Assembly: GCA_963422645.2 (NCBI GenBank)
Contig: CAXXVO010000013.1
Span: 32,001-96,000, forward strand
From: Alphaproteobacteria bacterium
GTDB taxonomy: Bacteria; Pseudomonadota; Alphaproteobacteria; UBA828
Length of the DNA: 64,000 nucleotides
Reading direction: 5' to 3'
Part shown: positions 1 through 64,000 of the stretch, one piece after another
Position numbering within the stretch: position 1 is the stretch's first letter
Layout: the number at the start of each line of letters is the position of its first letter
The notes under the pieces: model-generated
Told to the model about the DNA's origin: nothing
Seen by the model: the letters and a program-made list of their open reading frames with translations, nothing else
Database searches by the model: none
Made by a program: the position numbers and the translations under genes

Positions 1-152
1 GCCGCGCGCCCCTGCCATCGGCCCGCCCACGGCATGTCGTCGCCGCCCGGCATGTCGATCACCGCGTCGTCGGTGAACATGGCAACGATAGCGGCGGCGT
101 CCCCGCCCGCGAGCTGGTCGAGGAAGCCCTTCACGACATCTCTTGCGGACAT
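1..152 (-). CDS. SnoaL/NTF2-like protein, partial (runs off window start)
   Basis: Manual translation from ATG at 152 with upstream AAGGAG: MSARDVVKGFLDQLAGGDAAAIVAMFTDDAVIDMPGGDDMPWAGRWQGR, typical NTF2/SnoaL N-terminus. Confidence 0.75.
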   Translation of the reverse strand, partial: MSARDVVKGFLDQLAGGDAAAIVAMFTDDAVIDMPGGDDMPWAGRWQGRA

Positions 153-298
153 AGGCGTTGCTCCTTAGTCACGGGAGCGTGGGAGTTCGCACGCGGGCGG
201 TTCTGCATGTGTCTTAGCACCCTACGTGCTTCTTTGCGATGTATCGCGCCCGACGCGCGCGCGCGAACGCGCAGGAGTCGTCCCCGGAACCGGGTCCC

Positions 299-1471
299 GT
301 GAACGAAACGCAGCGTCTCCGCCATCCGGCGCTTCCGGCCTTGGCGGGCCTGCTGTCGCTGGCCGTCGGCATCGGCATCGGGCGCTTCGCCTATACGCCG
401 ATCCTGCCCTACATGAGCGCCGGCCTCGAGCTCACCAAGTCGGAAGCGGGCCTGATCGCCTCGGCCAACTACCTGGGCTATCTCCTGGGCGCGCTCGGGG
501 CGGCCTGGCGGGCGGTGCCGGGCGATCCACGCTTCTGGCTGCTGGGCGCTCTCGCGGTGAGCGGGCTCAGCACCGGTGCCATGGCGTTCACGACGAGCCT
601 CGGCGCGTTCCTGCTCCTGCGCTTCGTGGGCGGCGCCGCCGGCGCCCTGGTGATGGTGCTCGCCTCCTCGCTGGTGATGGACCGCCTCGCCACCGCCGGC
701 CGCGACGGCTGGGCGGCGGTGATGTACGCAGGCGTGGGCAGCGGCATCGCGATCTCGTCCCTGGCCGTTCCGGCGGCGGCGACCGGAGACGGCGACTGGC
801 AAAGCCCGTGGTTCTTCTGCGGCGCGCTCTGCGTTGCGCTTTCTGTTCCGGTCGCGCTGCTGCTGCCGCGGACGCAAGCGCCGACGCAGGCAGCGCCTCG
901 CGCCCGGGCCGTCACGAGAAGCGGCAGCTTCCTCCGACTGATCGTCGCCTACGGCCTGGTCGGCTTCGGCTACGTCATCACCGCCACTTTCGTCGCCGAC
1001 ATGGTGCGCGCCGATCCCGTGCTGCAGCCGGCGGAGCATCTGGTCTGGCTCTGCGTCGGGCTGACCGCGGCGCCCTCGGTAGCGCTCTGGGGCTGGGCCG
1101 GGCGGCGCTGGGGCAATGAGCACGCCTTCGCGGTCGGCTGCCTGATCGAGGCGGTGGGCGTTGCGCTCAGCGTGCTGGGCGGCGGCATCTGGCTGATCCT
1201 GCTCGCGGCCGGGCTGCTCGGCGGAACTTTTGTGGGGCTGACGGCGATCGGTCTGATCGAGGCCCGACACCGCTCGGCCGGCGACCCGCGCCGCAATCTG
1301 GCGCTGATGACCGCGGCCTGGGGGCTGGGCCAGATGGTGGGCCCGACCCTCGCGGGCGTGCTCTTCGATGCGCTTGGCGGCTACATGGTGCCGTCGCTGT
1401 TGGCCACAGCCGCGCTCGCTGTCGCCGCCGCGTTGGCCGCGAGTCTGTCGTGGCGCAAGAGCGCCGCGTGA
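299..1471 (+). CDS. YbfB/YjiJ-family MFS transporter
   Basis: GIGRFAYTPILP and ASANYLGYLLG motifs, many hydrophobic segments; ORF open from 239, GTG at 299 is a plausible start. Confidence 0.85.
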   Translation: MNETQRLRHPALPALAGLLSLAVGIGIGRFAYTPILPYMSAGLELTKSEAGLIASANYLGYLLGALGAAWRAVPGDPRFWLLGALAVSGLSTGAMAFTTSLGAFLLLRFVGGAAGALVMVLASSLVMDRLATAGRDGWAAVMYAGVGSGIAISSLAVPAAATGDGDWQSPWFFCGALCVALSVPVALLLPRTQAPTQAAPRARAVTRSGSFLRLIVAYGLVGFGYVITATFVADMVRADPVLQPAEHLVWLCVGLTAAPSVALWGWAGRRWGNEHAFAVGCLIEAVGVALSVLGGGIWLILLAAGLLGGTFVGLTAIGLIEARHRSAGDPRRNLALMTAAWGLGQMVGPTLAGVLFDALGGYMVPSLLATAALAVAAALAASLSWRKSAA

Positions 1472-1564
1472 ACGCGCGCGGCCGTCGGCCGGAAACGGCT
1501 GGACGGATCGCCTAATTGCTGGCTTGCTTCGCTTCGGCTCTCGACAACGAAGAGGACACATCCC

Positions 1565-2896
1565 GTGGCCCTAAGTGACGCGCGCGGCGTGGCGACATCG
1601 GCGACCAACCCCAAGAGCCTGGAGACTCTGGAAGCGGCGATACGACAGTTCCAGTGCTATCGCGGCGATGCGGTCGAGACCATCGACCGGGCGCTGGCAG
1701 ACGACGCGGACTTCGTGGCGGGGCATATCTTCCGCGCCGAGATGCACACCATGCTCTGGGAGAGGACCGTGCTCCCCGAAGTCGAGGCGGAGCTCGGCCG
1801 CCTGAATGAGCTCACAGGCAAGGCCACGGAGCGCGAACGGGCCCATATCGCGGCGATTGCGGATTGGGCCGCCGGCGACTGGGACGGGATGTCGGCACGG
1901 CTCGACCGGATCGTCGCCGACGAGCCGCGCGATGTGGTGGCGCTCCAGGTCGGCCATCTCTCCGACTTCTTCCTCGGCAACCGGGACAACCTGCGCGGCC
2001 GCGTCGCCCGCGCGCTCCCGGCCTACACCGGAGACGACCCCGGCTACGGCTTCCTGCTCGGCATGGCCGCATTCGGCCTGGAAGAATGCGGCGACTACGG
2101 CGCGGCGGAGGACGCCGGCCGGCAGGCCATCGACCTGGAACCGGACGACTGCTGGGCGCAGCATGCGCTCTGCCACATCATGGAGATGCAGGCACGGCAG
2201 GAGGAAGGCATCGCCTTCATGGAAGGGCGCCGGGCCCACTGGGCGCAGGACGACAATGGCTTCGCCTTTCATAACTGGTGGCACGTCTCCCTCTTCAACC
2301 TCGACAACGATCGCTTCGACCGCGCGCTCGAAATCTGCGACGCGGCGATCCGGCCCGGGTCTTCGGAGGTCCAGCTGGAGATGCTCGATGCGGCCGCATT
2401 GCTCTGGCGCCTCCGCCTGCGCGGGATCGACACGGGCGATCGCTATGAGAAGCTGGCCGCGACTTACGAGGCGTTGGCCGAGCACGGCTTCTACGCGTTC
2501 AACGACATGCACGCGATGATAGCCTACGTCGCCACCGGCCGGGACCAAGCCGCCGATTCGCTGGAGCGGGCGGCGGCAGAGGTGGCGCAGGGCACGGGCA
2601 GCAACGCCCGCATGACCCGCGAGGTGGGGCTCCCCATCGTGCGTGCGATCCGCGCCTTCGGCGCCGAGCGCTATGGCGAGACGGTGGACCTGCTGATGCC
2701 CGTGCGCTACCGCGCGCAGGCCTTCGGCGGCAGCCACGCCCAGCGCGACATCGTCCACCGCACGCTGATCGAGGCGGCGATTCGCGCAGGCCAGCACGGC
2801 CTCGCGCAAGCGCTCGCGAACGAGCGCATGTCGTTGAAGCCGGACTGCCCCTTCAGCCGCTCACTTGGAGAGCGCGCCAGAGCGTTGACGAATTGA
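1565..2896 (+). CDS. TTC38-like tetratricopeptide repeat protein
   Basis: 443 aa; GMAAFGLEE, DCWAQHALCH, HNWWH and GGSHAQRD motifs of the TTC38 family; RBS GAGGA. Confidence 0.8.
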   Translation: MALSDARGVATSATNPKSLETLEAAIRQFQCYRGDAVETIDRALADDADFVAGHIFRAEMHTMLWERTVLPEVEAELGRLNELTGKATERERAHIAAIADWAAGDWDGMSARLDRIVADEPRDVVALQVGHLSDFFLGNRDNLRGRVARALPAYTGDDPGYGFLLGMAAFGLEECGDYGAAEDAGRQAIDLEPDDCWAQHALCHIMEMQARQEEGIAFMEGRRAHWAQDDNGFAFHNWWHVSLFNLDNDRFDRALEICDAAIRPGSSEVQLEMLDAAALLWRLRLRGIDTGDRYEKLAATYEALAEHGFYAFNDMHAMIAYVATGRDQAADSLERAAAEVAQGTGSNARMTREVGLPIVRAIRAFGAERYGETVDLLMPVRYRAQAFGGSHAQRDIVHRTLIEAAIRAGQHGLAQALANERMSLKPDCPFSRSLGERARALTN

Positions 2897-3082
2897 CGCG
2901 GTGACCGACCTCACCGGCTCGCGGCAGTCCCAACGACAACCCTCTCCCCCTGTGTACGCCTCTAAGTGCATCGTCGATGCTAATACACTGAAGTAGCGGT
3001 TCTATTTCCTCTTGTTGGGCCGAAAGATGCGGAATCGGTCCGCGTTTTCTCTCCGGCTGCAACAAATCGCAGGAGGAATTTC

Positions 3083-3315
3083 ATGCCAACGCTTCGCCTC
3101 GTCGAACGCCGTATCCTCGCGCTTAAGCCTCGCAAGTCTGCCTGCGACATCCGCGGCCGCGAGACTCCGCCGGCTGGGCGAGGTGCCGGCACGCCATGAG
3201 CCCGATCAGCCACAGGTCGTGGCGATCATACGCCGACACTTGCTCACCGGATGCCGCAAGAGCGAGATTGTAACCTCAAAGACGTATGCTCAACGTATGC
3301 TCAACCTTGCGAGAA
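3083..3315 (+). pseudogene. Heavily deleted tyrosine integrase remnant
   Basis: AGGAGG RBS then MPTLRLVERRILALKPRKSACDIR (Arm-binding-like N-terminus), LLTGCRKSEI (catalytic Arg box) and a TYAQ..LAR segment resembling the YAHL tyrosine motif, in broken frames. Confidence 0.6.
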
Positions 3316-3383
3316 GACATCGGCGGACGAGTCGCATGACCACCAATGTGCCCGAATGAATCGCTCCTAGTCAGCGGCATCGG

Positions 3384-4028
3384 ATGACCCTCTCATATAC
3401 GTCAGGCGAGAAGATCGCGGACACGGCGGTCCATGCGGTCGGCATCGCTGCAAGCATCGCGGGACTGACGATGCTGGTGATCGTCGGAAGCCGCTACGCC
3501 GGCGCCCTCCCCGTCACGACCTATGCGATCTACGGCGGCTCGGTGCTCCTGATGATCACCATCTCGGGCCTCTACCATTGGATCACCCACGCGCCGGTCA
3601 AGTCTGTGTTCCGCGTGATGGATCACTGCGCGATCTACTTGCTCATTGCCGGTACATACACTCCGGTGACGCTGCTCAGCATACGAGGAGCCTGGGGCTG
3701 GACTCTGTTCGGCGTCGTATGGGGTATCGCCATCGCCGGCGTACTGGTGAAGACGCTTCTCGTCGGCCGCTTCGAGCGCTTGTCCATCGGCCTCTACGTT
3801 CTGCTCGGCTGGGTCGGCCTGATCGGCCTGGGCCCGTTGATTGAGCATCTCTCATGGCCCGCCCTTGCGCTATTCGGCAGCGGCGGCTTGCTGTTCAGTG
3901 TCGGAGTACTGGTATTTTATAGGTGGCACAGGCTTCCCTATCACAATCTCCTCTGGCATCTCTTTGTCCTGGCGGGCGCGATGACGCACTACTTTGCGAT
4001 CATCTATTTTGTGCACCCCGTGATCTGA
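3384..4028 (+). CDS. Hemolysin III / PAQR family membrane protein
   Basis: SGLYH, DHCAIYLLIAGTYTP and HNLLWHLFVL motifs. Confidence 0.9.
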   Translation: MTLSYTSGEKIADTAVHAVGIAASIAGLTMLVIVGSRYAGALPVTTYAIYGGSVLLMITISGLYHWITHAPVKSVFRVMDHCAIYLLIAGTYTPVTLLSIRGAWGWTLFGVVWGIAIAGVLVKTLLVGRFERLSIGLYVLLGWVGLIGLGPLIEHLSWPALALFGSGGLLFSVGVLVFYRWHRLPYHNLLWHLFVLAGAMTHYFAIIYFVHPVI

Positions 4029-4134
4029 ATGCTGGTGCGCGGAATACCTCTAATCCCTCAACTGAGGTGGCCCCGGAAAATCGGACAGGTCGCTCAGGAG
4101 TATTCCACCCTCTGACGGCGTGGGCGCGGGCGGA

Positions 4135-5838
4135 TCATGGCGACAGGCGCATCCCGTCGGCGATCTTCTCGGCGATGGCGATTGTCGTGAGGTTCGTGTT
4201 GGCGCGCGGGATGGTCGGCATCACCGACGCATCCACGACCCTGAGGCCCTGTACGCCGCGTACGCGGCATTCGCCGTCGAGCACCGCCAGCGGGTCGGCG
4301 TCCGGGCCCATGCGGCAGGTTCCGCACACGTGCCAGCCGGGCCAGACGGCGCTCTTGATCCAGTCCGCAAGCGCGCTCTCGTCCTTGACCAGGCGATGTA
4401 CATCCCGGCCGCCGGTGAGCTTGCGCCTGAGCAGTATCCGGCCCGGCCCGCCGAGATCGAGAAGCGTGCGTGCTGCGGCGGTCTTCAGCCATGTCCCCGC
4501 CGAAGGCACCATCAACCGGCGGACGGCGTCCGAGTAGCCTGCGAGGAACCACATCGTCACCTGATCCCGGACGGCGCCGGATTCCATGATGGCGTAGAGG
4601 CGGCGGAAGCCGTCGACCAGGCGCACGAGATCGCGCTCGTCCGAGAGCATGTTGAGATCGACGCGTGGCTCGTCGTGCGGCGAGGGCGTGTGAAGGCGCA
4701 CCGTGCCCCGCGAGTAGGACTTGTTGACCGCCAGGAGCATCGTGCCCATCGCCTGGCCGAGCGGATGCCAGCCCGCGGAGTTGGTCGGCATCAAGAGCAT
4801 GTCCCCCGGCGAGCATCCCTGCAGACCGGAGGAAAAACGCGCGCCGAAATAGATGTGGCGGCGCTGCCCGGCAGGCACGCGCGCGCCCGGCTTGAGATGG
4901 GCCGCGGCGCTGACGCTCGCGTGCTCCAGGAGATTGCTGCCGACGCCGGGCAGGTCGGCCACGACCTCGATGCCGTGCGAGCGCAGGTGCTCCGCCGGGC
5001 CGATACCCGCGCGGAGAAGGAGGGCCGGCGAATGAAGCGCGCCGGCGGAGATGATCGTCTCCCGCGCGTCGAAACGGACAGTCTTCCCGTCCCTCACCGC
5101 TTCGACCCCCCGCGCCAGCCCGTCCTCGACGAGGATTCGGGTCACCAGGGTCTCGGCGTGAATGGCAAGATTGCGGCGGCGGCGCGTTGCGGCGTCGAGA
5201 TAGCCGATCGCCGTGGAGACCCGGCGGCCGTACTGGTTGGAGAGCGGAACCGGATAGCAGCCGTCGGCGTCGTCGCCGTTAACATCCTGGGCGAGGGGAA
5301 GGCCGCCCTCCTGCATGGCGGCGAGCGCGGCGCGGCTGAACCCGCCCCAGTCCTTGGGAAACAGGCGGCGCACCGGGATGCGCCCGGCGCTGCCATGGCC
5401 CTCGCCGCTGAAATCCTGATCCCGTTCCAGCTTGTTGAGGTAAGGGAGGAGCCCCGCATGGGACCAGCCCTTGAGCCCCATCTCTTCCCACTCGTCGTAG
5501 TCGCCCTTCATCCCGCGCACGGCGAACTGGCCGTTGATGGACGAGCCGCCGCCCATGACGCGGGCCTGCTCGAAGCGGCTCGGCTTCACGGAAGGATCGG
5601 TTTCGGGCGAGCGGTTGTAGACGCGGAGCTCCGGCCAGTGAAAACGCGGATCGAAGTAGGCGCGCCCCGGATAGCTGTCGAGGATGATGTCGGGCACCTG
5701 CTCGGGCGGCGTGTCGGGCCCCGCTTCGAGAAGGGCCACACGCTTCGCGGGGTCGGCGGAAAGGCGGTGGGCCAGCACCGCGCCCGCCGAGCCGCCGCCC
5801 ACGATGATGGTGTCGAATGCTTCGCCCACTTGCCGCAC
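4135..5838 (-). CDS. GMC family FAD oxidoreductase (choline dehydrogenase-like)
   Basis: GGGSAG FAD motif, GGGSSING, WHVCGTCRMG, LRVVDASVMP..ANTN. Confidence 0.9.
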   Translation of the reverse strand: MRQVGEAFDTIIVGGGSAGAVLAHRLSADPAKRVALLEAGPDTPPEQVPDIILDSYPGRAYFDPRFHWPELRVYNRSPETDPSVKPSRFEQARVMGGGSSINGQFAVRGMKGDYDEWEEMGLKGWSHAGLLPYLNKLERDQDFSGEGHGSAGRIPVRRLFPKDWGGFSRAALAAMQEGGLPLAQDVNGDDADGCYPVPLSNQYGRRVSTAIGYLDAATRRRRNLAIHAETLVTRILVEDGLARGVEAVRDGKTVRFDARETIISAGALHSPALLLRAGIGPAEHLRSHGIEVVADLPGVGSNLLEHASVSAAAHLKPGARVPAGQRRHIYFGARFSSGLQGCSPGDMLLMPTNSAGWHPLGQAMGTMLLAVNKSYSRGTVRLHTPSPHDEPRVDLNMLSDERDLVRLVDGFRRLYAIMESGAVRDQVTMWFLAGYSDAVRRLMVPSAGTWLKTAAARTLLDLGGPGRILLRRKLTGGRDVHRLVKDESALADWIKSAVWPGWHVCGTCRMGPDADPLAVLDGECRVRGVQGLRVVDASVMPTIPRANTNLTTIAIAEKIADGMRLSP

Positions 5839-5947
5839 TCCGAAAACACCCTGGCGGCGCGCCCGACGTCACGTCGAAACGGACCGCGCCATCGGGCTAG
5901 TGTAACGTTCGGCGTGCGCCGTCAAGGTCGTTCACGGCAGGAATTTC

Positions 5948-7213
5948 ATGGCAGCACGAAGAGTCGCGGTCATCGGTGCCGGCGTTGTCGGAACCGTCGC
6001 CGCGTGTTTCCTGAAACGCGAGGGCCACGAGGTCACGCTCTACGACCGTGACGCGCCGGGCTCCGGCGCCTCCTTCGGCAACTCCGGGGTGATATCGCCC
6101 GCCGCCGTGATGCCCGTGGCGACGCCGGGTCTCCTCAGGAAGGTTCCCCGCTGGCTGCTCGACGAGACCGGCCCGCTCTATCTCGATTGGCGCGAGCTGC
6201 CGCGCCTCGTGCCCTGGCTCATCGCCTTCCTGCGCGCGGGCCGCGAAGACAGGGTGCGGGCGATTTCGGCAGCTCTGGCGACACTCAACGGCCCGACTCT
6301 CGATCTGCTCATGCCGCTCCTACACGAAGCCGGCCTCGATGCGCTGGTCCAAAGGAAGGGCATGCTCTACGTCGACCCGATCGGGCAGGAGGGCGTTCGC
6401 GAGAGCCTCTCCGTCTCGCTGCAGCGGGCGGCGGGATACAGGGTCGAGGAGCTCGACGCCGGCGGCCTCCGGGATCTGGAGCCGGCGCTGGCGCCGGGGT
6501 TCGCTTCAGGTGTCTATGTGCCGGCGGCTGCGCATACCGTCGACCCGCACCGCCTCGTCACCGGACTGGCCGAGCATTTCGAGCGCCAAGGCGGGGCGTT
6601 TACACGCGGGCGCGTCGACCGCATCGTGGCGAGGGCCAGAGATCGCGCCGCGGTCGATGTCGGCGGCGAAATCCGCGACTACGACGCCGTCGTCGTGGCC
6701 GCGGGCGTCTGGTCCAAGCCGCTGGTTGCGGGGCTTGGCTATCGCGTTCCTCTCGTGGCGCAGCGCGGCTACCACGTGACCTTCACCAACCCCGGTGTCG
6801 TTCTCAGCAGGGTGGTCCTGCCGGTGGCACTGCCTGCCACCATCGTACCCATGGCGATGGGTATCCGGATCGGCGGCACCGTGGAGTTCGCGCGGGAGAA
6901 CCGGCCCGCCAACCAGAGGCGCGCAGACGCGCTCTGCCGCCACGCCAAGACGACACTTCCCGCGCTTCGCATCGACGAGCGCACGACCTGGATGGGCGAG
7001 CGGCCATGCACGCCGGACAGCCTGCCCGTGCTCGGCCGGGCGCCGCGCCATCCGGCGGTCCTGTTCGCCTTCGGCCATGGGCACCAGGGGGTCATCGGCG
7101 CCGCGAAGACCGCCGAGGTGATTGCCGATCTCGTCGCGGAGCGGGCGCCGAGCCTCGATCTCGCGCCCTTCGATGTGGGGCGGTTCAGGCTGCTAGAGCG
7201 CGTCCGTCGTTGA
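5948..7213 (+). CDS. FAD-dependent D-amino acid dehydrogenase (DadA family)
   Basis: GAGVVG, ASFGNSG, QRGYH, WMGERPCTPDSLP, FGHGHQG. Confidence 0.85.
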   Translation: MAARRVAVIGAGVVGTVAACFLKREGHEVTLYDRDAPGSGASFGNSGVISPAAVMPVATPGLLRKVPRWLLDETGPLYLDWRELPRLVPWLIAFLRAGREDRVRAISAALATLNGPTLDLLMPLLHEAGLDALVQRKGMLYVDPIGQEGVRESLSVSLQRAAGYRVEELDAGGLRDLEPALAPGFASGVYVPAAAHTVDPHRLVTGLAEHFERQGGAFTRGRVDRIVARARDRAAVDVGGEIRDYDAVVVAAGVWSKPLVAGLGYRVPLVAQRGYHVTFTNPGVVLSRVVLPVALPATIVPMAMGIRIGGTVEFARENRPANQRRADALCRHAKTTLPALRIDERTTWMGERPCTPDSLPVLGRAPRHPAVLFAFGHGHQGVIGAAKTAEVIADLVAERAPSLDLAPFDVGRFRLLERVRR

Positions 7214-7337
7214 CGAAAACGCTCCAGCATTTTGTCGCTCACGGCAGCCGGCCTCCGGCCGGCGCCTCCGCGAGGGCGCCGCAGGGCGGCGGGCCGCAGT
7301 CGCGGCCTGTCGCGCGTCCGTCAAAGACGGACGCGCT

Positions 7338-9257
7338 CTACCGCGCCTCCGGTGAAAGGCCGAGCTTGAGCGCGGGCGGCATGGTCTCCCACACCAGCTC
7401 GTCCCCCTCGCGATACCGCTGCTTCCAGTAGTCCCCCTCCCCGGCCTGCAGCGGCAGCCATAGCGGCTGCTCTGCGCCGGCGCGCAGATGGCTCCGAAGG
7501 GCCTCGGTCTCGCGCTCGTCGACCTCCAGCGTGCCCGGGTCGATCACGACGCCGAACCGCTCGCGCGCCGCCGCGACAGTCGCGAGCTCGTCCCGGACCA
7601 TCTCCTGCACCGATGAGGCGGGCCGGGCCAAGGGGTCGCCGTAGCCGCCGCCGCCCGTGGTGACGGTGACGTAGCGCTCGCCCTCGTGGATCACGTCGGG
7701 GTCGGGATGGCACATGTAGAAGCGGCGGGTTCCGTCCGCGCTCTCCTTGTACTTGCAGCCCCCGTTGCCGGGCAGTCCGCCGAACAGGCCGAAGGGCGGG
7801 TTGAAGGTGCCCTCGTACTCGAACTTCATGTAGAGGATGCCGTCGATCGGCCTCACGCTGGTCTCGATCCCGTGACCGCCGATCCAGGTGCCGGCGCCGG
7901 CGCTGTCGGCCAGGAACTCGTTGTATTCCACGAAGAGCGGCTGGAGCAGCTCGACCATCTCGACCGACTCCGTCTGCATGCCGCCCAGGCAGCAGACGCA
8001 CTGCGTGAGCGGCCAGCCGTCGGCGCCGCTGCAGGCCCCGCCGCCGGAGGCCGCAACGAAGATCGACGCGGCAAAGGGCACGGATGGCGTCACGCGGTTG
8101 TCGTCGCCCATGGAGAGCCGCTGCTGGCAGCGCCCCCAGCCCGCCGGCACGCGATCCGGCGCGGCCTGGGCCAGCGCCTTCCAGGCCGCTTCGATCAGGA
8201 TGTCGCCCGGATTGACGGTGCCCCACCAGGTGCTCGCGGGCCAGCGGGCGTTCGCCACCGAGCCCTCGGGCGCCGTGACGAGGATGTGGCGCGTGCAGCC
8301 CTCGTTGCGCGGGATGGTGGGGTCGATGATGGTGAGCACGGGAATGCTGCCGCAGGCCTGCATGGTCGCGATGGTCGCATTGCAGTGCCCCCCGGCCTGG
8401 GGATCGCTGCCCGTGTAGTCGACGTGGATCGTGTCGTCGTCGATGGTCACGGTGCACGCGATGCGGATGTTGTGCGTGCCCTGCCCGTCGCTGTCGATCC
8501 AGGATTCGCCTTCATAGACGCCGTCCGGGAGCGCGCGGATCTCCGCAGCCGTGCGCCGCTCGGCATAGGCGATCATCTCGGCAAGCGTCGGCACGACGAC
8601 ATCGACGCCGTGGGTCCCGGTCATGTCCTGGAGCCGGTCTGCTCCGGCACGAACCGCACCCACCATGGCCCTGAGGTCGGCTTCGAGCCATTCGGGAAGT
8701 CGGACATTGCGCAGGTAGAAACGGATCGTGCTGCGAATCTCGCGGCCGCGCTCGAAGATGCGCACAGGCGGAATCTGGATTCCGTCCTGCCACACGTTGG
8801 TCGAGGCGTAACCGAAGGAGGCTTCGCCGGTATTGTTCTGGTGAGCGCGCACCGCGGTCCAGAACAGGTGCTCGCCCTCGAAAAACACGGGCATGACGAC
8901 GGTCAGATCGGAGTTGTGGGTCGTCCCCATGTAGGGGTCGTTGATCATGAAGATATCGCCGTCGTTGACGTCGTCCTCGAACTCCTCCTTGATCGCCACG
9001 ATGTTGAGCGCGCCGCCGATGGTATGAATCGGCAGCGCGTCGTTCTGATACAGCATCTCGGCGGCGGCGGTGTAGATCGAGGCCGAGTGGTCGCGCGCGA
9101 TCGAGATGATGGTGCTGCGCGCGCCATGCTGGAGCACGGTCGTCATCTCGCTCGACGCCTCGCCGATGGCGTGGAGCAGGACGGAGAAGGTGACCGGGTC
9201 CACGCCCGGACTCATGGCCTGGGACCCGAGCGCGAGCGAGGTGTCGCGTGGCTGCAT
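7338..9257 (-). CDS. Hydantoinase B/oxoprolinase family subunit (copy 2)
   Basis: DPVTFSVL, INDPYMGTTHNSD, DGIQIPP, TGGGGYGDPL motifs. Confidence 0.9.
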   Translation of the reverse strand: MQPRDTSLALGSQAMSPGVDPVTFSVLLHAIGEASSEMTTVLQHGARSTIISIARDHSASIYTAAAEMLYQNDALPIHTIGGALNIVAIKEEFEDDVNDGDIFMINDPYMGTTHNSDLTVVMPVFFEGEHLFWTAVRAHQNNTGEASFGYASTNVWQDGIQIPPVRIFERGREIRSTIRFYLRNVRLPEWLEADLRAMVGAVRAGADRLQDMTGTHGVDVVVPTLAEMIAYAERRTAAEIRALPDGVYEGESWIDSDGQGTHNIRIACTVTIDDDTIHVDYTGSDPQAGGHCNATIATMQACGSIPVLTIIDPTIPRNEGCTRHILVTAPEGSVANARWPASTWWGTVNPGDILIEAAWKALAQAAPDRVPAGWGRCQQRLSMGDDNRVTPSVPFAASIFVAASGGGACSGADGWPLTQCVCCLGGMQTESVEMVELLQPLFVEYNEFLADSAGAGTWIGGHGIETSVRPIDGILYMKFEYEGTFNPPFGLFGGLPGNGGCKYKESADGTRRFYMCHPDPDVIHEGERYVTVTTGGGGYGDPLARPASSVQEMVRDELATVAAARERFGVVIDPGTLEVDERETEALRSHLRAGAEQPLWLPLQAGEGDYWKQRYREGDELVWETMPPALKLGLSPEAR

Positions 9258-9275
9258 GGGCGCGCGTTGTCCGGC

Positions 9276-10052
9276 TCAGTGCAGCCGGGCCAGGTCCTCG
9301 ACCGATTCCTCCCCCGGCTGCTTGCCGAGGATGATCATGGAGAGCACCTGATCCTTGGTGACCTCGTCGGTGCGCCGCGTGCCCACCTCGCGGCCGCCGG
9401 ACATGACGAAGATGCGATCCGAGATATCGAAGACGTCGTGCAGATCGTGGCTGATCATGAACATGCCGATGCCTTCCTGCTTGAGCCGCAGGACCAGCTC
9501 CTTGAACGCCGCCGATTCGCGCAGGCCCAGCGCGGCCGTGGGCTCGTCCATGATCAAGACCCTGGCGTTGAAGTAGACCGCCCGCGCAATGGCGATGGTC
9601 TGACGCTGCCCGCCCGAAAGATTGAGCACGGGCGTTCCGAGGTTGGCGAACTGCGGGTTGATCCTCGCGATCACTTCGCGCGTCGCCTCGGCCATGGCCT
9701 TGTTGTCGAGCTTGCCGTATGGCGTCGTGATCTCCCGCCCGAGAAACAGATTGGCAGCGGCGTCGAGATTGTCGGCGAGCGCGAGGTTCTGGTAGAGGGT
9801 CTCGATCCCGAGCGCGCGCGCGACACGCGGATTGTCGATCGCGACCGGCTCGCCACGCATCAGAATGCTGCCGCTGTCCATGTTATGGGCGCCGGAAAGT
9901 ATCTTGATCAGGGTGGACTTGCCGGCGCCGTTGTGGCCAACGATGCCCAGCACCTCGCCCGCGCCCACGTGGACCGTCACGTCCTCCACCGCGTGCACGC
10001 CACCGAACGCCTTGGAGACGTTCTTCATCTCAACGAGCGGTGTGTCCACCAT
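9276..10052 (-). CDS. Sugar-type ABC transporter ATP-binding protein
   Basis: [23 protein letters not shown]. Confidence 0.92.
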
Positions 10053-10105
10053 GGCTGGCCTCTCTTGCCTCTCTTATGCGGTCGTTTCGCGAAGGTCTCC
10101 CGGCA

Positions 10106-10813
10106 TCACTCCCGAATCTCCGTCGAGCGCTGCCAAGCGTCCTTGATCATCTCCACCGTGGCATCGGGGCGCCGCGCGGCCTCCAGTATAACCGCCTCCT
10201 TCCGCACCATGAGGTCGAGCTTGCCGAGCACGCCGCGCACAGCGTCGAGCGGAACCACGACGGCACCGTGCCGGTCGGCGTGCATCAGGTCGCCGTCCTG
10301 AACCACCATGCCGTGCACGTTGACCTCGCAGCCCCACTGCGCGACGTGAACGAACGCGTGGGAGGGCGCGATCAGGCCGGTCAGGACCTGGAAGTCGGGC
10401 GCCAGCATGTCGATGTCGCGGACGCTGCCGTTCGTCACCACGCCGCGGCACCCCAGCGCCTTGTGCACCGCACTGAAGACCTCGCCCCAGAACGCGCCGT
10501 AGCCGGGCCGCTCGTCGGTGTCCTGCACCACGCTGATTTTCGGCACCTCGCCCTCGGCCAGATAGTCGAAATAGCCCGCGCGGATCTCCATGTATTCCGC
10601 CGGGCTCCAGCGCGCGGGGTTCTTGGCCCGCATGGTGGCGGTCTTGGCGAAACCCACGATCGGCTTCATGTCGGGGTAGAGGCAATGGAGATGCTCGACC
10701 GTGTAGCCGTATCCGCGACGTTCCGGCACCACCATTTCGAGCAGGTTGCAGATGGTCGGGGTATCGATGTCGCGGAGCGCCTCGATCTCCGCAGCGGTGG
10801 GAACTTCGCTCAT
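10106..10813 (-). CDS. RraA/HMG-aldolase family protein
   Basis: DTPTICN, AFWGE, GVVTNGSVRD, GDLMHADRHG. Confidence 0.85.
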   Translation of the reverse strand: MSEVPTAAEIEALRDIDTPTICNLLEMVVPERRGYGYTVEHLHCLYPDMKPIVGFAKTATMRAKNPARWSPAEYMEIRAGYFDYLAEGEVPKISVVQDTDERPGYGAFWGEVFSAVHKALGCRGVVTNGSVRDIDMLAPDFQVLTGLIAPSHAFVHVAQWGCEVNVHGMVVQDGDLMHADRHGAVVVPLDAVRGVLGKLDLMVRKEAVILEAARRPDATVEMIKDAWQRSTEIRE

Positions 10814-10848
10814 TCAACTCCCTTTCGGTTCGCGGTGAACGGGCGGGT

Positions 10849-11991
10849 TCACCAGGTCTGGCCACGCGCGTCGATGCGCCAGATATCCACCAGCCTGTCG
10901 CCACGCACACAGTGATAGAGGTCATGGAGATTGACGTTGGGGTCGCAGTGCGGCGTCACGCACGTGACCACCGAGCCGATGGGGGGACCGTTCGCACCTG
11001 CGGGCAGGACGATCCTGCCGTGCTCGTCCCCCATGAAGTCGTAAGTCGACCCCTCCGGCGCGCCGTCGGTGATTTCGGGCATGGGGCCGTCCGTTGCGAA
11101 GGCCTTGAAGCCGGCATCGGTGGTCACCGCCTCGGCGATGTTGGCGCAGATCACGGTCGACTGCACGAAGAGGGATGTCTCGAAGGGGCCCGGCGTGCCG
11201 TCCCGCCGCATCACGGCGTTGTACTGGACGTCCATGAAAATGAAGGAGCCGACCTGAAGGTCGGTGAAGACCCCTGCCTCCGGGTCGATATCGTAGGTTC
11301 CCGTGCCGCCGCCGGTGACGATGTCGAGCGGACCCGCCACGGCCTGGATCCCATCGCGGGCGTCGCCGATGCGTTGCATGACCGCCAGCGCTTCCTCCTC
11401 GCGCGCGTCGCAGTCTTCGATGTGTTGAAGGTGGCCCGCGTAGCACTGCAGTCCGCGCAGGATGAGGGAGGGCCGGGCCTTGATCTGCTCGGCAAGCGCC
11501 ACGGCGCCGGGGACGGTGGGGATGCCCGTGCGGTTGCGCCCGACGCCGAGGTCGATGACCACCTGCATGGGCTTGGCCCGTTCCGCGGCCAACGAAGCTA
11601 GAAGGTCGATCGTCTCGCTGTTGTCCACCACGAGGATCAGCTCCTCGGCCACGTCGTTCAGCGCCAGCACGCGCTCCAGCTTGTCGACGGTGACGATGGG
11701 CGACGTGATGAGGATGCGGGAGACGCCGCCTCGAATCATGGCGGCGGCCTCGCCGAGCTTGGCAACGCAAATGCCGACGGCGCCGGCGGCCATTTGACGC
11801 CGGGCGATCTCGGCGCACTTGTGGGTCTTGGCGTGGGGGCGGATGCTTTCGGGCCTACCCGCGAAGTGCGCCGCCATGGTGCCGAGATTGTGCTCGAACC
11901 GGTCGAGATCCAGCACCAGCGCCGGCGTTGCGAGGCGCGCGCGGGAGCCACTGACGCCGATCAGGTGTTCGTTGGGCCCGAGAGCCGTCAT
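10849..11991 (-). CDS. DSD1-family PLP enzyme (D-threonine aldolase / D-serine dehydratase-like)
   Basis: RPHAKTHK PLP lysine, YAGH, GGGTGT, GDEHG, PHCDPNVNL; ATG at 11991 after GAGGAG. Confidence 0.88.
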   Translation of the reverse strand: MTALGPNEHLIGVSGSRARLATPALVLDLDRFEHNLGTMAAHFAGRPESIRPHAKTHKCAEIARRQMAAGAVGICVAKLGEAAAMIRGGVSRILITSPIVTVDKLERVLALNDVAEELILVVDNSETIDLLASLAAERAKPMQVVIDLGVGRNRTGIPTVPGAVALAEQIKARPSLILRGLQCYAGHLQHIEDCDAREEEALAVMQRIGDARDGIQAVAGPLDIVTGGGTGTYDIDPEAGVFTDLQVGSFIFMDVQYNAVMRRDGTPGPFETSLFVQSTVICANIAEAVTTDAGFKAFATDGPMPEITDGAPEGSTYDFMGDEHGRIVLPAGANGPPIGSVVTCVTPHCDPNVNLHDLYHCVRGDRLVDIWRIDARGQTW

Positions 11992-12046
11992 GGCACACTC
12001 CTCGTTCCGTATTCCCCGCCGCAGCGCCGCATATTGCCGACGGTAC

Positions 12047-13969
12047 TCAACGTGCCTCCGGGGAGAGGCCGAGCTGGAGCGCAACGGGCGTTTCCTCGAC
12101 GACCAGCTCGTCGCCGTCGCGGAAACGGGTCTTCCAGAATTCGCCCGCGCCGGGGCCGGTCGGCAGACTGAGAGATCGATCCTGGGTTTCCCGCATGCGC
12201 CCGCGCAGCGCCTCGGTCTCCGCCTCGTCGACCACCAGCGTGTCCGGGTCGATCACCGCACCGAAACGCGCGCGTGCCATCTCGGCTGAGACGAGCTCGT
12301 CCCGCACCAGCTCGCGCACTGACTCCACCGGGCGCTCCAGCGCGCTGCCGTAGCCACCGCCGCCGGAGCTGATGCAGACATAGCGCTCGCCCTCGCGAAA
12401 GGCGTCGGGGTCCGGGTGCGCCTGGTAGAAGTAGCGCTTGCCGTCCGGCGTCTCCTTGTACTTGCAGCCGCCGTTGCCGGGCAGCCCGCCGAACAGGCCG
12501 AAGGGCGGATTGAGCGTCCCTTCGTACTCGAACTTCATGTAGAGCAGCCCGTAATAGGGCAGCACGACGGTCTCGCAGCCATGGCCGCCGATCCACTTCC
12601 CGGCGCCGGCGGAATCGATCAGGAACTGGTTGCTCTCGATAAAGAGCGGCTGGAGCAACTCGACCATCTCCACCGATTCGTTCTGCAGGCCGCCCAGCGC
12701 GCAGACGCATTGCGTCAGCGGCCAGCCGTCATAGCCCTTGGACCCGCCTCCGCCCGAGCCCGCGACGAAGATCGAGGCCGCAAAGGGGGTCGGCGGGTCG
12801 GTCCGGTAGTCGTCGCCCATCGAGAGCCGCTGCTGAATCCGCCCCCAGCCCGCCGGCACCCGGCCCGGCGCGGCCTGGGCCAGCGCCTTCCACGCCGCCT
12901 CGATCAGCTCGTCGCCGGGATTGGTGGTCGACCACCAGGTGCTCGACGGCCACTTGCCGAGCGCCACCGTGCCCTCGCGCGCCGAGACCCGGATATGGCG
13001 CATGCACCCCTCGTTGCGCGGAATGGTCGGGTCGATGGTGGTCAGCACCGGAATGCTGCCGTTGGCCTGCAGCGAAGCGAGCGAGGAGTTGCAGTGGCCG
13101 CCGACTTGCGGGTCGCTCTCCGAATAATCGACGTGCACCATGTCGTCCTCGATGGTGACGGTACACGCGATGCGGATGTCGTGCGTGCCCTGCCCGTCGC
13201 TGTCGATCCAGGATTCCCCCTTGTAGACGCCATCCGGGAGCGCGCGGATCTCCGCAGCCGTGCGCCGGTCCGAGTACTCGATCATCTCGGCCACCGTGGC
13301 GAGGACGCTCTCCACACCGTGGGTCTGGGTCATCTCGCGAAGCCGCGCCGCTCCGGTGCGCACCGAGCCCACCATGGCCCTGAGATCGGCCTCGAGCCAT
13401 TCGGGCAGGCGCACGTTGCGCAGGTAGAAGCGAATGATGCTGCGCACCTCCTTGCCACGCTCGAAGATGCGCACGGGCGGGATCTGGATCCCGTCCTGCC
13501 AGACGCTGGTGGACGCGTGCCCGAAGGAGGCTTCGCCCGTGTTGTTCTGATGCGCCCGGATCGAGGTCCAGAACAGGTGCCGGCCCTCGTGGAACACCGG
13601 CATGATCACCGTGAGATCGGAGTTGTGCGTCGTCCCCATGTAGGGGTCGTTGATCATGAAGATATCGCCCTCGTTGATGTCGTCGCCGAACTCGTCCACC
13701 GTTGCATCGATGTTGAGCGCGCCGCCGATCGTGTGGATCGGAAGGGCGTCGTTCTGGTAGAGCATCTGGGCCTCGGCGGTGTAAATCGAGGCCGAGTGGT
13801 CGCGCGCGATCGAGATGATGGTGCTGCGCGCGCCGCGCTGCAGGACCCGGGTCATCTCGTCGGAGGCCTGCCCGATCGCGTGCAGCAGCACGGAGAACAT
13901 GGTCGGGTCGATGCCTTCGGAAAGGCCATTCGTGCGACGACGCGGCCGCTCCTCGTGCGGCTCCTGCAT
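12047..13969 (-). CDS. Hydantoinase B/oxoprolinase family subunit (copy 1)
   Basis: Same motifs as 7338-9257; ORF open from 14002, ATG at 13969 follows GGAAGG. Confidence 0.9.
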   Translation of the reverse strand: MQEPHEERPRRRTNGLSEGIDPTMFSVLLHAIGQASDEMTRVLQRGARSTIISIARDHSASIYTAEAQMLYQNDALPIHTIGGALNIDATVDEFGDDINEGDIFMINDPYMGTTHNSDLTVIMPVFHEGRHLFWTSIRAHQNNTGEASFGHASTSVWQDGIQIPPVRIFERGKEVRSIIRFYLRNVRLPEWLEADLRAMVGSVRTGAARLREMTQTHGVESVLATVAEMIEYSDRRTAAEIRALPDGVYKGESWIDSDGQGTHDIRIACTVTIEDDMVHVDYSESDPQVGGHCNSSLASLQANGSIPVLTTIDPTIPRNEGCMRHIRVSAREGTVALGKWPSSTWWSTTNPGDELIEAAWKALAQAAPGRVPAGWGRIQQRLSMGDDYRTDPPTPFAASIFVAGSGGGGSKGYDGWPLTQCVCALGGLQNESVEMVELLQPLFIESNQFLIDSAGAGKWIGGHGCETVVLPYYGLLYMKFEYEGTLNPPFGLFGGLPGNGGCKYKETPDGKRYFYQAHPDPDAFREGERYVCISSGGGGYGSALERPVESVRELVRDELVSAEMARARFGAVIDPDTLVVDEAETEALRGRMRETQDRSLSLPTGPGAGEFWKTRFRDGDELVVEETPVALQLGLSPEAR

Positions 13970-13991
13970 TGCCTCGCCTTCCGTCAACTCG

Positions 13992-16070
13992 TTATAGGGC
14001 ATCGCCGTTCACCCGATAGTCGTAGCCTGAAAGACTGACCCGCACGGCGTGACCGGGAAAGACGGTCACGCTCGTCGTCGGTTCCTCGATCACGGCCGCA
14101 CCGCGGATGACGTGGCCCGGCTCGAGCTGCATGCCGTCGTATACCGGTATCTCCATCGCCCCGCTCTCGCCGCCGAAATAGGCGGTGCGATGGCCGCTGA
14201 GCGCGGCGGCAGGGTCGGCCGACTCGCTGGCGCTCCGCCGCGGCGTCGGCATGCTGCTGCCCACCACGGCGTTCACGCGCCAGTGCAGGAAGTTGACCCG
14301 GTCCCCTTCCATCTTGAAGGTGTAGATCCGCTCGTGCTCGTCATCGAAGGCGCGGCGGAGGTCGGCCACATCCTCGAAGCGTCCCTTCGTGAGCGACACG
14401 ATTAATTCGTGCGCCTGCCCCCAGTAGGCGGCATCGTAGAACCACTGGAACTGGACCTCCTCCGTGGAGATCGCGCTTGCCGCGAGATCGCGCAGCGCGT
14501 CCTCTTCCATCTCGGCGAAAAGCCGGTTGACGGCATCGACGTCCACCGTGTTGGTATCGGTCGTGAACGTCCTGGTGTAGTCGAAGTTCACATCGACGAC
14601 GGTCATGCCGAAGGCGCTGTAGCCGCCCGCGACACGGGGGACGAAGGCGCGGTCGATCCCGAACTCGTCCGCGAGACTCCCCACCACTACGCCGCCGGCG
14701 CCCCCGCCCGCGATGAGGATGGTGCTGCGGGGGTCGACGCCGCGCTCGATCGAGACCGCCGCCATGGCCTTGACCATCTTGAAGTTGGCGAGGCGGAAGA
14801 TGCCGGCCGCGGCATCGACGATGCCAAGCCCCAGCGGTTGGGCCACGTCGGCGTCGATGGCTTCGAGCGCCTTGTCCCGGTCGAGCTTCAGGCGGCCGCC
14901 GAGGAAGGCGTCGGGATTGACGTAGCCGAGTGCGACGAAGGCGTCGGTCACGGTCGGCCTGGTCCCGCCCAGGCCGTAACACGCCGGTCCCGGATCGGCG
15001 CCGGCGCTGTGCGGCCCCACGGCGAGCGCGCCGCCGGCATCGATGGAGGCGATGCTTCCGCCGCCCGCGCCGATCGAGATGATGTCCGTGGCCAGCGAGC
15101 CGAGGGGCATCCCGGAGATCCTGAGACTGCGCGTAAGCGTCGGCAGCCCGCCCCGGATGAGCCCCACGTCGAAGCTCGTGCCCCCCATGTCGGCGCTGAT
15201 GACGTTGATCTCGCTGCGGGGGAAGAACTCGCTCGCCACCTGCACCGCGGCGGCAGGCGCTGCGGCAGGGCCCGAACCGATGCTCCGCGCCGGGTAATGC
15301 AGGATCCTGGCGATCGGTGCGCAGCCCCCGTTGCACTGGATGATCAGGGGCTCGGCGCTAAAGCCGTGGTCGGCGAGCCAGGTGCGCAGGCGTTCGAGAT
15401 ACCCCGCGATCGGCGGCAGCGTGTAGGCGCTCAGCACCGTCGCCGAGGTGCGGTCCCATTCGCGCAGCTGGGGCAGGATGTCGGAGCTGATCACCACCGG
15501 AACGCCCGGCATTTCCTCGGCGAGGATGGCGCGCGTGCGCTGCTCGTGCGCGGGATTGACCTGCGACCAGAGGAAGGCGACCGCCACGGCGTTCACACCC
15601 AACTCGTTGAAGCGTGCCGCCGCGGCGCGCACGTCCCCTTCGTCGAGGGGCGCGACCTCCTCGCCGCGAAAGTCGATGCGCCCGCCGATGCCGAGACGGC
15701 GATGCCGGGGAATCAGCGGTTTCGGCCGCGCCATGCGGATGTTGAACGGCTCCGGCTTGGTCCCGTCCATGAACTCGAGCACGTCGCGAAATCCCCGGGT
15801 CGCGAGCAGGCCCGCGACTGGGCCGTTGCGCTGGATGATGGCGTTGGTGCCGATGGTCGTGCCGTGAACGATGCGGCTGCATTGGGAAATGAAGGCCTGC
15901 TCGGAACAGCCCAGCTCCTGGCACGCCAGCGCGATGCCGCTGAGTATGCCCTGGAGCGGGTCCTCCCGATCGCTCAGCGTCTTGAAGACCTCGATCGCGC
16001 CGTCCTCTTCATCGGCGACCGTGATGTCGGTGAACGTGCCACCGATGTCGATGCCGACCCTGTAGGTCAT
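13992..16070 (-). CDS. Hydantoinase A/oxoprolinase family ATP-binding subunit
   Basis: IDIGGTFTD, HGTTIGTN, SGPAA, DMGGTSFD, IGAGGGS, PTVTDA. Confidence 0.92.
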   Translation of the reverse strand: MTYRVGIDIGGTFTDITVADEEDGAIEVFKTLSDREDPLQGILSGIALACQELGCSEQAFISQCSRIVHGTTIGTNAIIQRNGPVAGLLATRGFRDVLEFMDGTKPEPFNIRMARPKPLIPRHRRLGIGGRIDFRGEEVAPLDEGDVRAAAARFNELGVNAVAVAFLWSQVNPAHEQRTRAILAEEMPGVPVVISSDILPQLREWDRTSATVLSAYTLPPIAGYLERLRTWLADHGFSAEPLIIQCNGGCAPIARILHYPARSIGSGPAAAPAAAVQVASEFFPRSEINVISADMGGTSFDVGLIRGGLPTLTRSLRISGMPLGSLATDIISIGAGGGSIASIDAGGALAVGPHSAGADPGPACYGLGGTRPTVTDAFVALGYVNPDAFLGGRLKLDRDKALEAIDADVAQPLGLGIVDAAAGIFRLANFKMVKAMAAVSIERGVDPRSTILIAGGGAGGVVVGSLADEFGIDRAFVPRVAGGYSAFGMTVVDVNFDYTRTFTTDTNTVDVDAVNRLFAEMEEDALRDLAASAISTEEVQFQWFYDAAYWGQAHELIVSLTKGRFEDVADLRRAFDDEHERIYTFKMEGDRVNFLHWRVNAVVGSSMPTPRRSASESADPAAALSGHRTAYFGGESGAMEIPVYDGMQLEPGHVIRGAAVIEEPTTSVTVFPGHAVRVSLSGYDYRVNGDAL

Positions 16071-16105
16071 GGCTTGCCCCGGAAAGAAAGCATCGTGTCG
16101 GTCTC

Positions 16106-17149
16106 CTAGAAGCCGCCGGCGCGGGAGCGATTCTCGGTGCGGTTCATCCACACGCTGATCGACACCGTAATCAGCAGGATGCAGCCGATGATGAAGGGCT
16201 GCCAGAAGGGCGAGACCCCGTTCAGGTTGAGGCCGTTGCGGATGACGCCGAGCAGGATGACGCCGACGACCGTGCCGAGGATGGCGCCGTGGCCGCCGCC
16301 GAGCCTCGTGCCGCCGATGACGGTCGCCGTGATGGCGTCGATTTCGAGCCCGATTCCCGTGGTGGTGAGCGCGGTGCCGGTGCGCGCGGTGAACAGGAGG
16401 CCCGAGAGGCCGGCGAGGCCGCCCATCAGTGCGTAGCAGGTGATCACGACACGGCTGACCGGCACGCCGGAGAGTCGTGCAGCCTCCTCATTGCCGCCGA
16501 TGGCGTAGACCCAGCGCCCGAATTTCGCGTAGCGCAGGATGATCGACCCCATCACGACCGCGCCGATAAAGAAGAATCCGGCGACGGGGAAGCCACCGCC
16601 CACGCGGCCGAGCGCGAGCGTGGTGATCCACATCGCATCGCCTTCGGCGCGATGGATGGTGCCTTCGCTGGAGATCAGCACAAGGCCGCGCACCAGGCTC
16701 GCCATGGCGAGCGTCGCAATCAGCGGGTTGATGCCGATGCGGCTGATCAGGGTGCCGTTGAAGGCACCGAGGAGGGCGCCGGCGCCGATGCATGCGAGGC
16801 AGCCGAGCGCCAGGAACAGAGGCTCGCCGGTGCCGAACACGAGCACCGCGACGAGGCCGGTCACGGCGGCGATCGCGCCGATCGACAGGTCGAACCCGCC
16901 CAGGATCATGACCACCGTCATGCCGACGGCCGCCACGCCCACCATCGACGACTGGGCCAGGATGTTCGAGAGGTTCAGCGGGTTGCGAAAGGTCTCGTTG
17001 GTGGCGAGCAGGATGATCGCCGGCAGAAGCAGCGCGATCATGAAACCGTAGCGCCCGAGGAACGCCACCAAGGGCTTCAAGTGCACGGTTCCCCGCGCGC
17101 CGGACTCGGCGGGCTGACTATCCTGCGGGCTGCTCACCGCCGGCTCCAA
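16106..17149 (-). CDS. Sugar-type ABC permease (RbsC family)
   Basis: GGFDLSIG, YAIGGNEEAARLSG, VIGGTRLGGG. Confidence 0.9.
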   Translation of the reverse strand: MEPAVSSPQDSQPAESGARGTVHLKPLVAFLGRYGFMIALLLPAIILLATNETFRNPLNLSNILAQSSMVGVAAVGMTVVMILGGFDLSIGAIAAVTGLVAVLVFGTGEPLFLALGCLACIGAGALLGAFNGTLISRIGINPLIATLAMASLVRGLVLISSEGTIHRAEGDAMWITTLALGRVGGGFPVAGFFFIGAVVMGSIILRYAKFGRWVYAIGGNEEAARLSGVPVSRVVITCYALMGGLAGLSGLLFTARTGTALTTTGIGLEIDAITATVIGGTRLGGGHGAILGTVVGVILLGVIRNGLNLNGVSPFWQPFIIGCILLITVSISVWMNRTENRSRAGGF

Positions 17150-17291
17150 GACCTCGTGCGAATTGTGCGAAGGCCGCTGCTAGCGCATCGGTCGTGAGAA
17201 CGCCGTGCTCGATTGGGCAGAGAATGCGTGTGGGCAGCCGCCTGCCCGGCGACTGCCCACAATTCTGCCATTTGATATCCGGGACGAGACG

Positions 17292-18260
17292 CTAGAAGCC
17301 GCGCCCCTCGCACTCGGCGTAGTTGGCCTGCGTGCAGTTGAAGATCGGCGGGACCTGGGCAAAGTCCGGCAGCATGCTGAAGTCGCCGGCAGCCTGCATG
17401 GCGACCAGGCTGTCGACCACGAGCGCGCCCATGATCAGCGGATCCTGGTAGACGGCGCCGTACATCTTGCCGGCCCCGATGGCTTGCTCTTCGGCCTGGC
17501 ACAGGTCGATGGCGACGAACATGATCTCCGTGCGCCCCAGCCTCTGGGCCCAATCCAGCGACGGCGGAACCATGCAGTTCCCCATGCTGTTGACCAGGGT
17601 GACGCTGCCCGGAACCGGGAAGCGCTGGAGCATATCCTGGAAGCCGGTCAGCGCCTTGTCGGGCAGCCAGTCGGCGGTGACGTCGACCCAGTCGTGCTCG
17701 ACGCCGGAGGCCTCGAGCACTTCGCTCATGCCCTGCATGCGGCGCCGGTCGGGGCTGCCGCCGGCGGTGCCGCGGAACATGACGATGCGCTTCTCGCCCT
17801 CGACGGTCGCGAGCGCCTCAAGCATGAGGCGGGCCGACAGGCGCCCGTACTCGACATCGTCCACGCCGACGTAGGGAACGCCCTCGATCTCACCCAGCGC
17901 GCCCACCACCGGGATACCGGCATCGAGCGCTTCCTGCACGGCGGGAAGGACGCCTGCGATATCGATCGGCGCGATGGCGATCGCATCGACGCCCTGCACG
18001 ATGAACTCGCGAACGTTCTCGACCTGGACCGAGGCATCCCACTTGGGATCGCTGACGATGAGGTTGACGTTGGCCTTCTCGGCGGCGTCGCGCATGCCCT
18101 TGACCAGCGGCACCGCGAACGGCGTGGTCGAGACATCCCAAACGGTCACGCCCACGGTGAATTGATCCTCGCTTCGTGCGTCGTCCGGCGCAGCCGCGAC
18201 ACCGAAAACCAGTGCCGCAACACCCAGTGCGGCCGCGATATGCGAAACCTTCATTTTCAT
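17292..18260 (-). CDS. Sugar-type ABC substrate-binding protein (RbsB-like)
   Basis: Signal peptide; QGVDAIAIAP, DAGIPVV, QDP motifs. Confidence 0.85.
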   Translation of the reverse strand: MKMKVSHIAAALGVAALVFGVAAAPDDARSEDQFTVGVTVWDVSTTPFAVPLVKGMRDAAEKANVNLIVSDPKWDASVQVENVREFIVQGVDAIAIAPIDIAGVLPAVQEALDAGIPVVGALGEIEGVPYVGVDDVEYGRLSARLMLEALATVEGEKRIVMFRGTAGGSPDRRRMQGMSEVLEASGVEHDWVDVTADWLPDKALTGFQDMLQRFPVPGSVTLVNSMGNCMVPPSLDWAQRLGRTEIMFVAIDLCQAEEQAIGAGKMYGAVYQDPLIMGALVVDSLVAMQAAGDFSMLPDFAQVPPIFNCTQANYAECEGRGF

Positions 18261-18449
18261 CTCTCTCCCCTTATGGTGCTCTTGACCGACTGCGTCGCGA
18301 TGGCGCGGAACGGCCGCAAAAGCCTACAGGGACGCTCCGCCCGCGAGCAATGACTTTCTCCCCGAAGCGGCGGCTTGATCGATCGGTCTCATGGTAGATA
18401 CCGCGTCGCAGGCAGGTCCACGATCGGCGCGATAGGCTATCGAAGTGGC

Positions 18450-19910
18450 CTAATACGGGGGGTCACACTTGCGCGCCGAACAAGATATCAAGGCCGGTCG
18501 GCGGGGTCGAAGGCTCCCGCTGGGCCGCCGTGTAAGCCCCTGATCGACGAGCAGGGCGCGCGCGCCGCTCTCGTCCACCGTCGAAAGCAGACCGGCGGCT
18601 GCAAGCACATAGCGGCGGTCGAGAGCAATGGTGGGCGCCCGTGGCGTCAGCGAGCCTTGCGTCTGGCGGTTGAGCCCGCCACGCAGCACCGCCTCGCCTG
18701 CCGCTTGGCGGCCGAGCACGCCGCCGGTGCCGATCACGAGGGGGACATCCCGGAGATCGGCGCCCCGCTGTTCGAAATCCGCTCCCTGACCGGGGACGTA
18801 GACGGTCTTGAGCGTGCCGCAGTGGCGCTGGAGCGCATGGGTCACACAGGCGGTCGCCAGCGCCTGGTCGACACGATCCTCTTCCGGGTTGTCGGGCAGG
18901 AAGTCCGGCTCCCGGCGGCGGCGTGCGCAGGCGTTGAGAAGCTCATCGGGCGAAAGTGCGGCATCACCACTTTCTGCCTCGAGCCAGTCGGCATCCGCTT
19001 CCAGAACGCCGAGCGCACTCCAGCGCATGCCGAGATCGCCTTCCACTGTGCGGCGGAGTGGGAGCGCCGGCAGGCCGGCCCTGCGAATGCCGACGGGCGC
19101 GGGCTTGAGCGCGACAGCCGCGTGGACGTCGGTCGTGGCGCCGCCGAGGTCGATCACGACAACATCGGCCGGCGGCGCCCCGTCGGCACCTCGAGCCAGC
19201 AGCCGCGTCGCCTGCAGCACGGCCTCGGGCGTCGGCATGATGACGGCCTCGTGGAACTCTTCGGCGCGGCTCAGGCCCTTGCCGCGAATCACATGGCGGA
19301 TGAACTCGTCGTGGATGGCGGCCCGCGCCGGCTCGATGTCGAGCCGGCCAATGGCCGGCAGCACGTTGGCGACCACCGTGACCCGCTCGCGCGGCGCCAC
19401 CATTTCGGCAACGGCCGCAGCGACATCGCGGTTGCAGGCCACGACGATGCGGCTTTCGATCCGGGCTCGGGAAAGCGCCTCGGCATTCTCCAGTACCTGC
19501 TCGCGCTGCCCACCGTCGGTCCCGCCGGAGAATAGGACGATTTCGGGCCGCGCCTCTTCGAGAGCGGCAATGGCCCGCGCGCCGAGCCGGCCCGATAAAG
19601 TGAGCTCGATGCGCGCGCCGGCGTTGAGCGCGGCCTGGCGCGCCGCCTGCGCCGTGTAATCGGGCACGAGGCCGATCGCAGCGACCCGGAGGCCTCCGCC
19701 AGCGCTCGATGCCGCAAGTCGGCGAACGATCCTGAGCCCGCCGGGCGCTTGGCCGAGAGCACGGTCGAGGGCATCCCTGTAGCCCTCCATCACGTCCGTC
19801 TCGACGGTCGTGGGTGCCTGGGCGCTAGCCAGCAGGCGCCCCGTCCCGGCTTCGGTAATCGTCAGCTTTGTGAAGGTGCTTCCGAAATCGACGAGAGCAA
19901 TCGCATTCAC
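18450..19910 (-). CDS. Glutamate mutase L (GlmL/MutL)-like ATP-dependent reactivating factor
   Basis: DFGSTFTK, SSAGGGL, AALNAGA, GGTDGG, MPTP, DLGGATTDVH, RTVEGDLGMR; GTG start overlaps the stop of the upstream B12 gene. Confidence 0.85.
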   Translation of the reverse strand: MNAIALVDFGSTFTKLTITEAGTGRLLASAQAPTTVETDVMEGYRDALDRALGQAPGGLRIVRRLAASSAGGGLRVAAIGLVPDYTAQAARQAALNAGARIELTLSGRLGARAIAALEEARPEIVLFSGGTDGGQREQVLENAEALSRARIESRIVVACNRDVAAAVAEMVAPRERVTVVANVLPAIGRLDIEPARAAIHDEFIRHVIRGKGLSRAEEFHEAVIMPTPEAVLQATRLLARGADGAPPADVVVIDLGGATTDVHAAVALKPAPVGIRRAGLPALPLRRTVEGDLGMRWSALGVLEADADWLEAESGDAALSPDELLNACARRRREPDFLPDNPEEDRVDQALATACVTHALQRHCGTLKTVYVPGQGADFEQRGADLRDVPLVIGTGGVLGRQAAGEAVLRGGLNRQTQGSLTPRAPTIALDRRYVLAAAGLLSTVDESGARALLVDQGLTRRPSGSLRPRRPALISCSARKCDPPY

Positions 19911-21676
19911 GGCTTCGCGCCGCACTCGGCTTCCATCGTCACCAGCAGGTCGTCGATCGAGCCCGGCGTGCGGATGCCGATATTGCCCAGGTCCTGGCGC
20001 ACATCCACCGGCACATTCGAGCCCTCTATATCCTCGTTCAGAACACCGCCCATGAAGACCGGCGCGTCCAGCCGTGCGTCCCGCATCTCGTCGATCAGCT
20101 TGGTGCCGTAGCTGCGGGCGACGCCGTTGTGGGTGGTGATGACGACGGCGTCGGCAGCGGTCTCCACCGCGACCTTCACGATGTCCTCGGGATCGCGATT
20201 GATACCGCAGTCGATGACGTTGCTGCCGGCGGCATCGAGGGTGGAGGTGAGCAGGAACTTCGCGAATTCATGGACGTCGGTGCTTGCCACCACGACGTTC
20301 TTCGCCTTCAAGCCATCGACCGGGCCGCGCTGGGCGAGGCCCGCGAGGAGCGTCTGCCGCTGTTTCATAGTCTCGCGGACCAGGTCGGTCTCCAGGATCG
20401 GCTTGCGGCCGCGCAAGTAGCCGTCGTCGCGCTCGCCGGCGCCGAACAGCGTCTCGCAGGTCTCCGGGCCGAGTCGCTTGATTAGCAGCAGGACGGGTGC
20501 GGGATCGCGCGCATCGACGCCCATCTCGGCCATCGCATCCAGCGCGTTCCGGAAGAAGCGCCTGCCGCCCTCCACCAGCTCGTCGCGAAGCGCTTCGATT
20601 TTGCCCCAGTCGATGTAGGGCTCCATCATCGGCAGGTAGTCCTCGCACTTGCGGCTCACCGTCTGGACGGTCGCGACCTCCTGCCAGGTGGGGATGCGCT
20701 CGACCTCGGTCACCGGCACGGCGATCGGTGCGCCGCCGAGGCGATAACGCAGGTCCGTCATCTTCATCATCATCAAGTCGTTTACGAGCACGGCCATGTT
20801 GCCGTCGAAATCGCGCGAATAGCCGATCGTGTCTCCCTGGATGAACGAGGTCGGCACGCGATCCGGGTTCACGGCGTCGAGTGCCAGCGTCACCGCCGAC
20901 TTGATGACCGGGTTCTGGGTGAGGCCGCCCCAGGAGGGCGAATAGGCGGCGCCGATCAGCTCCTCGGAGACGTAGCGCTCCAACATCGCCCAGCCGACGT
21001 AGCTTGCGTAGTCGTGGAAGACGCCGGGGTAGCCGTCCTCAAGGTAGGAATCGAACACCACCCCCTGGCCCTTGAGCGACGCCAGCACGCCGCCAGCTTT
21101 CAGCACCGCCATCAGTTGCGCGGTCTCGTCGTCCCAGTAGGGCCAGCGCCAGGAATACTGGCTGAGCACACCAATGCAGGTGATGCCTACCTGGAGCGCG
21201 TTCACCACGTTGTCGACGGAGCCCGGCCCGCCGATCATGTTGTCGGCCGCCTCCGGCTGGATCGGCACCGTGTTGGTCATCTCCCACCAGTGCTGATCGG
21301 TCCAGAGCACGGGCCCGGTCTCCTGCGGGGCAGAGGCACGGAGCTCCTTGGGCAGCCCCATGCGCCGCTCGGCCAGCAGGTTGAAACGATCCGGCGGGCG
21401 CACGCCGCGCGAGAGGGCGTCTTCGTAGATCAGCCCCATGGCCTCGCGCGTGTCGTCCCAGGTGGCGAGGCCGATGTTCATGCAGGTGCAGGGGATGCCC
21501 TGGGCGCGCGCTTTCTCGCGCCATTCCCGCTCCGAGCCGACGCCCTTCTCTTCGCAATAGAGCGAGGTCGCCCGCTCGATCGTGAGCCCGAGCGCGCGCC
21601 CTTCCGCCACCGCCTCGCGGCCGTCAGGCAGGTCGGCAGGAATCAGCGCAGCAAGGTCGATCGCTTCGAGTGCCAT
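19907..21676 (-). CDS. Cobalamin-dependent enzyme with C-terminal B12-binding domain, function unknown
   Basis: C-terminal STDVHEFAK...ITTHNG...FMGGVL resembling the DxHxxG-SxL-GG signature; ~450 aa N-terminal domain not assignable by eye. Confidence 0.75.
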   Translation of the reverse strand: MALEAIDLAALIPADLPDGREAVAEGRALGLTIERATSLYCEEKGVGSEREWREKARAQGIPCTCMNIGLATWDDTREAMGLIYEDALSRGVRPPDRFNLLAERRMGLPKELRASAPQETGPVLWTDQHWWEMTNTVPIQPEAADNMIGGPGSVDNVVNALQVGITCIGVLSQYSWRWPYWDDETAQLMAVLKAGGVLASLKGQGVVFDSYLEDGYPGVFHDYASYVGWAMLERYVSEELIGAAYSPSWGGLTQNPVIKSAVTLALDAVNPDRVPTSFIQGDTIGYSRDFDGNMAVLVNDLMMMKMTDLRYRLGGAPIAVPVTEVERIPTWQEVATVQTVSRKCEDYLPMMEPYIDWGKIEALRDELVEGGRRFFRNALDAMAEMGVDARDPAPVLLLIKRLGPETCETLFGAGERDDGYLRGRKPILETDLVRETMKQRQTLLAGLAQRGPVDGLKAKNVVVASTDVHEFAKFLLTSTLDAAGSNVIDCGINRDPEDIVKVAVETAADAVVITTHNGVARSYGTKLIDEMRDARLDAPVFMGGVLNEDIEGSNVPVDVRQDLGNIGIRTPGSIDDLLVTMEAECGAKP

Positions 21677-21694
21677 CCGTCTCGCTCCTCGGCC

Positions 21695-22498
21695 CTACCC
21701 CGCCAGCGTCCAGCCGCCGTCGGCGAGCACCATCTGGCCGGTGATGTAGCCCGCGCCGTCTGAGGCGAGGAAGAGCACGGTCTCCGCGATCTCCTGCGGC
21801 ATGCCCATGCGCTTCAGCTGCGTCATATTGACGGCTTCCTCGACGTGCTCCGCCGGGATTCCCCAATCGGCGTCCCAATTCGCCTGGATCGGCCCGGGCG
21901 AGACGGCGTTGACCCGGATGTGCGGCGCGAGGTCGCGTGCGAGCGAGGCGGTGAAGCCGCGCACGGCGCCCTTCGCCGCGCAGTAGGAGACCGCAACGGA
22001 GTTCACCATGTTCTCCTGGTTCACGCCGTTGCCGTAGGAACCCGCGAAGTTGACGATGGCGCCGCCGCCCCGCGCTTCCATGTGCGGCACGACGGCGCGG
22101 CACATGAGGAACGTGCCCTTCACGTCGACCGCAAAGAGCGCATCCCACGCTTGCGGGTCCGTATCGGCGAAGCGCACGGCGTCCGCCGCGTCGATCCGGC
22201 CCGCCGCGTTGATCAGCACGTCGATGCCGCCGTAGCGCGCCACCGCGTCATCGACGAAGGCCTGCACCGAGCGCTCGTCGGTGATGTCCAGATGGGCCGC
22301 GTGCGCCGTGCCGCCGGCGGCCGTGATCTCGTCCACGGCCTCGGCCGCCGCATCCGCGCCGCTGCGGTAGGCCAGGGCAACGCTCGCCCCCTCACGGGCG
22401 AGTGCACGGGCGCAGGCGCCCCCCAGCGCGCCGCTCGCGCCGGTCACGATGGCGACGCGGCCTGCGAATCTGTGGCCGTCGTTCCAGCGAGCGGTCAC
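21695..22498 (-). CDS. Short-chain dehydrogenase/reductase
   Basis: TGASGALG, INAAG, YCAAK, ITGQ..ADGG; GTG at 22498 after GGAGG (the longer ORF extension is a shadow). Confidence 0.9.
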   Translation of the reverse strand: MTARWNDGHRFAGRVAIVTGASGALGGACARALAREGASVALAYRSGADAAAEAVDEITAAGGTAHAAHLDITDERSVQAFVDDAVARYGGIDVLINAAGRIDAADAVRFADTDPQAWDALFAVDVKGTFLMCRAVVPHMEARGGGAIVNFAGSYGNGVNQENMVNSVAVSYCAAKGAVRGFTASLARDLAPHIRVNAVSPGPIQANWDADWGIPAEHVEEAVNMTQLKRMGMPQEIAETVLFLASDGAGYITGQMVLADGGWTLAG

Positions 22499-22648
22499 GG
22501 AACCTCCCCCTCCTGGCTCTGTTGCGCGGAAGTGTAGAGGCCACCGTCTGAGGCGTAAACGGCGCCGCGCCCGACAACAGTGGCACGAATTCAGGCCGCG
22601 CGAGTTCTGGCGTATGCTCCGCCTGCCCACGAAGAAGCACGTCTCGCC

Positions 22649-23773
22649 ATGGCCGCCATCCTCGAAATCCAGAATGTCACGAAGACCTTCCGCGGCGGCG
22701 TGCGCGCCGTGGACGACGTGACGCTCGCGGTCGAGGAAGGCGAGTTCCTGACCATTCTCGGGCCTTCCGGCTGCGGCAAGACCACCACGCTCCGCATGGT
22801 GGGGGGCTTCGAGTATCCCGATGCAGGGCGCATCGTGCTCGACGGGCGCGACGTGACCGACCTCCCGCCATACCGGCGGCCGGTCAACATGATGTTTCAG
22901 GACTTCGCGCTCTTTCCCCACCTCACGGTGGCGCAGAACATCGGCTATGGCCTCGCCATCGCCGGCATGAAAAAGCGCGAAGCGGCGCGCGAAGTGGAGG
23001 AGGCGCTCGGCACGATCGAGCTGCTCGACAAGGCCGATCGACGGCCAGCGGAGCTTTCCATCGGCCAGAAGCAGCGCGTGGCCCTCGCCCGCGCCCTGAT
23101 CCGGCGGCCGAAGATACTGTTGCTCGACGAGCCGCTGTCGGCGCTCGACGCCAAGCTCCGTGAATCGATGCAGGTGGAACTCAAGCGCCTGCACGACCAG
23201 ATCGGCCTCACCTTCATGATGGTCACCCACGATCAGACCGAGGCCCTGGTGATGTCCGACCGGATCGTGGTGATGGATACCGGGCGCATCGTGCAGGCGG
23301 GCACACCGACGGACCTCTACGACCGACCCGAGACACCCTACGTCGCGAACTTCCTCGGCACCTCCAACATGGTTGCCGGCACCGTGACCGGGACGGCGGA
23401 CGGCACCGCGCAAGTGAGTTGCGGCGCTGCGGATATCAGCGTCGCGCTCCAGGGCGCCGCGCCGGCGGTGGGTGCCCGGGTCACATTATCGATCCGGCCC
23501 GAGAAGGTGGTGCTCAGCGGCGGAGCCGAGCTGCCGGCCGGGTTCAACAGCCTCTCCGGCCAGCTTCGCGATGTCTTCTTCCACGGCGATTCCGTCAGGC
23601 TCGCCATCGATATCGGCGCCGAGCGGCTGCTCATCGTGCACCGCCAGCTCGAAACCGGGCTCCAACAGATGCCGCTGCCGCCGGTGGGCGGCACGCTCTC
23701 CCTCGGCTTCGATCCGGCGAGCGTGATCCTCTTCGCAGGCTCCGGCGACGCATCGGCGGACAGCGCCGAATGA
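22649..23773 (+). CDS. Polyamine-type ABC ATP-binding protein (PotA-like)
   Basis: GPSGCGKTT, LSIGQKQR, LLLDEP, C-terminal TOBE-like region. Confidence 0.9.
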   Translation: MAAILEIQNVTKTFRGGVRAVDDVTLAVEEGEFLTILGPSGCGKTTTLRMVGGFEYPDAGRIVLDGRDVTDLPPYRRPVNMMFQDFALFPHLTVAQNIGYGLAIAGMKKREAAREVEEALGTIELLDKADRRPAELSIGQKQRVALARALIRRPKILLLDEPLSALDAKLRESMQVELKRLHDQIGLTFMMVTHDQTEALVMSDRIVVMDTGRIVQAGTPTDLYDRPETPYVANFLGTSNMVAGTVTGTADGTAQVSCGAADISVALQGAAPAVGARVTLSIRPEKVVLSGGAELPAGFNSLSGQLRDVFFHGDSVRLAIDIGAERLLIVHRQLETGLQQMPLPPVGGTLSLGFDPASVILFAGSGDASADSAE

Positions 23774-24506
23774 GGTACGCCCGGCGTCGCCGGCTCGAAT
23801 TCGCCGCCCTCGTCTCGGCACCTGTGATCTGGTGGGTCGTGGTCCTGTTGGTGCCTTACATTATCATGCTGATGATCAGCTTCTACCGGACGCAGTTTCC
23901 CTTCCACGTCCCCGATTTACAGGTTGCCAACTATCTGAAAATATTCGCCGAATCGCAGTACGTCACGATCCTTCTGCGCAGCCTGAAGATCTCGATCTTC
24001 GTCTCCATCGTGACCTTCGCGCTGGCCTACCCGCTGACCTATTTCCTGGTCTTCAAGGTGCGCTCGCCACGCGTCAGGACGATCATCTACGTGGCCACTA
24101 TCGTCCCGCTCTGGGTCTCCTACCTGCTGCGCGTTTACACCTGGAAAATCGTGCTCGGCACCGAGGGGATCCTGAACACCTTCCTGATCTGGATCGGCGT
24201 GGTGAACGAGCCGATCGAGGTGCTCATCTACAACCAGTTCGCCATGGTGATCACGATGGCGTACATCTTCACGCCCTTCATGGTGATGCCGATCTACGCG
24301 ACGCTGGAGAAGATCCCGCGCAGCCTGATCGAGGGCTCCAAGGACCTGGGCGTCGGTAATATCGGCACCTTCCTGCGCATTACGCTGCCGCTCTCGGTGC
24401 CGGGCATTCTGGTGGGCTTCACCTTCACCTTCTGCTTCTCGTTCGGCGACTTCATCTCGCCGCGATTGGTGGGCGGGCCCTACTCCAACATGATCTCCAA
24501 CGTGAT
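23770..24506 (+). pseudogene. PotB-like ABC permease, 3'-truncated by the mobile element
   Basis: PLWVSYLLR, IEGSKDLG..ITLPLS, GDFISPRLVGG; homology stops at NMISNVI exactly at the TGT end (24507); last TM helix and potC/potD absent. Confidence 0.8.
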
Positions 24507-24651
24507 TGTAGACGGACGAAAGTCGTTGTGAATCGGGTCAAGGGGTGGAATCAGGCGGAATCGGGCGGAAGGTGGCGGAATCTCAAGGGGATGCGGGGCG
24601 GCACGGTGGCGGTGCGGCGGCTGGCGTGCGGACGGAAGTCTTTGCGAATCG
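24507..24651 (+). repeat. Left end: terminal repeat plus spaced internal copy (putative transposase sites)
   Basis: CGGACG(A/G)AAGTC(G/T)TTG(T/C)GAATCG at 24513-24535 and 24629-24651. Confidence 0.8.
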
Positions 24652-24926
24652 GGCCGTGCAGAGGCCGTGAATTGGCTGGAAACGGCAATTTTCGGGGCGT
24701 TTCAGGGGTCTTGCGACGGCGGCAAATCGGGTCGGTTTCGGGGTATCGGATTCGGCTGGAAAATCCGGTGCGTGGCGCCCGTCCCGCGAGGCTGGCGGCG
24801 GCCCGCGCCGGGGCGCTGAATCGGCTTGAGATGGCGTGCGGCGGCGCGTAGGGTGAGCGTGGCGTCGGAAGCAGCAGTCCTCTCATGCCTTCGGGCGAGC
24901 GCGGGGTTTGCGACCCGCCCGGCGCC

Positions 24927-25664
24927 TCACTTCCCATCCCTCCTGATCGGCCCGAAGCGTCGCCTTGTGACATCGAGGTCAGCGGCCTTCGACCTGTGCA
25001 GGCTCACGATGTAGGCCTCGTCGCCACCTGCGGCCGACTTGACGACGGCCTTCCACAGGCGCCCGTCCTCTTCGAGGAAGCCCTGCGCGAAACGGCCGTT
25101 GTCCTCCACGAACATCTCCCCTTGATCGAGGATGCGCTGGAGGCGGGCGTAGTCTGCGGGTTCGAGATCGGGGTGTCGCCTGGCCTGCTTTGCGGCGGTT
25201 TCTGCGGAGAGGCGGGCGGTTCGGGAGCGTGCGCCGATGGCGGCCATGACCGGGCCTCCGAGCACGGCCGCGGGCCAGTCGGCGTCGGACCGGCCTTCGA
25301 GGTGGCGGCGGAAGAGCGCGCCGTTCCAGGGTTGGCCTATGGCGGCGCGTGCGAGGTCGGGGGGCGCGTCGTCGATCTTCTCGATCAGGCGGTTTGCGCT
25401 GTCGCGGCCCGGCCGGGCGCGGCCGGCGTTGTGCTGGAAGCCGGGATCGATGCCGGCGGGGACCTGGTGGATGCGGCCGGTGCGGCGGTTCTTCCAGGGC
25501 CTGGTGCGCCCGGAGCCGGGCGGCGGACCCTCGGACACCTTGTATCCGTAGCGTTCGAGGTCGTCGTCTCCGAGCTGCTGGACGATGCAGCGGCACTTCC
25601 ATCCGTTGGGCGGGTAGTGGGTCTTCCAGAAGGGGTGATCGACGGGGAGCACGGTGCCGTGCCA
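24927..25664 (-). pseudogene. 5'-truncated phage MuF/SPP1 gp7-like minor head protein with C-terminal PBECR-like nuclease domain
   Basis: WHGTVLPVDHPFWKTHYPPNGWKCRC, VPAGIDPGF; C-terminal KQARRHPDL..DY..AVVK..E.YIVSLHR; N-terminus replaced at 25665 by the inner element end. Confidence 0.75.
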
Positions 25665-25765
25665 TGTGAGCGTGCGCCCAGCATTTGATGGTGCGGTTTT
25701 CGGATTATTTGATGTTCGTGATGCGGCGCTTGGTTGATCTGCGAGAGCGGTGAGTGGCCTGGCTT

Positions 25766-26635
25766 TCATCGAGACCGCAGGAGCATCTCGTTCCAGTCCT
25801 TGGCGTGTCGTGGGCGCAACCTTTTCACCCTTGGATCGTTGAGCACGAGATGCTCGGCGGCAGTGTCGCCGGCGCTGTCTGCGTCGTAGGCACAGACGAT
25901 GCGACGTGGCTTCCACTCCTTGATCCAGGGCGGGACCGAGCTGGCGATGCCGGCGGTTGAGGCGACGACGGCGCCGTTCTCGCGCGTCCCCTCGACGCGC
26001 AGGCTTCGTGCAGAGATGGCGTCGACGGCGCTCTCGGTGAGGATGACGAGGGCGGGCTGGTTTCGGTCGCAGTGGAGCCAGAAGCCGCCACGCGCCTTGC
26101 GCGATCCCGGGGCCATGCCCCTGAAGCGTTTTGTTCCGGGCTGCGGCGCGGTGCCGAGGATCTCGGCGCCGGTCGTGTGCCCGCTGGCGTTTCGGCAGAT
26201 GAAGACGGCGTTGATCCTGTCATCGGCGTAGAGGAGGCCTCGGCCGTGGCAGGCTTCGAGCACGTCGGTGCCGATAGCGCGTTGGCGGATGAGGGCGTCC
26301 CGGACCCTGGGCCAGGCGCGGGGACTGGGCCTTGGCAGCCGCAGGCGTCGCGGGGCGGCTGGGATGGTGGTGATCTCCCTCCGCCCCTCATGGCTTCCGA
26401 GGAAGCGGAGGGCTTCCGGGAAGCGGCATCCCGTCGCATGGATGACGAGGTCGATGGCGCCACCCCCTCCCGTGCCGCGCAGGTGATCGAAGAACTTCTC
26501 GCCGTTGATGCTGATGACCGAGCCCCCGCGCTTGAAGCGCGCCCGGTCGGTCGGGTCTCTGCGGTAGCCGAGGGCGGCGGCGACCCGGTCGAGGGGGATG
26601 TTGCGGCAGGTGGCCAGGGGATCGCCGCCGCTCAT
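25766..26635 (-). CDS. DUF3991/Toprim-domain primase-like protein
   Basis: KFFDH..GGGGAIDLV N-terminus; Toprim LTESAVDAIS and AYDADSAG; KDWNE. Confidence 0.8.
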   Translation of the reverse strand: MSGGDPLATCRNIPLDRVAAALGYRRDPTDRARFKRGGSVISINGEKFFDHLRGTGGGGAIDLVIHATGCRFPEALRFLGSHEGRREITTIPAAPRRLRLPRPSPRAWPRVRDALIRQRAIGTDVLEACHGRGLLYADDRINAVFICRNASGHTTGAEILGTAPQPGTKRFRGMAPGSRKARGGFWLHCDRNQPALVILTESAVDAISARSLRVEGTRENGAVVASTAGIASSVPPWIKEWKPRRIVCAYDADSAGDTAAEHLVLNDPRVKRLRPRHAKDWNEMLLRSR

Positions 26636-26676
26636 TGCCGGGTCCCGGCGAAGGTCTGCTTGGAAGGGAGGCTGAC

Positions 26677-26737
26677 GGCGTTCCCGTTCCTGTACCCTTC
26701 AACGCTTAAGAGTTCCGGGAACGGGAACGGGAACGCC
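26677..26737. repeat. 14-bp perfect inverted repeat with GGGAAC iterons (putative replication origin)
   Basis: GGCGTTCCCGTTCC (26677-26690) / GGAACGGGAACGCC (26724-26737); GGGAAC x3 at 26717-26734; lies between helicase and primase genes. Confidence 0.65.
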
Positions 26738-27736
26738 TCATCCCGCACTTCCGTTGATGGCGGCAGGGGATTGCGGCTCCCGGTGCGCCTCGGCGGCTGC
26801 GAGGCGATAGCCACCCCTGGGCGCCCGTTCGATGCGCCCCTCCCTGGTGAGGCTCTCGATGGCGGCAACGACGGTGGCGTTGCGGGCAGCGGCGCGTGAG
26901 CGGATCTGGGCTTTCGAGAGCGGCTTTTCGGCCTGCTCGATCGCCTTGAAGACGCGCTGCTCGACGGTGGCGGGCTCGTGCCTGTCTTCATCTGCCGCGT
27001 CCTGGTGCAGACGGAAGGCCGGCCCATGTCCGCCGTCGACGAGTTCCAGCTCGATGTCGTTGAGGCCCCGGGCGTCGCGCTGCTCGACCGTCATGACGAT
27101 CTTCTTGTCGCGCCGGCGCAGGTACAGATTTGAGTCACCCCAAGCGTGCAGCTCGCTGCTCCCGCGCAGGGCCTGCCCCGGCCGGGTGCCGCCGCTCTTG
27201 CGGGCGTGGTGGACGAGGAGGACGGCGGTTTCGAAGCGGCGCTGCAGTTCGCGCAGGAAGCCGAGGATGGGGGCGATCTCTGCGACGGCGTTCTCGTCGA
27301 CGCTGTGCAGGCGGACCAGGGGATCGAGGATCAGGAGGCGCGGTTCGATGCGCTCCACGGTCTGCTGCAGGCGTTGACGGTCGCCGGGCCGGTCGAGACG
27401 CAGGGTGGGCACGTCGATGACGGCGATGTCGAGTTCGTCGAAGGGGGTGGCGGCGGCGCGGGCGATCCCCTGCAGACGCTTGCGCACCCTGTGGCCGGCG
27501 TCCTCGGCGGCGAAGAGCAGCACGGTGCCGCTTGCGCTGGGGCGGTAGTGGCGCAGGCATGGGACGCCGGTGGCCACGGCGACGGCGAGATCGAGCGCGA
27601 GCAGGGATTTGCCGCACTTGGGCTCGCCGCCGACGATGCCCACGGCCTGCTCGGCCCACAGCGTGTCCACCATCCACTGTTGCGCCCGGGGGCGATCCTC
27701 GAGCTGCATCGGCGCCCGTGTCGGGAAGCCCTTCAC
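26738..27736 (-). CDS. AAA_25 / RepA-like RecA-fold helicase with C-terminal wHTH-like region
   Basis: GGEPKCGKS, FAAED, LLILDPL, LVHHARK, LRGSS; GTG at 27736 overlaps the ExeA stop (GTGA). Confidence 0.82.
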   Translation of the reverse strand: MKGFPTRAPMQLEDRPRAQQWMVDTLWAEQAVGIVGGEPKCGKSLLALDLAVAVATGVPCLRHYRPSASGTVLLFAAEDAGHRVRKRLQGIARAAATPFDELDIAVIDVPTLRLDRPGDRQRLQQTVERIEPRLLILDPLVRLHSVDENAVAEIAPILGFLRELQRRFETAVLLVHHARKSGGTRPGQALRGSSELHAWGDSNLYLRRRDKKIVMTVEQRDARGLNDIELELVDGGHGPAFRLHQDAADEDRHEPATVEQRVFKAIEQAEKPLSKAQIRSRAAARNATVVAAIESLTREGRIERAPRGGYRLAAAEAHREPQSPAAINGSAG

Positions 27737-28566
27737 CGCCGTGCCCTCTTCGGCTTGGCGGGCTCGCCCAGGATCTCCATGAAGAGCTTCTCGTCGAGAA
27801 CCTCGCGGTTCTTCTCGGCGCCGGCGGCGAGCAGCATGTCGCCCATGACGGTAAGCGCCCTGGGGTTGCCGCCGGCGTGGGTGACCAGGGTGTCCTTGAG
27901 CTCTGCGCTCATGAGGCCCGGATTGCCGGCCTGCTCGACCAGATGGTCGAGCAGGGCCGCGAGGTCGCCGGCGTCTGCCTGGGTCATGACCAGGCGCTGG
28001 CGCAGGCGCGAGGCGATGGGCTGCAAGTCGGGCTGGCGGAGCCTGTCGATCAGGCGGCTGTCGCCGGCGAAGACGACCGAGAGGATGGCGCGCGAGTCGA
28101 AGTCGGTGGACGCCAGCAGGCGGATCTCGGAGATCACCGAGGGCAGCAGCTCCTGGGCCTCGTCGATGAGCACCACGGGCCGCATGCGGGTGTCGTCGAC
28201 ATGGGTGAGCCATCGCTCGCGCAGGTTTTTGAAGCTGGCCCAGCGGTTGTTGTACATCAGGTCGACGCCGAACATCCCGCCGATCTCGCGGTAGAAGTCG
28301 GACAGCCTGGAAGAGGGGTGGGTGATGGCACAGACCCTGAGCCCGTCCGAGCGGCCGAGGCGGTCGGCGAGCACGCGCAACGCCACGCTCTTTCCGGTGC
28401 CGGGCTCGCCGGCGATCAACGCGAAGCCGCCCTGGCGCACAAGATGATGCTCGATTCTGAGGCAGAAGCTGTCGACGGCGGGGCTCACCATGAGGCTGTC
28501 GACCGGAAGGTCGGTGGCGAAGGGGTTCCATTTGAGCCCGTAGAAGGTGAGCAGCTCGCGGTTCAT
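27733..28566 (-). CDS. ExeA-family AAA+ ATPase (transposition helper)
   Basis: FYGLKWNPF, GEPGTGKS, VLIDEAQ, GGNPRAL; directly downstream of the transposase. Confidence 0.88.
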   Translation of the reverse strand: MNRELLTFYGLKWNPFATDLPVDSLMVSPAVDSFCLRIEHHLVRQGGFALIAGEPGTGKSVALRVLADRLGRSDGLRVCAITHPSSRLSDFYREIGGMFGVDLMYNNRWASFKNLRERWLTHVDDTRMRPVVLIDEAQELLPSVISEIRLLASTDFDSRAILSVVFAGDSRLIDRLRQPDLQPIASRLRQRLVMTQADAGDLAALLDHLVEQAGNPGLMSAELKDTLVTHAGGNPRALTVMGDMLLAAGAEKNREVLDEKLFMEILGEPAKPKRARR

Positions 28567-30039
28567 GACGGATCTCCCTGATCGTCGTCCTCGCCCGGAC
28601 CGGGCGTCTTGTTATGGGGTACCCAGGCCGGCGGCAGGCCTGTTGCGGCCTGGGCGTCGAGCACGCCCTTGAGCAGCGGCGGAAGTTCGCCGACGCCCGC
28701 GCTGGCGCCGCCATGGTCGCTGCCGGGTCTCGCAGGACGGCGGACGCCATCGGCGTTGCCGCGCTTGTCGAGGGGGTACAGCGTGCACAGCCGCTCGCCG
28801 CTTCGGCCTTCCACCAGATCGACGCCGCTGAGGTCCCAGCGCGCATAGCGGACCCAGAGCGTCCTCAGGTGGCGCCACGGCTGTGGCACCTGGTAGCGGA
28901 TGCCCCTCGACCGAGACGGTGCCGTCCGAGCGCCTGAGCGTGCGCTTCCTGGCGATGCGGAAGGCCGCCTTGAGCTCGTCCGAGGCGGGGCAGGGCCTCG
29001 ATGCCTTGACGCTCCCGGCGAGGCGTTCATGCGGCGTCATGCCGAGCTCGCGGTGCACCCGCCGATGGTAGTCCTGCTCCAGCCAGGCTATGGTGGCGTC
29101 GTTGAGCATCTTCAGGGTGAGCGCGTCGACGCCTTCGAGCTGAGCCATCAGGCGGCCCTCGACCGTGCCCCAGAACGACTCGATTTTTCCATTTTGATGG
29201 GGGCTGTAAGCGAGTGTCGTGGCCCCCACGATGCCGAGGCGGTGCAAGCCCTCCTCGACCTCGCCCGCCGTCATCGGCCCGCCGTTGTCGGTCAGCAGGG
29301 ACCTGGGCAAGTCCCTCTTCATGAAGGCCTGACAGAGCCCGTGGACGAAGACCTCGGCGGTCTCCTCCAGGTACCACTGCAGGTGGCAGCCAAGCCTGGA
29401 GTGGTCGTCGAGGAAGCCGAGCAGGATGGGCGTCTGCCATTCGCCCGACGCCGTCAGCACGCGGCGCTTGCCGTGGTGGAAGTCCCCGTGCCACAGCGCG
29501 TGACTGCGAGACACCTCGTAGCTAAGGACCTCGCGGGCTTCGACCGCCGGCTTGTCCTCACCCTCGTGCCACTTCCTGGGGCGCTCGCGCACCAGGCCGC
29601 GATTGCGCATCGCCCGCGTCAGCGTCGCGTAGGACGGCATCGGGCCGAGCTCGGGATGGGTCGCAACATGAGCCTTGAGGGTCTCGTAGTGGAGCTGCGC
29701 CGCCCACGAGGGATGGACCCGGTACTGCTCGCGCAGCGCCGCGATCAGCCCCGCCGACATGGACCGCTCGCGGCCGACGTCGGTCCGAGGCTTCCGGCGC
29801 AGCGCCTTGACCGGGTCCTGCTCCTCTGCCCGCGCCCGGTAGTACCAGCGCTCGATCGTCGAGGCCGCAAAGCGCACCGGCCCCTTGCCCGACGGGTGCT
29901 CCCAGTCGCGCTGCGACAGACGCTCGAACTCGGCCCCCAGCTGGCCTGCAGGCGGCGGTGAAGCCAGAAGCGGCCCCACCACCGCAAAGCGCAGCCGGGC
30001 CCACTTCTCGCGCCTGGCGCCTGCGTCGTCCTTGTCCAT
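28563..30039 (-). pseudogene. DDE (rve) transposase with Mu-transposase-like C-terminus; +1 frameshift at 28903-28906
   Basis: WHGDFHH, LDDHSR, LTDNGG, QNGKIESFW; frame switches DGTVSVEG to IRYQVP..VRYARWDLS at a G4 run; may be intact if this is a sequencing error. Confidence 0.85.
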
Positions 30040-30088
30040 TCCGGCATCCCTCCCTCGCCGCATCGGAGAGATGCCCATGTAGAACGCC

Positions 30089-30505
30089 CTATCCGGGCGT
30101 GACAGGAACACTTTCTGCGGGCGGCGCCGAGCCATCGCCGAGCCCGCAATAGCCCGTCCACGGCTTGAACCAGATCAGGCTCAGGAACAGACGCTCACCG
30201 AAGCGTCCGCCCCGCATCTGCCGCAGCACGAAGAGCAGCGGCACCTCCTCGGGTGGCATCACCAGTTCGCCACGCTTCGCTCCCCAGGGCTCCGTCGCCG
30301 GGAACGCCTCCAGCCACCACTTCCGCCAGCGGCGCAGTGTGGCGACCGAGACCCCCCACTTCCGCTTGATCGTCTGCAACCGCACCCCGCCTCTCAGAAC
30401 CAGTGCACTCAACAGAACGAACAGGGCGCCCAGATAAAAGCGGCGCCCGAAGAATCGTACCGATGGTGGGGTCGCTCGCAGGCGGCAATCCGCGCAGCAG
30501 AAGCT
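30089..30505 (-). pseudogene. 5'-truncated Cys-rich/HTH accessory gene upstream of the transposase
   Basis: Extending ORF 30089-30412 upstream gives SFCCADCRLRATPPSVRFFGRRFYLG...VATLRRWRKWW, then a stop at 30506-30508; no start codon for the N-terminal part. Confidence 0.6.
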
Positions 30506-30507
30506 TC

Positions 30508-30843
30508 ATGCTCCAGGCCCTGCTCCCGCCCGCGCTGGAGGCGCTCACCTGGCGATGCACCGTCGCGGCAGAGCCCTGCGGACGCTGCCCCCGATGCCGC
30601 CTCAACGCCTTCTTCGAGCGCTTCTGCCGGGGACGCCCGGCGGACCAGGTCGCCCGCATCGACGACGCCCTCGAACGACACCGCGGCGCAGGCCGATGGT
30701 ACGCCGACGCCGACCCCGGAAGATGGACCGATCACGACGGATACGACGCCGCAGAACGCGCCGTCGAAGACCCCGAATGGTGGAAGGCCGAACTCGAACG
30801 CCCGTGCCGCCCCGGCGCCCGCCCCGGTCCCGACCGCGCCTGA
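30508..30843 (+). CDS. Hypothetical 111-aa protein with CxxCxxC, possibly a gene remnant of the outer element
   Basis: MLQALLPP...CGRCPRC...WWKAELE; starts exactly at the junction with the inner element. Confidence 0.35.
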   Translation: MLQALLPPALEALTWRCTVAAEPCGRCPRCRLNAFFERFCRGRPADQVARIDDALERHRGAGRWYADADPGRWTDHDGYDAAERAVEDPEWWKAELERPCRPGARPGPDRA

Positions 30844-30963
30844 AACCCCCACGCACCGCCCGTGCACGGGCCCCGAAACCCCCGCGCAGCGCTCCTTCAT
30901 GGCCCATGCACAGGCCGGTTTTTCCAGCCCGGTTCAGCCCCGAAAACCAGCCGATTTTCCAGG

Positions 30964-31015
30964 CCATTCGCAAAGACTTCCGGCCGCGATTCGCAAAGAC
31001 TTTCGTCCGGCTACA
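30964..31015 (-). repeat. Right end: two tandem putative transposase sites plus terminal ACA
   Basis: TTCGCAAAGACTT at 30967 and 30990 (23-bp period), ending CTACA at 31015. Confidence 0.8.
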
Positions 31016-31230
31016 ATGGTGACCCTCTCGCCCCGAATGTGGATCTCGCCACTATCCATGCGGTAGGCGCCGGCGAGAATTTTGATAAGCGTGGATTTGC
31101 CGGCGCCGTTGTGGCCGACGACGCCGAGCACTTCGCCGCCCGCGACCGCGACGGAAACATCCTCGACCGCGTGGGTGCCGCCGAAGCTCTTGTAGATGTT
31201 GCGCATCTCGACCAGGGGCGGCGTGGTCAT
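31016..31230 (-). pseudogene. Sugar ABC ATP-binding protein, 5' fragment cut by the element
   Basis: [34 protein letters not shown] then enters the element end; paralog of 9276-10052. Confidence 0.85.
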
Positions 31231-31339
31231 CGCATCCCTCGGTGGATAGGGCGGGCGGTAGTCAGGCAGGGATTCTCGGGCGCGCGCCCGCGCCGGTCAA
31301 GCGCCCGCCCTTCGTCACTGCAGGGGGCTTCCGCCCGGC

Positions 31340-31834
31340 TCACTGCGCTGCGGCGCTTTCCTTGAAATGCGCGATGGCCTCCGCCAGCTCCTCGCTCTCT
31401 TCACAGGAGGCGCAGATGTCCTGCAGGGTCGCGAGGTGCGCCTCGGCCTTGGCCAGATCGCCGACCATCAGGTAGGCCTCGCCGATGTACTCATGAGCGC
31501 CGAGGTGCTTTGGATCGAGGTCAAGCGCCCGCGCGTAGTTCTCGAAGGCATCGTCAAGCCGGTCGAGATGACGATAGCTGTAGGCGAGCAGGTTGAAGAC
31601 ATCCGCGTTGCGCGGGTTGGAGGCGGCCGCGCGCTCGAGCAAGGCCGCGGCGCGCTCCCAGTCGCCGGCTTCGATCGCCTGCTTGCCGCGCTCGATATTG
31701 CGCTGGTCGGCCTGGGTGGTTGCGCTGCTCGTGCTGCTGGAGCTTCCCGCAGCCATGGCGTCCGACGCGGGAAGCACGGCCACGGCACCGCCGAGCAGCA
31801 GGATGGCGGCGAAGACCCTCACGTATATCGTCAT
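31340..31834 (-). CDS. Secreted TPR protein
   Basis: Signal peptide; NADVFNLLAYSYR, HLGAHEYIGEAYL. Confidence 0.8.
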   Translation of the reverse strand: MTIYVRVFAAILLLGGAVAVLPASDAMAAGSSSSTSSATTQADQRNIERGKQAIEAGDWERAAALLERAAASNPRNADVFNLLAYSYRHLDRLDDAFENYARALDLDPKHLGAHEYIGEAYLMVGDLAKAEAHLATLQDICASCEESEELAEAIAHFKESAAAQ

Positions 31835-31895
31835 GTCGCACCTCCGGGGCTGAACTGCGTCCAAGTCCTCGCCGGGCCCGACCGCGCCGCCGGGG

Positions 31896-33416
<1,521 letters not shown>

Positions 33417-34197
33417 TCAGAGAGGCGGAAGGCTCGCGATGAGGCCTTCGTCCGCGACCAGAACGGCGCCGTAGAACGCAGCCGAATCGGCGGTGCAGAG
33501 GAAGAGCGCGGTGTTGGCGATGTCCTCGGGCTCGGCGAAGGCGCGGCCGCTCGGGTTGAGCGTCTCGAAGAGCCGGACCACCTCCTCGTTCTCCGGCTCG
33601 CGCATCCAGGCATTCATCGGCGTGCGCACGTTGCCCGGCGCGATCGCGTTGACGTGGATTCCCTGGCCGGCGAGCTCGGTGCCGAGCGAGCGGGTGAGCA
33701 GGATCACGCCCCCCCTTGCTCGCGGCGTAGGCCGAAGACTGCGCGAGTCCGATGACTCCCGCCACCGAGGCGATGTTGACGATGTGGCCGCCGCCGGCAT
33801 CGACCATGCCGGGCACCACGGCCTGGCAAACGTAGTAGGTGCCCTTCAGGTTGGTGTCGATGATGCGGTCGAAGACGGCGGGATCGCTCTCCGTCACCGG
33901 GTTCGCGTGCCAGATGCCGGCGGCGTTGACCGCGATGTCGACCGGACCGATCTCCTGCGCCGCACGGGCGGCGGCAGCATCCACTGCCGCCGCATCGCTC
34001 ACGTCGGTGACGAGGCTGAGGGCGCGGCCCCCCGCATCGCCAACCTCCTCGACGACCGCTTCCAGCACCGACGCGTCCGCCTTGTCGAGCAGCGCGACCC
34101 CCGCGCCCTCCTTGGCAAAGCGAAGCGCAACGGCACGGCCGATGCCTGAGCCCGCGCCCGTCACCAGAGCCGCACGTCCCTCGAGCCTCACCGCCAA
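33417..34197 (-). pseudogene. SDR oxidoreductase with +1 frameshift at the C7 run 33709-33715
   Basis: TGAGSGIG, NAAG, YAASKGG then VILLTRSLG..VNAIAPG in the next frame; probably a sequencing error. Confidence 0.8.
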
Positions 34198-34260
34198 CTC
34201 CCGCGTTCTATTCGGTATCGAAGCCTAGTCGTGCGGCAGTCCGGCGCACAACCGGGCGCG

Positions 34261-34289
34261 TGGACGGTCATTGGTAGGGCGCCTATAGT
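34261..34289 (+). promoter_or_regulatory. Putative sigma70 promoter of the Liv-type operon
   Basis: TGGACG-N17-TATAGT, 74 bp before the ATG at 34363. Confidence 0.5.
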
Positions 34290-34362
34290 GAGATCCTCGG
34301 CGCTCGGCAAACAACAAGCGAAGGCCCGATTGCGTCCGGTTCAGAATGGGAGGAAATGAACG

Positions 34363-35592
34363 ATGCTAGGGAGATTCTTTGCTCTTCTGGCGCTTGGCGC
34401 ATTGGTGGCTGCGCCCTTGGCCCATCAACAGCAGGCCAAAGCGGACGACCACGAGGTGGTGATCGGCTTCGCGATTGCGCTCAGCGGCTGGATGAACCAG
34501 TACGACGGCCCGCCCTATCAGGGCTCGCTGATGGCGATCGAGGAGATCAACGCCGAGGGCGGCATCCTCGGCAAGCAGATCCGCGCCGTGGTCGCCGACA
34601 CCAAGACCGACACGGTGCAGGGTGCCAAGGCCGGCGCCGACGTGGTCGCGCAAGGGGCGCAGTTCATGGTCGTCTCCTGCGACTACGACATGGGGGCGCC
34701 TGCCGCCACGGTCGCCAACAGCAACAACATGATCTCGATCTCGTCGTGTGCCTCGGACGCCAAGATGGGCGTGCAGGGCATCGGGCCCTACGCCTTCACG
34801 CTTAACACCTACGGTCAGGGCGAAGGCGCGGGCATGGCCAAGTACGCCTTCCACGACAGGGGCTGGCGCAATGCCTATCTGCTCCTCGATGCTTCGATCG
34901 AGTACGACAAGAGCATCTGCCACGGCTTCATGGAGCAGTGGAAGGACTACGGCGGCACGGTGATCGGCGTCGACAGTTACATGCAGGAGGACGCCTCCAT
35001 CGCCTCGCAGATCACCCGCTACAAGGAGCTGGCGGCGGACCGCGGCGAGCCTGAATTCCTCTATCTCTGCTCCTACGGCGGCGGCGCGGTGAGCGCCATC
35101 CGTCAGATCCGCGCGGCAGGCATCGACGTGCCCATCGGCGGCGGCGATTCGATGGACGGCGACTACTGGTCCGAGGCGGTCCCCGGCTTGAGCGATCACT
35201 ACGCGTCGTCCTTCGGCTCGATCTGGGGCGACGATCCCCGGCCGGAGGTCAACGAGTTCTTCGACCGCTATCGGGAAAACTACGGTGAGCCCGAGACCTC
35301 GTTCCCGCTCAACGGCTACAGCGTGATCCAGGCGATCAAGGTCGCGGCCGAGCGGGCTGGCTCTCTCGATTCGGATGCCGTGCTGGCGGAGATGAACAAG
35401 TTCGACAAGGAGCCGTTGCTCTGGGGTCCGACCACCTATACGGCCGACACCCACATCGACCTGACCCACGTGCTCACCGTCATCCAGATCCAGGACGGCA
35501 AGGGCAGCTACGCTGGCCAGGGCGGAGCCGAGAACCCACCGGCGCTGCAGCTCATCTTCCCGGACTTCACCGAAGACCTTTACGAGAACTAG
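34363..35592 (+). CDS. Branched-chain amino acid-type ABC substrate-binding protein
   Basis: Signal peptide; AIEEINAEGGILG, AAERAGSLD. Confidence 0.88.
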   Translation: MLGRFFALLALGALVAAPLAHQQQAKADDHEVVIGFAIALSGWMNQYDGPPYQGSLMAIEEINAEGGILGKQIRAVVADTKTDTVQGAKAGADVVAQGAQFMVVSCDYDMGAPAATVANSNNMISISSCASDAKMGVQGIGPYAFTLNTYGQGEGAGMAKYAFHDRGWRNAYLLLDASIEYDKSICHGFMEQWKDYGGTVIGVDSYMQEDASIASQITRYKELAADRGEPEFLYLCSYGGGAVSAIRQIRAAGIDVPIGGGDSMDGDYWSEAVPGLSDHYASSFGSIWGDDPRPEVNEFFDRYRENYGEPETSFPLNGYSVIQAIKVAAERAGSLDSDAVLAEMNKFDKEPLLWGPTTYTADTHIDLTHVLTVIQIQDGKGSYAGQGGAENPPALQLIFPDFTEDLYEN

Positions 35593-35600
35593 TCATCATC

Positions 35601-35643
35601 GTGCCAGGGCCGGTCCGCCGCGAGGCGGGCCGGCCCTTGGCAC
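35601..35643 (+). terminator. Intercistronic stem-loop after the binding-protein gene
   Basis: GTGCCAGGGCCGGTCCGCC-GCGA-GGCGGGCCGGCCCTTGGCAC; long stem with GNRA loop and no U tract, so more likely a stabiliser or attenuator. Confidence 0.5.
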
Positions 35644-35670
35644 GGTCGTTGTTCTCTTCCAGGGGCGGTC

Positions 35671-36585
35671 GTGACCGGACTGGTCCAGAACGCCATCGAC
35701 GCGCTCGCGCTGGGCAGCCTCTACGCGCTGACGGCGCTGGGTATCGGGCTGATCTTCGGCGTCATGCGGCTGATCAACTTCGCCCATGGCGACCTCATCA
35801 TGATCGGCGGCTACGCCCTGATCGTGCCCTCGAGCGCCGCCGCCGCCGTCGCCTTCATCGGCGCGTGGCCCGCCCCGCTCCTTGTCGGCGCCATCGTCCT
35901 GATCGTCATGCTCTTTGCACTCGCTTGCGAACGGCTGGCCTTCCGGCCCCTTCGCCGCGCCAACCCCTCTGTGTTGCTGATTACCTCGTTTGCGCTCAGC
36001 TTCTTCCTCGAGCATCTGGTGGTGATGATCTACGGCGGGCGGGTGAAGGCGGTGAGCATCTGGCCCGAGTTGCTCGAAGCGCTGCCCATCAGCGGCGTGC
36101 GCATCCCCTACCTGCAGATTATCACCATCGGGGTGACGATCGGGCTGCTGGTGCTTCTGGTGGTCTTTCTCAAGCGGACCCCCATGGGCATCCAGATGCG
36201 GGCGGCGTCCGAGGATTTTTCCACGGCGCGGCTGCTCGGCGTCCGCGCCAACCGGGTGATCGCCGTCGCCTTCGCCATCAGCGGGATGCTCGCCGCGGTG
36301 GTCTCGCTGCTCTACGTCTCGCAGGTGGGCGCGCTCACCTACAGCATGGGGATCCCGCTGGTGCTCTTCGCCTTCGTCGCCACCGTGGTGGGTGGCATGG
36401 GGAGCCTCACCGGCGCGGTGCTCGGAGGCTTCGTGGTCGGCATCGCGAGCGTGGTCCTGCAGGTGGCACTCCCGGTGGCGATGCGACCCGACCGCGACGT
36501 CTTCGTCTATGGGCTGATCCTGCTGATCCTGCTTCTGAGACCCTCCGGCCTGGTCAAGGTGAAGTCGATCGAGGAGAAGGTCTGA
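35671..36585 (+). CDS. LivH-like ABC permease
   Basis: LIFGVMRLINFAHG, VGGMGS, LRPSGL. Confidence 0.9.
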   Translation: MTGLVQNAIDALALGSLYALTALGIGLIFGVMRLINFAHGDLIMIGGYALIVPSSAAAAVAFIGAWPAPLLVGAIVLIVMLFALACERLAFRPLRRANPSVLLITSFALSFFLEHLVVMIYGGRVKAVSIWPELLEALPISGVRIPYLQIITIGVTIGLLVLLVVFLKRTPMGIQMRAASEDFSTARLLGVRANRVIAVAFAISGMLAAVVSLLYVSQVGALTYSMGIPLVLFAFVATVVGGMGSLTGAVLGGFVVGIASVVLQVALPVAMRPDRDVFVYGLILLILLLRPSGLVKVKSIEEKV

Positions 36586-36586
36586 G

Positions 36587-37720
36587 ATGGCCGGGCCGGG
36601 CCAAGGCGATTTGATTCGGCGACTGCCCATCGTGGGCCTGCGCGTCTTCTGGACGCCGATCGTGCTCTCCCTCGGCATGCTCGTCATCGCGCTCGCGGTG
36701 TGGGCGACCGGCGACGCGGTGCTGGCGCTCGCGGTGACCGCCGCGCTGATCCGCGCGGTCATGGTGATCGGGCTCTACATCTTCATCGGCAACTCGGGCG
36801 TGCTGGCCTTCGGCCACGCCACCTTCATGATGGTGGGCGCCTACGGGGTGGCGTGGCTCACGCTTCGCCCCTTCAACAAGAGTTTTGCGCTGCAGCTGCC
36901 GGAGTTCCTGGCGGCGCACCAGTATCCAATGCTGCCGTCGGCGATTGCGGCGGCGTTGCTCGCCGCCATTGTCGCCTTCGTCGTCGGCATCCCGATCATG
37001 CGGCTCTCGGGCATCGCTGCGGCCATCGCGACGCTCGCCGTGCTCGGCATGTTCAAGACCTTCTATTCCAACTGGAGCGAATGGACGCTGGGTGCGGCGA
37101 CCATGCCGGGCATCCCGATCTACGTCGACATGTGGATCGCGCTCGCCTGGGTCGTGGTGGCGCTCTTCGCCGCCTACATCTACCAGCGCTCGCGTTACGG
37201 GCTCGCGCTCCGGGCCTCGCGGGAGGACGAGTTCGCAGCCCGTGCAGCCGGCATCAACATCCCGCGCCAGCGCCTCGTCGCCTTCGTGTTGAGCGCCTTC
37301 TTCATGGGCATCGGGGGCGTGCTGGAGGCGCACTATCTCGGCACCATCGCGGTCAAGAATTTTTGGCTCACCATCACCTTCATTCTGCTCGCCATGCTGA
37401 TTGTGGGCGGCCAGCGCAGCCTGACCGGCGCATTGGTGGGCGTGGTGGTGATCTCGACCCTGATCGAGATTCTGAACTCCCTCGAAGCCGGCATGAACGT
37501 GGGCGTCACCGTGCTCTCGGTGCCGATCGGAGCCCAAGAACTCACCATCTCTGGCCTCATGATCATCATCCTGGTGTTCCGCCCCGACGGGATCATGGCC
37601 GGGCGCGAGGTGCCGTGGCCCTTCGGCAAGGCCGGTCGCGTCGTGCGGGATCCGGGCGCGGCCGAGAGCGAGCACGACCCCCTGCGCCGGGGCCTCGCGC
37701 AGCGGGACGGCGCACCATGA
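36587..37720 (+). CDS. LivM-like ABC permease
   Basis: GVLAFGHA, RASREDEFAARAAGI, FRPDGI. Confidence 0.88.
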   Translation: MAGPGQGDLIRRLPIVGLRVFWTPIVLSLGMLVIALAVWATGDAVLALAVTAALIRAVMVIGLYIFIGNSGVLAFGHATFMMVGAYGVAWLTLRPFNKSFALQLPEFLAAHQYPMLPSAIAAALLAAIVAFVVGIPIMRLSGIAAAIATLAVLGMFKTFYSNWSEWTLGAATMPGIPIYVDMWIALAWVVVALFAAYIYQRSRYGLALRASREDEFAARAAGINIPRQRLVAFVLSAFFMGIGGVLEAHYLGTIAVKNFWLTITFILLAMLIVGGQRSLTGALVGVVVISTLIEILNSLEAGMNVGVTVLSVPIGAQELTISGLMIIILVFRPDGIMAGREVPWPFGKAGRVVRDPGAAESEHDPLRRGLAQRDGAP

Positions 37721-38526
37721 TGGATCGGCTCGCCCGCAGGCTGCTGCCCGCGCGGCCCGACGCGACGGCTCTCGCCATCGCCGGCACGCCTGAGGACACG
37801 CTGGAGGCCTTCGACGTGACCGTCCACTTAGAGGGGCTCGCGGCTGTCGACGGGGTCTCGATCTCGATGAGGCACGGCGAGGTCTTTGGCCTGATCGGCC
37901 CGAACGGCGCCGGCAAGACCACGCTGGTCAACGTGCTCACCGGCTTCCAGCGCCCGACCCGCGGGCGGGTCGTCCTGGGCGGCGAGGACGTGACCGGGCT
38001 TTCCGCGCACGAGCTGGGCCGCCGTGGCCTCGCCCGCACCTTCCAGGCGGTGCGGCTCTTCCGCGACATGCCGGTGATCGAGAACCTGGAGGTCGCGGCG
38101 GTGGGTACCGGGCTCGGCCGCCGCGAGGCCGCGCGCCGTGCCTCCCGCATTCTCGCCTGGATGAAGTTCGCGCACAGGGCGGACGACTGGGCGGACACGC
38201 TGCCCTACGGCGACGAGCGCCGGGTCGGCATCGGCCGCGCGCTCGCCATGGCGCCCCGCTTCGTGCTGCTGGACGAGCCGGCGGCGGGCCTGAGCGACGC
38301 CGAGTGCGACGAGCTCATGGGGCTGATCGCAGAGATCCCGGAGGTCTTCGGCTGCGGGGTGCTGCTGATCGAGCACAACATGCGCGTAATCATGGGGGCC
38401 TGCGATCGCATCCACGTGATCGAGAGCGGGCGCACGGTCGCCGAAGGGCCGCCGGAGGAGATCCAAGCGAACCCCGACGTGCTCCGCGCCTATCTGGGGA
38501 CCAAGTCGGTCGATGCTGGAAGTTGA
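37717..38526 (+). CDS. LivG-like ABC ATP-binding protein
   Basis: GPNGAGKTT, ARTFQ, LLDEPAAG, IEHNM; ATG at 37717 overlaps the LivM stop. Confidence 0.9.
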   Translation: MMDRLARRLLPARPDATALAIAGTPEDTLEAFDVTVHLEGLAAVDGVSISMRHGEVFGLIGPNGAGKTTLVNVLTGFQRPTRGRVVLGGEDVTGLSAHELGRRGLARTFQAVRLFRDMPVIENLEVAAVGTGLGRREAARRASRILAWMKFAHRADDWADTLPYGDERRVGIGRALAMAPRFVLLDEPAAGLSDAECDELMGLIAEIPEVFGCGVLLIEHNMRVIMGACDRIHVIESGRTVAEGPPEEIQANPDVLRAYLGTKSVDAGS

Positions 38527-39254
38527 GGACCTGCACGTCCGCTACCGGCGGCTCCGCGCGGTGCGCGGCGTCTCGCTCACGGTCGGCGAAGGCGAAATGG
38601 TGTGTCTGGTGGGCCCCAACGGCGCCGGCAAGTCGAGCACGCTGCGCAGCATCGCGGGCCTGCACCCGCCGGCCGAGGGCGACATCAGGCTGGCCGGCCG
38701 CTCGGTCACGGGTCTTGCGCCGGAGACCATCGCGCGCCTGGGGCTTTCCATGGTGCCGGAGGGACGCCACGTCTTCACCCAGCTCACGGTGGAGGAGAAC
38801 ATCCTGCTGGGCAGCCAGATGCGGCGCGACCGCAAGCAGGTGCGGGCCGACTTCGAGCGCATGCTGGAAAGCTTCCCCTTCCTGCGCGGGCGCCTTGCCA
38901 CCCCCCGGCGGCAAGCTCTCCGGCGGCGAGCAGCAGCAGCTGGTCATCGCCCGCGCGCTGATGACGCGGCCCCGGCTGATCCTGCTCGATGAGCCCTCCC
39001 TCGGCCTCGCGCCCATGGTGGTGGACACCGTCTACGAGATCCTCAAGGGGCTGCGGGACGAGGGCATCACGCTGCTGGTGGTCGAACAGAGCACCCACCG
39101 GGCGCTGGAGAACGGCGATCGCATCTACATCATCCGCTCGGGCCAGATCGAGCTCGAAGGCGAGTGCAGCGCGCTCACCGACGAGCGCGTCGAGCAGGCC
39201 TACTTCGGCTTCGACCAGACGGAAGCCGAAGCCGACCACCGAACCCGATTCTGA
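38513..39254 (+). pseudogene. LivF-like ABC ATP-binding protein with +1 frameshift at the C6 run 38901-38906
   Basis: GPNGAGKSS, VPEGR in one frame; LSGGEQQ, LDEPSLGLAP in the next; probably a sequencing error. Confidence 0.85.
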
Positions 39255-39274
39255 GCGGCGTCGTGGCGTTACCG

Positions 39275-40507
39275 ATGGATCGCGCGGCGTGCGAGCGCTT
39301 GGATCGGGAGTGCCCACTGGCCAGCTGCCGGGAGCGCTTCTCACTGCCCGAGGGCGTGCTCTACTTCGACGGCAACTCCCTCGGCGCCCTGCCCAGGACA
39401 ACCGCCGCCGACATCGACCGCGTCGTTCGGGAGGAATGGGGCCAGGGGCTTATCGAGAGCTGGCTCGATGCGGATTGGTTCTATCTCGCGCGTGAGGCGG
39501 GCGATGCGATCGCGCCGCTGATCGGCGCCTCGGCAGGAGAGGTCATCGTCGCGGATTCCACCTCCGTCAACCTGTTCAAGCTGGCGTCCTCCCTGCTGCG
39601 CCAGAGCGAGGGCCGGCGCACGGTCGTCACCGAGCAAGGCAACTTCCCGACGAACATCTACATTCTGGAAGGGCTCGTCGATTTGTTCGAGACGAGGTTC
39701 GACCTGGTCCTGGCGGAGCCCGGAGACATCGCCGGATCAGTCGACAATGACTCGGCGCTGGTCGTGCTCACCCACGTGAACTTCAGGACAGGTGCCATGC
39801 ACGACATGGCGGCGATTACCGCGCACTGCAGAGAGCGCGGCGTACCGGTGATCTGGGACCTCAGTCACTCCGCCGGCACCGTACCGCTCGCGCTCAACCA
39901 GTGGGATGTCGAGTACGCGATCGGCTGCACTTACAAGTTCCTGAACGGCGGCCCCGGCGCGCCCGCTTACATCTACATGGCGGAGAGCGCCATCGCGGCG
40001 TATGAGCCAGCGATGACCGGCTGGTTCAGCCACGCCAACCAGTTCGGCTTCGAGGACAGTTATCGCTCTGCGGAGGGTATCGAGAAGTGCCTTGTCGGCA
40101 CCCCGCCGATCCTCTCGCTCCGCGCCGTCATGCACGGCGTGCGCTGCTACGACGGCCTGGCGATGGACGATGTCGTCGGGAAGTCGCGAAGGCTGTCCGA
40201 ACTGCTGATCCGCCTCGTGGACGAAGGGCTCCCCGGCAAGAGCCTTGCGCTCGCGAGCCCGCGGGAGCCGGCGAAGCGCGGCAGCCAGGTGTCGTTCAGG
40301 CACGAACACGCCTATCCGGTCTCCAAGGCGCTGCGCGCCGCAAACGTTGTCGTTGATTTCCGCGACCCCGATATTCTCCGCTTCGGCATCGCGCCGCTTT
40401 ACATGCGCTACGTGGATGTGTGGGATGCGGCCGATGCGCTCGCCCGAGTCATGACCACCGAGAGCTGGAGGGCGCACATGAGCGATACGCTGGACCCGGT
40501 GACATAG
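39275..40507 (+). CDS. kynU: Kynureninase
   Basis: YFDGNSLG, DSTSVNLFK, WDLSHSAG, GCTYKFLNGGPG, RGSQVS. Confidence 0.92.
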   Translation: MDRAACERLDRECPLASCRERFSLPEGVLYFDGNSLGALPRTTAADIDRVVREEWGQGLIESWLDADWFYLAREAGDAIAPLIGASAGEVIVADSTSVNLFKLASSLLRQSEGRRTVVTEQGNFPTNIYILEGLVDLFETRFDLVLAEPGDIAGSVDNDSALVVLTHVNFRTGAMHDMAAITAHCRERGVPVIWDLSHSAGTVPLALNQWDVEYAIGCTYKFLNGGPGAPAYIYMAESAIAAYEPAMTGWFSHANQFGFEDSYRSAEGIEKCLVGTPPILSLRAVMHGVRCYDGLAMDDVVGKSRRLSELLIRLVDEGLPGKSLALASPREPAKRGSQVSFRHEHAYPVSKALRAANVVVDFRDPDILRFGIAPLYMRYVDVWDAADALARVMTTESWRAHMSDTLDPVT

Positions 40508-40519
40508 CAGGAGACCTCC

Positions 40520-41305
40520 GTGGGCTATCACGAGCGCTATATCGAGAAGGGAGCGGGCCCAACAATACTCTTCAGCCACGGCACGCTGATGGATGCGGCC
40601 ATGTTCGACCCCCAGCTCGACCATCTGGCCGAGCGCGACTACCGGGCCATCGCCTGCAACAGCCGCGTGCTCACCGGGGCGCCGGCCGCACATACGCTGG
40701 GCGATCTCGTGGAGGACTGCCGGGCCCTCCTGGACGATCTCGGCATCGAGAAGTGCGTTCTCGCGGGCATGTCGGTCGGCGGCTTCATGGCACTGGAATT
40801 CGCCCTCGCATATCCCGAGCGTTTGAGCGGGCTGATCCTCATCGCCGCCACCTCGAAGGGCTATTCGGCGGAGGAGCGCGAGGCATACCACCGCCAGTTC
40901 GACAAGCTGGACGTAGACGGCATGGTGCCGCGCGAATTCGCCGAGTGGGTCGCGCCCTTCTGCTTCGGCGAGACCACGCTTGCGGACAACAAGGCGCTCA
41001 TGGACCACTGGGTCGAGCGCTGGGCCACGACGGTGCCTGCGCGTGCGGTGCTCTACCAGGGCCGCTCCTGGCTCGACAAAGACGACATCACCGCCCGCCT
41101 CGCCGCCATCGAGCTGCCGGCACTGGTGGTTCACGGCGAAGAGGACGTGCCGCTCCCCATCGTCCGCGCGGCGGCGATGGCGGGCGCGCTGCCCGACGCG
41201 ACCTTCGCCCGCGTGGCGCACGCGGGCCATTCGGTCAACCTGGAGCAGCCCGCGGCCGTCAATGCGGCAATCGCCCGCTTTCTCGGGCGCCTCGATCTGT
41301 CCTGA
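40520..41305 (+). CDS. Alpha/beta hydrolase
   Basis: SHG, GMSVGG nucleophile elbow, GEED, AGH. Confidence 0.88.
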   Translation: MGYHERYIEKGAGPTILFSHGTLMDAAMFDPQLDHLAERDYRAIACNSRVLTGAPAAHTLGDLVEDCRALLDDLGIEKCVLAGMSVGGFMALEFALAYPERLSGLILIAATSKGYSAEEREAYHRQFDKLDVDGMVPREFAEWVAPFCFGETTLADNKALMDHWVERWATTVPARAVLYQGRSWLDKDDITARLAAIELPALVVHGEEDVPLPIVRAAAMAGALPDATFARVAHAGHSVNLEQPAAVNAAIARFLGRLDLS

Positions 41306-41356
41306 ACCAAGCAATTCGAACGCGACTACCGAACCACGACGAAAGGAAGACCGGCC

Positions 41357-41941
41357 ATGTCAGACTCCGCACTCCTCGTGTTGCATTTCCAGAACGGCGT
41401 CGCCCATCCCGATGGCGTGTGGGGGAAGTACCTCTTCCCCCAGGTCGAGAAGAACGGATCGGTGGGCAATGCCAAGCGGGCGCTCGATGCCGCCCGGCAG
41501 CGCGGCATGCCGATCATCTACGTGAACATCGCCTGGCGGCCGGGCTTTCCCGAGCTGCCGGATAACACCTGCGGCCTCCTCAAGGAGGCCAAGGACAACA
41601 ACGAGTGCCTGGTCGGCTCGTGGGGTGCCGACGTAATCGACGAGCTCAAGCCGGAAGGCAATGAGATCATCGTCATCAACTTCGGCTCGGACAGCTTCGA
41701 GGGAACCGACCTCGACCTGATCCTCAGGAACCGGGGGGTCAAGAACCTCTACGTCGTCGGCCAGTGCATCGAGCACGTGGTGGCGACCACGGTGAAGCGC
41801 GCCGTCAACATGGGCTACAGCGCCGCGATCCTGAAGGACTGCACGAGCGGCTTCACCGACCAGAACTACGACGCCATGGTGGAGATCATGCCGCTCTACG
41901 CCGACCTGATCACGGCAAGCGACTTCGTCGGCATGAACTGA
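41357..41941 (+). CDS. Isochorismatase-family protein with atypical active site
   Basis: Fold motifs LLVLHFQN, GSWGADVIDELKP, FEGTDLDLILR, MGY..LKDC. Confidence 0.82.
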   Translation: MSDSALLVLHFQNGVAHPDGVWGKYLFPQVEKNGSVGNAKRALDAARQRGMPIIYVNIAWRPGFPELPDNTCGLLKEAKDNNECLVGSWGADVIDELKPEGNEIIVINFGSDSFEGTDLDLILRNRGVKNLYVVGQCIEHVVATTVKRAVNMGYSAAILKDCTSGFTDQNYDAMVEIMPLYADLITASDFVGMN

Positions 41942-42056
41942 CCCGGCGCCCGGGCGGCTCCGCGCCGGGCCTCCCCAACTTGACTGTGGCGCCGGAGGCG
42001 CCGCGGCACCATATGCGTGTGCAGCAGGCAACTCTCGCGCTGGGGAGCCGAGACGC

Positions 42057-43373
42057 ATGAGGCGGTCGCGCCTGAACCAGGTGCTCAACTCCGTGGCGGA
42101 CGCTGGCCGCGAGCTGCTGCGGCGCGGTCCGCCTGCGGGCAGGCTGCGCGAGCGATCGCCGGGCGGGCTCTGCGAGGCGCTCTTGTCGACGCGGGGCGAG
42201 GCGTCAGGCACGGCGCTCGCGCGCGACGTGGCCGACGCCTATCGCGCGATGAACGCAGGGGAGAAGCACGCCTTTTTCGCGACGCTCGCGGCGGATTACG
42301 GGCCGGACCCGGCGGCGATCCATGCGGCGAGCGACCGCTACAAGGTGTCGCCCGGCTGCGACACGTTCATGGCCCTCACGGCAGCAATCGAGCCGCCCCG
42401 GCAGGAGCTCTTCCGCCGCATCAACATGGCGCCGAACGGCACCGCCACCATCGTCGCGATTCGCGAGGACCTGCTGACCCTGCTGCCCGATGACCCCTCC
42501 CTCAAGGCGGTGGATGTCGATCTCGTTCACCTGCTCACGTCCTGGTTCAATCGGGGCTTCCTCCACCTGGAGCAGATCGACTGGGAGAGCCCGGCGGCGC
42601 TCCTGCAAAAGATCATGGCCTACGAGGCCGTGCATCCCATGGCCGGGTGGGCCGACCTGAGGCGCCGCCTCGCCGACGACAGGCGCTGTTTCGCCTTCTT
42701 CCACCCCGCGCTGCCCGACGAGCCGCTGATCTTCGTGGAAGTAGCGCTGGTGCGGGGCATGGCGAGCGCCGTTCGGCCGCTGATCTCCGACCCCGGCGAA
42801 ATGCTCGATCCAGCGAAAGCCGACACGGCGATCTTTTACGCGATCAACAACTGCCGGGTCGGCCTGGTCGGCATTTCCTTCGGCAACTTTCTCATCAAGC
42901 AGGTCGTGGTCGAACTGGCCCAGGAGCTGCCGGGGCTGAAGACCTTCGCGACTCTCTCGCCCCTTCCGGGATTCCGCGCCTGGCTCGCTTCCCTTGTGGA
43001 GGAGTCGGAGGGCGCGCTCTCGGACCAGGAGGAGACCGCGATCGATCGCCTCTCGGAGTCGGACTGGCACACGAGCGAGGACGCCGAGGCAGACTTGCGG
43101 GAGCCGTTGACCCGGCTCTGCGCACGCTACCTGCTGGACGCCAAGTCGCGCGGCCGCCCGCTCGACCCCGTGGCGCGCTTCCACCTGCGGAACGGCGCCC
43201 GGCTCGAGCGGCTCAACTGGCTTGGCGATGTCTCGGAGAAAGGGCTGTCGGACTCAGCGGGGCTGCTGGTCAACTACGTCTACGATCCGAAGACGATCGA
43301 GCGCAATCACGAGAGCTACGTGAGGGAAGGCAAGATCGCCGCCTCTCCCGAGATCAAGCGCCTCGCCCAGTAG
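42057..43373 (+). CDS. Malonyl-CoA decarboxylase
   Basis: WFNRGFL, YEAVH, DRRCFAFFHP, GISFGNFLIKQV, DPVARFHLRNGA. Confidence 0.93.
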   Translation: MRRSRLNQVLNSVADAGRELLRRGPPAGRLRERSPGGLCEALLSTRGEASGTALARDVADAYRAMNAGEKHAFFATLAADYGPDPAAIHAASDRYKVSPGCDTFMALTAAIEPPRQELFRRINMAPNGTATIVAIREDLLTLLPDDPSLKAVDVDLVHLLTSWFNRGFLHLEQIDWESPAALLQKIMAYEAVHPMAGWADLRRRLADDRRCFAFFHPALPDEPLIFVEVALVRGMASAVRPLISDPGEMLDPAKADTAIFYAINNCRVGLVGISFGNFLIKQVVVELAQELPGLKTFATLSPLPGFRAWLASLVEESEGALSDQEETAIDRLSESDWHTSEDAEADLREPLTRLCARYLLDAKSRGRPLDPVARFHLRNGARLERLNWLGDVSEKGLSDSAGLLVNYVYDPKTIERNHESYVREGKIAASPEIKRLAQ

Positions 43374-43390
43374 CCGCCCGCGCGCCGGGC

Positions 43391-44371
43391 TCACACCGCC
43401 TCGATGCTCGCCTCCGCGATGAGGCGGTTGATCGCGCGGCGCTCGTCCTGCGCCTCCTCCACGGAGACGGCGCGGAAGCGGTAGACGTCCCCCGGCTTCG
43501 ATTGCGCGAGCTTCCAGAACGCCGCAGACGGCACGGTGTAGGGGTTGATGAAGCCGCCGGTGCTCGGCCCGTCGTTGACCAGAATTATGGGCGTCTGGCC
43601 GCAGAGATTGACCGCGCCCACGGGATAGCCGTGGTCGAGGATGTTGGAGGGGTCCTCGCCGTGCTCGGGGCGCTTGTCGGTCGCCCTCGCCGTGAAGCTC
43701 CAAGCCGGCCCGTCGAGCCGAAAGCCCGTGCGGTTGCTCCGCGTCTGCACGGTCCAGTCGCTTTCCAGGAACCTGCGGTGGCCAGCCTCGTCGATCCAGT
43801 CGTCGTTGGGTCCGGGCACAGCCTCCATCTGCCACACCCGCTCGCTGCCGAGCGGCGGACGGCACTCGGGGCGCACGCGCCGGCCGGGCGTGCCCCCACC
43901 CGCGTCGCCGCCGAGCGGCAGGCTCTGTTCCGCCTTGAGCGCGTAGCCGTCGAGCCCGCCGATCCCGGCCTGGTGGAAGGTCGCGCGCGAGCCCAGCACC
44001 GGCGGCGTGTCGATGCCGCCCGCGACGGCGAGATAGGCGCGGGCGCCGAGGCGCGCGAAAGCCAGTGTCAGCACCTGGCCGGCGCGGACGGCAAAACTCT
44101 CCCACATGGGCGCCGGGGCGTTGTCCAGGGTGGACTGCATGTCGGCGCCGGTGACGGCGACCACGGCATCCCGGCCGAAGCGAAGTTTCGGGCCGGTGAA
44201 CTGGCATTCGAGGCCGGCGGCGTCCGGCGGGTTGCCCACCAGCAGGTTGGCGAGGCGGAAGGACCAGTCGTCCATCGGCCCTGAGAAGGGGAATCCCTGC
44301 TCCCAGTAGCCGATCCGCCCCGGCCAGTCCTGCACCGTGGTCTCGAGACCGGGCTTGATCACCTCCAGCAT
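43391..44371 (-). CDS. AHS2/PxpC-like carboxyltransferase-family subunit
   Basis: TTVQDWPGR, GPMDD, ANLLVGN, GARAYLAVAGG, DGPSTGG. Confidence 0.85.
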   Translation of the reverse strand: MLEVIKPGLETTVQDWPGRIGYWEQGFPFSGPMDDWSFRLANLLVGNPPDAAGLECQFTGPKLRFGRDAVVAVTGADMQSTLDNAPAPMWESFAVRAGQVLTLAFARLGARAYLAVAGGIDTPPVLGSRATFHQAGIGGLDGYALKAEQSLPLGGDAGGGTPGRRVRPECRPPLGSERVWQMEAVPGPNDDWIDEAGHRRFLESDWTVQTRSNRTGFRLDGPAWSFTARATDKRPEHGEDPSNILDHGYPVGAVNLCGQTPIILVNDGPSTGGFINPYTVPSAAFWKLAQSKPGDVYRFRAVSVEEAQDERRAINRLIAEASIEAV

Positions 44372-44373
44372 GG

Positions 44374-45243
44374 CTAGAACCTGACCGTCTCGTCGATGGT
44401 GGCGAGCCACGTGTGGTAGTTGCTGATCGAGAAGCGCTGATACTCGGCCACGTTGTGGAGGTAGGTGCCGTCCTCGACCTGGGCGGCGACGTGGTCGTAC
44501 TCCTCGGCGCTGGCCGGGATGAAGCGCACGCGATCGCCGGGCCGGAAAAGCGCGAGGCTCTCCGCAAAGGCCGCGAGCCCTTGCGCGGGGTCCCAGATCG
44601 GCACTGGGGTCCGCGCGATCATTTGGTAGCCGCCCGGCGTCCGGTCCGGATAGATCGAGCAAAGCGCACCGCCGATGCCGATGGTGCCCTTGTAGGTCCA
44701 GGTGCGCGGCGGGTCGTACTTGGGCGCGGTCAGCCGGCAGCGTGGGTCGAGCGGCATCAGCGAGACCAGGCCGGGATAGAAACCCAGTGCCGCCATCCAG
44801 TAGTCGGTGCCGGAATGGACGCGGGCGAGCTGAGCCAGGTCAGCGAGGCCGTTGAGACGCGCCACCAGCTCCGGGTCGCGCTCCTTCGGCGCGATCTTCG
44901 CGCAATAGTCGTCGTAGCACGCGCGCGTCCACGGATCGAAGTAGCGGATCGGCAGGTAGAAGATCCGGCTGTCGAGCTCCAGCCCGTCGAGTGGCCCCAC
45001 AGCATGAAACAGCGCGCTCACCTCGGCCACGACATCGGCGTAGGAGATACGCTCGAAGTCGTAGCTGATCATGATCGACGTGAGTTCGGGCACGATCTCG
45101 ATGATCCCGGCGGGGCCGCTCTCGCGGATCAGCCTGGCGACGCTGTGCACGCGGAAGTTGAGATCGAAGCTCATCTCGTCGCCGAGCTCCATCTCGATGA
45201 AGCGGTCGCCGCCGGGCCTGAAGACCGGCTCCGCGAAGATCAT
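44374..45243 (-). CDS. AHS1/PxpB-like carboxyltransferase-family subunit
   Basis: GGDRF, LGFYPG, PRTWT, TPGGYQ, FRPGDRVRF. Confidence 0.82.
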   Translation of the reverse strand: MIFAEPVFRPGGDRFIEMELGDEMSFDLNFRVHSVARLIRESGPAGIIEIVPELTSIMISYDFERISYADVVAEVSALFHAVGPLDGLELDSRIFYLPIRYFDPWTRACYDDYCAKIAPKERDPELVARLNGLADLAQLARVHSGTDYWMAALGFYPGLVSLMPLDPRCRLTAPKYDPPRTWTYKGTIGIGGALCSIYPDRTPGGYQMIARTPVPIWDPAQGLAAFAESLALFRPGDRVRFIPASAEEYDHVAAQVEDGTYLHNVAEYQRFSISNYHTWLATIDETVRF

Positions 45244-45330
45244 GAATACGCCTCCCCGCCTAGCCGCACCGGCGGGCCTTGGCGCGGTTTAAACGGTCGC
45301 CGCGCGCTCCGCGATCCGGCGGAGGGCGCA

Positions 45331-46056
45331 TCACCCGGTGCGCTCTCGCCCACCATGGGTGAAGCGCCAAGCGTAGGCACCGAGCGCCATGCCGATCAAG
45401 GGGCCGACGATGTAGATCCAGTAGTGGGTGAAGTCGCCCATCGCGACATAGGGGCCGAAAGCCCGCGCGGGATTCATCGCGGCGCCTGCGACCGGGCCCA
45501 TCAGCATCACCTCGATGCCGACCACCGCGCCCACCGCGACGCCCGCAAAGGGGCCGTGCGCCCGCTTGTCGAGGCCAACGCCGGCAACCACCCACATCAG
45601 CAGGAACGAGAGGAAGAGCTCGATCAGGAACGCCGTCAGCGGCGTGATGCCGATGGCGGCATTGGGCAGGTTCGCGCCCATCGCGCCGTGATCGCCGAGT
45701 GCCCACAGCAGGCACAGTGCCGCCAGCACCGAGCCCGCGAGTTGCGCCAGCGCGTAGCCTGGGACGAGGCGCCAGTCGAGATGGCCAATCAGCGCCGCCG
45801 CAATCGAGAGCGCCGGATTGACGTGGGCGCCGGAGACGTGGCCGAAGGCATAGATGACGACCGTGATGATCAGGCCCGAGATCAGACCGGGGCCGATGAC
45901 GCCGAGCGTGCCGCCCATCTTGGCGTCCACGACCACGGCACCGGCGGCGAAGAAGACCAGCGAGAACGTGCCGATGAACTCGCAGCAGTAGCGCCGCAGG
46001 TCGCTTGGTCGCGCACCCGCTGGCAGCCGCGAGCGTGGCGTGGCTTGATCACTCAT
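45331..46056 (-). CDS. MIP/aquaporin family channel
   Basis: EFIGTF, SGAHVNPA, MNPARAFGP. Confidence 0.92.
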   Translation of the reverse strand: MSDQATPRSRLPAGARPSDLRRYCCEFIGTFSLVFFAAGAVVVDAKMGGTLGVIGPGLISGLIITVVIYAFGHVSGAHVNPALSIAAALIGHLDWRLVPGYALAQLAGSVLAALCLLWALGDHGAMGANLPNAAIGITPLTAFLIELFLSFLLMWVVAGVGLDKRAHGPFAGVAVGAVVGIEVMLMGPVAGAAMNPARAFGPYVAMGDFTHYWIYIVGPLIGMALGAYAWRFTHGGRERTG

Positions 46057-46113
46057 GGGACCGGAGAATAGCCGGCATTGCCGCCCCGCCAATCCGTCGC
46101 GGGCGGCGTGTGC

Positions 46114-48768
46114 TCAGGCGGCGTCCGCGAGCGCCTTTTCGATGGCCTTGAGGGCGTCGTCCAGACGCTCGCCCTCCGGCCCGCCGGCTTGCGCCATGTC
46201 GGCCCGGCCGCCGCCGCCCTTGCCCCCGACCGCCGCAGCGCCCGCACGTGCGAGATCGACCGCGCTCACGCGGGCGGTGAGATCGTCGGTGACGCCGACC
46301 GTGAGTGCGGCCTTGCCATCGGTCCGGCTCACCACGGCGTAGACGCCTGAGCCCATGCGCTGCTTCAGGTCGTCCACCATGGCGCGCAACTCCTTCGGCC
46401 GGGCGCCATCGAGCGAGCGGCCGACGAAGGAGACCCCGGCAATCTCCCGGGCATCTTCCGTGGCGCCGCCGCCACCGGTGTCGAGCGCGTGGCGAGTCTC
46501 CTCGAGCGTGCGTTCGAGCTTCTTGTGCTCACCCATCAGCGTGCCGATGCGCCCGGCAAGCTCGGCCGGCGGCACCTTGAGCGCCGCCGCGGCCTCCCTG
46601 AGGGCGGATTCGAGCTCGACACCGTGGCGGCGTGCCGCCTCGCCGGTAAGCGCCTCGATCCGTCTGACGCCGGCGGCGCTCGCCGATTCGCTTACGATGC
46701 GGAAGAGCCCGATATCGCCGGTGCGCTCCACGTGGGTGCCGCCGCAGAGCTCGACCGAGTAGGGTGCGTCCGAGCCATTCTCGCCATAGCCCATGGAGAC
46801 GACGCGCACCTCCTCGCCGTATTTCTCGCCGAAGAGCGCGAGCGCGCCGGCCTCGGTCGCCTCGTCCGGGCTCATCAGGCGGGTGACGAGGGGAGTGTTC
46901 CGTCGGACCAGCCGGTTGACCTCCGCCTCGATGTCTTCGAGCGCGTTGGCCGAGACCGCACCGGGGTGGCTGATGTCGAAACGCAGGCGGTCGGGCGCAA
47001 CCAGCGAACCCTTCTGCGTGACGTGATCGCCGAGGGCGCGGCGGAGCGCCGCGTGCAGCAAGTGGGTGGCCGAGTGGTTGGCGCGGAGCGCGGTGCGCCG
47101 TGCCCCGTCCACGGCGAGCACCACCGCGTCTTCCACGGCAAGCGTGCCTTCCTCGACGGTGCCGTGGTGGACATGGAGGCCGTCGGCCTCGCGGCGCGTA
47201 TCGCTCACGCGGACCCGGGCGCCATCCGCTGAGACGATCGTGCCGGTGTCGCCGACCTGCCCACCGGCCTCGGCGTAGAAGGGTGTCTGGTTGACGACCA
47301 GCGCCACCGTGTCGCCGGCCCCCGCGCGCACGGTCTCGGCCCCGTCTGCCACCAGCGCCTGGACCACGCCTTCCGCGCACTCCGTGCCGTAGCCCAGGAA
47401 CTCGGTTGCGCCGACCCGCTCGCGAATGCCGAACCAGACCGCATCGCTCGCCGAATCGCCCGAGCCCGCCCAGGCGCGGCGCGCCGCCTCGCGCTGCCGC
47501 TCCATGCAGACCTCGAAGCCCTCGCGCTCGACCGCACGCCCCTCGGCGCGGAGCGCATCCTCGGTGAGATCGAGGGGGAAGCCGTAGGTATCGTAGAGCT
47601 TGAACGCGGTCTCGCCCGGCAGCGGTGCGCCGGCGGCGAGGCCGGCGGTCGCGTCGTCCAGCAGGCGGAGGCCCCTGGCGAGGGTTTCCTTGAAGCGGGT
47701 CTCCTCCAGTTTGAGAGTCTCGGTGATGAGCGGCTCGGCAGGCGCGAGCTCGCTGAAGGCCAGGCCCATCTCGCGCACGAGCGTCGGCACCAGGCGCCAC
47801 ATCAACGGCTCGGTGCAGCCCATCAGCTGGGCGTGGCGCATGGCGCGCCGCATGATCCGCCGGAGCACGTAGCCCCGCCCCTCGTTCGACGGCATCACGC
47901 CGTCGGCAATCAGGAAGGCGCTTGCCCGCAGATGATCGGCCACCACCCGGTGGGAGGCCCGGTGCGCGCCTTCCTCCGGCGCGCCGCTCAACTCCACGCT
48001 CGCGGCAATCAGGTTCCTGAACAGGTCGGTCTCGTAGTTGTCGTGCGTGCCCTGCATGATCGCGGCGATCCGCTCGAGCCCCATGCCGGTGTCGATCGAT
48101 GGTCTGGGCAGATCGATCCGCTCGTCAGGCGTGACCTGCTCGAACTGCATGAACACCAGGTTCCAGATCTCGACGAAGCGGTCGCCATCCTGATCGGCGC
48201 TGCCGGGCGGGCCGCCCGCCACGTGCGGCCCGTGATCGTAGAAGATCTCGGAGCAGGGGCCGCAGGGGCCGGTCTCGCCCATGGCCCAGAAATTGTCCGA
48301 GGTCGGGATGCGTATGACTCGTTCTTCGGGCAGCCCTGCGATCTTGCGCCAGAGCCTGTGGGCCTCGTCATCCTCGGCGAAGACCGTGACCACGAGGCGC
48401 TCTTCCGGCAGGCCGTAGTCCTTCGTGACCAGCCGCCAGGCGAGCTCGATGGCGCGCTCCTTGAAGTAGTCGCCGAACGAGAAGTTGCCCAGCATCTCAA
48501 AGAAGGTGTGGTGGCGCGCGGTGTAGCCGACGTTGTCCAGGTCGTTGTGCTTGCCGCCCGCGCGTACGCACTTCTGGGAGGTGGCGGCGCGCCGGTAAGA
48601 TCGAGTTTCGTTGCCGGTGAAGACGTTCTTGAACTGCACCATGCCGGCGTTGGTGAACATCAAGGTCGGGTCGTTGCGCGGCACGAGCGGGCTCGAGTCG
48701 ACGACCTCGTGCTCGTTGTCGGCGAAATAGTCGAGAAACTGCGCGCGAATATCGTTGACGCTCGGCAT
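46114..48768 (-). CDS. alaS: Alanine--tRNA ligase
   Basis: [50 protein letters not shown]. Confidence 0.98.
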
Positions 48769-48905
48769 GGGGCGGCCCTGCACCTTTCCCGGGCAGCGGT
48801 CGGCCCGGCGCTTGGATGCCCGCTACTTAGTGCGGCTTTGGCGGCCTGTCCAGATTGGCGCGGGTCATCGCGCGTCAGCGTTCGCCCACTCCGCTCCCGA
48901 GCTCG

Positions 48906-49988
48906 CTATACGCCCTGGGCGCCGTGCTCGGGTTGAACCTCGGCAATGGGCGGCGCCTCGCCTGCGCCATCGAGACCGGCGTGCCGGCGGATAGCGCGGT
49001 TGATCGCATCCGCCGCCTCGGCATTCTCGGCGAGAAAGCGCTTGGCGTTCTCGCGGCCCTGGCCGATGCGCGTGCTGTCGTGGGAATACCAGGAGCCCGA
49101 TTTTTCGACGACGCCGGCCTTGAGCCCGTGGTCGATGAGCTCGCCGGTGCGCGAGATGCCCTCGCCGTACATGATGTCAAACTCGACCAGGCGGAAAGGC
49201 GGCGCGAGCTTGTTCTTGACCACCTTCACCCGTGTCTGGTTGCCGACGACCTCGTCCCGGTCCTTGACGGCGCCGATGCGGCGGATGTCGAGCCGCACCG
49301 ATGCATAGAACTTCAGTGCGTTGCCGCCGGTTGTGGTCTCGGGGCTGCCGTACATCACGCCGATCTTCATGCGGATCTGGTTGATGAAGACGACGCAACA
49401 GTGCGAGCGCGCGATCGAGGCGGTGAGCTTGCGCAGCGCCTGGCTCATCAGACGCGCCTGCAGCCCGACGTGGGAATCGCCCATCTCACCCTCGAGCTCG
49501 GCGCGGGGCACGAGTGCGGCGACACTGTCGATCACCACCAGGTCGATGGCGCCGGAACGGACCAGCGTATCCGTGATCTCGAGCGCCTGCTCGCCGGCAT
49601 CCGGCTGCGCAATCAAAAGCTCTTCCACATTGACGTCGAGCTTGCCGGCATAAATTGGATCGAGCGCGTGCTCGGCGTCGATGAAGGCGCAGGTGCCGCC
49701 AAGCTTCTGGGCTTCGGCGACGCAGGAGAGCGCCAGCGTCGTCTTGCCCGAGCTCTCGGGCCCGTAGATTTCGACGACCCTGCCGCGCGGCAAGCCACCG
49801 ATGCCGAGCGCCACGTCGAGCCCGATGGAGCCGGTCGGGATCGCCTCGATCTCGACCGCGGCGCCATCGCCGAGCTTCATGATCGAGCCCTTGCCGAACG
49901 CCCGCTCGATCTGGCCGAGCGCCGCGTCTAATGCCTTCTGCTTGTCCATTGAACCCTCTGACACCACGCGAAGCGCCGTATTGGCCAT
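48906..49988 (-). CDS. recA: Recombinase RecA
   Basis: [33 protein letters not shown]. Confidence 0.99.
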
Positions 49989-50047
49989 CACCGCCTCCTT
50001 ATTTCACACAGGCAAAACCGATGCAATGCGACTGCGATATTACTTAT

Positions 50048-50062
50048 GTACCCTATTTGTTC
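50048..50062 (-). promoter_or_regulatory. Alphaproteobacterial LexA (SOS) box upstream of recA
   Basis: GAAC-AAATAGG-GTAC on the minus strand, matching GAAC-N7-GTAC. Confidence 0.75.
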
Positions 50063-50135
50063 TCTACTCGCAACCCCTCATTTCATCGCCGCCCGCGCGT
50101 GGCCGCGCTATGATAGGCGCGACTTCCCGCCGAAC

Positions 50136-50212
50136 GGGCCCGTAGTTCAATTGGTTAGAACCCGCCGCTCATAACGGCGTTGTTGCAGGTTCGAGTCCTG
50201 CCGGGCCCACCA
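50136..50212 (+). tRNA. tRNA-Ile2 (anticodon CAT, lysidine-modified)
   Basis: Cloverleaf with GGGCCCG/CGGGCCC acceptor stem, CAT at 50170-50172, GGTTCGAGTCC, encoded CCA; G1-C72 excludes initiator tRNA and C4/C5 favour Ile2 over elongator Met. Confidence 0.9.
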
Positions 50213-50317
50213 GCTCCCGTCCTGCCGGTGCAATCCGCCGGGAAACCGTATATGCACCGGCCCTGACGCGCGCGGAGTGAGCGCCGGCCGACTGAGGGAT
50301 TTGAACGAGAGGCAACG

Positions 50318-51703
50318 ATGGCGGAATTCGACCTTCTGGTGATCGGCGGCGGCTCGGGCGGCGTGGCCTGCGCCAGGCGCGCGGCTGGCTACGGCGCGCG
50401 GGCGGCAGTGATCGAGAACGACCGGCTCGGCGGCACCTGCGTCCACCGGGGCTGCATCCCCAAGAAGCTCCTGGTCTACGCCTCGCACTTCAGCCACGAC
50501 TTCGAGGACGCCGCGGGCTACGGCTGGACCGTGGGCGAGCGCGCCTTCGACTGGCCGGCGATGGTAGAGGCCAAGTCGGCCGAGCTCGACCGGTTGGAAG
50601 GCATCTACGAGCGCTTGCTACGCAACGCCAGCGCCACGTACATCCCCGGCACCGGCCGCCTGCTCGACGCCCACACGGTTGCCGTGGGGGACGAGACGCA
50701 CCGCGCCGAGACCATCGTGATCGCCACCGGCGGCCGGCCGACCATGCCCGCTATCCCCGGCATCGAGCACGCCATCAGCTCGGACGAGATGTTCGATCTG
50801 CCGGCGCTGCCCGAGCGTATGGTGATCGTGGGCGGCGGCTACATCGCCTGCGAGTTTGCCTGCATCATGCAGGGCCTCGGCTCTTCTGTGACCCAGCTCT
50901 ACCGGCGCGACCTGCCCTTGCGCGGTTTCGACCTCGACCTGCGCGAAGTGCTCTGCGAGGAGATGCGCAAGGGCGGGGTCGACCTCAGGCTCAACACCAA
51001 CGCGGTTTCGCTCAGCCGCAAGGGGTCGGCGATCGCGGTCGCGACGACGACCGGCGAGACCATCGAGGCGGACCAGGTGCTGTTCGCCACCGGGCGGAAG
51101 CCCAATGTCGCCGGCCTTGGGCTCGAGACAGCAGGCATCGAGCCCACCGAAGGAGGTGCCATCCCGGTCGACGGGTCGTCGCACACGGGCGTCGCCAACA
51201 TTTATGCCATCGGCGACGTCACCGACCGCATCAACCTGACGCCAGTGGCGATCCACGAGGGCCGCTGCATTGCCGAGACCCTCTACAACGACAACCCGCA
51301 GCAGCCGGATCACCGCGACGTCGCAACGGCGGTCTTCACCACGCCCGAGCTCGGCTCGGTGGGGCTCGCCGAGGAGGAAGCCCGGCAGGCCTTCCCCGCC
51401 GTGGACATCTACAAGACCCGGTTCCGCCCGCTCAAGCACACCCTGACTTCGCGGCAAGAGACCATCTTCATGAAGCTCGTCGTCGACCGCGCCTCGGGCC
51501 GAGTGGTAGGCTGCCACATGGTGGGCAACGGCGCAGGCGAAGCCGTGCAGCTACTCGGCATCGCCGTCAAGGCTGGCGCGACCAAGGCCCAGTTCGACGC
51601 AACCATGGCGGTGCACCCGACTGCGGCGGAGGAGTTCGTCACCATGTACGAGCCGGTGCCGGAGCCCGCAGACCCGGCTGCCGCCGAGGCCGCTCAAGCG
51701 TGA
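50318..51703 (+). CDS. gor: Glutathione-disulfide reductase
   Basis: GGGSGG, GGTCVHRGCIPKK, LTPVAI, HPTAAEE. Confidence 0.93.
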   Translation: MAEFDLLVIGGGSGGVACARRAAGYGARAAVIENDRLGGTCVHRGCIPKKLLVYASHFSHDFEDAAGYGWTVGERAFDWPAMVEAKSAELDRLEGIYERLLRNASATYIPGTGRLLDAHTVAVGDETHRAETIVIATGGRPTMPAIPGIEHAISSDEMFDLPALPERMVIVGGGYIACEFACIMQGLGSSVTQLYRRDLPLRGFDLDLREVLCEEMRKGGVDLRLNTNAVSLSRKGSAIAVATTTGETIEADQVLFATGRKPNVAGLGLETAGIEPTEGGAIPVDGSSHTGVANIYAIGDVTDRINLTPVAIHEGRCIAETLYNDNPQQPDHRDVATAVFTTPELGSVGLAEEEARQAFPAVDIYKTRFRPLKHTLTSRQETIFMKLVVDRASGRVVGCHMVGNGAGEAVQLLGIAVKAGATKAQFDATMAVHPTAAEEFVTMYEPVPEPADPAAAEAAQA

Positions 51704-51808
51704 CGCAGGCATAGGCCGGCCCGGATGAAGCAGAGGAAAATGCTGGCACGACGGGCGGTTCGGGCGTATAGCACCGCAACAACGCGATAATTTCCGCGGG
51801 AGAAGGAT

Positions 51809-53191
51809 ATGCCCGGCACGTGGAATCCCGGCCGCTGGCGCGGACTGCCGGTCAAGCAGCAGCCGCAATGGCCCGATTTGGCCGCACTCGCCTCGGCCGA
51901 GGAACGCCTTCAGACGTCACCCCCGTTGGTCTTCGCCGGCGAGGCGCGCAGGCTGCGCGAGCGCCTGGCACGGGTCTGTGAAGGCCAGGCCTTCCTTCTG
52001 CAGGGTGGCGATTGCGCCGAGAGCTTCGCCGAGTTCCACCCCGACACCGTGCGCGACACCTTCCGGGTGCTGCTGCAAATGGCGGTGGTGCTGACCTATG
52101 GCGCCAAGGTGCCCGTGATCAAGGTGGGCAGGCTGGCGGGCCAGTTCGCCAAGCCACGCTCGTCGGACACTGAGACCGTGGATGGCACGACGCTCCCCGC
52201 CTATCGCGGCGACATGGTCAATGGCATGGCCTTCGACGAGGAAGAGCGGACGCCCGTGCCGCAACGCCTAGTCCGGGCCTACGGCCAGTCCGCGTCGACC
52301 CTAAACCTGCTGCGCGCGCTCGCCCAGGGCGGCTATGCCAACCTCCACGCCGTGCACCGCTGGAACCTGGGCTTCGTCGCCGAGAGCACGCAAGGCACGC
52401 GCTACGAGGCTCTAGCCACTCAGATCGGCGAGACGCTCGACTTCATGGAGGCTTGCGGGCTCACCGAGGAAACCTCGCCCCAGATTCGGGAGACCGAGTT
52501 CTACACCTCTCACGAGGCCCTGATCCTCGCGTACGAGCAGGCGCTGACCAGAATCGATTCCACCACCGGCGAGTGGTACGACTGCTCGGCGCACATGCTC
52601 TGGATCGGTGACCGCACGCGCCAGCCGGACGGCGCCCACGTGGACTTCCTGAGCGGCGTCGGCAACCCCATCGGGCTCAAGGCAGGCCCGAGCCTGGAGC
52701 CGGATGGCCTGCTCGCCCTCATCGACCGACTCAACCCGCACAACCAGCCCGGCAAGCTCACCGTCATCGCGCGCATGGGGCACGAGGCCGTCGAAGGCAA
52801 GCTGCCGCCCCTGGTGCGGGCGGTGCGGCGGGAAGGCCGGCACGTGCTCTGGGCCTGCGATCCGATGCACGGCAATACGATCAAGTCGTCCAACGGCTAC
52901 AAGACCCGCGTCTTCGACCAGGTCCTGTCGGAGGTGCGCGGCTTCTTCGCGGTGCACCGGGCCGAGGGCACGCACCCCGGCGGAGTCCACTTCGAGATGA
53001 CCGGACAGGACGTGACCGAGTGCCTGGGCGGTGCCCAGGCGATCACGGAGGAAGATCTCTCCAGCCGATACCACACCCACTGCGACCCACGGCTCAACGC
53101 CTCGCAGGCGCTGGAGCTCGCCTTCCTTATCGCTGAACATCTGAGGGAGGAGCGAGCGGCCATCGTCCAGCCAAGGGCGCTGCACGGCTAG
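51809..53191 (+). CDS. Class II DAHP synthase
   Basis: [38 protein letters not shown]. Confidence 0.96.
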
Positions 53192-53193
53192 AG

Positions 53194-54366
53194 GTGCCGG
53201 GGCCCACGACGATGCCCCACAACGGCCCCCCCGACCGCGAGGTCGCTCGCTACACCGACCGCTACTTCACGCGCACGCGCGAAGCGGTCGGCCGCTTCGG
53301 CGACGCCCGGGTCACCTATGCGCTCTTCATGCGGCGGCCGGTCTGTTTCGCGCCCCGCCTGATGATTGAGTGGCTGGAAGCGGTTGCTGCCGAGCGTGAC
53401 ACCGAGTTCACCGTCGAATGCCAATTCGAGGAGGGCGAGTGGGTCGGCGCGGGCGAGCCGCTCATCTATCTCTCGGGCTCCTTCCGTCACCTGGTCGATC
53501 TGGAGACGCTCTACCTGCAGCGGCTGGGCGCCACCTGCGTCGCCGCCTACAACGCCTACGCCATGTCGCGGAGCCTGCCCACGGTTGCGTTCCTGGCGAT
53601 GGACGCACGCCATTGCGCGGGCCTGGAGATGGCCGAGATGATGGCCTACGCCGCAAGCGTCGGCTCGAATACGGCGAAGCAGGAGTGCGGCGCGGTCGGC
53701 TTCATCGGCAACGCCACCGACGCGACCGCCCACTACTTCGGCAATCAGCGGGGCTACGGCACCATGCCCCACGCCTTCATCGGCTACGCGGGCTCGACCC
53801 TCCGCGCCGCCGAGATGTATCACGAGATCTTCGCGGGCGAGCCGATGACCGTGCTCGTCGACTATTACGGGCAGGAGATCACCGACACGCTCGCCGTGTG
53901 CCGGCGCTTCCCCGACCTCGTCGCGCGCGGCGAGCTGAGCATCCGCCTCGATACCCACGGCAGCCGCTATGTCGAGGGCCTGGACATGGCGAAGTCCTAC
54001 GCCGTGCTGGAGCGCTATAGCCCCAACGCGGTGCGCGAATACCGCACCGAGGCGGAGCTGCGCTGGTTGCACGGCACCGGCGTCAGCGCCGCGGCGCTCT
54101 TCCACCTGCGCATGGCAATCGACGAGGCCGGCTTCGAGCAGGTGAAGATCGTCGCGAGCTCCGGCTTCGGCCCGGCCAAGTGCAGGGTCATGGCCAGCGT
54201 GAGTGCGCCCATCGACGTGATCGGCACGGGCTCGTTCCTGCCCGAGAATTGGTCCGAGACCTTCGCGACAGCAGACGTGGTGGACTACAACGGCACCGCG
54301 CGGGTCAAGCTCGGCCGCGAGTTCCTGCTGCGCAATGGCGCAGACGGATCGCCCCGCTCACGCTAG
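53194..54366 (+). CDS. Nicotinate phosphoribosyltransferase-like protein
   Basis: TDRYF, MDARH, GTMPH, LVDY, RLDTHG, ASSGF; next to nadE. Confidence 0.75.
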   Translation: MPGPTTMPHNGPPDREVARYTDRYFTRTREAVGRFGDARVTYALFMRRPVCFAPRLMIEWLEAVAAERDTEFTVECQFEEGEWVGAGEPLIYLSGSFRHLVDLETLYLQRLGATCVAAYNAYAMSRSLPTVAFLAMDARHCAGLEMAEMMAYAASVGSNTAKQECGAVGFIGNATDATAHYFGNQRGYGTMPHAFIGYAGSTLRAAEMYHEIFAGEPMTVLVDYYGQEITDTLAVCRRFPDLVARGELSIRLDTHGSRYVEGLDMAKSYAVLERYSPNAVREYRTEAELRWLHGTGVSAAALFHLRMAIDEAGFEQVKIVASSGFGPAKCRVMASVSAPIDVIGTGSFLPENWSETFATADVVDYNGTARVKLGREFLLRNGADGSPRSR

Positions 54367-54600
54367 AGCGCGTCCGTCTCTGGTGGACGCGCGACAGGCC
54401 GCGACCGCGGCCCGCCGCTCCTGCGGCGCCCGCGCGGAGGCGCCGGCCGCAGGCCGGCTGCCGTGAGCGATAAAGTGCGAGAGCGTTTCCGTGCGAAAGG
54501 GAAAAGCTCGAGCAAGCGACCGCCGGGACCACGCGAGCCGGGCGAACATTGACAATCGGGGCCGGCAGCCGCCGGCTCCTTTGTGTATAACCGGCCGACC

Positions 54601-56262
54601 ATGACCGACACGCTCGCCATCGCACTCGCCCAGCTCAACCCCACCGTGGGGGACCTGGAGGGCAACAAGGCGCTGATCCTGCGCGCCCGCGCCGAGGCCG
54701 CGGCCCAGGGCGCCGACCTCGTGGTCTGCACCGAGCTCGTGGTGACCGGCTACCCGCCCGAGGACCTCGTGCTCAAGCCGATGTTCCAGGAGCAGTCGCG
54801 GGCTGTCGTGGAGACACTCGCGGCGGTGACCGCGGACGGCGGGCCCGCGCTTCTCATCGGCGCGCCCTGGGTCGACGACGGCAAGCTTTACAACGCCGTG
54901 CTCCTGCTCGACGGCGGCGAGGTCGCTGCGCGACGATACAAGTACGAGCTGCCCAACTACGGTGTCTTCGACGAGGTGCGGGTGTTCGCGCGCGCCGGGC
55001 TGCCGGGACCGATCCCGTTCCGCGGCGTCCGCCTCGGCGCCATGGTGTGCGAGGACATGTGGTTCCCGGAGGTCGCCGAGTGCCTGGTCGAATCGGGCGC
55101 CGAGATCACGATCGTCATCAACGGCTCGCCCTTCGAGAGCGACAAGGAGGACGTCCGCCTCAACTGTGCCGTTGCCCGCATCGGCGAGACCGAGCTGCCG
55201 CTGATCTACGTGAACCAGGTGGGCGGCCAGGACGAACTCGTGTTCGACGGTGCCTCCTTCGTCCTCAACGCCGATCACAGCCTCGCCGCCCAGGCGCCGG
55301 CCTTCGACGAGGCTCTCGTGCTCACCCGCTGGAGTCGCGAGAGCGACGGCTGGCATTGCGCGCCGGGTCCGCGCGCCGCTCTTCCCGACGGCCACGCGGC
55401 GACGTACCGCGCCATGACGTTGGGGCTGGCCGATTACGTCGGGAAGAACGGCTTCCCCGGCGTGCTGATCGGGCTTTCCGGCGGCATCGATTCGGCGCTG
55501 ACGGCCGCCGTCGCCGTCGACGCGCTGGGCGCTGACCGGGTCTTCTGCGTCGTCATGCCGTCGCGCTACACGGCGCAGTCCTCCCTCGACGACGCGGCGG
55601 AATGCGCGCGCCTGCTGGGGATCCGCCACGAGGTGGTGGGGATCGAGCCGGCGGTGGACGCGCTCGGCGGAATGCTGGCGCCGATTTTCGCCGGCCGCGA
55701 CGCGGACGAGACCGAGGAGAACATTCAGGCGCGGGTGCGCGGCGTCATCCTGATGGCGATCAGCAACAAGCTCGGCCACATGGTGCTCACCACCGGCAAC
55801 AAGTCCGAGATGTCGGTGGGCTACGCCACGCTCTACGGCGACATGTGCGGCGGCTATTCGGTGCTGAAGGACGTCTACAAGACCGACGTGTTCGAGATGT
55901 CCCGCTGGCGCAACCGGAACTGGATGGAGGGGCTGAAGGGGCCACAGGGACCGGTGATTCCCGAGGCGATCATCGACAAGCCGCCGAGCGCGGAGCTTCG
56001 CCCCGATCAGACGGATCAGGACACGCTGCCTCCCTACGAGGTGCTGGACGACGTGCTGCGCGGCCTGGTGGAGGAAGAGTGCTCGACCGAGGAGATCGTG
56101 GCCCGCGGCCATGCGGCGGAGACTGCGGCGCGCATCTGGCGAATGCTCGACATCGCGGAATATAAGCGGCGCCAGGCGCCGCCCGGCATCAAGCTCACGC
56201 TGCGCTCCTTCGGCAAGGACCGCCGCTATCCCATCACCAACCGCTACCGCGGGACCGACTGA
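54601..56262 (+). CDS. nadE: Glutamine-dependent NAD+ synthetase
   Basis: Nitrilase domain (GYPPED, LPNYGVFDE, CEDMW) plus SGGIDS, ENIQAR, TGNKSE, PPSAEL. Confidence 0.96.
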   Translation: MTDTLAIALAQLNPTVGDLEGNKALILRARAEAAAQGADLVVCTELVVTGYPPEDLVLKPMFQEQSRAVVETLAAVTADGGPALLIGAPWVDDGKLYNAVLLLDGGEVAARRYKYELPNYGVFDEVRVFARAGLPGPIPFRGVRLGAMVCEDMWFPEVAECLVESGAEITIVINGSPFESDKEDVRLNCAVARIGETELPLIYVNQVGGQDELVFDGASFVLNADHSLAAQAPAFDEALVLTRWSRESDGWHCAPGPRAALPDGHAATYRAMTLGLADYVGKNGFPGVLIGLSGGIDSALTAAVAVDALGADRVFCVVMPSRYTAQSSLDDAAECARLLGIRHEVVGIEPAVDALGGMLAPIFAGRDADETEENIQARVRGVILMAISNKLGHMVLTTGNKSEMSVGYATLYGDMCGGYSVLKDVYKTDVFEMSRWRNRNWMEGLKGPQGPVIPEAIIDKPPSAELRPDQTDQDTLPPYEVLDDVLRGLVEEECSTEEIVARGHAAETAARIWRMLDIAEYKRRQAPPGIKLTLRSFGKDRRYPITNRYRGTD

Positions 56263-56265
56263 GCC

Positions 56266-57645
56266 ATGACGCTCACGCTGCACAACACGCTGACCCGCAA
56301 GCGCGAGCCGCTGGAGCCCGTGCGCCCGGGCCACGTCGGCATGTACGTCTGCGGGCCGACGGTCTACGACCTCGCTCACATCGGCAACGCCCGGCCCATC
56401 GTGGTGTTCGACGTGCTCTTCCGGGTGCTGAAGCGGCTCTATCCGTCCGTCACATACGTCCGGAACATCACGGACGTCGACGACAAGATCAACGCAGCCT
56501 CGCGCCGGACCGGCGAGCCCATCGAATCGATCACCGCGCGCACCACCAAGGCCTTTCACGAGGACATCGCAGCGCTCGGCGCCCTGCCGCCCGACGTGGA
56601 GCCGCGGGCGACAGCGCACGTGCCCCAGATGATCGCGCTCATCGAGGCGCTGATCGCGGCCGGCAACGCCTACGAGGCGGAGGGTCACGTGCTCTTCCAC
56701 GTGCCTTCGGCACCCCGCTACGGCGCCTTATCCCGCCGCAACCGCGACGAGATGATCGCGGGCTCGCGGGTCGAGACCGCGCCCTACAAGCGCGACCCGG
56801 CCGACTTCGTGCTGTGGAAGCCGAGCGACGAGACCCTGCCGGGCTGGGACAGCCCCTGGGGCCGCGGGCGGCCCGGCTGGCACATAGAGTGCTCGGCCAT
56901 GAGCCGCGCCTATCTCGGCGAAACCCTCGATATCCACGGCGGCGGGCTCGACCTGGTCTTCCCCCATCACGAGAACGAAATCGCGCAGAGCGAATGCGCC
57001 TGCCCCGGCCCCCCCTTCGCCCGACACTGGGTGCACAACGGCTGGCTCACCGTGGAGGGCGAGAAGATGTCGAAGTCCCTCGGCAACTTCATCACCATCC
57101 GCAACGCGCTCGCCGAGGCGCCGGGGGAGGTAATTCGTCTGGCCCTCCTGAGCACGCACTATCGGCATCCGATGGACTGGTCCGCCGAGGGGCTTGAGAA
57201 GGCGCGCCTCAACGTGGACAAGCTGTATAACGCGCTGCGCAACGCTGGCGTGGAGAACGGGGCGGCGGGCGACACGGTCGATCCCGAAGTCGAGGCCGCG
57301 CTCTGCGACGACCTGAACACGCCGAAGGCGCTCGCAGCGCTACACCGGCTCGCCGGCGACCTCAACCGGGCCGGCGACGAGGCGGCGCGCGCGCGAGCCT
57401 GTGCCGCATTGCGCGGCTCCGGCGCTCTGCTCGGGCTGCTGCAGGCCGACCCCGAGGCGTGGTTCCGCGGCGCGGAGCAGGAAGGCGGCATGAGCGACGC
57501 TGAAATCGAGGCGCTGATCGCCGCCCGAGCCGCCGCGCGGGGCCAGCGAGACTTCGCCGAGGCCGACCGCATCCGCGATGCGATGGCCGCAGAGGGCATC
57601 ACCCTCGAAGACAAGCCGGAGGGCACGCTGTGGCGCCGCGCGTGA
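56266..57645 (+). CDS. cysS: Cysteine--tRNA ligase
   Basis: [25 protein letters not shown]. Confidence 0.98.
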
Positions 57646-57686
57646 GAGGTGGCGCACGCGCGACCTGCGCCCTGGCAGGCTGAGCC

Positions 57687-58502
57687 GTGGCGGGGAGCGA
57701 CCGGCGCAAGGCCTGCGCCGCGGCCCACGTCGATGCCGGAGCGCCAGCGGTGATCCTCGTGCGCACCCAGCTCGGCGAGAATGTCGGCGCTGCCGCCCGC
57801 GCCATGCTGAACTGCGGCCTCTCCGACCTGCGTCTCGTCCAGCCCCGCGACGGCTGGCCCAACGTGAAGGCGCTGGGCGCGGCCTCGGGTGCGGATACGG
57901 TGCTGAACGGCGTGCGGCTCTGCGCGACCGTGGAGGAGGCCGTGGCCGATCTCAATCTGGTCCACGCCACCACGGCCAGGCCGCGCGAGCTGCTGAAGCC
58001 GGAGCTCGCGCCGCGCGCGGCGGTCACGGCGTTGCGCGATGCGGGCCGGCAGGGTGCCCGCCTCGGCCTCCTCTTCGGGCCGGAGAAGGCCGGCCTCAAG
58101 AACGAGGAGCTGGTGCTGGCCGACGCCATCGTCCGGATTCCGCTCAACCCCGCCTTCGCCTCGCTCAACCTGGCTCAGGCGGTCCTGATCATGGCCTACG
58201 AATGGCGCCTCGTGAGCAGCCTGCCGGAGGAAGAGGAGGAGCCGGCGGCGCCGCCGACGGGAAGCGCCCGGCCCGCCACCAAGGACGAGATCCTGCACTT
58301 CTTCCGACACCTGGAAGGCGCGCTCGACGACCGCGACTTCTTCCCAACGCCAGAGATGCGGCCCAAGATGGTCCAGAACATGCGCACCATGTTCGAGCGC
58401 ATCTCGCTCACCCGCCAGGACGTGCAGACCCTGCGCGGTGTCGTGCGCTCGCTCACCGGTGAGCCGTCCCGGCGGCGCGAACCGCCGGGCTCGGCCGATT
58501 GA
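57687..58502 (+). CDS. TrmJ/TrmH-family RNA methyltransferase
   Basis: ENVGAAARAM, FGPEKAGL, SLNLAQAV. Confidence 0.9.
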   Translation: MAGSDRRKACAAAHVDAGAPAVILVRTQLGENVGAAARAMLNCGLSDLRLVQPRDGWPNVKALGAASGADTVLNGVRLCATVEEAVADLNLVHATTARPRELLKPELAPRAAVTALRDAGRQGARLGLLFGPEKAGLKNEELVLADAIVRIPLNPAFASLNLAQAVLIMAYEWRLVSSLPEEEEEPAAPPTGSARPATKDEILHFFRHLEGALDDRDFFPTPEMRPKMVQNMRTMFERISLTRQDVQTLRGVVRSLTGEPSRRREPPGSAD

Positions 58503-58526
58503 CACCGCACCGGCGCGGGCTATAGT
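58499..58526 (+). promoter_or_regulatory. Sigma70 promoter of rpsD
   Basis: TTGACA-N16-TATAGT. Confidence 0.7.
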
Positions 58527-58586
58527 GCGCCCGGCTCGCCGCCGGAGGCCGCGGGCGCACGCGATTCTCCCACCGGCACGGGCACA

Positions 58587-59201
58587 ATGAGCAAGCGACA
58601 GCAGTCGAAGTACAAGATTTGCCGGCGCCTCGGCGTCAACCTCTGGGGCCGCCCCAAGAGCCCCACAAACAGGCGCGACTACGGGCCAGGGCAGCACGGC
58701 CAACGGCGGCGCAAGCCGTCCGATTTCGGCGTGCAGCTCTCTGCCAAGCAGCGCCTGCGCGGCTACTACGGCAACATCACCGAGAAGCAGTTCCGCCGCT
58801 ACTACCACATCGCCGGCGACCGCAAGGGCGACACCGGCGAGAACCTGGTCGGACTGCTGGAGCGGCGCCTCGATGCCGTCGTCTACCGCATGAAGTTCGT
58901 GCCGACCGTGTTCGCGGCGCGCCAGTTCGTCAACCACGGCCACATCCTGGTCAATGGCCGCCGGGTTACGATCCCGAGCTACCTGGTGAAGGACGAGGAC
59001 CGCATCACGGTGCGCGAGCGCTCGAAGCAACTGCCGCTGGTGCTGGAGGCGATCGATTCGCCCGAGCGCGAGGTGCCGGACTACCTGGAGGTGGACCACG
59101 ACCGGATGGAGGGGCGCTTCATCCGAGCGCCCAAGTTCGTCGATGTGCCCTATCCGGTGCAGATGGAGCCCAATCTCGTCATCGAGTACTACTCGCGCTA
59201 G
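58587..59201 (+). CDS. rpsD: 30S ribosomal protein S4
   Basis: [27 protein letters not shown]. Confidence 0.98.
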
Positions 59202-59298
59202 GCCTCGCGCGTTTACGCCCCCCTGCGCTCTCGATTGACAGGGCGCTCTATCCCGGCTTTTGTCTGCCCTAGGAATCCGAGGGTAAGGGAGGAGAGTG

Positions 59299-59883
59299 AT
59301 GGGCGCGTTGGCATTCGAGCATCATCTGCTGAAGGAAGCCGGTACCAGTCCCAATAACGGGGCGCTGCCGCTCATCGTCTATCGGGGCGCCATCGGTGTC
59401 GGCGGCGACGAGCCGGAGGCGGCGGTCGAGCGGCATTTCGACTCCAATGGCTGGGGCGACGGCTTTCGCGGCGATACCTTTCCCTTTCACCACTACCATT
59501 CGATCGCCCACGAGGTTGTGGGCTGCGCGCGCGGCGCGGCGCGACTCCAGTTCGGCGGGCCGGATGGGCCGGTGGTCGACGTGCAGGCCGGAGACGCCGT
59601 GCTGATCCCGGCGGGTGTGGTCCACTGCCGGCTCGACGACAAGCCGGGCTACGTCAGCATCGGCGCCTACCCGCCGGGCCAGCAGCCGGACCTCTGCGTG
59701 CTCTCGAATCAGGACGCCGAGGTCTCCGACGCCAGGGACGATACCGAGGGGCTTGAGCTCAAGGTTGTGGGCGAAGCGGAGATGCCCGCGATCAGGGCCT
59801 CCATCGCCGCGGTCCCGCTGCCGAAGACCGACCCGCTGGCGGGCGGCAGCGGCCCGGTGGCCGATCTCTGGCTGGAGGGCTGA
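59299..59883 (+). CDS. Cupin protein (YjlB-like)
   Basis: FHHYHSIAHEV, GDAVLIPAGVVH, GAYPPG. Confidence 0.8.
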   Translation: MGALAFEHHLLKEAGTSPNNGALPLIVYRGAIGVGGDEPEAAVERHFDSNGWGDGFRGDTFPFHHYHSIAHEVVGCARGAARLQFGGPDGPVVDVQAGDAVLIPAGVVHCRLDDKPGYVSIGAYPPGQQPDLCVLSNQDAEVSDARDDTEGLELKVVGEAEMPAIRASIAAVPLPKTDPLAGGSGPVADLWLEG

Positions 59884-59892
59884 ACGCCCTCC

Positions 59893-60237
59893 TCAGTCAA
59901 ACACGCTGCAGTCCAGCGAGAGCTTCTCCCCGAGCCAGAGCGGGTAGTCGCGGTGGTCGGCGAGATCGTCGCCGGTGTTCGGGTGCACCAGCACCGAGTG
60001 GCCCCGGCGGTTGAGCATCAGCCAGGGCACGAACTCGGCGAAAAGGGCCGGCTCGAAGGCTACCTGGAACATGTGCATGGGATGGGGCCCCACGAGCTTA
60101 TCGCGCCAGCGCCCGAGCCGCACGGGGAAGCGTGCGATCAGACCGGTCCTGACCTCCGCAGCGGTCTGCCGCGTGGCCGGCTCGTAATAGACGTGGGCGT
60201 GGTAGCTGGCGATTGTCGCCAGCGGCAGTGGGATCAA
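59893..60237 (-). CDS. DOPA 4,5-dioxygenase family protein
   Basis: [23 protein letters not shown]. Confidence 0.88.
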
Positions 60238-60587
60238 GCGCGCGGCTCGACGCTGACGCCCTTTGTGCTCAGGAGCTCCGAAAGCTCGCCGGTCTCGTAC
60301 ATCTCGCGGACGATGTCGCAGCCGCCCACGAACTCGCCCTTGACGTAGAGCTGCGGGATCGTCGGCCAGTCGCTCAAGCTCTTGATGCCCTGCCGGACCT
60401 CAGGGTCCTCGAGCACGTCGAATCCCTTGAAGCGCACGCCGAGCAGCGAGAGCATCTGCACCACCGTGGCGGAGAACCCGCACTGCGGGAACACGGGCGT
60501 CCCCTTCATGAACAGAACGACATCGTGCTCGTCGATGAAGCCCCGGATGCGATTCTCGACCGGTGCGCTGGTCGTGGCCTCGATCAT
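60234..60587 (-). CDS. grxD: Monothiol glutaredoxin Grx4
   Basis: [19 protein letters not shown]. Confidence 0.95.
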
Positions 60588-60614
60588 GCGAATTCCCCTT
60601 TCACTTTCAGTCAG

Positions 60615-60854
60615 TTATGCGTCCGCGGGGACGCTGGTTTGGAGCGCGAGCGCGTGCAGCTGATCGCCCATCCGCCCGCGCAGCGCGCGGTAGACCATCT
60701 GATGCTGCTCCACCCGCGACTTGCCGGCGAATGCGGCCGAAACCACGCGCGCCGCGTAGTGATCGCCGTCGCCGCGCAGGTCGTCGATATGGATCTGGGC
60801 GTCAGGGAGCGCCTCTAGAATGAGCTGCTCGATCTCCTGAACGTCCATGGGCAT
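60615..60854 (-). CDS. BolA family protein
   Basis: GDGDHY, FAGKSRVEQHQMVY, LHALAL; adjacent to grxD. Confidence 0.92.
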   Translation of the reverse strand: MPMDVQEIEQLILEALPDAQIHIDDLRGDGDHYAARVVSAAFAGKSRVEQHQMVYRALRGRMGDQLHALALQTSVPADA

Positions 60855-60891
60855 CGGCGGTGCTTTCAGGCGTTGCGTTCTGCGGGTGCAC

Positions 60892-63149
<2,258 letters not shown>

Positions 63150-63153
<4 letters not shown>

Positions 63154-63839
63154 GAGAGCGCCCCCACCAGGTGATCGAACATGGGGCGTCCGTCGGCGCC
63201 GCCCAGCGCAGGCTCCGCGGCGCGCTCGGGATGCGGCATCAGGCCGAGCACCGTGCGTGCCGGATTGAGGATGCCCGCGATATCGGCGGCGGAGCCGTTG
63301 GGGTTGGCCTCGCCATCGGCCGCGCCGTCGCCCCCCACGTAGCGGAAGGCGACCAGCCCCTCGCCTTCGAGCCGGGCCAGCGTCTCCTCATCGGCGCAGT
63401 AGTTGCCCTCGTGATGGGCGACCGGCATCCGCACCACCTGGCCGGCCTGGTAGCCGGCGGTGAACGGGCTCGCGGCCTCCTCGACGCGCAGGCTCACCCA
63501 GCGGCAGACGAAGCGGAGCCCCGCGTTGCGCATCAGCGCGCCGGGCAGCAGCCCCGCCTCGGTCGCCACCTGGAAGCCGTTGCAAATGGCCAGGACATGC
63601 ACGCCCTCCTTCGCCCGCTTCACCACGTCCACCATCACCGGCGAGCGCGCCGCCATGGCGCCCGCGCGCAGGTAGTCGCCGTGGGCGAAGCCGCCGGGCA
63701 GCACGATCAGGTCGCAGGCGGGCAGCACGCTCTCGTCGTGCCAGACCAACGCCGGCGCCCGGCCCGTGCTGGCCTCCAGCGCCACCTCGACATCCCGGTC
63801 GCAGTTGGAGCCGGGAAAGACGATGACGGCGGCCTTCAT
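63150..63839 (-). CDS. purQ: Phosphoribosylformylglycinamidine synthase subunit PurQ
   Basis: FPGSNCD, ICNGFQ, NPNGS, MPHPER. Confidence 0.98.
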
Positions 63840-63873
63840 CGCACCCTCCCGGCCGGAAGAGCGTGAGCAAGCG

Positions 63874-63973
63874 CCCCCTCCTCACCCCGGCCCTCTCCTC
63901 CCCCGAGGAGAGGAGAGGGAGAAATGGCCCGCGCCGCCTGCGTTCCCCCTCCGCCCTCTCCTCCCCGGGGAGA
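63874..63973. repeat. REP/RIME-like palindromic intergenic repeat
   Basis: CTCACCCCGG followed by CCCTCTCCTC (63891-63900) / GAGGAGAGGG (63910-63919) hairpin; second partial copy GCCCTCTCCTCCCCGGGGAGA near 63953. Confidence 0.55.
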
Positions 63974-64000
63974 TGACAGGAAGAAGGGGCGGCGCCTTCT

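Follow-up and report, generated by a model that had tools for sequence, protein, structure and literature searches.

Known AdoCbl-dependent isomerases and their helper proteins

To our knowledge, about a dozen AdoCbl-dependent isomerase reactions have been described, and new ones are rare. Glutamate mutase, consisting of GlmE/GlmS with GlmL (also MutE/MutS/MutL), shares with the 589-aa protein described below the barrel and B12 folds, the His-on DxH motif, and a GlmL-family neighbor, but is built from two chains rather than one. A short-chain dehydrogenase/reductase (SDR) is the conserved neighbor at the present locus, and the substrate-binding residues of glutamate mutase are apparently replaced in the 589-aa protein, as judged from a weak alignment. 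In Eubacterium barkeri, 2-methyleneglutarate mutase consists of one chain of ~614 aa that has a DxHxxG B12 domain at its C-terminus, and its gene has a GlmL-like neighbor; in these respects it resembles the present system. However, the genes of its nicotinate-fermentation cluster are not among the annotated neighbors of the surveyed loci, and its name is attached to no match in any list of hits.

Lysine 5,6-aminomutase (KamDE) and ornithine 4,5-aminomutase (OraSE), which come with a GlmL-related protein, act on amines, and a dehydrogenase follows in their pathways. Known aminomutases hold PLP on a lysine of the Rossmann domain. Their barrels resemble that of the 589-aa protein and OraE joins barrel and B12 domain, whereas the 589-aa protein has neither a conserved PLP lysine nor the aminomutase Pfam domains. 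Methylmalonyl-CoA mutase (MCM), paired with MeaB, likewise combines a barrel and a C-terminal B12 domain in one chain and matches the whole chain with a Z of ~19–20, but the 589-aa protein has no MM_CoA_mutase Pfam match and its partner is an actin-fold MutL instead of a G-protein chaperone. The diol/glycerol dehydratase reactivases DdrAB/GdrAB are comparable by analogy only, through the ATP-dependent freeing of an AdoCbl enzyme from damaged cofactor; the MutL of this locus and its 24-sequence profile match no PDB chain by sequence.

The SDR–B12–MutL module

The domains, motifs, and gene linkage described here are established directly, and the fold as a prediction. The locus lies in the window, i.e., the 64,000-nt stretch of alphaproteobacterial DNA that was analyzed, and comprises the following features:

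21695..22498, minus strand: atypical SDR of ~267 aa, first gene of the three-gene module (Pfam adh_short_C2, 2.2e-56)
19907..21676, minus strand: B12 enzyme gene, 589 aa (open reading frame and Pfam match)
18450..19910, minus strand: actin-fold ATPase of the MutL/GlmL family, 486 aa when started at GTG 19910 (PF13941, TIGR01319)
22580..24507, plus strand: polyamine-type PotA/PotB-like ABC transporter genes, divergent from the module, with the permease cut short (model scores)

The original prediction described a two-gene module; its B12 gene and MutL both stand, while their minus-strand orientation had gone unstated and a third member, the SDR directly upstream, had been overlooked.

The B12 enzyme gene begins with an ATG preceded by a GAGGAG ribosome site. 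Its product is predicted to consist of a GlmE-like TIM barrel (residues ~16–439), a helical linker, and a GlmS-like Rossmann B12 domain (~454–589). The C-terminal cobalamin-binding domain, first proposed from the motif DVHEFA, is confirmed by a match to Pfam PF02310 (B12-binding) at residues 461–546 with an E of 2.8e-12 and a score of 47 bits versus a cut-off of 32.1. The motif reads D467-V-H469-E-F-A472, with the Gly of DxHxxG replaced by Ala; across a 40-sequence family alignment the consensus is DVHExG, with a conservation of 95% for D467 and 97% for H469. The best PDB sequence matches of this domain are GlmS chains.

The remainder of the protein stands apart from known sequence families. 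Residues 1–440 have no match in Pfam, NCBIfam, or PDB sequences, and NCBIfam finds nothing outside the B12 domain. In keeping with the view that the enzyme is uncharacterized, neither the Pfam, NCBIfam, and PDB sequence searches nor the names given by sources yield a full-length match to a characterized enzyme, and no source's annotations give a functional name to any family member. In the ESM Atlas, which has no entry for the protein itself, a 73%-identical homolog (P0030) leads solely to unannotated B12-binding clusters, and a search of the openly accessible literature returned no paper on the family. The “novel B12-dependent family” of Zhang & Gladyshev is a different one, having its B12 domain at the N-terminus (PMC2667541).

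The proposed GTGA overlap between the stop codon of the B12 gene and the start of a GlmL-family ATPase is seen in the junction sequence (...AAG CCG TGA ATG CGA...), where the GTG start of MutL overlaps the TGA stop. The start at GTG 19910 is preferred to a longer one at GTG 19925 because its product, MNAI-ALVDFG, better fits the consensus MxxxALADFG of 24 homologs. In these homologs the motifs DFGST and DxGGATTD, which we take to be the phosphate-binding motifs of actin-fold ATPases, are invariant. The MutL open reading frame matches PF13941 with an E of 8e-137 (457 bits versus a cut-off of 27) and the NCBIfam family glmL_fam (TIGR01319) with 344 bits (cut-off 204). It scores below cut-off on both the GlmL equivalog model NF040745 (439.5 bits, cut-off 475) and NF040744, “GlmL-related ornithine degradation protein” (295 bits). 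In 29 loci, the stop-to-start distance between the B12 and MutL genes ranges from a 74-nt overlap, which rests on longest-ORF MutL starts possibly placed too far upstream, to a 27-nt gap, and the 4-nt overlap recurs in 14 of them.

The SDR gene lies 18 nt upstream of the B12 gene, and its likely start is a Val codon at 22498, taken as GTG. Two inserts, GRIDxxDxVRF and GSYGNGxxQxNxVNS, are specific to its subfamily. Arg39 is invariant and Lys170 is kept in all 24 orthologs, while the canonical catalytic tyrosine position of the YxxxK motif is Tyr in 12 and Phe in the other 12; a conserved Tyr149 sits in a family-specific insert. This even split at the catalytic position makes the role of the SDR uncertain.

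Predicted fold and comparison with GlmE

The AlphaFold2 model of the 589-aa protein has a pLDDT of 93.4 and a pTM of 0.92. The TIM barrel sought within residues 1–450 is modeled at residues 16–439 and is nearest to GlmE (6h9e_B; VIA-align Z 28.6, rmsd 3.4, 366 aligned residues), followed by KamD (Z 26.1), OraE (Z ~21), and MCM (Z ~20), all of which are AdoCbl isomerases. The C-terminal domain is nearest to GlmS (1i9c_A; VIA-align Z 17.1, rmsd 2.3, 128 aligned residues, 21% identity). Because the barrel is closest to GlmE and the C-terminal domain to GlmS, the protein is, as modeled, a GlmE-like/GlmS-like fusion in one chain. Thus, the earlier statement that GlmS/GlmE, OraS/OraE, and MCM motifs are lacking holds for the sequence but not at the level of the predicted fold, which is GlmE-like plus GlmS-like. 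Nor is the single chain unusual, since the MCM alpha and OraE chains also carry a barrel and a B12 domain and align to the model over both; 2-methyleneglutarate mutase is one chain as well.

The similarity of the modeled barrel to that of GlmE is structural alone. A profile–profile comparison of the family with three GlmE proteins yields the B12 domain as the sole match, and a barrel-only hhalign alignment is collinear and weak, with a probability of 5.8%, and serves here as no more than a lead. In this weak alignment (5.8%), E324 and P329, conserved in 97% and 95% of members, pair with two invariant residues, the E and P, of KTxxEAxKIP, a GlmE motif whose Glu touches the adenosyl ribose. A barrel-only paralog without the B12 domain is also without the E324/P329 motif. 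At the same 5.8% probability, the invariant Arg/Glu columns of GlmE, which we take to be the substrate arginine claw and the catalytic Glu171, coincide with variable positions or Gly169 or lie next to Asp145, and the E of KTxxEAxKIP is the only one of them kept, as E324. Across the 40-sequence alignment the near-invariant polar residues of the barrel are mostly acidic (D145, D214, D222, E233, E324, D388, and E408), with R113 as the sole Arg. The alignment contains no conserved lysine, the best positions being K/R mixtures at 259 and 400.

Gene linkage and distribution

The expected co-occurrence with glmL is found in homologs. Of 41 related loci, 38 have MutL immediately downstream of the B12 gene and the remaining three end within 262 nt; in a subfamily of anaerobes with 31% identity, 14 of 17 loci have it immediately upstream and the other three have no flank. 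The pairing thus outlasts a change in gene order, MutL being upstream in this subfamily and downstream in the orthologs. An SDR ortholog of at least 59% identity is present in 36 of the 41 loci; 28 have it immediately before the B12 gene and 8 at another place within the locus. MutL is not universal across the wider superfamily: none occurs near the distant members (31–35% identity) of three alphaproteobacterial genomes and one Shinella plasmid, and among 401 sampled genomes only one has a MutL above cut-off and four have the B12 enzyme family.

Carriers of the module are uncultured Alphaproteobacteria, Acidiferrobacteraceae, and Actinomycetota, and the B12 enzyme family is 63–98% identical across two phyla. 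Environmental sequences number in the hundreds: one search returned 687 matches, and a second one 472 clusters. The wider superfamily reaches down to 25% identity and includes gut and sediment anaerobes. Two distant members are found in Anaerovorax odorimutans, which is reportedly a putrescine fermenter, as the title of a paper names it. Apparent fusions of SDR with B12 enzyme (P0005) and of B12 enzyme with MutL (P0006) are frameshift artefacts in which only the first 176 and 149 partner residues align, respectively, and no real fusion was found among the longer proteins. The RNA library X20 contains contigs that share 90–97% identity with stretches of the B12 and MutL genes; they indicate relatives in an RNA library and not transcription of the studied locus.

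The host genome encodes one MutL, one member of the B12 enzyme family, PduO-type and CobA-type adenosyltransferases, and an MCM located elsewhere, which fits a supply of AdoCbl in the cell. An Rfam search of window positions 9000–27000, at E up to 0.1, returned nothing, and in seven related loci it returned tRNA only, giving no riboswitch clue to the ligand. A promoter and terminator scan gave no signal above shuffles.

Assignment to known enzyme types

It appears improbable that the protein is a known GlmE-type mutase in fused form, be it 2-methyleneglutarate mutase or the glutamate mutase that converts glutamate to 3-methylaspartate, accompanied by GlmL as in the operons already described. 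Such an enzyme would fit the top structural matches (GlmE and GlmS), the 439.5 bits of the partner on the GlmL equivalog model, the existence of fused GlmS–GlmE proteins, albeit of opposite domain order (loci L046 and L047), and the single-chain layout and GlmL-like neighbor of 2-methyleneglutarate mutase. Yet PF06368 (Met_asp_mut_E), on which true GlmE proteins score 204–474 bits, when searched with E up to 1 matches none of the 40 family members, the MutL stays below the equivalog cut-off of 475, and the invariant GlmE Arg/Glu positions, E324 apart, seem not to be kept in the weak hhalign alignment. Furthermore, the genome, which is 99.6% complete, has no methylaspartate ammonia-lyase (PF07476), a genome search for GlmE found none, the conserved SDR is a partner used beside the mutase in neither known pathway, and neither enzyme name is attached to a family member in any source.

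An aminomutase of the lysine-5,6/ornithine-4,5 type, dependent on both PLP and AdoCbl, would move a terminal amino group, and the SDR would then oxidize the resulting secondary amine or alcohol, much like Kdd and Ord in their lysine and ornithine pathways. Such an enzyme would explain why KamD is the second-best structural match, with OraE also high, and would suit the sub-threshold NF040744 score of MutL, the amine-related neighbors, and the P5CR-like and Asp-DH-like dehydrogenases beside distant members. This assignment is nevertheless hard to credit, given that the 40-sequence alignment offers no conserved lysine and that Lys-AminoMut_A and OAM_dimer (PF09043, PF16554) match none of the 40 members.

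A non-radical function, either as a corrinoid methyl-transfer protein with its own barrel methyltransferase domain or as a B12 carrier or sensor, would share the TIM barrel plus Rossmann B12 layout of MetH and MtaBC-type proteins, both among the weaker matches, but is very unlikely: methyltransferase entries reach a Z of only ~15 with large rmsd against the barrel (versus 20–28.6 for the isomerases), no B12-binding_2 cap domain is reported in Pfam scans, the surveyed loci conserve no reductive-activase and, as originally noted, no methyltransferase partner beside the B12 gene, and the partner family that is conserved otherwise accompanies AdoCbl mutases.

Neighboring genes and the probable substrate

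The genes around the module vary between loci: the transporters are of polyamine or peptide type, and a HemL-like aminotransferase and a dehydrogenase of the amino-aldehyde type also occur. The substrate-binding protein in proteobacterial loci is PotD/PotF/YdcS-like. A HemL-like aminotransferase of class III is found in actinobacterial loci (16 by clustering), and other loci have an APC permease and an aldehyde dehydrogenase resembling betaine-aldehyde or aminobutyraldehyde dehydrogenases. P5CR-like and Asp-DH-like dehydrogenases adjoin distant members. Together, these varying neighbors point to an amine substrate, although this inference is soft because the transporter types differ between phyla. 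The mostly acidic set of near-invariant polar residues in the barrel and the two distant members in Anaerovorax odorimutans also fit an amine.

At the studied locus, the transporter ATPase scores 362 bits on PhnT2 and 353 bits on PotA, and the PotB-like permease 168 bits, all below cut-off. The permease matches residues 1–246 of a 289-aa ortholog from a related locus (L041) and then stops, and the PotC-like, PhyH-like, and PotD-like genes of the relatives are absent from a whole-genome search. The SDR–B12–MutL module may be decaying in this genome or relying on other uptake. Downstream in the window, hydantoinase/caprolactamase-like and BhcC-like genes and a ribose-type transporter were considered as partners and rejected, as they recur in none of the 41 loci.

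Proposed function

The 589-aa protein is most likely an AdoCbl-dependent radical isomerase, i.e., a mutase or eliminase of the base-off/His-on class, working with a MutL chaperone and an SDR. The original proposal of an uncharacterized AdoCbl mutase or eliminase with its reactivase draws support from the TIM barrel modeled near GlmE and from the conserved glmL linkage. A B12 radical reaction is probable because a glutamate-mutase-like build in one chain is joined by a linked ATP-driven helper and a dehydrogenase. From this evidence we infer the cofactor form, the radical chemistry, the role of the chaperone, and the class of substrate, as follows.

Substrate and adenosyl group would sit in the GlmE-like barrel, while His469 would anchor the corrin to the GlmS-like C-terminal domain. 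Homolysis of the Co–C bond would give the 5′-deoxyadenosyl radical, which would abstract a hydrogen from the substrate and return it after a 1,2-shift. The translationally coupled MutL/GlmL would, by analogy, act as a dedicated chaperone for the ATP-driven release of damaged cob(II)alamin or hydroxocobalamin or for AdoCbl loading. Even for GlmL/MutL in general, reactivation is assigned by analogy: PMC4682846, the one paper found to call MutL a chaperone, draws on work on diol dehydratase. The upstream SDR, probably NADP(H)-linked, would work on the substrate of the B12 enzyme or on its carbonyl product.

Tentatively, the substrate could be a small molecule that bears an amine, for instance a diamine or a compound derived from a polyamine, an amino alcohol, or an amino acid of the non-alpha kind. 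Uptake would proceed via the polyamine-type or peptide-type transporters adjoining the module, and in Actinobacteria the HemL-like aminotransferase and the amino-aldehyde-type dehydrogenase would process it further.

Significance

The family presents a confidently predicted, mutase-like fold whose substrate domain fits no Pfam, NCBIfam, or PDB sequence model. It is conceivable, if speculative, that the triad performs an undescribed PLP-free AdoCbl rearrangement or elimination on a polyamine- or amino-alcohol-type compound, that the superfamily holds more new B12 reactions, and that the SDR, with its canonical Tyr missing in half of the members, is perhaps an integral partner of the enzyme and not just another step of the pathway. 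The triad also offers a second, genetically simple system for the function of MutL/GlmL, so far inferred by analogy, and its three co-transcribed genes are a ready experimental handle for joint expression. Finding the substrate would add a B12-dependent step to amine and osmolyte turnover in soil and marine bacteria.

Composition of the module

The B12 protein of the window belongs to a module of three genes on the minus strand.

Features of the three-gene module
21695-22498, minus: short-chain dehydrogenase/reductase (SDR), ending 18 nt upstream of the B12 gene
19907-21676, minus: B12 gene, an open reading frame of 589 aa
GTG start at 19910, minus: MutL, a GlmL-family putative helper ATPase of 486 aa, matching Pfam MutL at 8e-137

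The sole Pfam match of the 589-aa protein is PF02310 (B12-binding; residues 461-546, E 2.8e-12), and its B12 motif reads D467-V-H469-E-F-A. The GTG start codon of MutL overlaps the stop codon of the B12 gene (junction …CCGTGAATG…) and agrees with the N-terminal consensus of 24 homologs. MutL scores 344 bits against NCBIfam glmL_fam (cut-off 204) and 439.5 bits against the GlmL equivalog model, under the cut-off of 475. The open reading frame, the PF02310 match, the GTG overlap, and the MutL/glmL_fam matches confirm the original prediction of a B12-domain protein whose stop is overlapped by a GlmL-family start. That prediction had recognized the pair and missed the SDR, which is followed by a GAGGAG ribosome site ahead of the B12 gene. 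The last ~25 residues of MutL (past about residue 460; window 18450-18530, minus) are not common to its relatives, and synteny with the closest relatives seems to break at the extreme 3′ end of the gene.

The SDR is, judged by its sequence, a member of an unusual and distinct subfamily. Its Arg39 is invariant; an invariant arginine at such a position is typical of NADP(H)-binding SDRs. The subfamily carries specific inserts, GRIDxxDxVRF and GSYGNGxxQxNxVNS. The catalytic tyrosine of the canonical YxxxK motif is Tyr in 12/24 orthologs and Phe in the other 12/24, while Tyr149, inside an insert, is kept in 22/24.

Predicted fold of the B12 protein

Residues 1-440 have no sequence match in Pfam or NCBIfam and none among PDB sequences, either as a single protein or as a 40-sequence profile, and the barrel region has no Pfam match across 40/40 family members. 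An AlphaFold2 model built with the 40-sequence family alignment is confident (pLDDT 93.4, pTM 0.92). Foldseek places AdoCbl isomerases on top, with methionine synthase entries mixed in from rank 18.

Structural comparison of the model by VIA-align
GlmE, glutamate mutase subunit (6h9e_B): Z 28.6; rmsd 3.4 over 366 residues, model residues 16-439
KamD, lysine 5,6-aminomutase: Z 26.1
OraE, ornithine 4,5-aminomutase: Z about 21
Methylmalonyl-CoA mutase (MCM): Z about 20
GlmS, glutamate mutase subunit (1i9c_A), against the C-terminal domain: Z 17.1; 128/137 residues, 21% identity

On this ranking, the 589-aa protein is predicted to join a GlmE-like barrel and a GlmS-like B12 domain in one chain.

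Comparison with glutamate mutase and aminomutases

When the family was compared by hhalign with three true GlmE proteins, all GlmS-GlmE fusions with a domain order opposite to that of the window protein, the B12 domain alone matched and the likeness of the barrels was undetectable at the profile level. A barrel-only alignment is collinear over 351 columns, but its probability is 5.8%. This weak alignment sets two nearly invariant residues, E324 and P329, opposite the invariant Glu and Pro of the GlmE motif KTxxEAxKIP, the Glu of which holds the adenosyl ribose. The invariant Arg and Glu columns of GlmE, its glutamate-binding residues, fall opposite variable residues, Gly169, or the neighborhood of Asp145. 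A PLP-dependent aminomutase is disfavored by the family alignment, in which no lysine position is conserved.

At two loci in other genomes of the phylum (L046 and L047), the true glutamate mutase is a GlmS-GlmE fusion in one chain that begins with the B12 domain. An AMP-binding enzyme and a PLP decarboxylase are encoded beside one of the two fusions; MutL is missing from both loci. One genome (G024) holds both a GlmS-GlmE fusion and a distant member of the window protein's family.

Gene linkage among close orthologs

An ortholog scan with one genome per species returned 41 loci, 63% to 98% identical to the window protein. They derive from metagenome-assembled genomes of Alphaproteobacteria, Acidiferrobacteraceae, Solirubrobacterales, Acidimicrobiales, and Streptosporangiaceae, except for L004, an "uncultured bacterium", and L033, a fragment labelled Chloroflexota that is 97% identical. 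The Chloroflexota bin and a Methanosarcina sp. label on another relative (P0093, 72% identical) are probably binning errors and not true hosts. A quick, unrooted tree of 35 orthologs needs a single change of phylum label.

MutL lies directly downstream of the B12 gene in 38/41 loci; the remaining three stop inside the B12 gene or at most 262 nt past its end. Where both genes were called (29 loci), the distance from B12 stop to MutL start ranges from a 74-nt overlap, an extreme that uses longest-ORF MutL starts perhaps set too far upstream, to a 27-nt gap, and 14/29 share a 4-nt overlap. Of the 41 loci, 28 have an SDR ortholog (at least 59% identity) immediately upstream of the B12 gene and 8 have it at another position in the locus; three of the five loci without one have no upstream sequence. 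The window's genome has one family member and one MutL, and GlmE was not found in it.

One alphaproteobacterial metagenome-assembled genome (L010:10001-17877) carries three tandem B12-gene paralogs, 68-71% identical to the window protein. The first two are separated by an AMP-binding enzyme gene, and one MutL serves as the gene next after the third. Upstream of the three paralogs are two arginase-family genes and homocysteine S-methyltransferase genes.

Distant members of the family

A distant subfamily from anaerobes, sampled as 17 metagenome loci, is 31% identical to the window protein. Its MutL is directly upstream of the B12 gene in 14/17 loci, the other three being without flank, and an SDR is also present in 8/17. 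Since MutL is downstream in close orthologs and upstream here, the B12/MutL pairing outlasts a change in gene order. Seven of the 17 loci also encode a paralog made up of the barrel only, with neither a B12 domain nor the E324 motif (PVTExxRIP). At L056:1766-3049 this 427-aa protein precedes SDR-MutL-B12 (also at L049-L052, L058, and L059), recalling the inactive β subunit of MCM.

The pairing is not universal in the wider family. The family occurs in 4 of the 401 genomes sampled from the phylum, and MutL scores above cut-off in the window's genome only. The three other carriers and a Shinella plasmid have members 31-35% identical, with oxidoreductases and amino-acid-type transporters as neighbors and no MutL nearby. 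Among cultured organisms, distant members turned up in Ruegeria sp. HKCCD4884, Shinella spp., and Anaerovorax odorimutans. Near one MutL-less member, a 453-aa protein (L067:13618-14979) with a weak Hsp70/MreB (actin-fold) match could be a helper ATPase of another kind.

Neighboring genes and possible substrate

The triad alone is constant across loci, and the surrounding genes vary. In proteobacterial loci, the SDR is preceded by a PotD/PotF/YdcS-like binding protein, and PotA/B/C-like genes are close by. Actinobacterial loci encode a TetR regulator and a peptide/opine-type binding protein with permeases, and in them MutL is followed by a HemL-like class-III aminotransferase; a second actinobacterial layout combines the aminotransferase with an APC permease and with an aldehyde dehydrogenase like betaine-aldehyde and aminobutyraldehyde dehydrogenases. 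One anaerobe locus contains two sodium:neurotransmitter-family symporters, a 2-oxoacid:ferredoxin oxidoreductase, and an HpaB/AbfD-family protein. Two distant family members occur in Anaerovorax odorimutans, reportedly putrescine-fermenting in the words of a paper title. Among polar barrel positions that are nearly invariant, most are acidic and one is an arginine. Together, the transporters, aminotransferase, aldehyde dehydrogenase, Anaerovorax members, and acidic barrel residues point softly to a small cationic, amine-bearing substrate; that it is an amine is a suggestion held at a little under even confidence.

State of the locus in this genome

Features flanking the module
10849-18260, minus: genes downstream of MutL, namely a ribose-type binding protein with permease, HydA/HydB, and BhcC-like
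25766-26635: Toprim/DUF3991, past the permease break
26738-28846: AAA_25, past the permease break
28612-30135: rve integrase, past the permease break

The downstream genes recur beside the module in 0/41 loci and are probably a separate unit. With caprolactamase-like HydA/HydB (621 and 307 bits) and a BhcC-like homolog of 3-hydroxy-D-aspartate aldolase (250 bits), all under cut-off, it looks like one for lactam or amino-acid catabolism. On the other side, a divergent PotB-like permease gene breaks off at residue 246/289 (window 24507). The closest relative has PotC-like, PhyH-like, and PotD-like genes that are absent from the window's genome, the flanking gene of that relative resumes about 66 kb further along the contig, and no tRNA occurs at window 23000-33000. 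The break looks like a large island insertion with deletion, and the island evidently displaced the module's transporter. A supply of AdoCbl is plausible, since the genome encodes adenosyltransferases of the PduO and CobA types as well as an MCM.

Naming and proposed function of the family

A word-indexed search with the B12 protein gave 687 relatives. The best 120 of these are all ~590 aa, at least 69% identical, and named by their sources "cobalamin-dependent protein" or, loosely, "methylmalonyl-CoA mutase cobalamin-binding subunit"; the Shinella plasmid copy in RefSeq is likewise a "cobalamin-dependent protein". Against representatives of 50%-identity clusters, an exhaustive HMMER search gave 472 matches, with full-length relatives to about 26% identity. 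No functional name came from twenty distant clusters or from a search seeded by a Clostridia member, and the literature searched held no paper that describes the family. 2-Methyleneglutarate mutase is likewise single-chain, carries its B12 domain at the C terminus, and has a GlmL-like neighbor. Its name is absent from all match lists of the family.

The original reading stands, namely an uncharacterized mutase or eliminase that depends on AdoCbl and has a MutL-type helper of its own. With good though not full confidence, the B12 protein is predicted to be such an enzyme, its GlmE-like and GlmS-like parts fused, and to belong to a module of three genes that includes an atypical SDR. More tentatively, at about one chance in three, the triad may perform a reaction type not yet described.

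Follow-up and report, generated by a model that had tools for sequence, protein, structure and literature searches.

Nested relics of mobile DNA: a truncated Tn6049-family transposon within a shell bounded by Mu-type ends

Laboratory mini-Mu and other non-autonomous deletion derivatives keep both ends, have lost the transposition genes and move only in trans. In Tn7, too, the ends carry multiple sites; one end has them in tandem, the other has them scattered. As Mu comparison sequences we used NC_000929 and a prophage on Azospirillum argentinense plasmid p3 (NZ_CP032324); the latter, which also supplied our comparison for the head gene F, has MuA/MuB-like genes, GemA, Gp27, a DUF935 portal and gpT. 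Tn6049 (PMC2864759, PMC4739549) is a 3.5-kb element of Cupriavidus metallidurans CH34. A limited literature search found nothing relevant on IS481/ExeA transposases, AAA_25-transposase-primase sets, Tn6049/Tn6048 inverted repeats or sponge-symbiont Mu-like prophages.

We analysed a 64-kb stretch of DNA, here called the window, in which positions 24507-31015 (6.5 kb) consist of two nested elements, an outer shell and an inner transposon. The whole segment is a relic and no new kind of element. With a probability of about 0.7, it is what a Mu-type prophage has left behind, defective and non-autonomous: of the prophage only the two ends and fragments of two genes survive, and a different transposon, itself multi-copy, is lodged inside as a broken copy. 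The two elements, the parts of the shell and its flanks are as follows.

24507-25666 plus 30506-31015: outer shell, with Mu-type ends, an F fragment and a QueC-like fragment
25667-30505, minus strand: inner element, a Tn6049-family transposon, truncated and frameshifted
23419..24506, plus strand: left flank, an ABC permease gene cut short by the shell (Pfam BPD_transp_1, profile positions 11-133 of 184)
24507..24698, plus strand: attL-type end module of the shell, with L1, phased repeats, L2 and a right-end-like subterminal stretch
24518-24533: L1 core (full site 24507-24535, which starts with TGTAG)
24634-24649: L2 core (full site 24623-24651)
24699..24926: interval of 228 bp between the attL-type module and the F stop codon, with no recognisable gene
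24927..25664, minus strand: F (gp30), a Mu-type head-morphogenesis gene, 3' fragment of 245 codons (phrog_220, E 3.4e-34)
30506..30843, plus strand: phage-type QueC-like (PP-loop) gene of the shell, 3' fragment (similarity to P0010, a protein record from another contig)
30844..31015, minus strand: attR-type end module of the shell, with R1 and R2 in tandem and two CTGGAAAA motifs further inward
30966-30981, minus strand: R2 core (full site 30964-30992)
30989-31004, minus strand: R1 core (full site 30987-31015)
31016..31230, minus strand: right flank, an ABC ATPase gene distinct from the left-flank gene and cut by the shell to an N-terminal stub (Pfam ABC_tran, profile positions 2-58 of 137)

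Both ends of the shell are as the original prediction had described them, inverted, starting with TGTAG and bounding 24507-31015; they measure 29-31 nt. The terminal inverted repeat spans 31 nt (24505-24535 and 30987-31017) and is 90% complementary. Searching the window with the 16-nt core GGAAGTCTTTGCGAAT, at up to 3 mismatches, gave five matches, four of which are the claimed sites and the fifth, at 63572, a 3-mismatch match; shuffles of the window gave a mean of 0.21 matches, and five were reached in 0 of 100. The predicted spacing held as well, with L1 and L2 116 bp apart at the left end and R1 and R2 in tandem at 23 bp at the right end, and so did the Mu-type asymmetry of the layout, which together with the phased repeats matches Mu and the Azospirillum prophage. 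These repeats are five GGAAT-like motifs, phased at 10-11 bp, between L1 and L2 (24547-24592), at offsets of 41, 51, 61, 71 and 82 compared with 30, 40, 50 and 60 in the Azospirillum attL. Mu attL contains a GGAT series with a 10-bp period, and a phased series is absent from all three tandem ends; by analogy, the repeats, which are bend-like, may have a role in the attL-type end. Left and right end modules match at 77% between 24629-24698 and 31009-30937. The TG...CA termini and the multiple predicted binding sites, which are set apart in attL and adjoin each other in attR, are those of a Mu-like phage in sequence layout. DNA searches with the shell ends in phage and plasmid collections returned only the conserved F motif or chance matches, and no full-length relative with these ends was recovered. 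The subterminal CTGGAAAA motif is not significant by count (three matches, a number reached in 15 of 100 shuffles) and the GGCGGAATC 9-mer is frequent in the window (46 matches); both are notable for position and phasing only.

Sister copies of the ends, taken from protein records, have the end modules in common and differ in their flanks or interiors. P0010 is 94% identical through both right-end sites, R2 and R1, up to the terminus at 31015, which is precisely where it departs from the window. Over 24551-24694 P0019 is identical (47/47 across the L2 region), and it has other sequence interior to ~24694, where a different gene is fused at the inner edge of the same end module; this breakpoint coincides with the end of the similarity between left and right ends (~24694-24698). 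Because P0010 diverges exactly at 31015 and P0019 at ~24694, the shell ends are, by sequence comparison, real element boundaries. Both modules recur in other contigs, and the end family is therefore multi-copy.

The QueC-like fragment reads outward, towards the right end, and is identical to P0010 residues 176-248 at 67 of 73 positions; the stretch in common begins at FMLQ (P0010 residue 181), exactly at the joint 30505/30506. P0010 itself matched viral QueC clusters (atlas score 0.96), a further match was to phrog_1550 (E 3e-4), and P0019 gave no meaningful match in family look-ups and a single atlas lead as D12-methylase-like (score 0.90). As weak matches, the QueC-like and D12-methylase-like assignments are leads, below family level. 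Two diverged 120-aa QueC-like variants, P0013 and P0014, have the same internal deletion and are both recorded on a contig sized 361,970, and 43-aa truncated forms recur on contigs of four sizes. The shared deletion, the recurring short forms and the position of the P0019 breakpoint hint that the shell may belong to a natural 'mini-Mu' family, in which deletion derivatives with an attL module of ~190 bp and an attR module of ~170 bp would be copied in trans by a resident Mu-type phage and multiply like MITEs, a tentative idea that we regard as rather unlikely.

At the other side of the shell, the F fragment starts abruptly at WHGT, adjoining the terminus of the inner transposon, and retains the last ~60% of the gene. 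It aligns with residues 157-399 of the 409-aa F of the Azospirillum Mu-like prophage (109/247 identical, 44%); matches to the F of Mu and to that of SuMu each cover 90% or more of the fragment, and the match to B3 F covers 77%. The closest long homologue was P0020 (55%), which is fused to Gp27 and Portal_Mu pieces, in a search of proteins of 430-2000 aa, longer than an F of normal length (~410 aa). The fragment points towards the attL-type end, with its stop codon 420 bp from the terminus, in an orientation opposite to that in Mu and the Azospirillum prophage; given this orientation and distance, at least two rearrangements must be assumed. F probably reached the shell terminus through deletion or rearrangement, and a joint of either kind is possible in 24699..24926, whose ORFs had no match in Pfam, NCBIfam or PHROG. 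Scans of the ORFs in 24528-24973 and 30403-31022 against the same three collections likewise gave nothing usable, and tblastx of these two end-adjoining regions against the Azospirillum prophage gave high-GC compositional noise only, which was discarded.

The inner element carries the following genes.

25766..26635, minus strand: DUF3991 + Toprim (primase-like) gene (Pfam DUF3991 1.7e-10, Toprim_2 3.3e-9)
26738..27736, minus strand: RepA-like (AAA_25) helicase gene (Pfam AAA_25 1.1e-35; RSF1010 RepA structure 1G8Y, E 1.9e-8)
27733..28566, minus strand: AAA_22 ATPase, MuB/GspA-ExeA-like (Pfam AAA_22 6.2e-19; phrog_296 'DNA transposition protein')
28563..30135, minus strand: DDE (rve) transposase, frameshifted (Pfam rve; likely start 30039)
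30089..30505, minus strand: small Cys-rich/HTH gene, 5'-truncated (Pfam HTH_23; 39% identical to its Tn6049 counterpart over residues 69-175 of the latter)

Over its whole length (25667-30505) the inner element is 83.8% identical in nucleotide sequence to positions 353-5176 of a complete relative at locus L008, a 5,176-bp unit flanked by CCGGT. Its distal terminus (TGAGCGTGCGCCC at 25667) is intact and abuts F; on the proximal side it lacks 352 bp, breaking off sharply at 30505, within the small gene. The Tn6049 homologue of this gene encodes 181 aa and lies upstream of the transposase. The ATPase is 50.6% identical to that of Tn6049, and the transposase scored 117.6 bits on the NCBIfam IS481 model, below its cutoff of 224. 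A +1 frameshift falls within four consecutive G (CCCC on the plus strand, 28903-28906), so that the Tn6049 transposase aligns to the inner DDE in two frames (residues 8-385, then 377-473); the L008 transposase is a single open frame of 492 aa. PDB sequence searches with the inner transposase and the ATPase found no match. Intact relatives end in TGAGCG; fourteen loci of a 4,383-bp unit lie in one 2.6-Mb MAG chromosome, with direct repeats of 4-6 bp in 10/10 inspected copies. The inner transposon is nested within the shell, since its relatives form duplication-bounded TGAGCG units, the TGAGCG terminus at 25667 abuts F and the similarity stops at 30505. As in Tn6049, the small Cys/HTH gene, an IS481-like rve transposase and an AAA_22 ATPase follow in order; two TG-initiated inverted ends and a short target duplication are present in intact relatives, and the inner copy has the distal end only.

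The helicase and Toprim genes lie inside the duplication-bounded units of these relatives and are therefore part of the inner transposon. The GTG start of the RepA-like gene overlaps the AAA_22 stop codon (GTGA), and of the 29 loci with a DDE identity of 66% or more, 27 have the gene (dN/dS 0.23-0.44); against plasmids, tblastn with its protein gave four distant matches, each of at most 35% identity. Copies of the DUF3991-Toprim gene in L008, L023 and L037 are 74-82% identical (dN/dS 0.34-0.46). Judged by these ratios, both genes are under purifying selection comparable to that on the core genes. This selection and the pairing of helicase and Toprim with a transposition module suggest that a DDE transposon of the inner family may bring replisome parts for replicative transposition.

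The shell copy contains neither MuA/MuB nor any Mu gene other than the F fragment; Pfam and PHROG found nothing of a Mu-type head module (Gp27, terminase, DUF935 portal, protease, gpT) or of tail genes beyond the equivalent of F residues 157-399. Pfam, NCBIfam and PHROG likewise found no integrase or packaging gene of the shell and no transposase outside the inner element within 24507-31015, and Pfam and NCBIfam found no TnsA/TnsB/TnsC or Tni genes in the segment. No MuA-type DDE transposase and MuB ATPase lie beside attL, the sole DDE/AAA+ pair in the segment being that of the TGAGCG-ended inner transposon. The original prediction is supported in seeing no cognate transposase in the shell, in assigning the only transposase to an inner element whose ends are of another sequence, and in reading the segment as a remnant of a transposable phage. 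The gene it had placed beside the left end is indeed MuF-like, but only as a 3' fragment. The observation it had named as telling against it, these ends flanking DDE/ExeA genes elsewhere, did not turn up at 47 related loci, apart from one chance-like match at L046. Its further proposal of an unusual, satellite-like element with a natively terminal head gene is not supported, because F is cut at ~codon 157 and points to the attL-type end and P0019 has a different gene there; the hint of a satellite drawn from the helicase and primase-like genes fell away with their assignment to the inner transposon.

That proposal could be kept in the form of a compact satellite-like or mini transposable element with an F-type head gene natively beside one end, for which the 420 bp between the F stop codon and the terminus, free of any other gene remnant, and the multi-copy end modules in other contigs would speak. 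We consider it improbable, since F has been cut by the inner transposon, the P0019 interior shows that the end-adjoining gene is not constant, and the shell has no integrase, packaging gene or transposase of its own. If the shell instead came from a transposon unrelated to phages, of the Tn7, Tn552 or Tn5053 kind, which lost a TnsB/TniA-like core and kept phage-derived cargo, it would share with that kind the TGT with which the termini begin and multi-site ends that are tandem on one side and dispersed on the other, and weak matches liken the neighbouring genes to DNA-modification cargo. The phased repeats between L1 and L2 are shared specifically with Mu attL and the attL of the Mu-like prophage, the only gene of the shell that can be assigned with clarity is an F of Mu type, and no Tns/Tni gene was found, all of which make this origin quite improbable. 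Hardly credible is a single Tn6049-like transposon of 6.5 kb with TGTAG ends and with the helicase, the primase-like gene and the F fragment as cargo: the gene order by the right end (small gene, DDE, AAA_22) and the spacing between that end and the small gene do resemble Tn6049, but among 47 loci with related transposases the shell end motif had no match in 46 and in L046 one 3-mismatch match, partnerless and chance-like, and the site motif was absent from L001-L007 even at up to 6 substitutions. The TGTAG ends as the DDE transposase's own, an idea suggested by the Tn6049-like order and the GTGA overlap, were rejected on the TGAGCG-ended relatives and the 30505 breakpoint.

A different question is raised by the flanks, which are two different truncated ABC genes with no 5-bp target-site duplication around the shell (GTGAT to the left of the left end, ATGGT to the right of the right end). 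The true start of the left-flank permease is probably downstream of the listed ORF start at 23419. Two shell copies at different loci might have been collapsed during assembly, and the multi-copy end modules in related contigs would allow it; such an artefact would affect the flanks only and is compatible with a Mu-type prophage remnant. We think it unlikely, because the 64-kb window holds no second copy of the shell ends or of either element, and real decay and rearrangement are plausible given other truncated genes there, such as the fragments at 33417-33800 and 38513-38992. Points against the prophage remnant itself are the lack of any Mu gene but the F fragment, the missing duplication and the direction of F, opposite to Mu.

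We propose that the shell would have originated as a Mu-type transposable prophage, into whose F gene a transposon of the Tn6049 kind, carrying the small Cys/HTH gene, DDE, AAA_22, RepA-like and Toprim genes, had inserted at ~codon 157. A later deletion, probably with an inversion, would have eliminated all other parts of the prophage along with the transposon's initial 352 bp, and a frameshift would have broken the inner transposase. By analogy with Mu, the four sites of 22-29 nt are putative binding sites for an absent MuA-type transposase, and movement of the shell would depend on such an enzyme being provided in trans by an intact relative. A Mu-like prophage that has been gutted and encloses a dead transposon is an ordinary outcome of genome decay, and its description is mainly of use in keeping annotators from labelling the segment a new kind of element. 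Continued mobilisation of such shells in trans, if it occurs, would provide a natural example of a transposable phage giving rise to non-autonomous elements. The inner family, for its part, combines a transposition module of the MuA/MuB type with a RepA-like helicase of its own, to which some copies add a primase-like Toprim gene.

Unlike P4-like and PICI-like phage satellites, the shell has no integrase, and the helicase and Toprim genes are those of the inner transposon; unlike Tn7-like elements, it has beside its tandem end a QueC-like gene fragment and no TnsA/TnsB/TnsC. It resembles mini-Mu in keeping both ends and no transposition genes, but shows no sign of having moved as a copy since it was gutted, and no target duplication. 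The inner element shares with Tn6049 the order of small Cys/HTH gene, DDE transposase (52.8% identical) and AAA_22 'GspA' ATPase, as well as TG termini and short direct repeats at insertion sites, whereas its family has different terminal sequences and adds the RepA-like helicase and in some copies DUF3991-Toprim where Tn6049 has a 90-aa ORF; the copy in the window lacks one end and has a frameshifted transposase. Compared with Mu, the shell segment is 6.5 kb instead of ~37 kb, lacks A/B, portal, capsid and tail genes and a 5-bp duplication, has its own site sequence (CGGACGRAAGTCTTTGCGAAT), and has an F that is truncated, inverted relative to the ends and adjoining the attL-type end. With Mu and the Azospirillum prophage it nevertheless shares TG termini, a Mu-type F head gene, an end with tandem sites 22-23 bp apart and an opposite, spaced end in which GGAT-like repeats phased at 10 bp lie between the terminal site and another site ~110-120 bp inward; an accessory gene reads outward beside the tandem end, in the position that mom has in Mu.

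The termini of the outer Mu-type remnant (24507-25666 and 30506-31015, hereafter the shell) form a 31-nt inverted repeat that is 90% complementary (24505-24535 and 30987-31017), and a 16-nt core common to both ends, GGAAGTCTTTGCGAAT, has five matches in the 64-kb window at up to three mismatches. Shuffled sequence yielded a mean of 0.21 matches, and none of 100 shuffles reached five. The match at 63572 carries three mismatches; the other four are the inverted end sites of the original prediction, whose spaced and tandem arrangement is confirmed, with 116 bp between the left sites and 23 bp between the right ones. The sites and gene fragments of the shell are:

24518, L1, left-end match to the 16-nt core
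24634, L2, left-end match to the 16-nt core
24927-25664, minus strand, MuF-like (F) fragment, starting at WHGT directly at the inner transposon terminus
30506-30843, plus strand, QueC-like fragment, 67/73 identical to residues 176-248 of P0010, a protein from another contig
30966-30981, R2, right-end match to the 16-nt core
30989-31004, R1, right-end match to the 16-nt core

No target duplication is present at the shell ends (left GTGAT/TGTAG versus right CTACA/ATGGT). To the left, the shell abuts an ABC permease gene that breaks off at profile position 133 of 184; to the right lies the start of an ABC ATPase gene on the opposite strand, covering its first 58 profile positions. This absence of a duplication and the mismatched flanks could reflect inter-copy recombination, adjacent rearrangement or assembly collapse. 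In addition, chromosomal gene fragments occur in the window at 23419-24506, 31016-31230, 33417-33800 and 38513-38992, including both shell-flanking genes, the C-terminal part of a short-chain dehydrogenase and a partial ABC ATPase, and the source genome appears rich in pseudogenes.

Both ends recur on other contigs. P0010 (375 aa) reads through R2 and R1 in another frame at 94% identity and diverges exactly after ...CGTCCGGCTACA at 31015; its cluster mates, from several contigs, comprise 120-aa forms that share a single internal deletion and truncated 43-aa forms. At the left end, the protein P0019 is identical at 47/47 positions to a frame over 24551-24694, L2 included, and beyond 24694 diverges into an unrelated N-terminal gene piece, for which a D12-methylase match is a lead only. 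This divergence point coincides with the end of the left-right end similarity at 24698. The sequence comparisons indicate that the shell ends are real boundaries, multi-copy elsewhere.

In an alignment, the F fragment corresponds to residues 157-399 of a 409-aa F protein (109/247 identical) from an Azospirillum argentinense prophage located on plasmid p3. This prophage also encodes a MuA-like transposase, an AAA ATPase, GemA, Gp27, terminase, a DUF935 portal, a protease and gpT. A tblastn search against phages returned 239 records, 24 of them with coverage of the fragment of 80% or more; among the best matches listed, Mu F and SuMu F cover 90-94% and B3 F 77%. The best long homologue, P0020 (55% identity), fuses Gp27, Portal_Mu and MuF pieces. 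This single 594-aa ORF, from another genome, resembles a Mu head module that is breaking down through in-frame deletions. On the other side, the stretch common to the window and P0010 begins at FMLQ, P0010 residue 181, which is the exact joint with the inner transposon. The first 262 residues of P0010 resemble viral QueC-like proteins (atlas 0.96; phrog_1550, E 3e-4), leads only.

Gene calls from GC3 phase and family scans placed every gene across 24927-30505 on the minus strand, in the order, from the right end inward, of a small HTH gene, an rve DDE transposase, an AAA_22 ATPase, an AAA_25 gene, a DUF3991-Toprim gene and the MuF-like ORF. We suspected a single transposon with cargo, the TGTAG ends being its own, because the trio of small gene, DDE and AAA_22 has its counterpart in Tn6049 and the AAA_25 start sits on the AAA_22 stop codon (GTGA). 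Tn6049 of Cupriavidus metallidurans is 3.5 kb long, with 12 copies that each carry a 'gspA' ATPase (PMC2864759); its inverted repeats measure 12 bp and its direct repeats 4 bp (PMC4739549), and the Tn6049 locus (L001) was also examined. A transposase genome scan (95 stretches, 49 relatives, 47 loci) refuted the single-transposon reading, with no credible copy of the TGTAG-site motif in the 47 related-transposase loci; the sole match, in the distant locus L046, had three mismatches and lacked a partner. Instead, the TGAGCGTGCGCCC terminus of an inner element is intact at 25667, so the claim that the transposase belongs to an inner element with a different end sequence was correct. The opposite boundary is a sharp break at 30505, within the small gene. 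Compared with the complete 5,176-bp element in L008 (positions 353-5176), the window over 25666-30505 is 83.8% identical, and the inner element is truncated (352 bp missing) and frameshifted. The DDE reading frame shifts at a four-G tract (plus-strand CCCC, 28903-28906), and the alignment of the Tn6049 transposase is split between two frames, with residues 8-385 at 52.8% and 377-473 at 44.6%. The AAA_25 protein matches the RSF1010 RepA helicase structure 1G8Y (E 1.9e-8); in the gap between this RepA-like gene and the Toprim gene lies an imperfect 36-nt inverted repeat (26662-26752, 75% complementary, 19-nt loop).

Intact relatives show the limits of the element. The 2.57-Mb MAG chromosome OZ224045.1 carries a 4,383-bp unit at 14 loci (L009-L019, L027, L030, L033; 9200-13582 in L009) with ~99.9% identity between copies, which indicates recent transposition bursts; some copies lie a few kb apart in inverted orientation (L015, L019). 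The units end in TGAGCGGGCGCAGG... and ...GAGAGCACACTCA, with 4-6 bp direct repeats at 10/10 inspected copies, and a 4.4-kb unit is common to four loci of a second MAG. L008 (1516-6691), the version with the Toprim gene, is flanked by CCGGT. The RepA-like and Toprim genes lie within the duplication-bounded unit: the former is found in 27/29 loci with a DDE identity of 66% or more, the exceptions (L039, L040) being fragments, and the latter in L008, L023 and L037 (74-82% identity) and, with 47% identity, in L039. With transposase comparisons involving L024 and L026 left out for frame artefacts, dN/dS was 0.23-0.44 for the RepA-like gene and 0.34-0.46 for Toprim, like the core genes of the family (AAA_22, 0.16-0.52). 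By homology to Tn6049 and MuA/MuB-type pairs, the family would transpose via its DDE transposase and AAA+ ATPase, and the RepA-like (RSF1010-type) helicase and DUF3991-Toprim primase-like genes might support replicative transposition. In the literature we found no description of a transposon joining a MuA/MuB-like DDE and AAA_22 module to a RepA-like helicase, in some cases with DUF3991-Toprim. Copies of ~80% nucleotide identity sit on short contigs (L020, L022, L037, L038, L040, L053) of MAGs labelled Gemmatimonadota, Acidimicrobiales, Chloroflexota, Gammaproteobacteria and Deltaproteobacteria, the cause being either extensive horizontal transfer or misbinning of a high-copy repeat.

The shell has two end modules with four related sites and encloses a dead transposon. 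MuA binds L1-L3 and R1-R3, the spacer from L1 to L2 is the site of HU action, and Mu insertions generate 5-bp duplications. The spaced left end carries GGAAT-like repeats 41, 51, 61, 71 and 82 from the terminus; in the Azospirillum prophage attL such repeats stand at 30, 40, 50 and 60, followed by more sites at ~120 and ~165, and Mu attL has a GGAT series in 10-bp steps from L1 to L2. The phased series is absent from the three tandem ends compared, namely the window right end, Mu attR and the Azospirillum attR, whose tandem period is 22 bp. Because their layout compares in this way with Mu, we assign 24507 as the attL-type and 31015 as the attR-type terminus by analogy. The segment holds no transposase belonging to these modules; the four sites would bind an absent MuA-type enzyme, and the shell would be immobile unless one came in trans.

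In Mu and the Azospirillum prophage, F lies mid-genome and is transcribed away from attL, whereas F in the shell points at the attL-type end, 420 bp off; the QueC-like fragment keeps the canonical outward orientation at attR. In the simplest history that we propose, the inner transposon would have invaded F, an inversion would have brought the 3' end of F beside the attL module, and a single deletion would have run from the transposon interior into the QueC-like gene; two deletions would serve if the lineage has its ends arranged oppositely. Of the original prediction, the inner transposon with other ends stands, but the unusual or satellite-like element is not supported. The segment is best read as the decayed shell of a Mu-type prophage in which a broken Tn6049-family transposon is nested, and both belong to known kinds.

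Follow-up and report, generated by a model that had tools for sequence, protein, structure and literature searches.

A Tn6049-type DDE transposon bearing a putative RepA-like helicase and a DnaG-type primase

Several described elements, namely IS21 (IstA/IstB), Mu, Tn7 and Tn5053/Tn552, share with the locus studied here the combination of an rve transposase with an AAA-type helper ATPase, and to our knowledge none of them encodes a helicase. Replisome recruitment by copy-out and replicative transposons is poorly understood; in Mu, it depends on host restart proteins. Insertion sequences of the IS481 family are known as single-gene elements. Among plasmids, RSF1010 (IncQ) uses RepA, RepB' and RepC plus ssi hairpins to free initiation from host factors, and its RepB' primase has another fold than DnaG/Toprim. 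The core gene trio of our locus has already been described as Tn6049 (PMC2864759, PMC4739549), an element that is present in 12 copies in Cupriavidus metallidurans CH34 (PMC2864759) and has short imperfect inverted ends and a 4-bp duplication (PMC4739549).

In the window, i.e. the whole 64,000-nucleotide stretch of DNA analysed, the locus comprises the following features (strand given where one applies):

24507..25666, minus strand: end of a Mu-like prophage remnant, the host element of the transposon (terminal repeats and MuF part)
25667..30505, minus strand: defective copy of a 5.19-kb transposon (10 copies cover the stretch at 99.8-100% identity)
25667..25677: terminal inverted repeat of the primase-side end, TGAGCGTGCGC (copy alignment)
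25685..25738: three subterminal TTGAT-core repeats, CCATCAA on the gene strand (sequence)
25766..26635, minus strand: DnaG-type primase of 289 aa with a zinc-ribbon-like N-domain, DUF3991 and Toprim (Pfam)
26662..26752: imperfect hexamer palindrome, (GTTCCC)3 ... (GGAACG/GGGAAC), overlapping the helicase stop codon
26738..27736, minus strand: AAA_25 RecA-fold ATPase with a C-terminal winged helix, 332 aa (Pfam E 2.5e-36)
27733..28566, minus strand: ExeA/GspA-like AAA_22 ATPase of 277 aa, transposition helper (Pfam E 6e-19)
28563..30135, minus strand: rve DDE transposase, 523 aa when intact, broken by the extra base 28903
30089..30505, minus strand: remnant of the first gene, Zn-ribbon and HTH, 205 aa in its intact form, N-terminus lost
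30506..31016: second Mu-like end piece, abutting the truncation point, with an inverted repeat of 24507-24535 at its terminus

The first three genes are homologous to those of Tn6049 as carried by the Pseudomonas aeruginosa plasmid pHS87a, and they stand in the same order. The intact first-gene product shows 41% identity to its counterpart, the first ORF of Tn6049; the transposase is 47.8% identical over 95% of its length, and the ATPase is 50% identical over its full length to that of the pHS87a element. Both transposons are multicopy and have inverted ends beginning TG. However, Tn6049 is about 3.5 kb long, as compared with 5189-5192 bp here, ends in TGTGCATAAGCA instead of TGAGCGTGCGC, has after its ATPase a 90-aa ORF unrelated to the helicase, and lacks the AAA_25 gene, the hexamer palindrome and the primase. 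The initial annotation had raised the matter of a prior description of the family, and one exists for the gene trio; the form bearing the helicase and primase, on the other hand, seems undescribed, and no published description of the helicase-bearing clade was found in the literature searched.

The best NCBIfam match of the transposase was IS481 (NF033577, E 9e-34), with 117.3 bits, under the curated cutoff of 224, and the TG...CA end pattern and short variable target duplications are also those of IS481 elements; yet the transposase has an extra C-terminal domain, and a separate ATPase and three further genes are added. With respect to IS21, Mu, Tn7 and Tn5053/Tn552, the ATPase differs, being of the ExeA/AAA_22 type and not an IstB, MuB or TnsC, and neither a resolvase nor a TnsA-like gene is found in the element. 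RSF1010 is similar in that it, too, pairs a plasmid-type helicase with a dedicated primase and with palindromic DNA, but the module described here sits within a DDE transposon, its primase has the DnaG/Toprim fold and no RepC-like initiator is found among the five genes; the task of recognising DNA seems to fall to the winged helix of the helicase itself. Primase and helicase functions are also combined in IEE, which acts with a transposase on copy-out-paste-in elements that move through circles (bioRxiv 10.1101/2023.06.07.543989); the gene for IEE, however, lies apart from the insertion sequences whose excision the protein promotes, and a PrimPol-type primase is fused to the helicase. Self-synthesizing transposons (casposons, pipolins and Polintons) likewise carry part of their own replication machinery, but in their case this consists of a B-family DNA polymerase accompanied by Cas1, tyrosine or retroviral-type integrases, whereas domain searches found no DNA polymerase domain in any of the five proteins of the present element.

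A damaged copy of a multicopy transposon

The run of genes in the window is a damaged copy of a multicopy, Tn6049-type DDE transposon. In order, the genes encode a Zn-ribbon/HTH protein, rve transposase, AAA_22 ATPase, AAA_25 helicase and DUF3991/Toprim primase, and the five co-oriented minus-strand genes, with the domains that the initial annotation had assigned to them, were recovered by Pfam, the HTH_23 match (30089-30412, E 6.6e-4) and the rve/rve_3 match (28612-30135, E 2.6e-6, 28.1 bits for a cutoff of 32.6) being below cutoff. The start/stop overlaps proposed to link transposase, ATPase and helicase were also found, the transposase stop overlapping the ATPase start as ATGA and the GTG start of the helicase overlapping the ATPase stop codon as GTGA, and the three TTGAT cores do lie at 24 and 25 bp spacing (25685, 25709 and 25734). 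They belong to a family-wide subterminal CCATCRA repeat, kept at the primase-side end in 8/8 aligned relatives, and probably serve as sites to which the transposase binds.

The boundaries originally given, 25665 and 30505, had to be corrected. TGTGAGCG at 25665 was ruled out as terminus, since the flanks of the copies already diverge outside 25667; the left terminus is TGAGCG at 25667, and from there outward the flanks of the 10 covering copies differ. Position 30505 was ruled out as element end because 9 of 9 other copies continue identically beyond it, eight of them for 351 bp more to ...GCGCGCGCTCA, while the remaining one leaves its contig after 182 bp. The window copy therefore has a complete primase-side end but lacks the right end, 351 bp beyond 30505, and the N-terminus of the Cys-rich/HTH gene, whose reading frame has no start codon before the break. 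As read from full copies, the partner of TGAGCGTGCGC at the missing end is TGAGCGCGCGC. In addition, an extra base at 28903, unique to the window copy and present in 0/8 full copies, causes a +1 frameshift that splits the transposase into frames 28612-30135 and 28563-29030.

The full copies of the same genome (n = 8) measure 5189-5192 bp, carry the helicase and primase genes inside their ends, as expected for the DDE transposon initially proposed, and run from TGAGCG to CGCTCA, with 11-bp terminal inverted repeats that pair with one mismatch; TGAGCG...CGCTCA ends also occur in relatives from other genomes. We counted 26 exact matches to the left end and 25 to the right end, and BLAST returned 43 pieces at 99.4-100% identity, except for a 521-bp piece at 89%. 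The transposon has moved recently in this genome, reaching about 26 copies. Target duplications (ATGT, ACGG and GGGAA) flank three of the eight full copies and are absent from the other five, two interrupted copies are flanked by CAAGG and CCTGC, and duplications of 4-6 bp were present at 21/21 copies examined in four other genomes. An empty site was provided by a contig of public run X3, which joins both flanks of the copy L008, skipping 5193 bases and sharing 4 letters. Kept donor copies and clean duplications fit a copy-and-insert route.

Helicase, palindrome and primase

In 54 of 58 distinct relatives, belonging to many phyla, the AAA_25 gene lies directly after the ATPase gene, and the helicase is therefore a core gene. 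Thus, the possibility admitted at the outset that both genes might be sporadic cargo does not apply to the helicase; it does apply to the primase, found in 11 of the 58 rows of relatives (about six lineages) and missing from most relatives. The AAA_25 protein is a putative RepA-like, origin-binding helicase. The only solved structure matched by its sequence profile was the RSF1010 RepA helicase (1g8y, E 1.3e-10), and Walker A (GGEPKCGKS), Walker B (LDPL), HHxRK and RGSS were invariant in 21 sequences. The structure model was poor (pLDDT 58.8), and because the fold matched DnaB, RadA, Rad51, KaiC and RepA alike, it is no proof of a helicase. A second transposase lineage, 27-29% identical, carries a helicase nested inside the main helicase clade and, judging from these sequences, the module has passed from one transposon lineage to another. 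Among relatives, helicase matches were most numerous in G009 (at least 53) and G020 (20), neither of which gave a primase match for this query.

The palindrome takes the form of an inverted (GTTNCC)/(GGNAAC) repeat after the helicase gene. Hexamer arrays follow the helicase in most distinct relatives and are, like the helicase, a core addition of this clade; where a primase gene is added, it comes after the array. Its predicted DNA fold has -26.5 kcal/mol (z -4.3). The arms pair in 72.1% of cells, versus 67.5 +/- 0.9% when shuffled (0/500 as high), and pairing drops to 23-59% when the arms are slid; one of the pairs reads CG (9), UA (8) and AU (6). Within the closer clade, the identity of winged-helix residue 286 goes with the variable hexamer base in 36/36 rows (N/H with GGGAAC, P/T with GGTAAC and A with GGAAAC), and the three types are interspersed on the tree. 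In the distant clade, the residue-to-base rule fails as a single code. Arm covariation of this kind would be expected of a symmetric protein site, or of an operator, no less than of a hairpin; the palindrome is a candidate docking or loading site for the helicase.

Concerning the primase, Pfam detected DUF3991 and Toprim_2 (E 1.7e-10 and 3.3e-9), and the structure model (pLDDT 88.8) had 40 Foldseek matches with E<=1e-3, all 40 to DnaG, T7 gp4, Twinkle or T4 primases. The protein thus has the RNA-polymerase core of DnaG-type primases, with an N-subdomain and a Toprim domain in which the acidic residues E201 and D251 do not vary and D253 hardly does. The N-domain is devoid of zinc-binding cysteines and matches the primase zinc domain weakly in fold (rank 49, E 0.033), and the C-terminal helicase-binding domain is absent, the protein stopping just after Toprim at residue 289. 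A 4242-bp IS21-type element of a sister species has a primase of this family behind IstA/IstB, and in metagenomes the family was found after IstA/IstB in 44 of the 53 loci with enough upstream sequence, which suggests a general, overlooked link between DDE+ATPase transposition and dedicated priming.

Possible roles of the helicase and primase

We propose, with a probability of about one half, that, for a replicative step of transposition, the element brings along helicase loading and priming of its own. The winged helix would dock the helicase onto the hexamer palindrome and the docked helicase would open the element DNA; primers would be laid by the element primase, or by host DnaG where the primase is absent, and the long DNA synthesis of the copy-out or replicative step could then start without the host helicase-loading and restart machinery, the synthesis itself being done by a host polymerase. 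Against this reading stand the lack of an element-encoded polymerase, the absence of the primase from most relatives (with no primase match for this query in G009 and G020, the relatives richest in helicase matches), the five of eight full copies without a target duplication, and the absence of RE-LE junctions or other replication intermediates from the assembly and the public contigs, although contigs cannot show rare forms. Moreover, Tn6049 is reported to have reached its 12 copies in CH34 and has neither helicase nor primase, so that the wider family can do without the module. Self-replication of the transposon, put forward in the initial annotation, stays at the level of an inference.

An episomal phase, in which the transposase would excise or copy out a circle and helicase, palindrome and primase would serve as a plasmid-type origin for replication before reinsertion, seems to us quite unlikely. 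An internal sequence-specific docking site beside a RepA-like helicase does resemble an origin more than an end-primed fork, the closest plasmid relatives of the primase are on small plasmids (including a 2.9-kb one, 38% identity), and a feature search placed the helicase among AAA_25 clusters common in phages. However, genes for partition or copy control are missing from the element, the helicase found only two weak matches in 72,556 plasmid records, and the circular junctions proposed as a check at the outset did not appear, with 0 RE-LE joints in the assembly and none in public contigs, which cannot show rare forms. It is also unlikely that the AAA_25 protein is no replicative helicase but a site-specific DNA-binding ATPase controlling transposition (for instance by limiting copy number, by assembling or taking apart the transpososome, or by guarding against read-through), with the palindrome as operator and the primase as an optional add-on. 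Such control would agree with a fold that does not tell helicases from KaiC- or RecA-like ATPases, with the GntR-type regulator models (PF00392) matched by the winged helix of relatives and with the independent occurrence of helicase and primase among elements, but the palindrome comes after the last or second-last gene and not at the promoter end, the invariant HHxRK and RGSS are of helicase type, RepA is the only sequence-level structural match, and regulation alone hardly accounts for the gathering of two unrelated replication-type functions on DDE+ATPase transposons.

Transposons often bear cargo, and the patchy distribution of the primase, together with its weak partial match to the DnaG-like part of a defence reverse-transcriptase model (residues 57-96 only), could be taken to mean that both genes help the host or counter phages and play no role in movement. 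We consider this very improbable, given that in 54/58 loci across phyla the genes keep their place and are coupled in translation, that the cis site coevolves with the helicase protein, that the module was transferred between transposon lineages, that a defence-family search with the helicase gave no match, and that the elements are compact (4.4-5.2 kb) and have no other cargo.

Provision of helicase loading and priming by the element itself could, more tentatively, point to a widespread and unrecognised class of bacterial DDE transposons with their own replisome-starting parts and a synthesis step independent of host helicase loading and priming, an extension to which we give somewhat less than even credence. 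The parts in such a class would be a RepA-type helicase with its GGNAAC palindrome (Tn6049-type and second lineage) and/or a DnaG-fold primase (Tn6049-type and IS21-type). If true, this could explain the spread across many phyla and the bursts to dozens of copies; the element itself may help to explain broad host range and copy-number bursts (at least 53 helicase matches in one sister species). It blurs the boundary between insertion sequences and plasmid replicons and offers a compact five-gene system, with a sequence-specific helicase, a loading site and sometimes a primase, in which this step is open to dissection by point mutants and swapped repeat/winged-helix pairs.

The Mu-like surroundings

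That the transposon lies within another mobile element, as first suspected, is confirmed; it sits in the terminal part of a Mu-like prophage remnant, where it interrupts a MuF gene whose C-terminal part occupies 24927-25666. A 91% identical copy of the remnant elsewhere in the genome extends into a full MuF gene, Portal_Mu and Terminase_6C. The second Mu-like end piece (30506..31016) has a 97% identical copy at C13:73817-74329.

Ends, copies and kinship of the transposon

The window has a GC content of about 68%, and its interval 25766-30505 carries five co-oriented genes on the minus strand, every domain of which was borne out by Pfam:

Genes of the window copy
30089-30412, minus strand: HTH_23 gene (weak Pfam match)
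28612-30135, minus strand: rve + rve_3 transposase (Pfam)
27733-28566, minus strand: AAA_22 ATPase (Pfam)
26738-27736, minus strand: AAA_25 helicase gene (Pfam)
25766-26635, minus strand: DUF3991 + Toprim_2 primase gene (Pfam)

The transposase stop overlaps the ATPase start (ATGA), the ATPase stop overlaps the helicase start (GTGA), and there are TTGAT cores at 25685, 25709 and 25734. Since the Pfam domains, overlaps and cores were all found, the initial annotation holds for the genes and repeats; its boundaries (25665 and 30505) had to be revised. A search of the source genome gave 84 matches (43 pieces by BLAST), and ten copies of the element spanned the whole stretch with 99.8-100% identity. 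On the primase side the flanks of all ten diverged outward from base 25667, so that the left terminus is the TGAGCG at this position. Position 30505 is not an end, as all nine other copies stayed identical past it: eight shared a further 351 bp before diverging, and one met a contig end after 182 bp. Intact copies measured 5189-5192 bp, with the ends TGAGCGTGCGC / TGAGCGCGCGC, and one of them (L008, 1150-6338) has genes for proteins of 205, 523, 277, 332 and 289 aa. The window copy is truncated: one end is missing, and so is the N-terminus of its first gene, which retains no start codon; moreover, an extra base at 28903 breaks its transposase and is absent from the eight other full copies.

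The element is a recently active Tn6049-type transposon. In pHS87a, which carries Tn6049, and in many Cupriavidus replicons, an "IS481 family transposase" was 47.8% identical over 95% of the transposase length; the best NCBIfam match of the element's transposase was likewise IS481, with 117 bits where the cutoff is 224. The order in pHS87a is a small "transposase" ORF, the transposase, an AAA ATPase and a 90-aa ORF. The small ORF and the ATPase were 41% and 50% identical to those of the element, whereas the 90-aa ORF of Tn6049 displayed no similarity to the helicase. Tn6049 is described as 3.5 kb long and present in 12 copies, each with a gspA ATPase gene (PMC2864759), and as having a direct repeat of 4 bp besides imperfect inverted repeats of 12 bp (PMC4739549). 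As to activity, an exact left end was found 26 times and an exact right end 25 times in the source genome. Target duplications of 4-5 bp flanked three of the eight full copies (ATGT, ACGG and GGGAA), and two interrupted copies were flanked by CAAGG and CCTGC; recombination among near-identical copies may account for the five full copies around which no duplication was found. The annotation had proposed a search for ends with target duplications across genomes, and in four other genomes duplications of 4-6 bp were present around all 21 copies examined. In addition, a contig of the public sequencing run X3 joined both flanks of the L008 copy, skipping 5193 bases with four letters shared. This is an empty site, consistent with a 5189-bp element plus the 4-bp ATGT duplication.

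Two further arrangements were observed in the source genome (G000). At G000:C3:162385-166182 two partial copies abut, the left end of one being joined to position ~1834 of the other. Apparently the transposon has jumped into one of its own copies, so that target immunity is possibly absent. Besides, the primase gene is disrupted in three transposon copies by an IS110-like element of 1764 bp (transposase motif GLDVHK), which sits at one and the same site in each, with a 4-bp overlap (G000:C11:81206-82969; identical insertions in C18 and C13). BLAST gave 49 rows for it across the genome, among them head-to-tail runs of 3-5 copies with 4-5 bp spacing (tandem run at G000:C11:48117-56954). Being IS110-like and probably site-specific, it was rejected as proof that copies with a disrupted primase had moved.

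The window copy is inserted in a MuF-like gene (Pfam), within its C-terminal part. The arm at 24507-25666 is a separate repeat family, of which a 91%-identical copy elsewhere in the genome extends into a complete MuF gene and genes for a Mu-type portal and a terminase. The transposon-bearing region (24507-25666 plus 30506-31016) is the remnant of a Mu-like prophage end, and the inverted terminal repeats at 24507 and 31016 are Mu-like ends. These outer repeats were ruled out as transposon ends because the copies stop at 25667, and the arm from 24507, as a member of the Mu-like repeat family, was ruled out as part of the transposon. The outer flanks hold unrelated gene fragments, namely a C-terminally truncated ABC permease (23419-24506) and, on the opposite strand, an N-terminal fragment of an ABC ATPase (31017-31230). 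A target duplication is lacking, so the region has been rearranged; the other half of the MuF gene was not found beyond 30505, where the ORFs have no Pfam match.

The helicase gene and the hexamer palindrome

The AAA_25 helicase belongs to the core genes of a large transposon clade. Of 8000 database entries scored, 7806 were related to it at E<=1e-10, the best 120 with identities of 68% or more. A scan of species-representative genomes yielded 136 stretches that encode it, and 79 loci were retained. Among the 58 loci with non-identical helicases, the ATPase lay directly upstream (gap <=206 nt) in 54, the exceptions being L052 and L067 (no ATPase), L069 (which begins within the helicase) and L071 (ATPase match 4.9 kb off). 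Comparison of copies within genomes gave elements of 4354-4427 bp with four genes and one of ~5.16 kb with five, all ending in TGAGCG-like...CGCTCA. On long contigs the family was found in Alphaproteobacteria, a gammaproteobacterial lineage, Planctomycetota, a deltaproteobacterium, Terriglobia and others, phylum labels on ~5-kb contigs of binned genomes being unreliable. Within the 40 relatives of the source examined, the helicase was present in 8 of the 20 other species of its own genus (at least 53 matches in one) and in none of the 20 outside it.

Nine loci form a second lineage (L035 969-4792, L029, L031, L034, L036, L041, L044, L046 and L051), with a 210-aa ORF, an rve transposase whose C-terminal domain is of the Mu-transposase type, and an AAA_22 ATPase. 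All three were only 27-29% identical to their counterparts in the element; the helicase was 64-72% identical and was followed by GGTTCCC repeats. Since these helicases make up a supported clade (100/98) nested within the Tn6049-type helicases, the helicase module has moved between transposon lineages.

The protein is a RepA-like ATPase with a coevolving repeat site next to its gene. Walker A, Walker B, HHxRK and RGSS were invariant across 21 helicase sequences, and when all solved structures were searched with a profile, the RSF1010 RepA helicase was the sole match (E 1.3e-10). The fold model was weak (pLDDT 58.8) and matched DnaB, RadA, Rad51, KaiC and RepA about equally, so that a RecA-type ATPase is supported and unwinding is not proven. 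PADLOC gave no helicase match, and only partial, weak matches for other proteins.

Directly after the helicase stop lies an imperfect palindrome of hexamer repeats (26662-26752 in the window), which as single-stranded DNA folds at -26.5 kcal/mol (z -4.3), and arrays of GTTNCC and/or GGNAAC follow the helicase in most distinct loci. In an alignment of 30 loci the palindrome arms paired in 72.1% of cells, compared with 67.5 +/- 0.9% in shuffles (none of 500 as high) and 23-59% for slid arm partners. These pairs were counted on the stated structure; RNAalifold, with the arms misaligned, gave three pairs only. The variable hexamer base covaried between the arms (example pair: CG 9, UA 8, AU 6). 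Furthermore, residue 286, a winged-helix position in the recognition helix, sorted with the hexamer base in all 36 rows of the closer clade (>=58% identity):

Residue 286 and the hexamer in the closer clade
N or H: GGGAAC, 27 rows
P or T: GGTAAC, 5 rows
A: GGAAAC, 4 rows

The residue/hexamer types were interspersed on the helicase tree, which points to several independent switches, and no single residue-to-base code was found in the distant helicase clade. On the basis of the arm covariation and the sorting of residue 286 with the base, we infer that the helicase binds the hexamer repeats through its own winged helix. Between the palindrome and the end repeats, four lineages of four-gene elements also carry a conserved GC-rich segment of ~150 nt with hairpins (L014 8030-8230; also L033, L037 and L045), which was missing in two of eight (L050 and L042) and showed weak covariation. 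Rfam gave no match to this segment and no family inside five elements, and only group II introns outside the elements.

The primase in this and other transposons

The primase is of DnaG fold and optional, and it recurs in transposons with a DDE transposase and an ATPase. Its model was confident (pLDDT 88.8), all 40 structure matches at E<=1e-3 were DnaG, T7 gp4, Twinkle or T4 primases, and the Toprim acidic residues were invariant; both the zinc cysteines and the C-terminal helicase-binding domain were missing. The initial annotation had taken it for a gene of the element, and it does lie inside intact copies, but only 11 of 58 rows, from about six lineages scattered across the helicase tree, carried it. 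In a sister species (G008), 12 primase genes adjoin the 12 closest helicase copies; no primase match was found in G009 and G020, two other related genomes. The closest plasmid-borne relatives were either primase domains that are fused to MobV relaxases or DUF3991-TOPRIM proteins.

A 47%-identical DUF3991-Toprim primase is the third and last gene, after IstA and IstB, of a 4242-bp IS21-family element in another relative, G005 (L093 3504-7745 on G005:C1; L094 3384-7625; ends TGTTGATGACGG...). This element had 11 matches in that genome and a 7-bp duplication at one copy. IstA/IstB-like genes preceded the primase in 44 of the 53 metagenome loci with at least 1.5 kb upstream, two others having the Tn6049-type ATPase plus helicase and seven none of these; 27 further loci were too short to judge and were left out of the 53. 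Two metagenome contigs of ~5 kb (L132 and L121) displayed an unknown ORF, a ParB/KorB-like protein, IstA, IstB and the primase, and this five-gene IS21-type form is apparently common.

Possible role of the helicase and primase in transposition

We believe, with a probability of about 0.5, that the element supplies its own helicase loading and priming for a copy-out or replicative transposition step. The helicase would be loaded at the palindrome and, with either the primase of the element or the host DnaG, would start the long DNA synthesis of that step. The clean duplications at new copies and the retention of donor copies fit a copy-and-insert route, and one preprint describes a primase-helicase protein that acts on copy-out-paste-in elements (bioRxiv 10.1101/2023.06.07.543989). 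Prediction of a complex between helicase and primase scored 0.00 and gave no verdict either way. In the open-access literature (PMC and bioRxiv) we found Tn6049, but no bacterial DDE transposon with a RepA-type helicase, a hexamer palindrome or a DnaG-type primase.

Several facts speak against this reading. No replication intermediate was seen in the assembly of the source genome or in public contigs, a polymerase gene is absent from the element, and one or both of the two genes are lacking in Tn6049 and most relatives. Moreover, the palindrome could be an operator, as it might be if the ATPase were a regulator or remodeller, a role that we consider unlikely. An autonomous circle stage seems unlikely as well: 72,556 plasmid records gave two weak helicase hits only, and no right end joined to a left end was found in the assembly of the source genome. 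It is very improbable that the two genes are plain cargo. The reading in which the element loads its helicase and primes its own copying is the one that we favor.

Finally, some multicopy subfamilies (L060-L066 in OZ219747, and contigs C6 and C7 of G008) displayed in-frame stops in their helicase frames, which may reflect decayed copies or read-through; one such stop in G008 was a TAG, found in a 70% subfamily.
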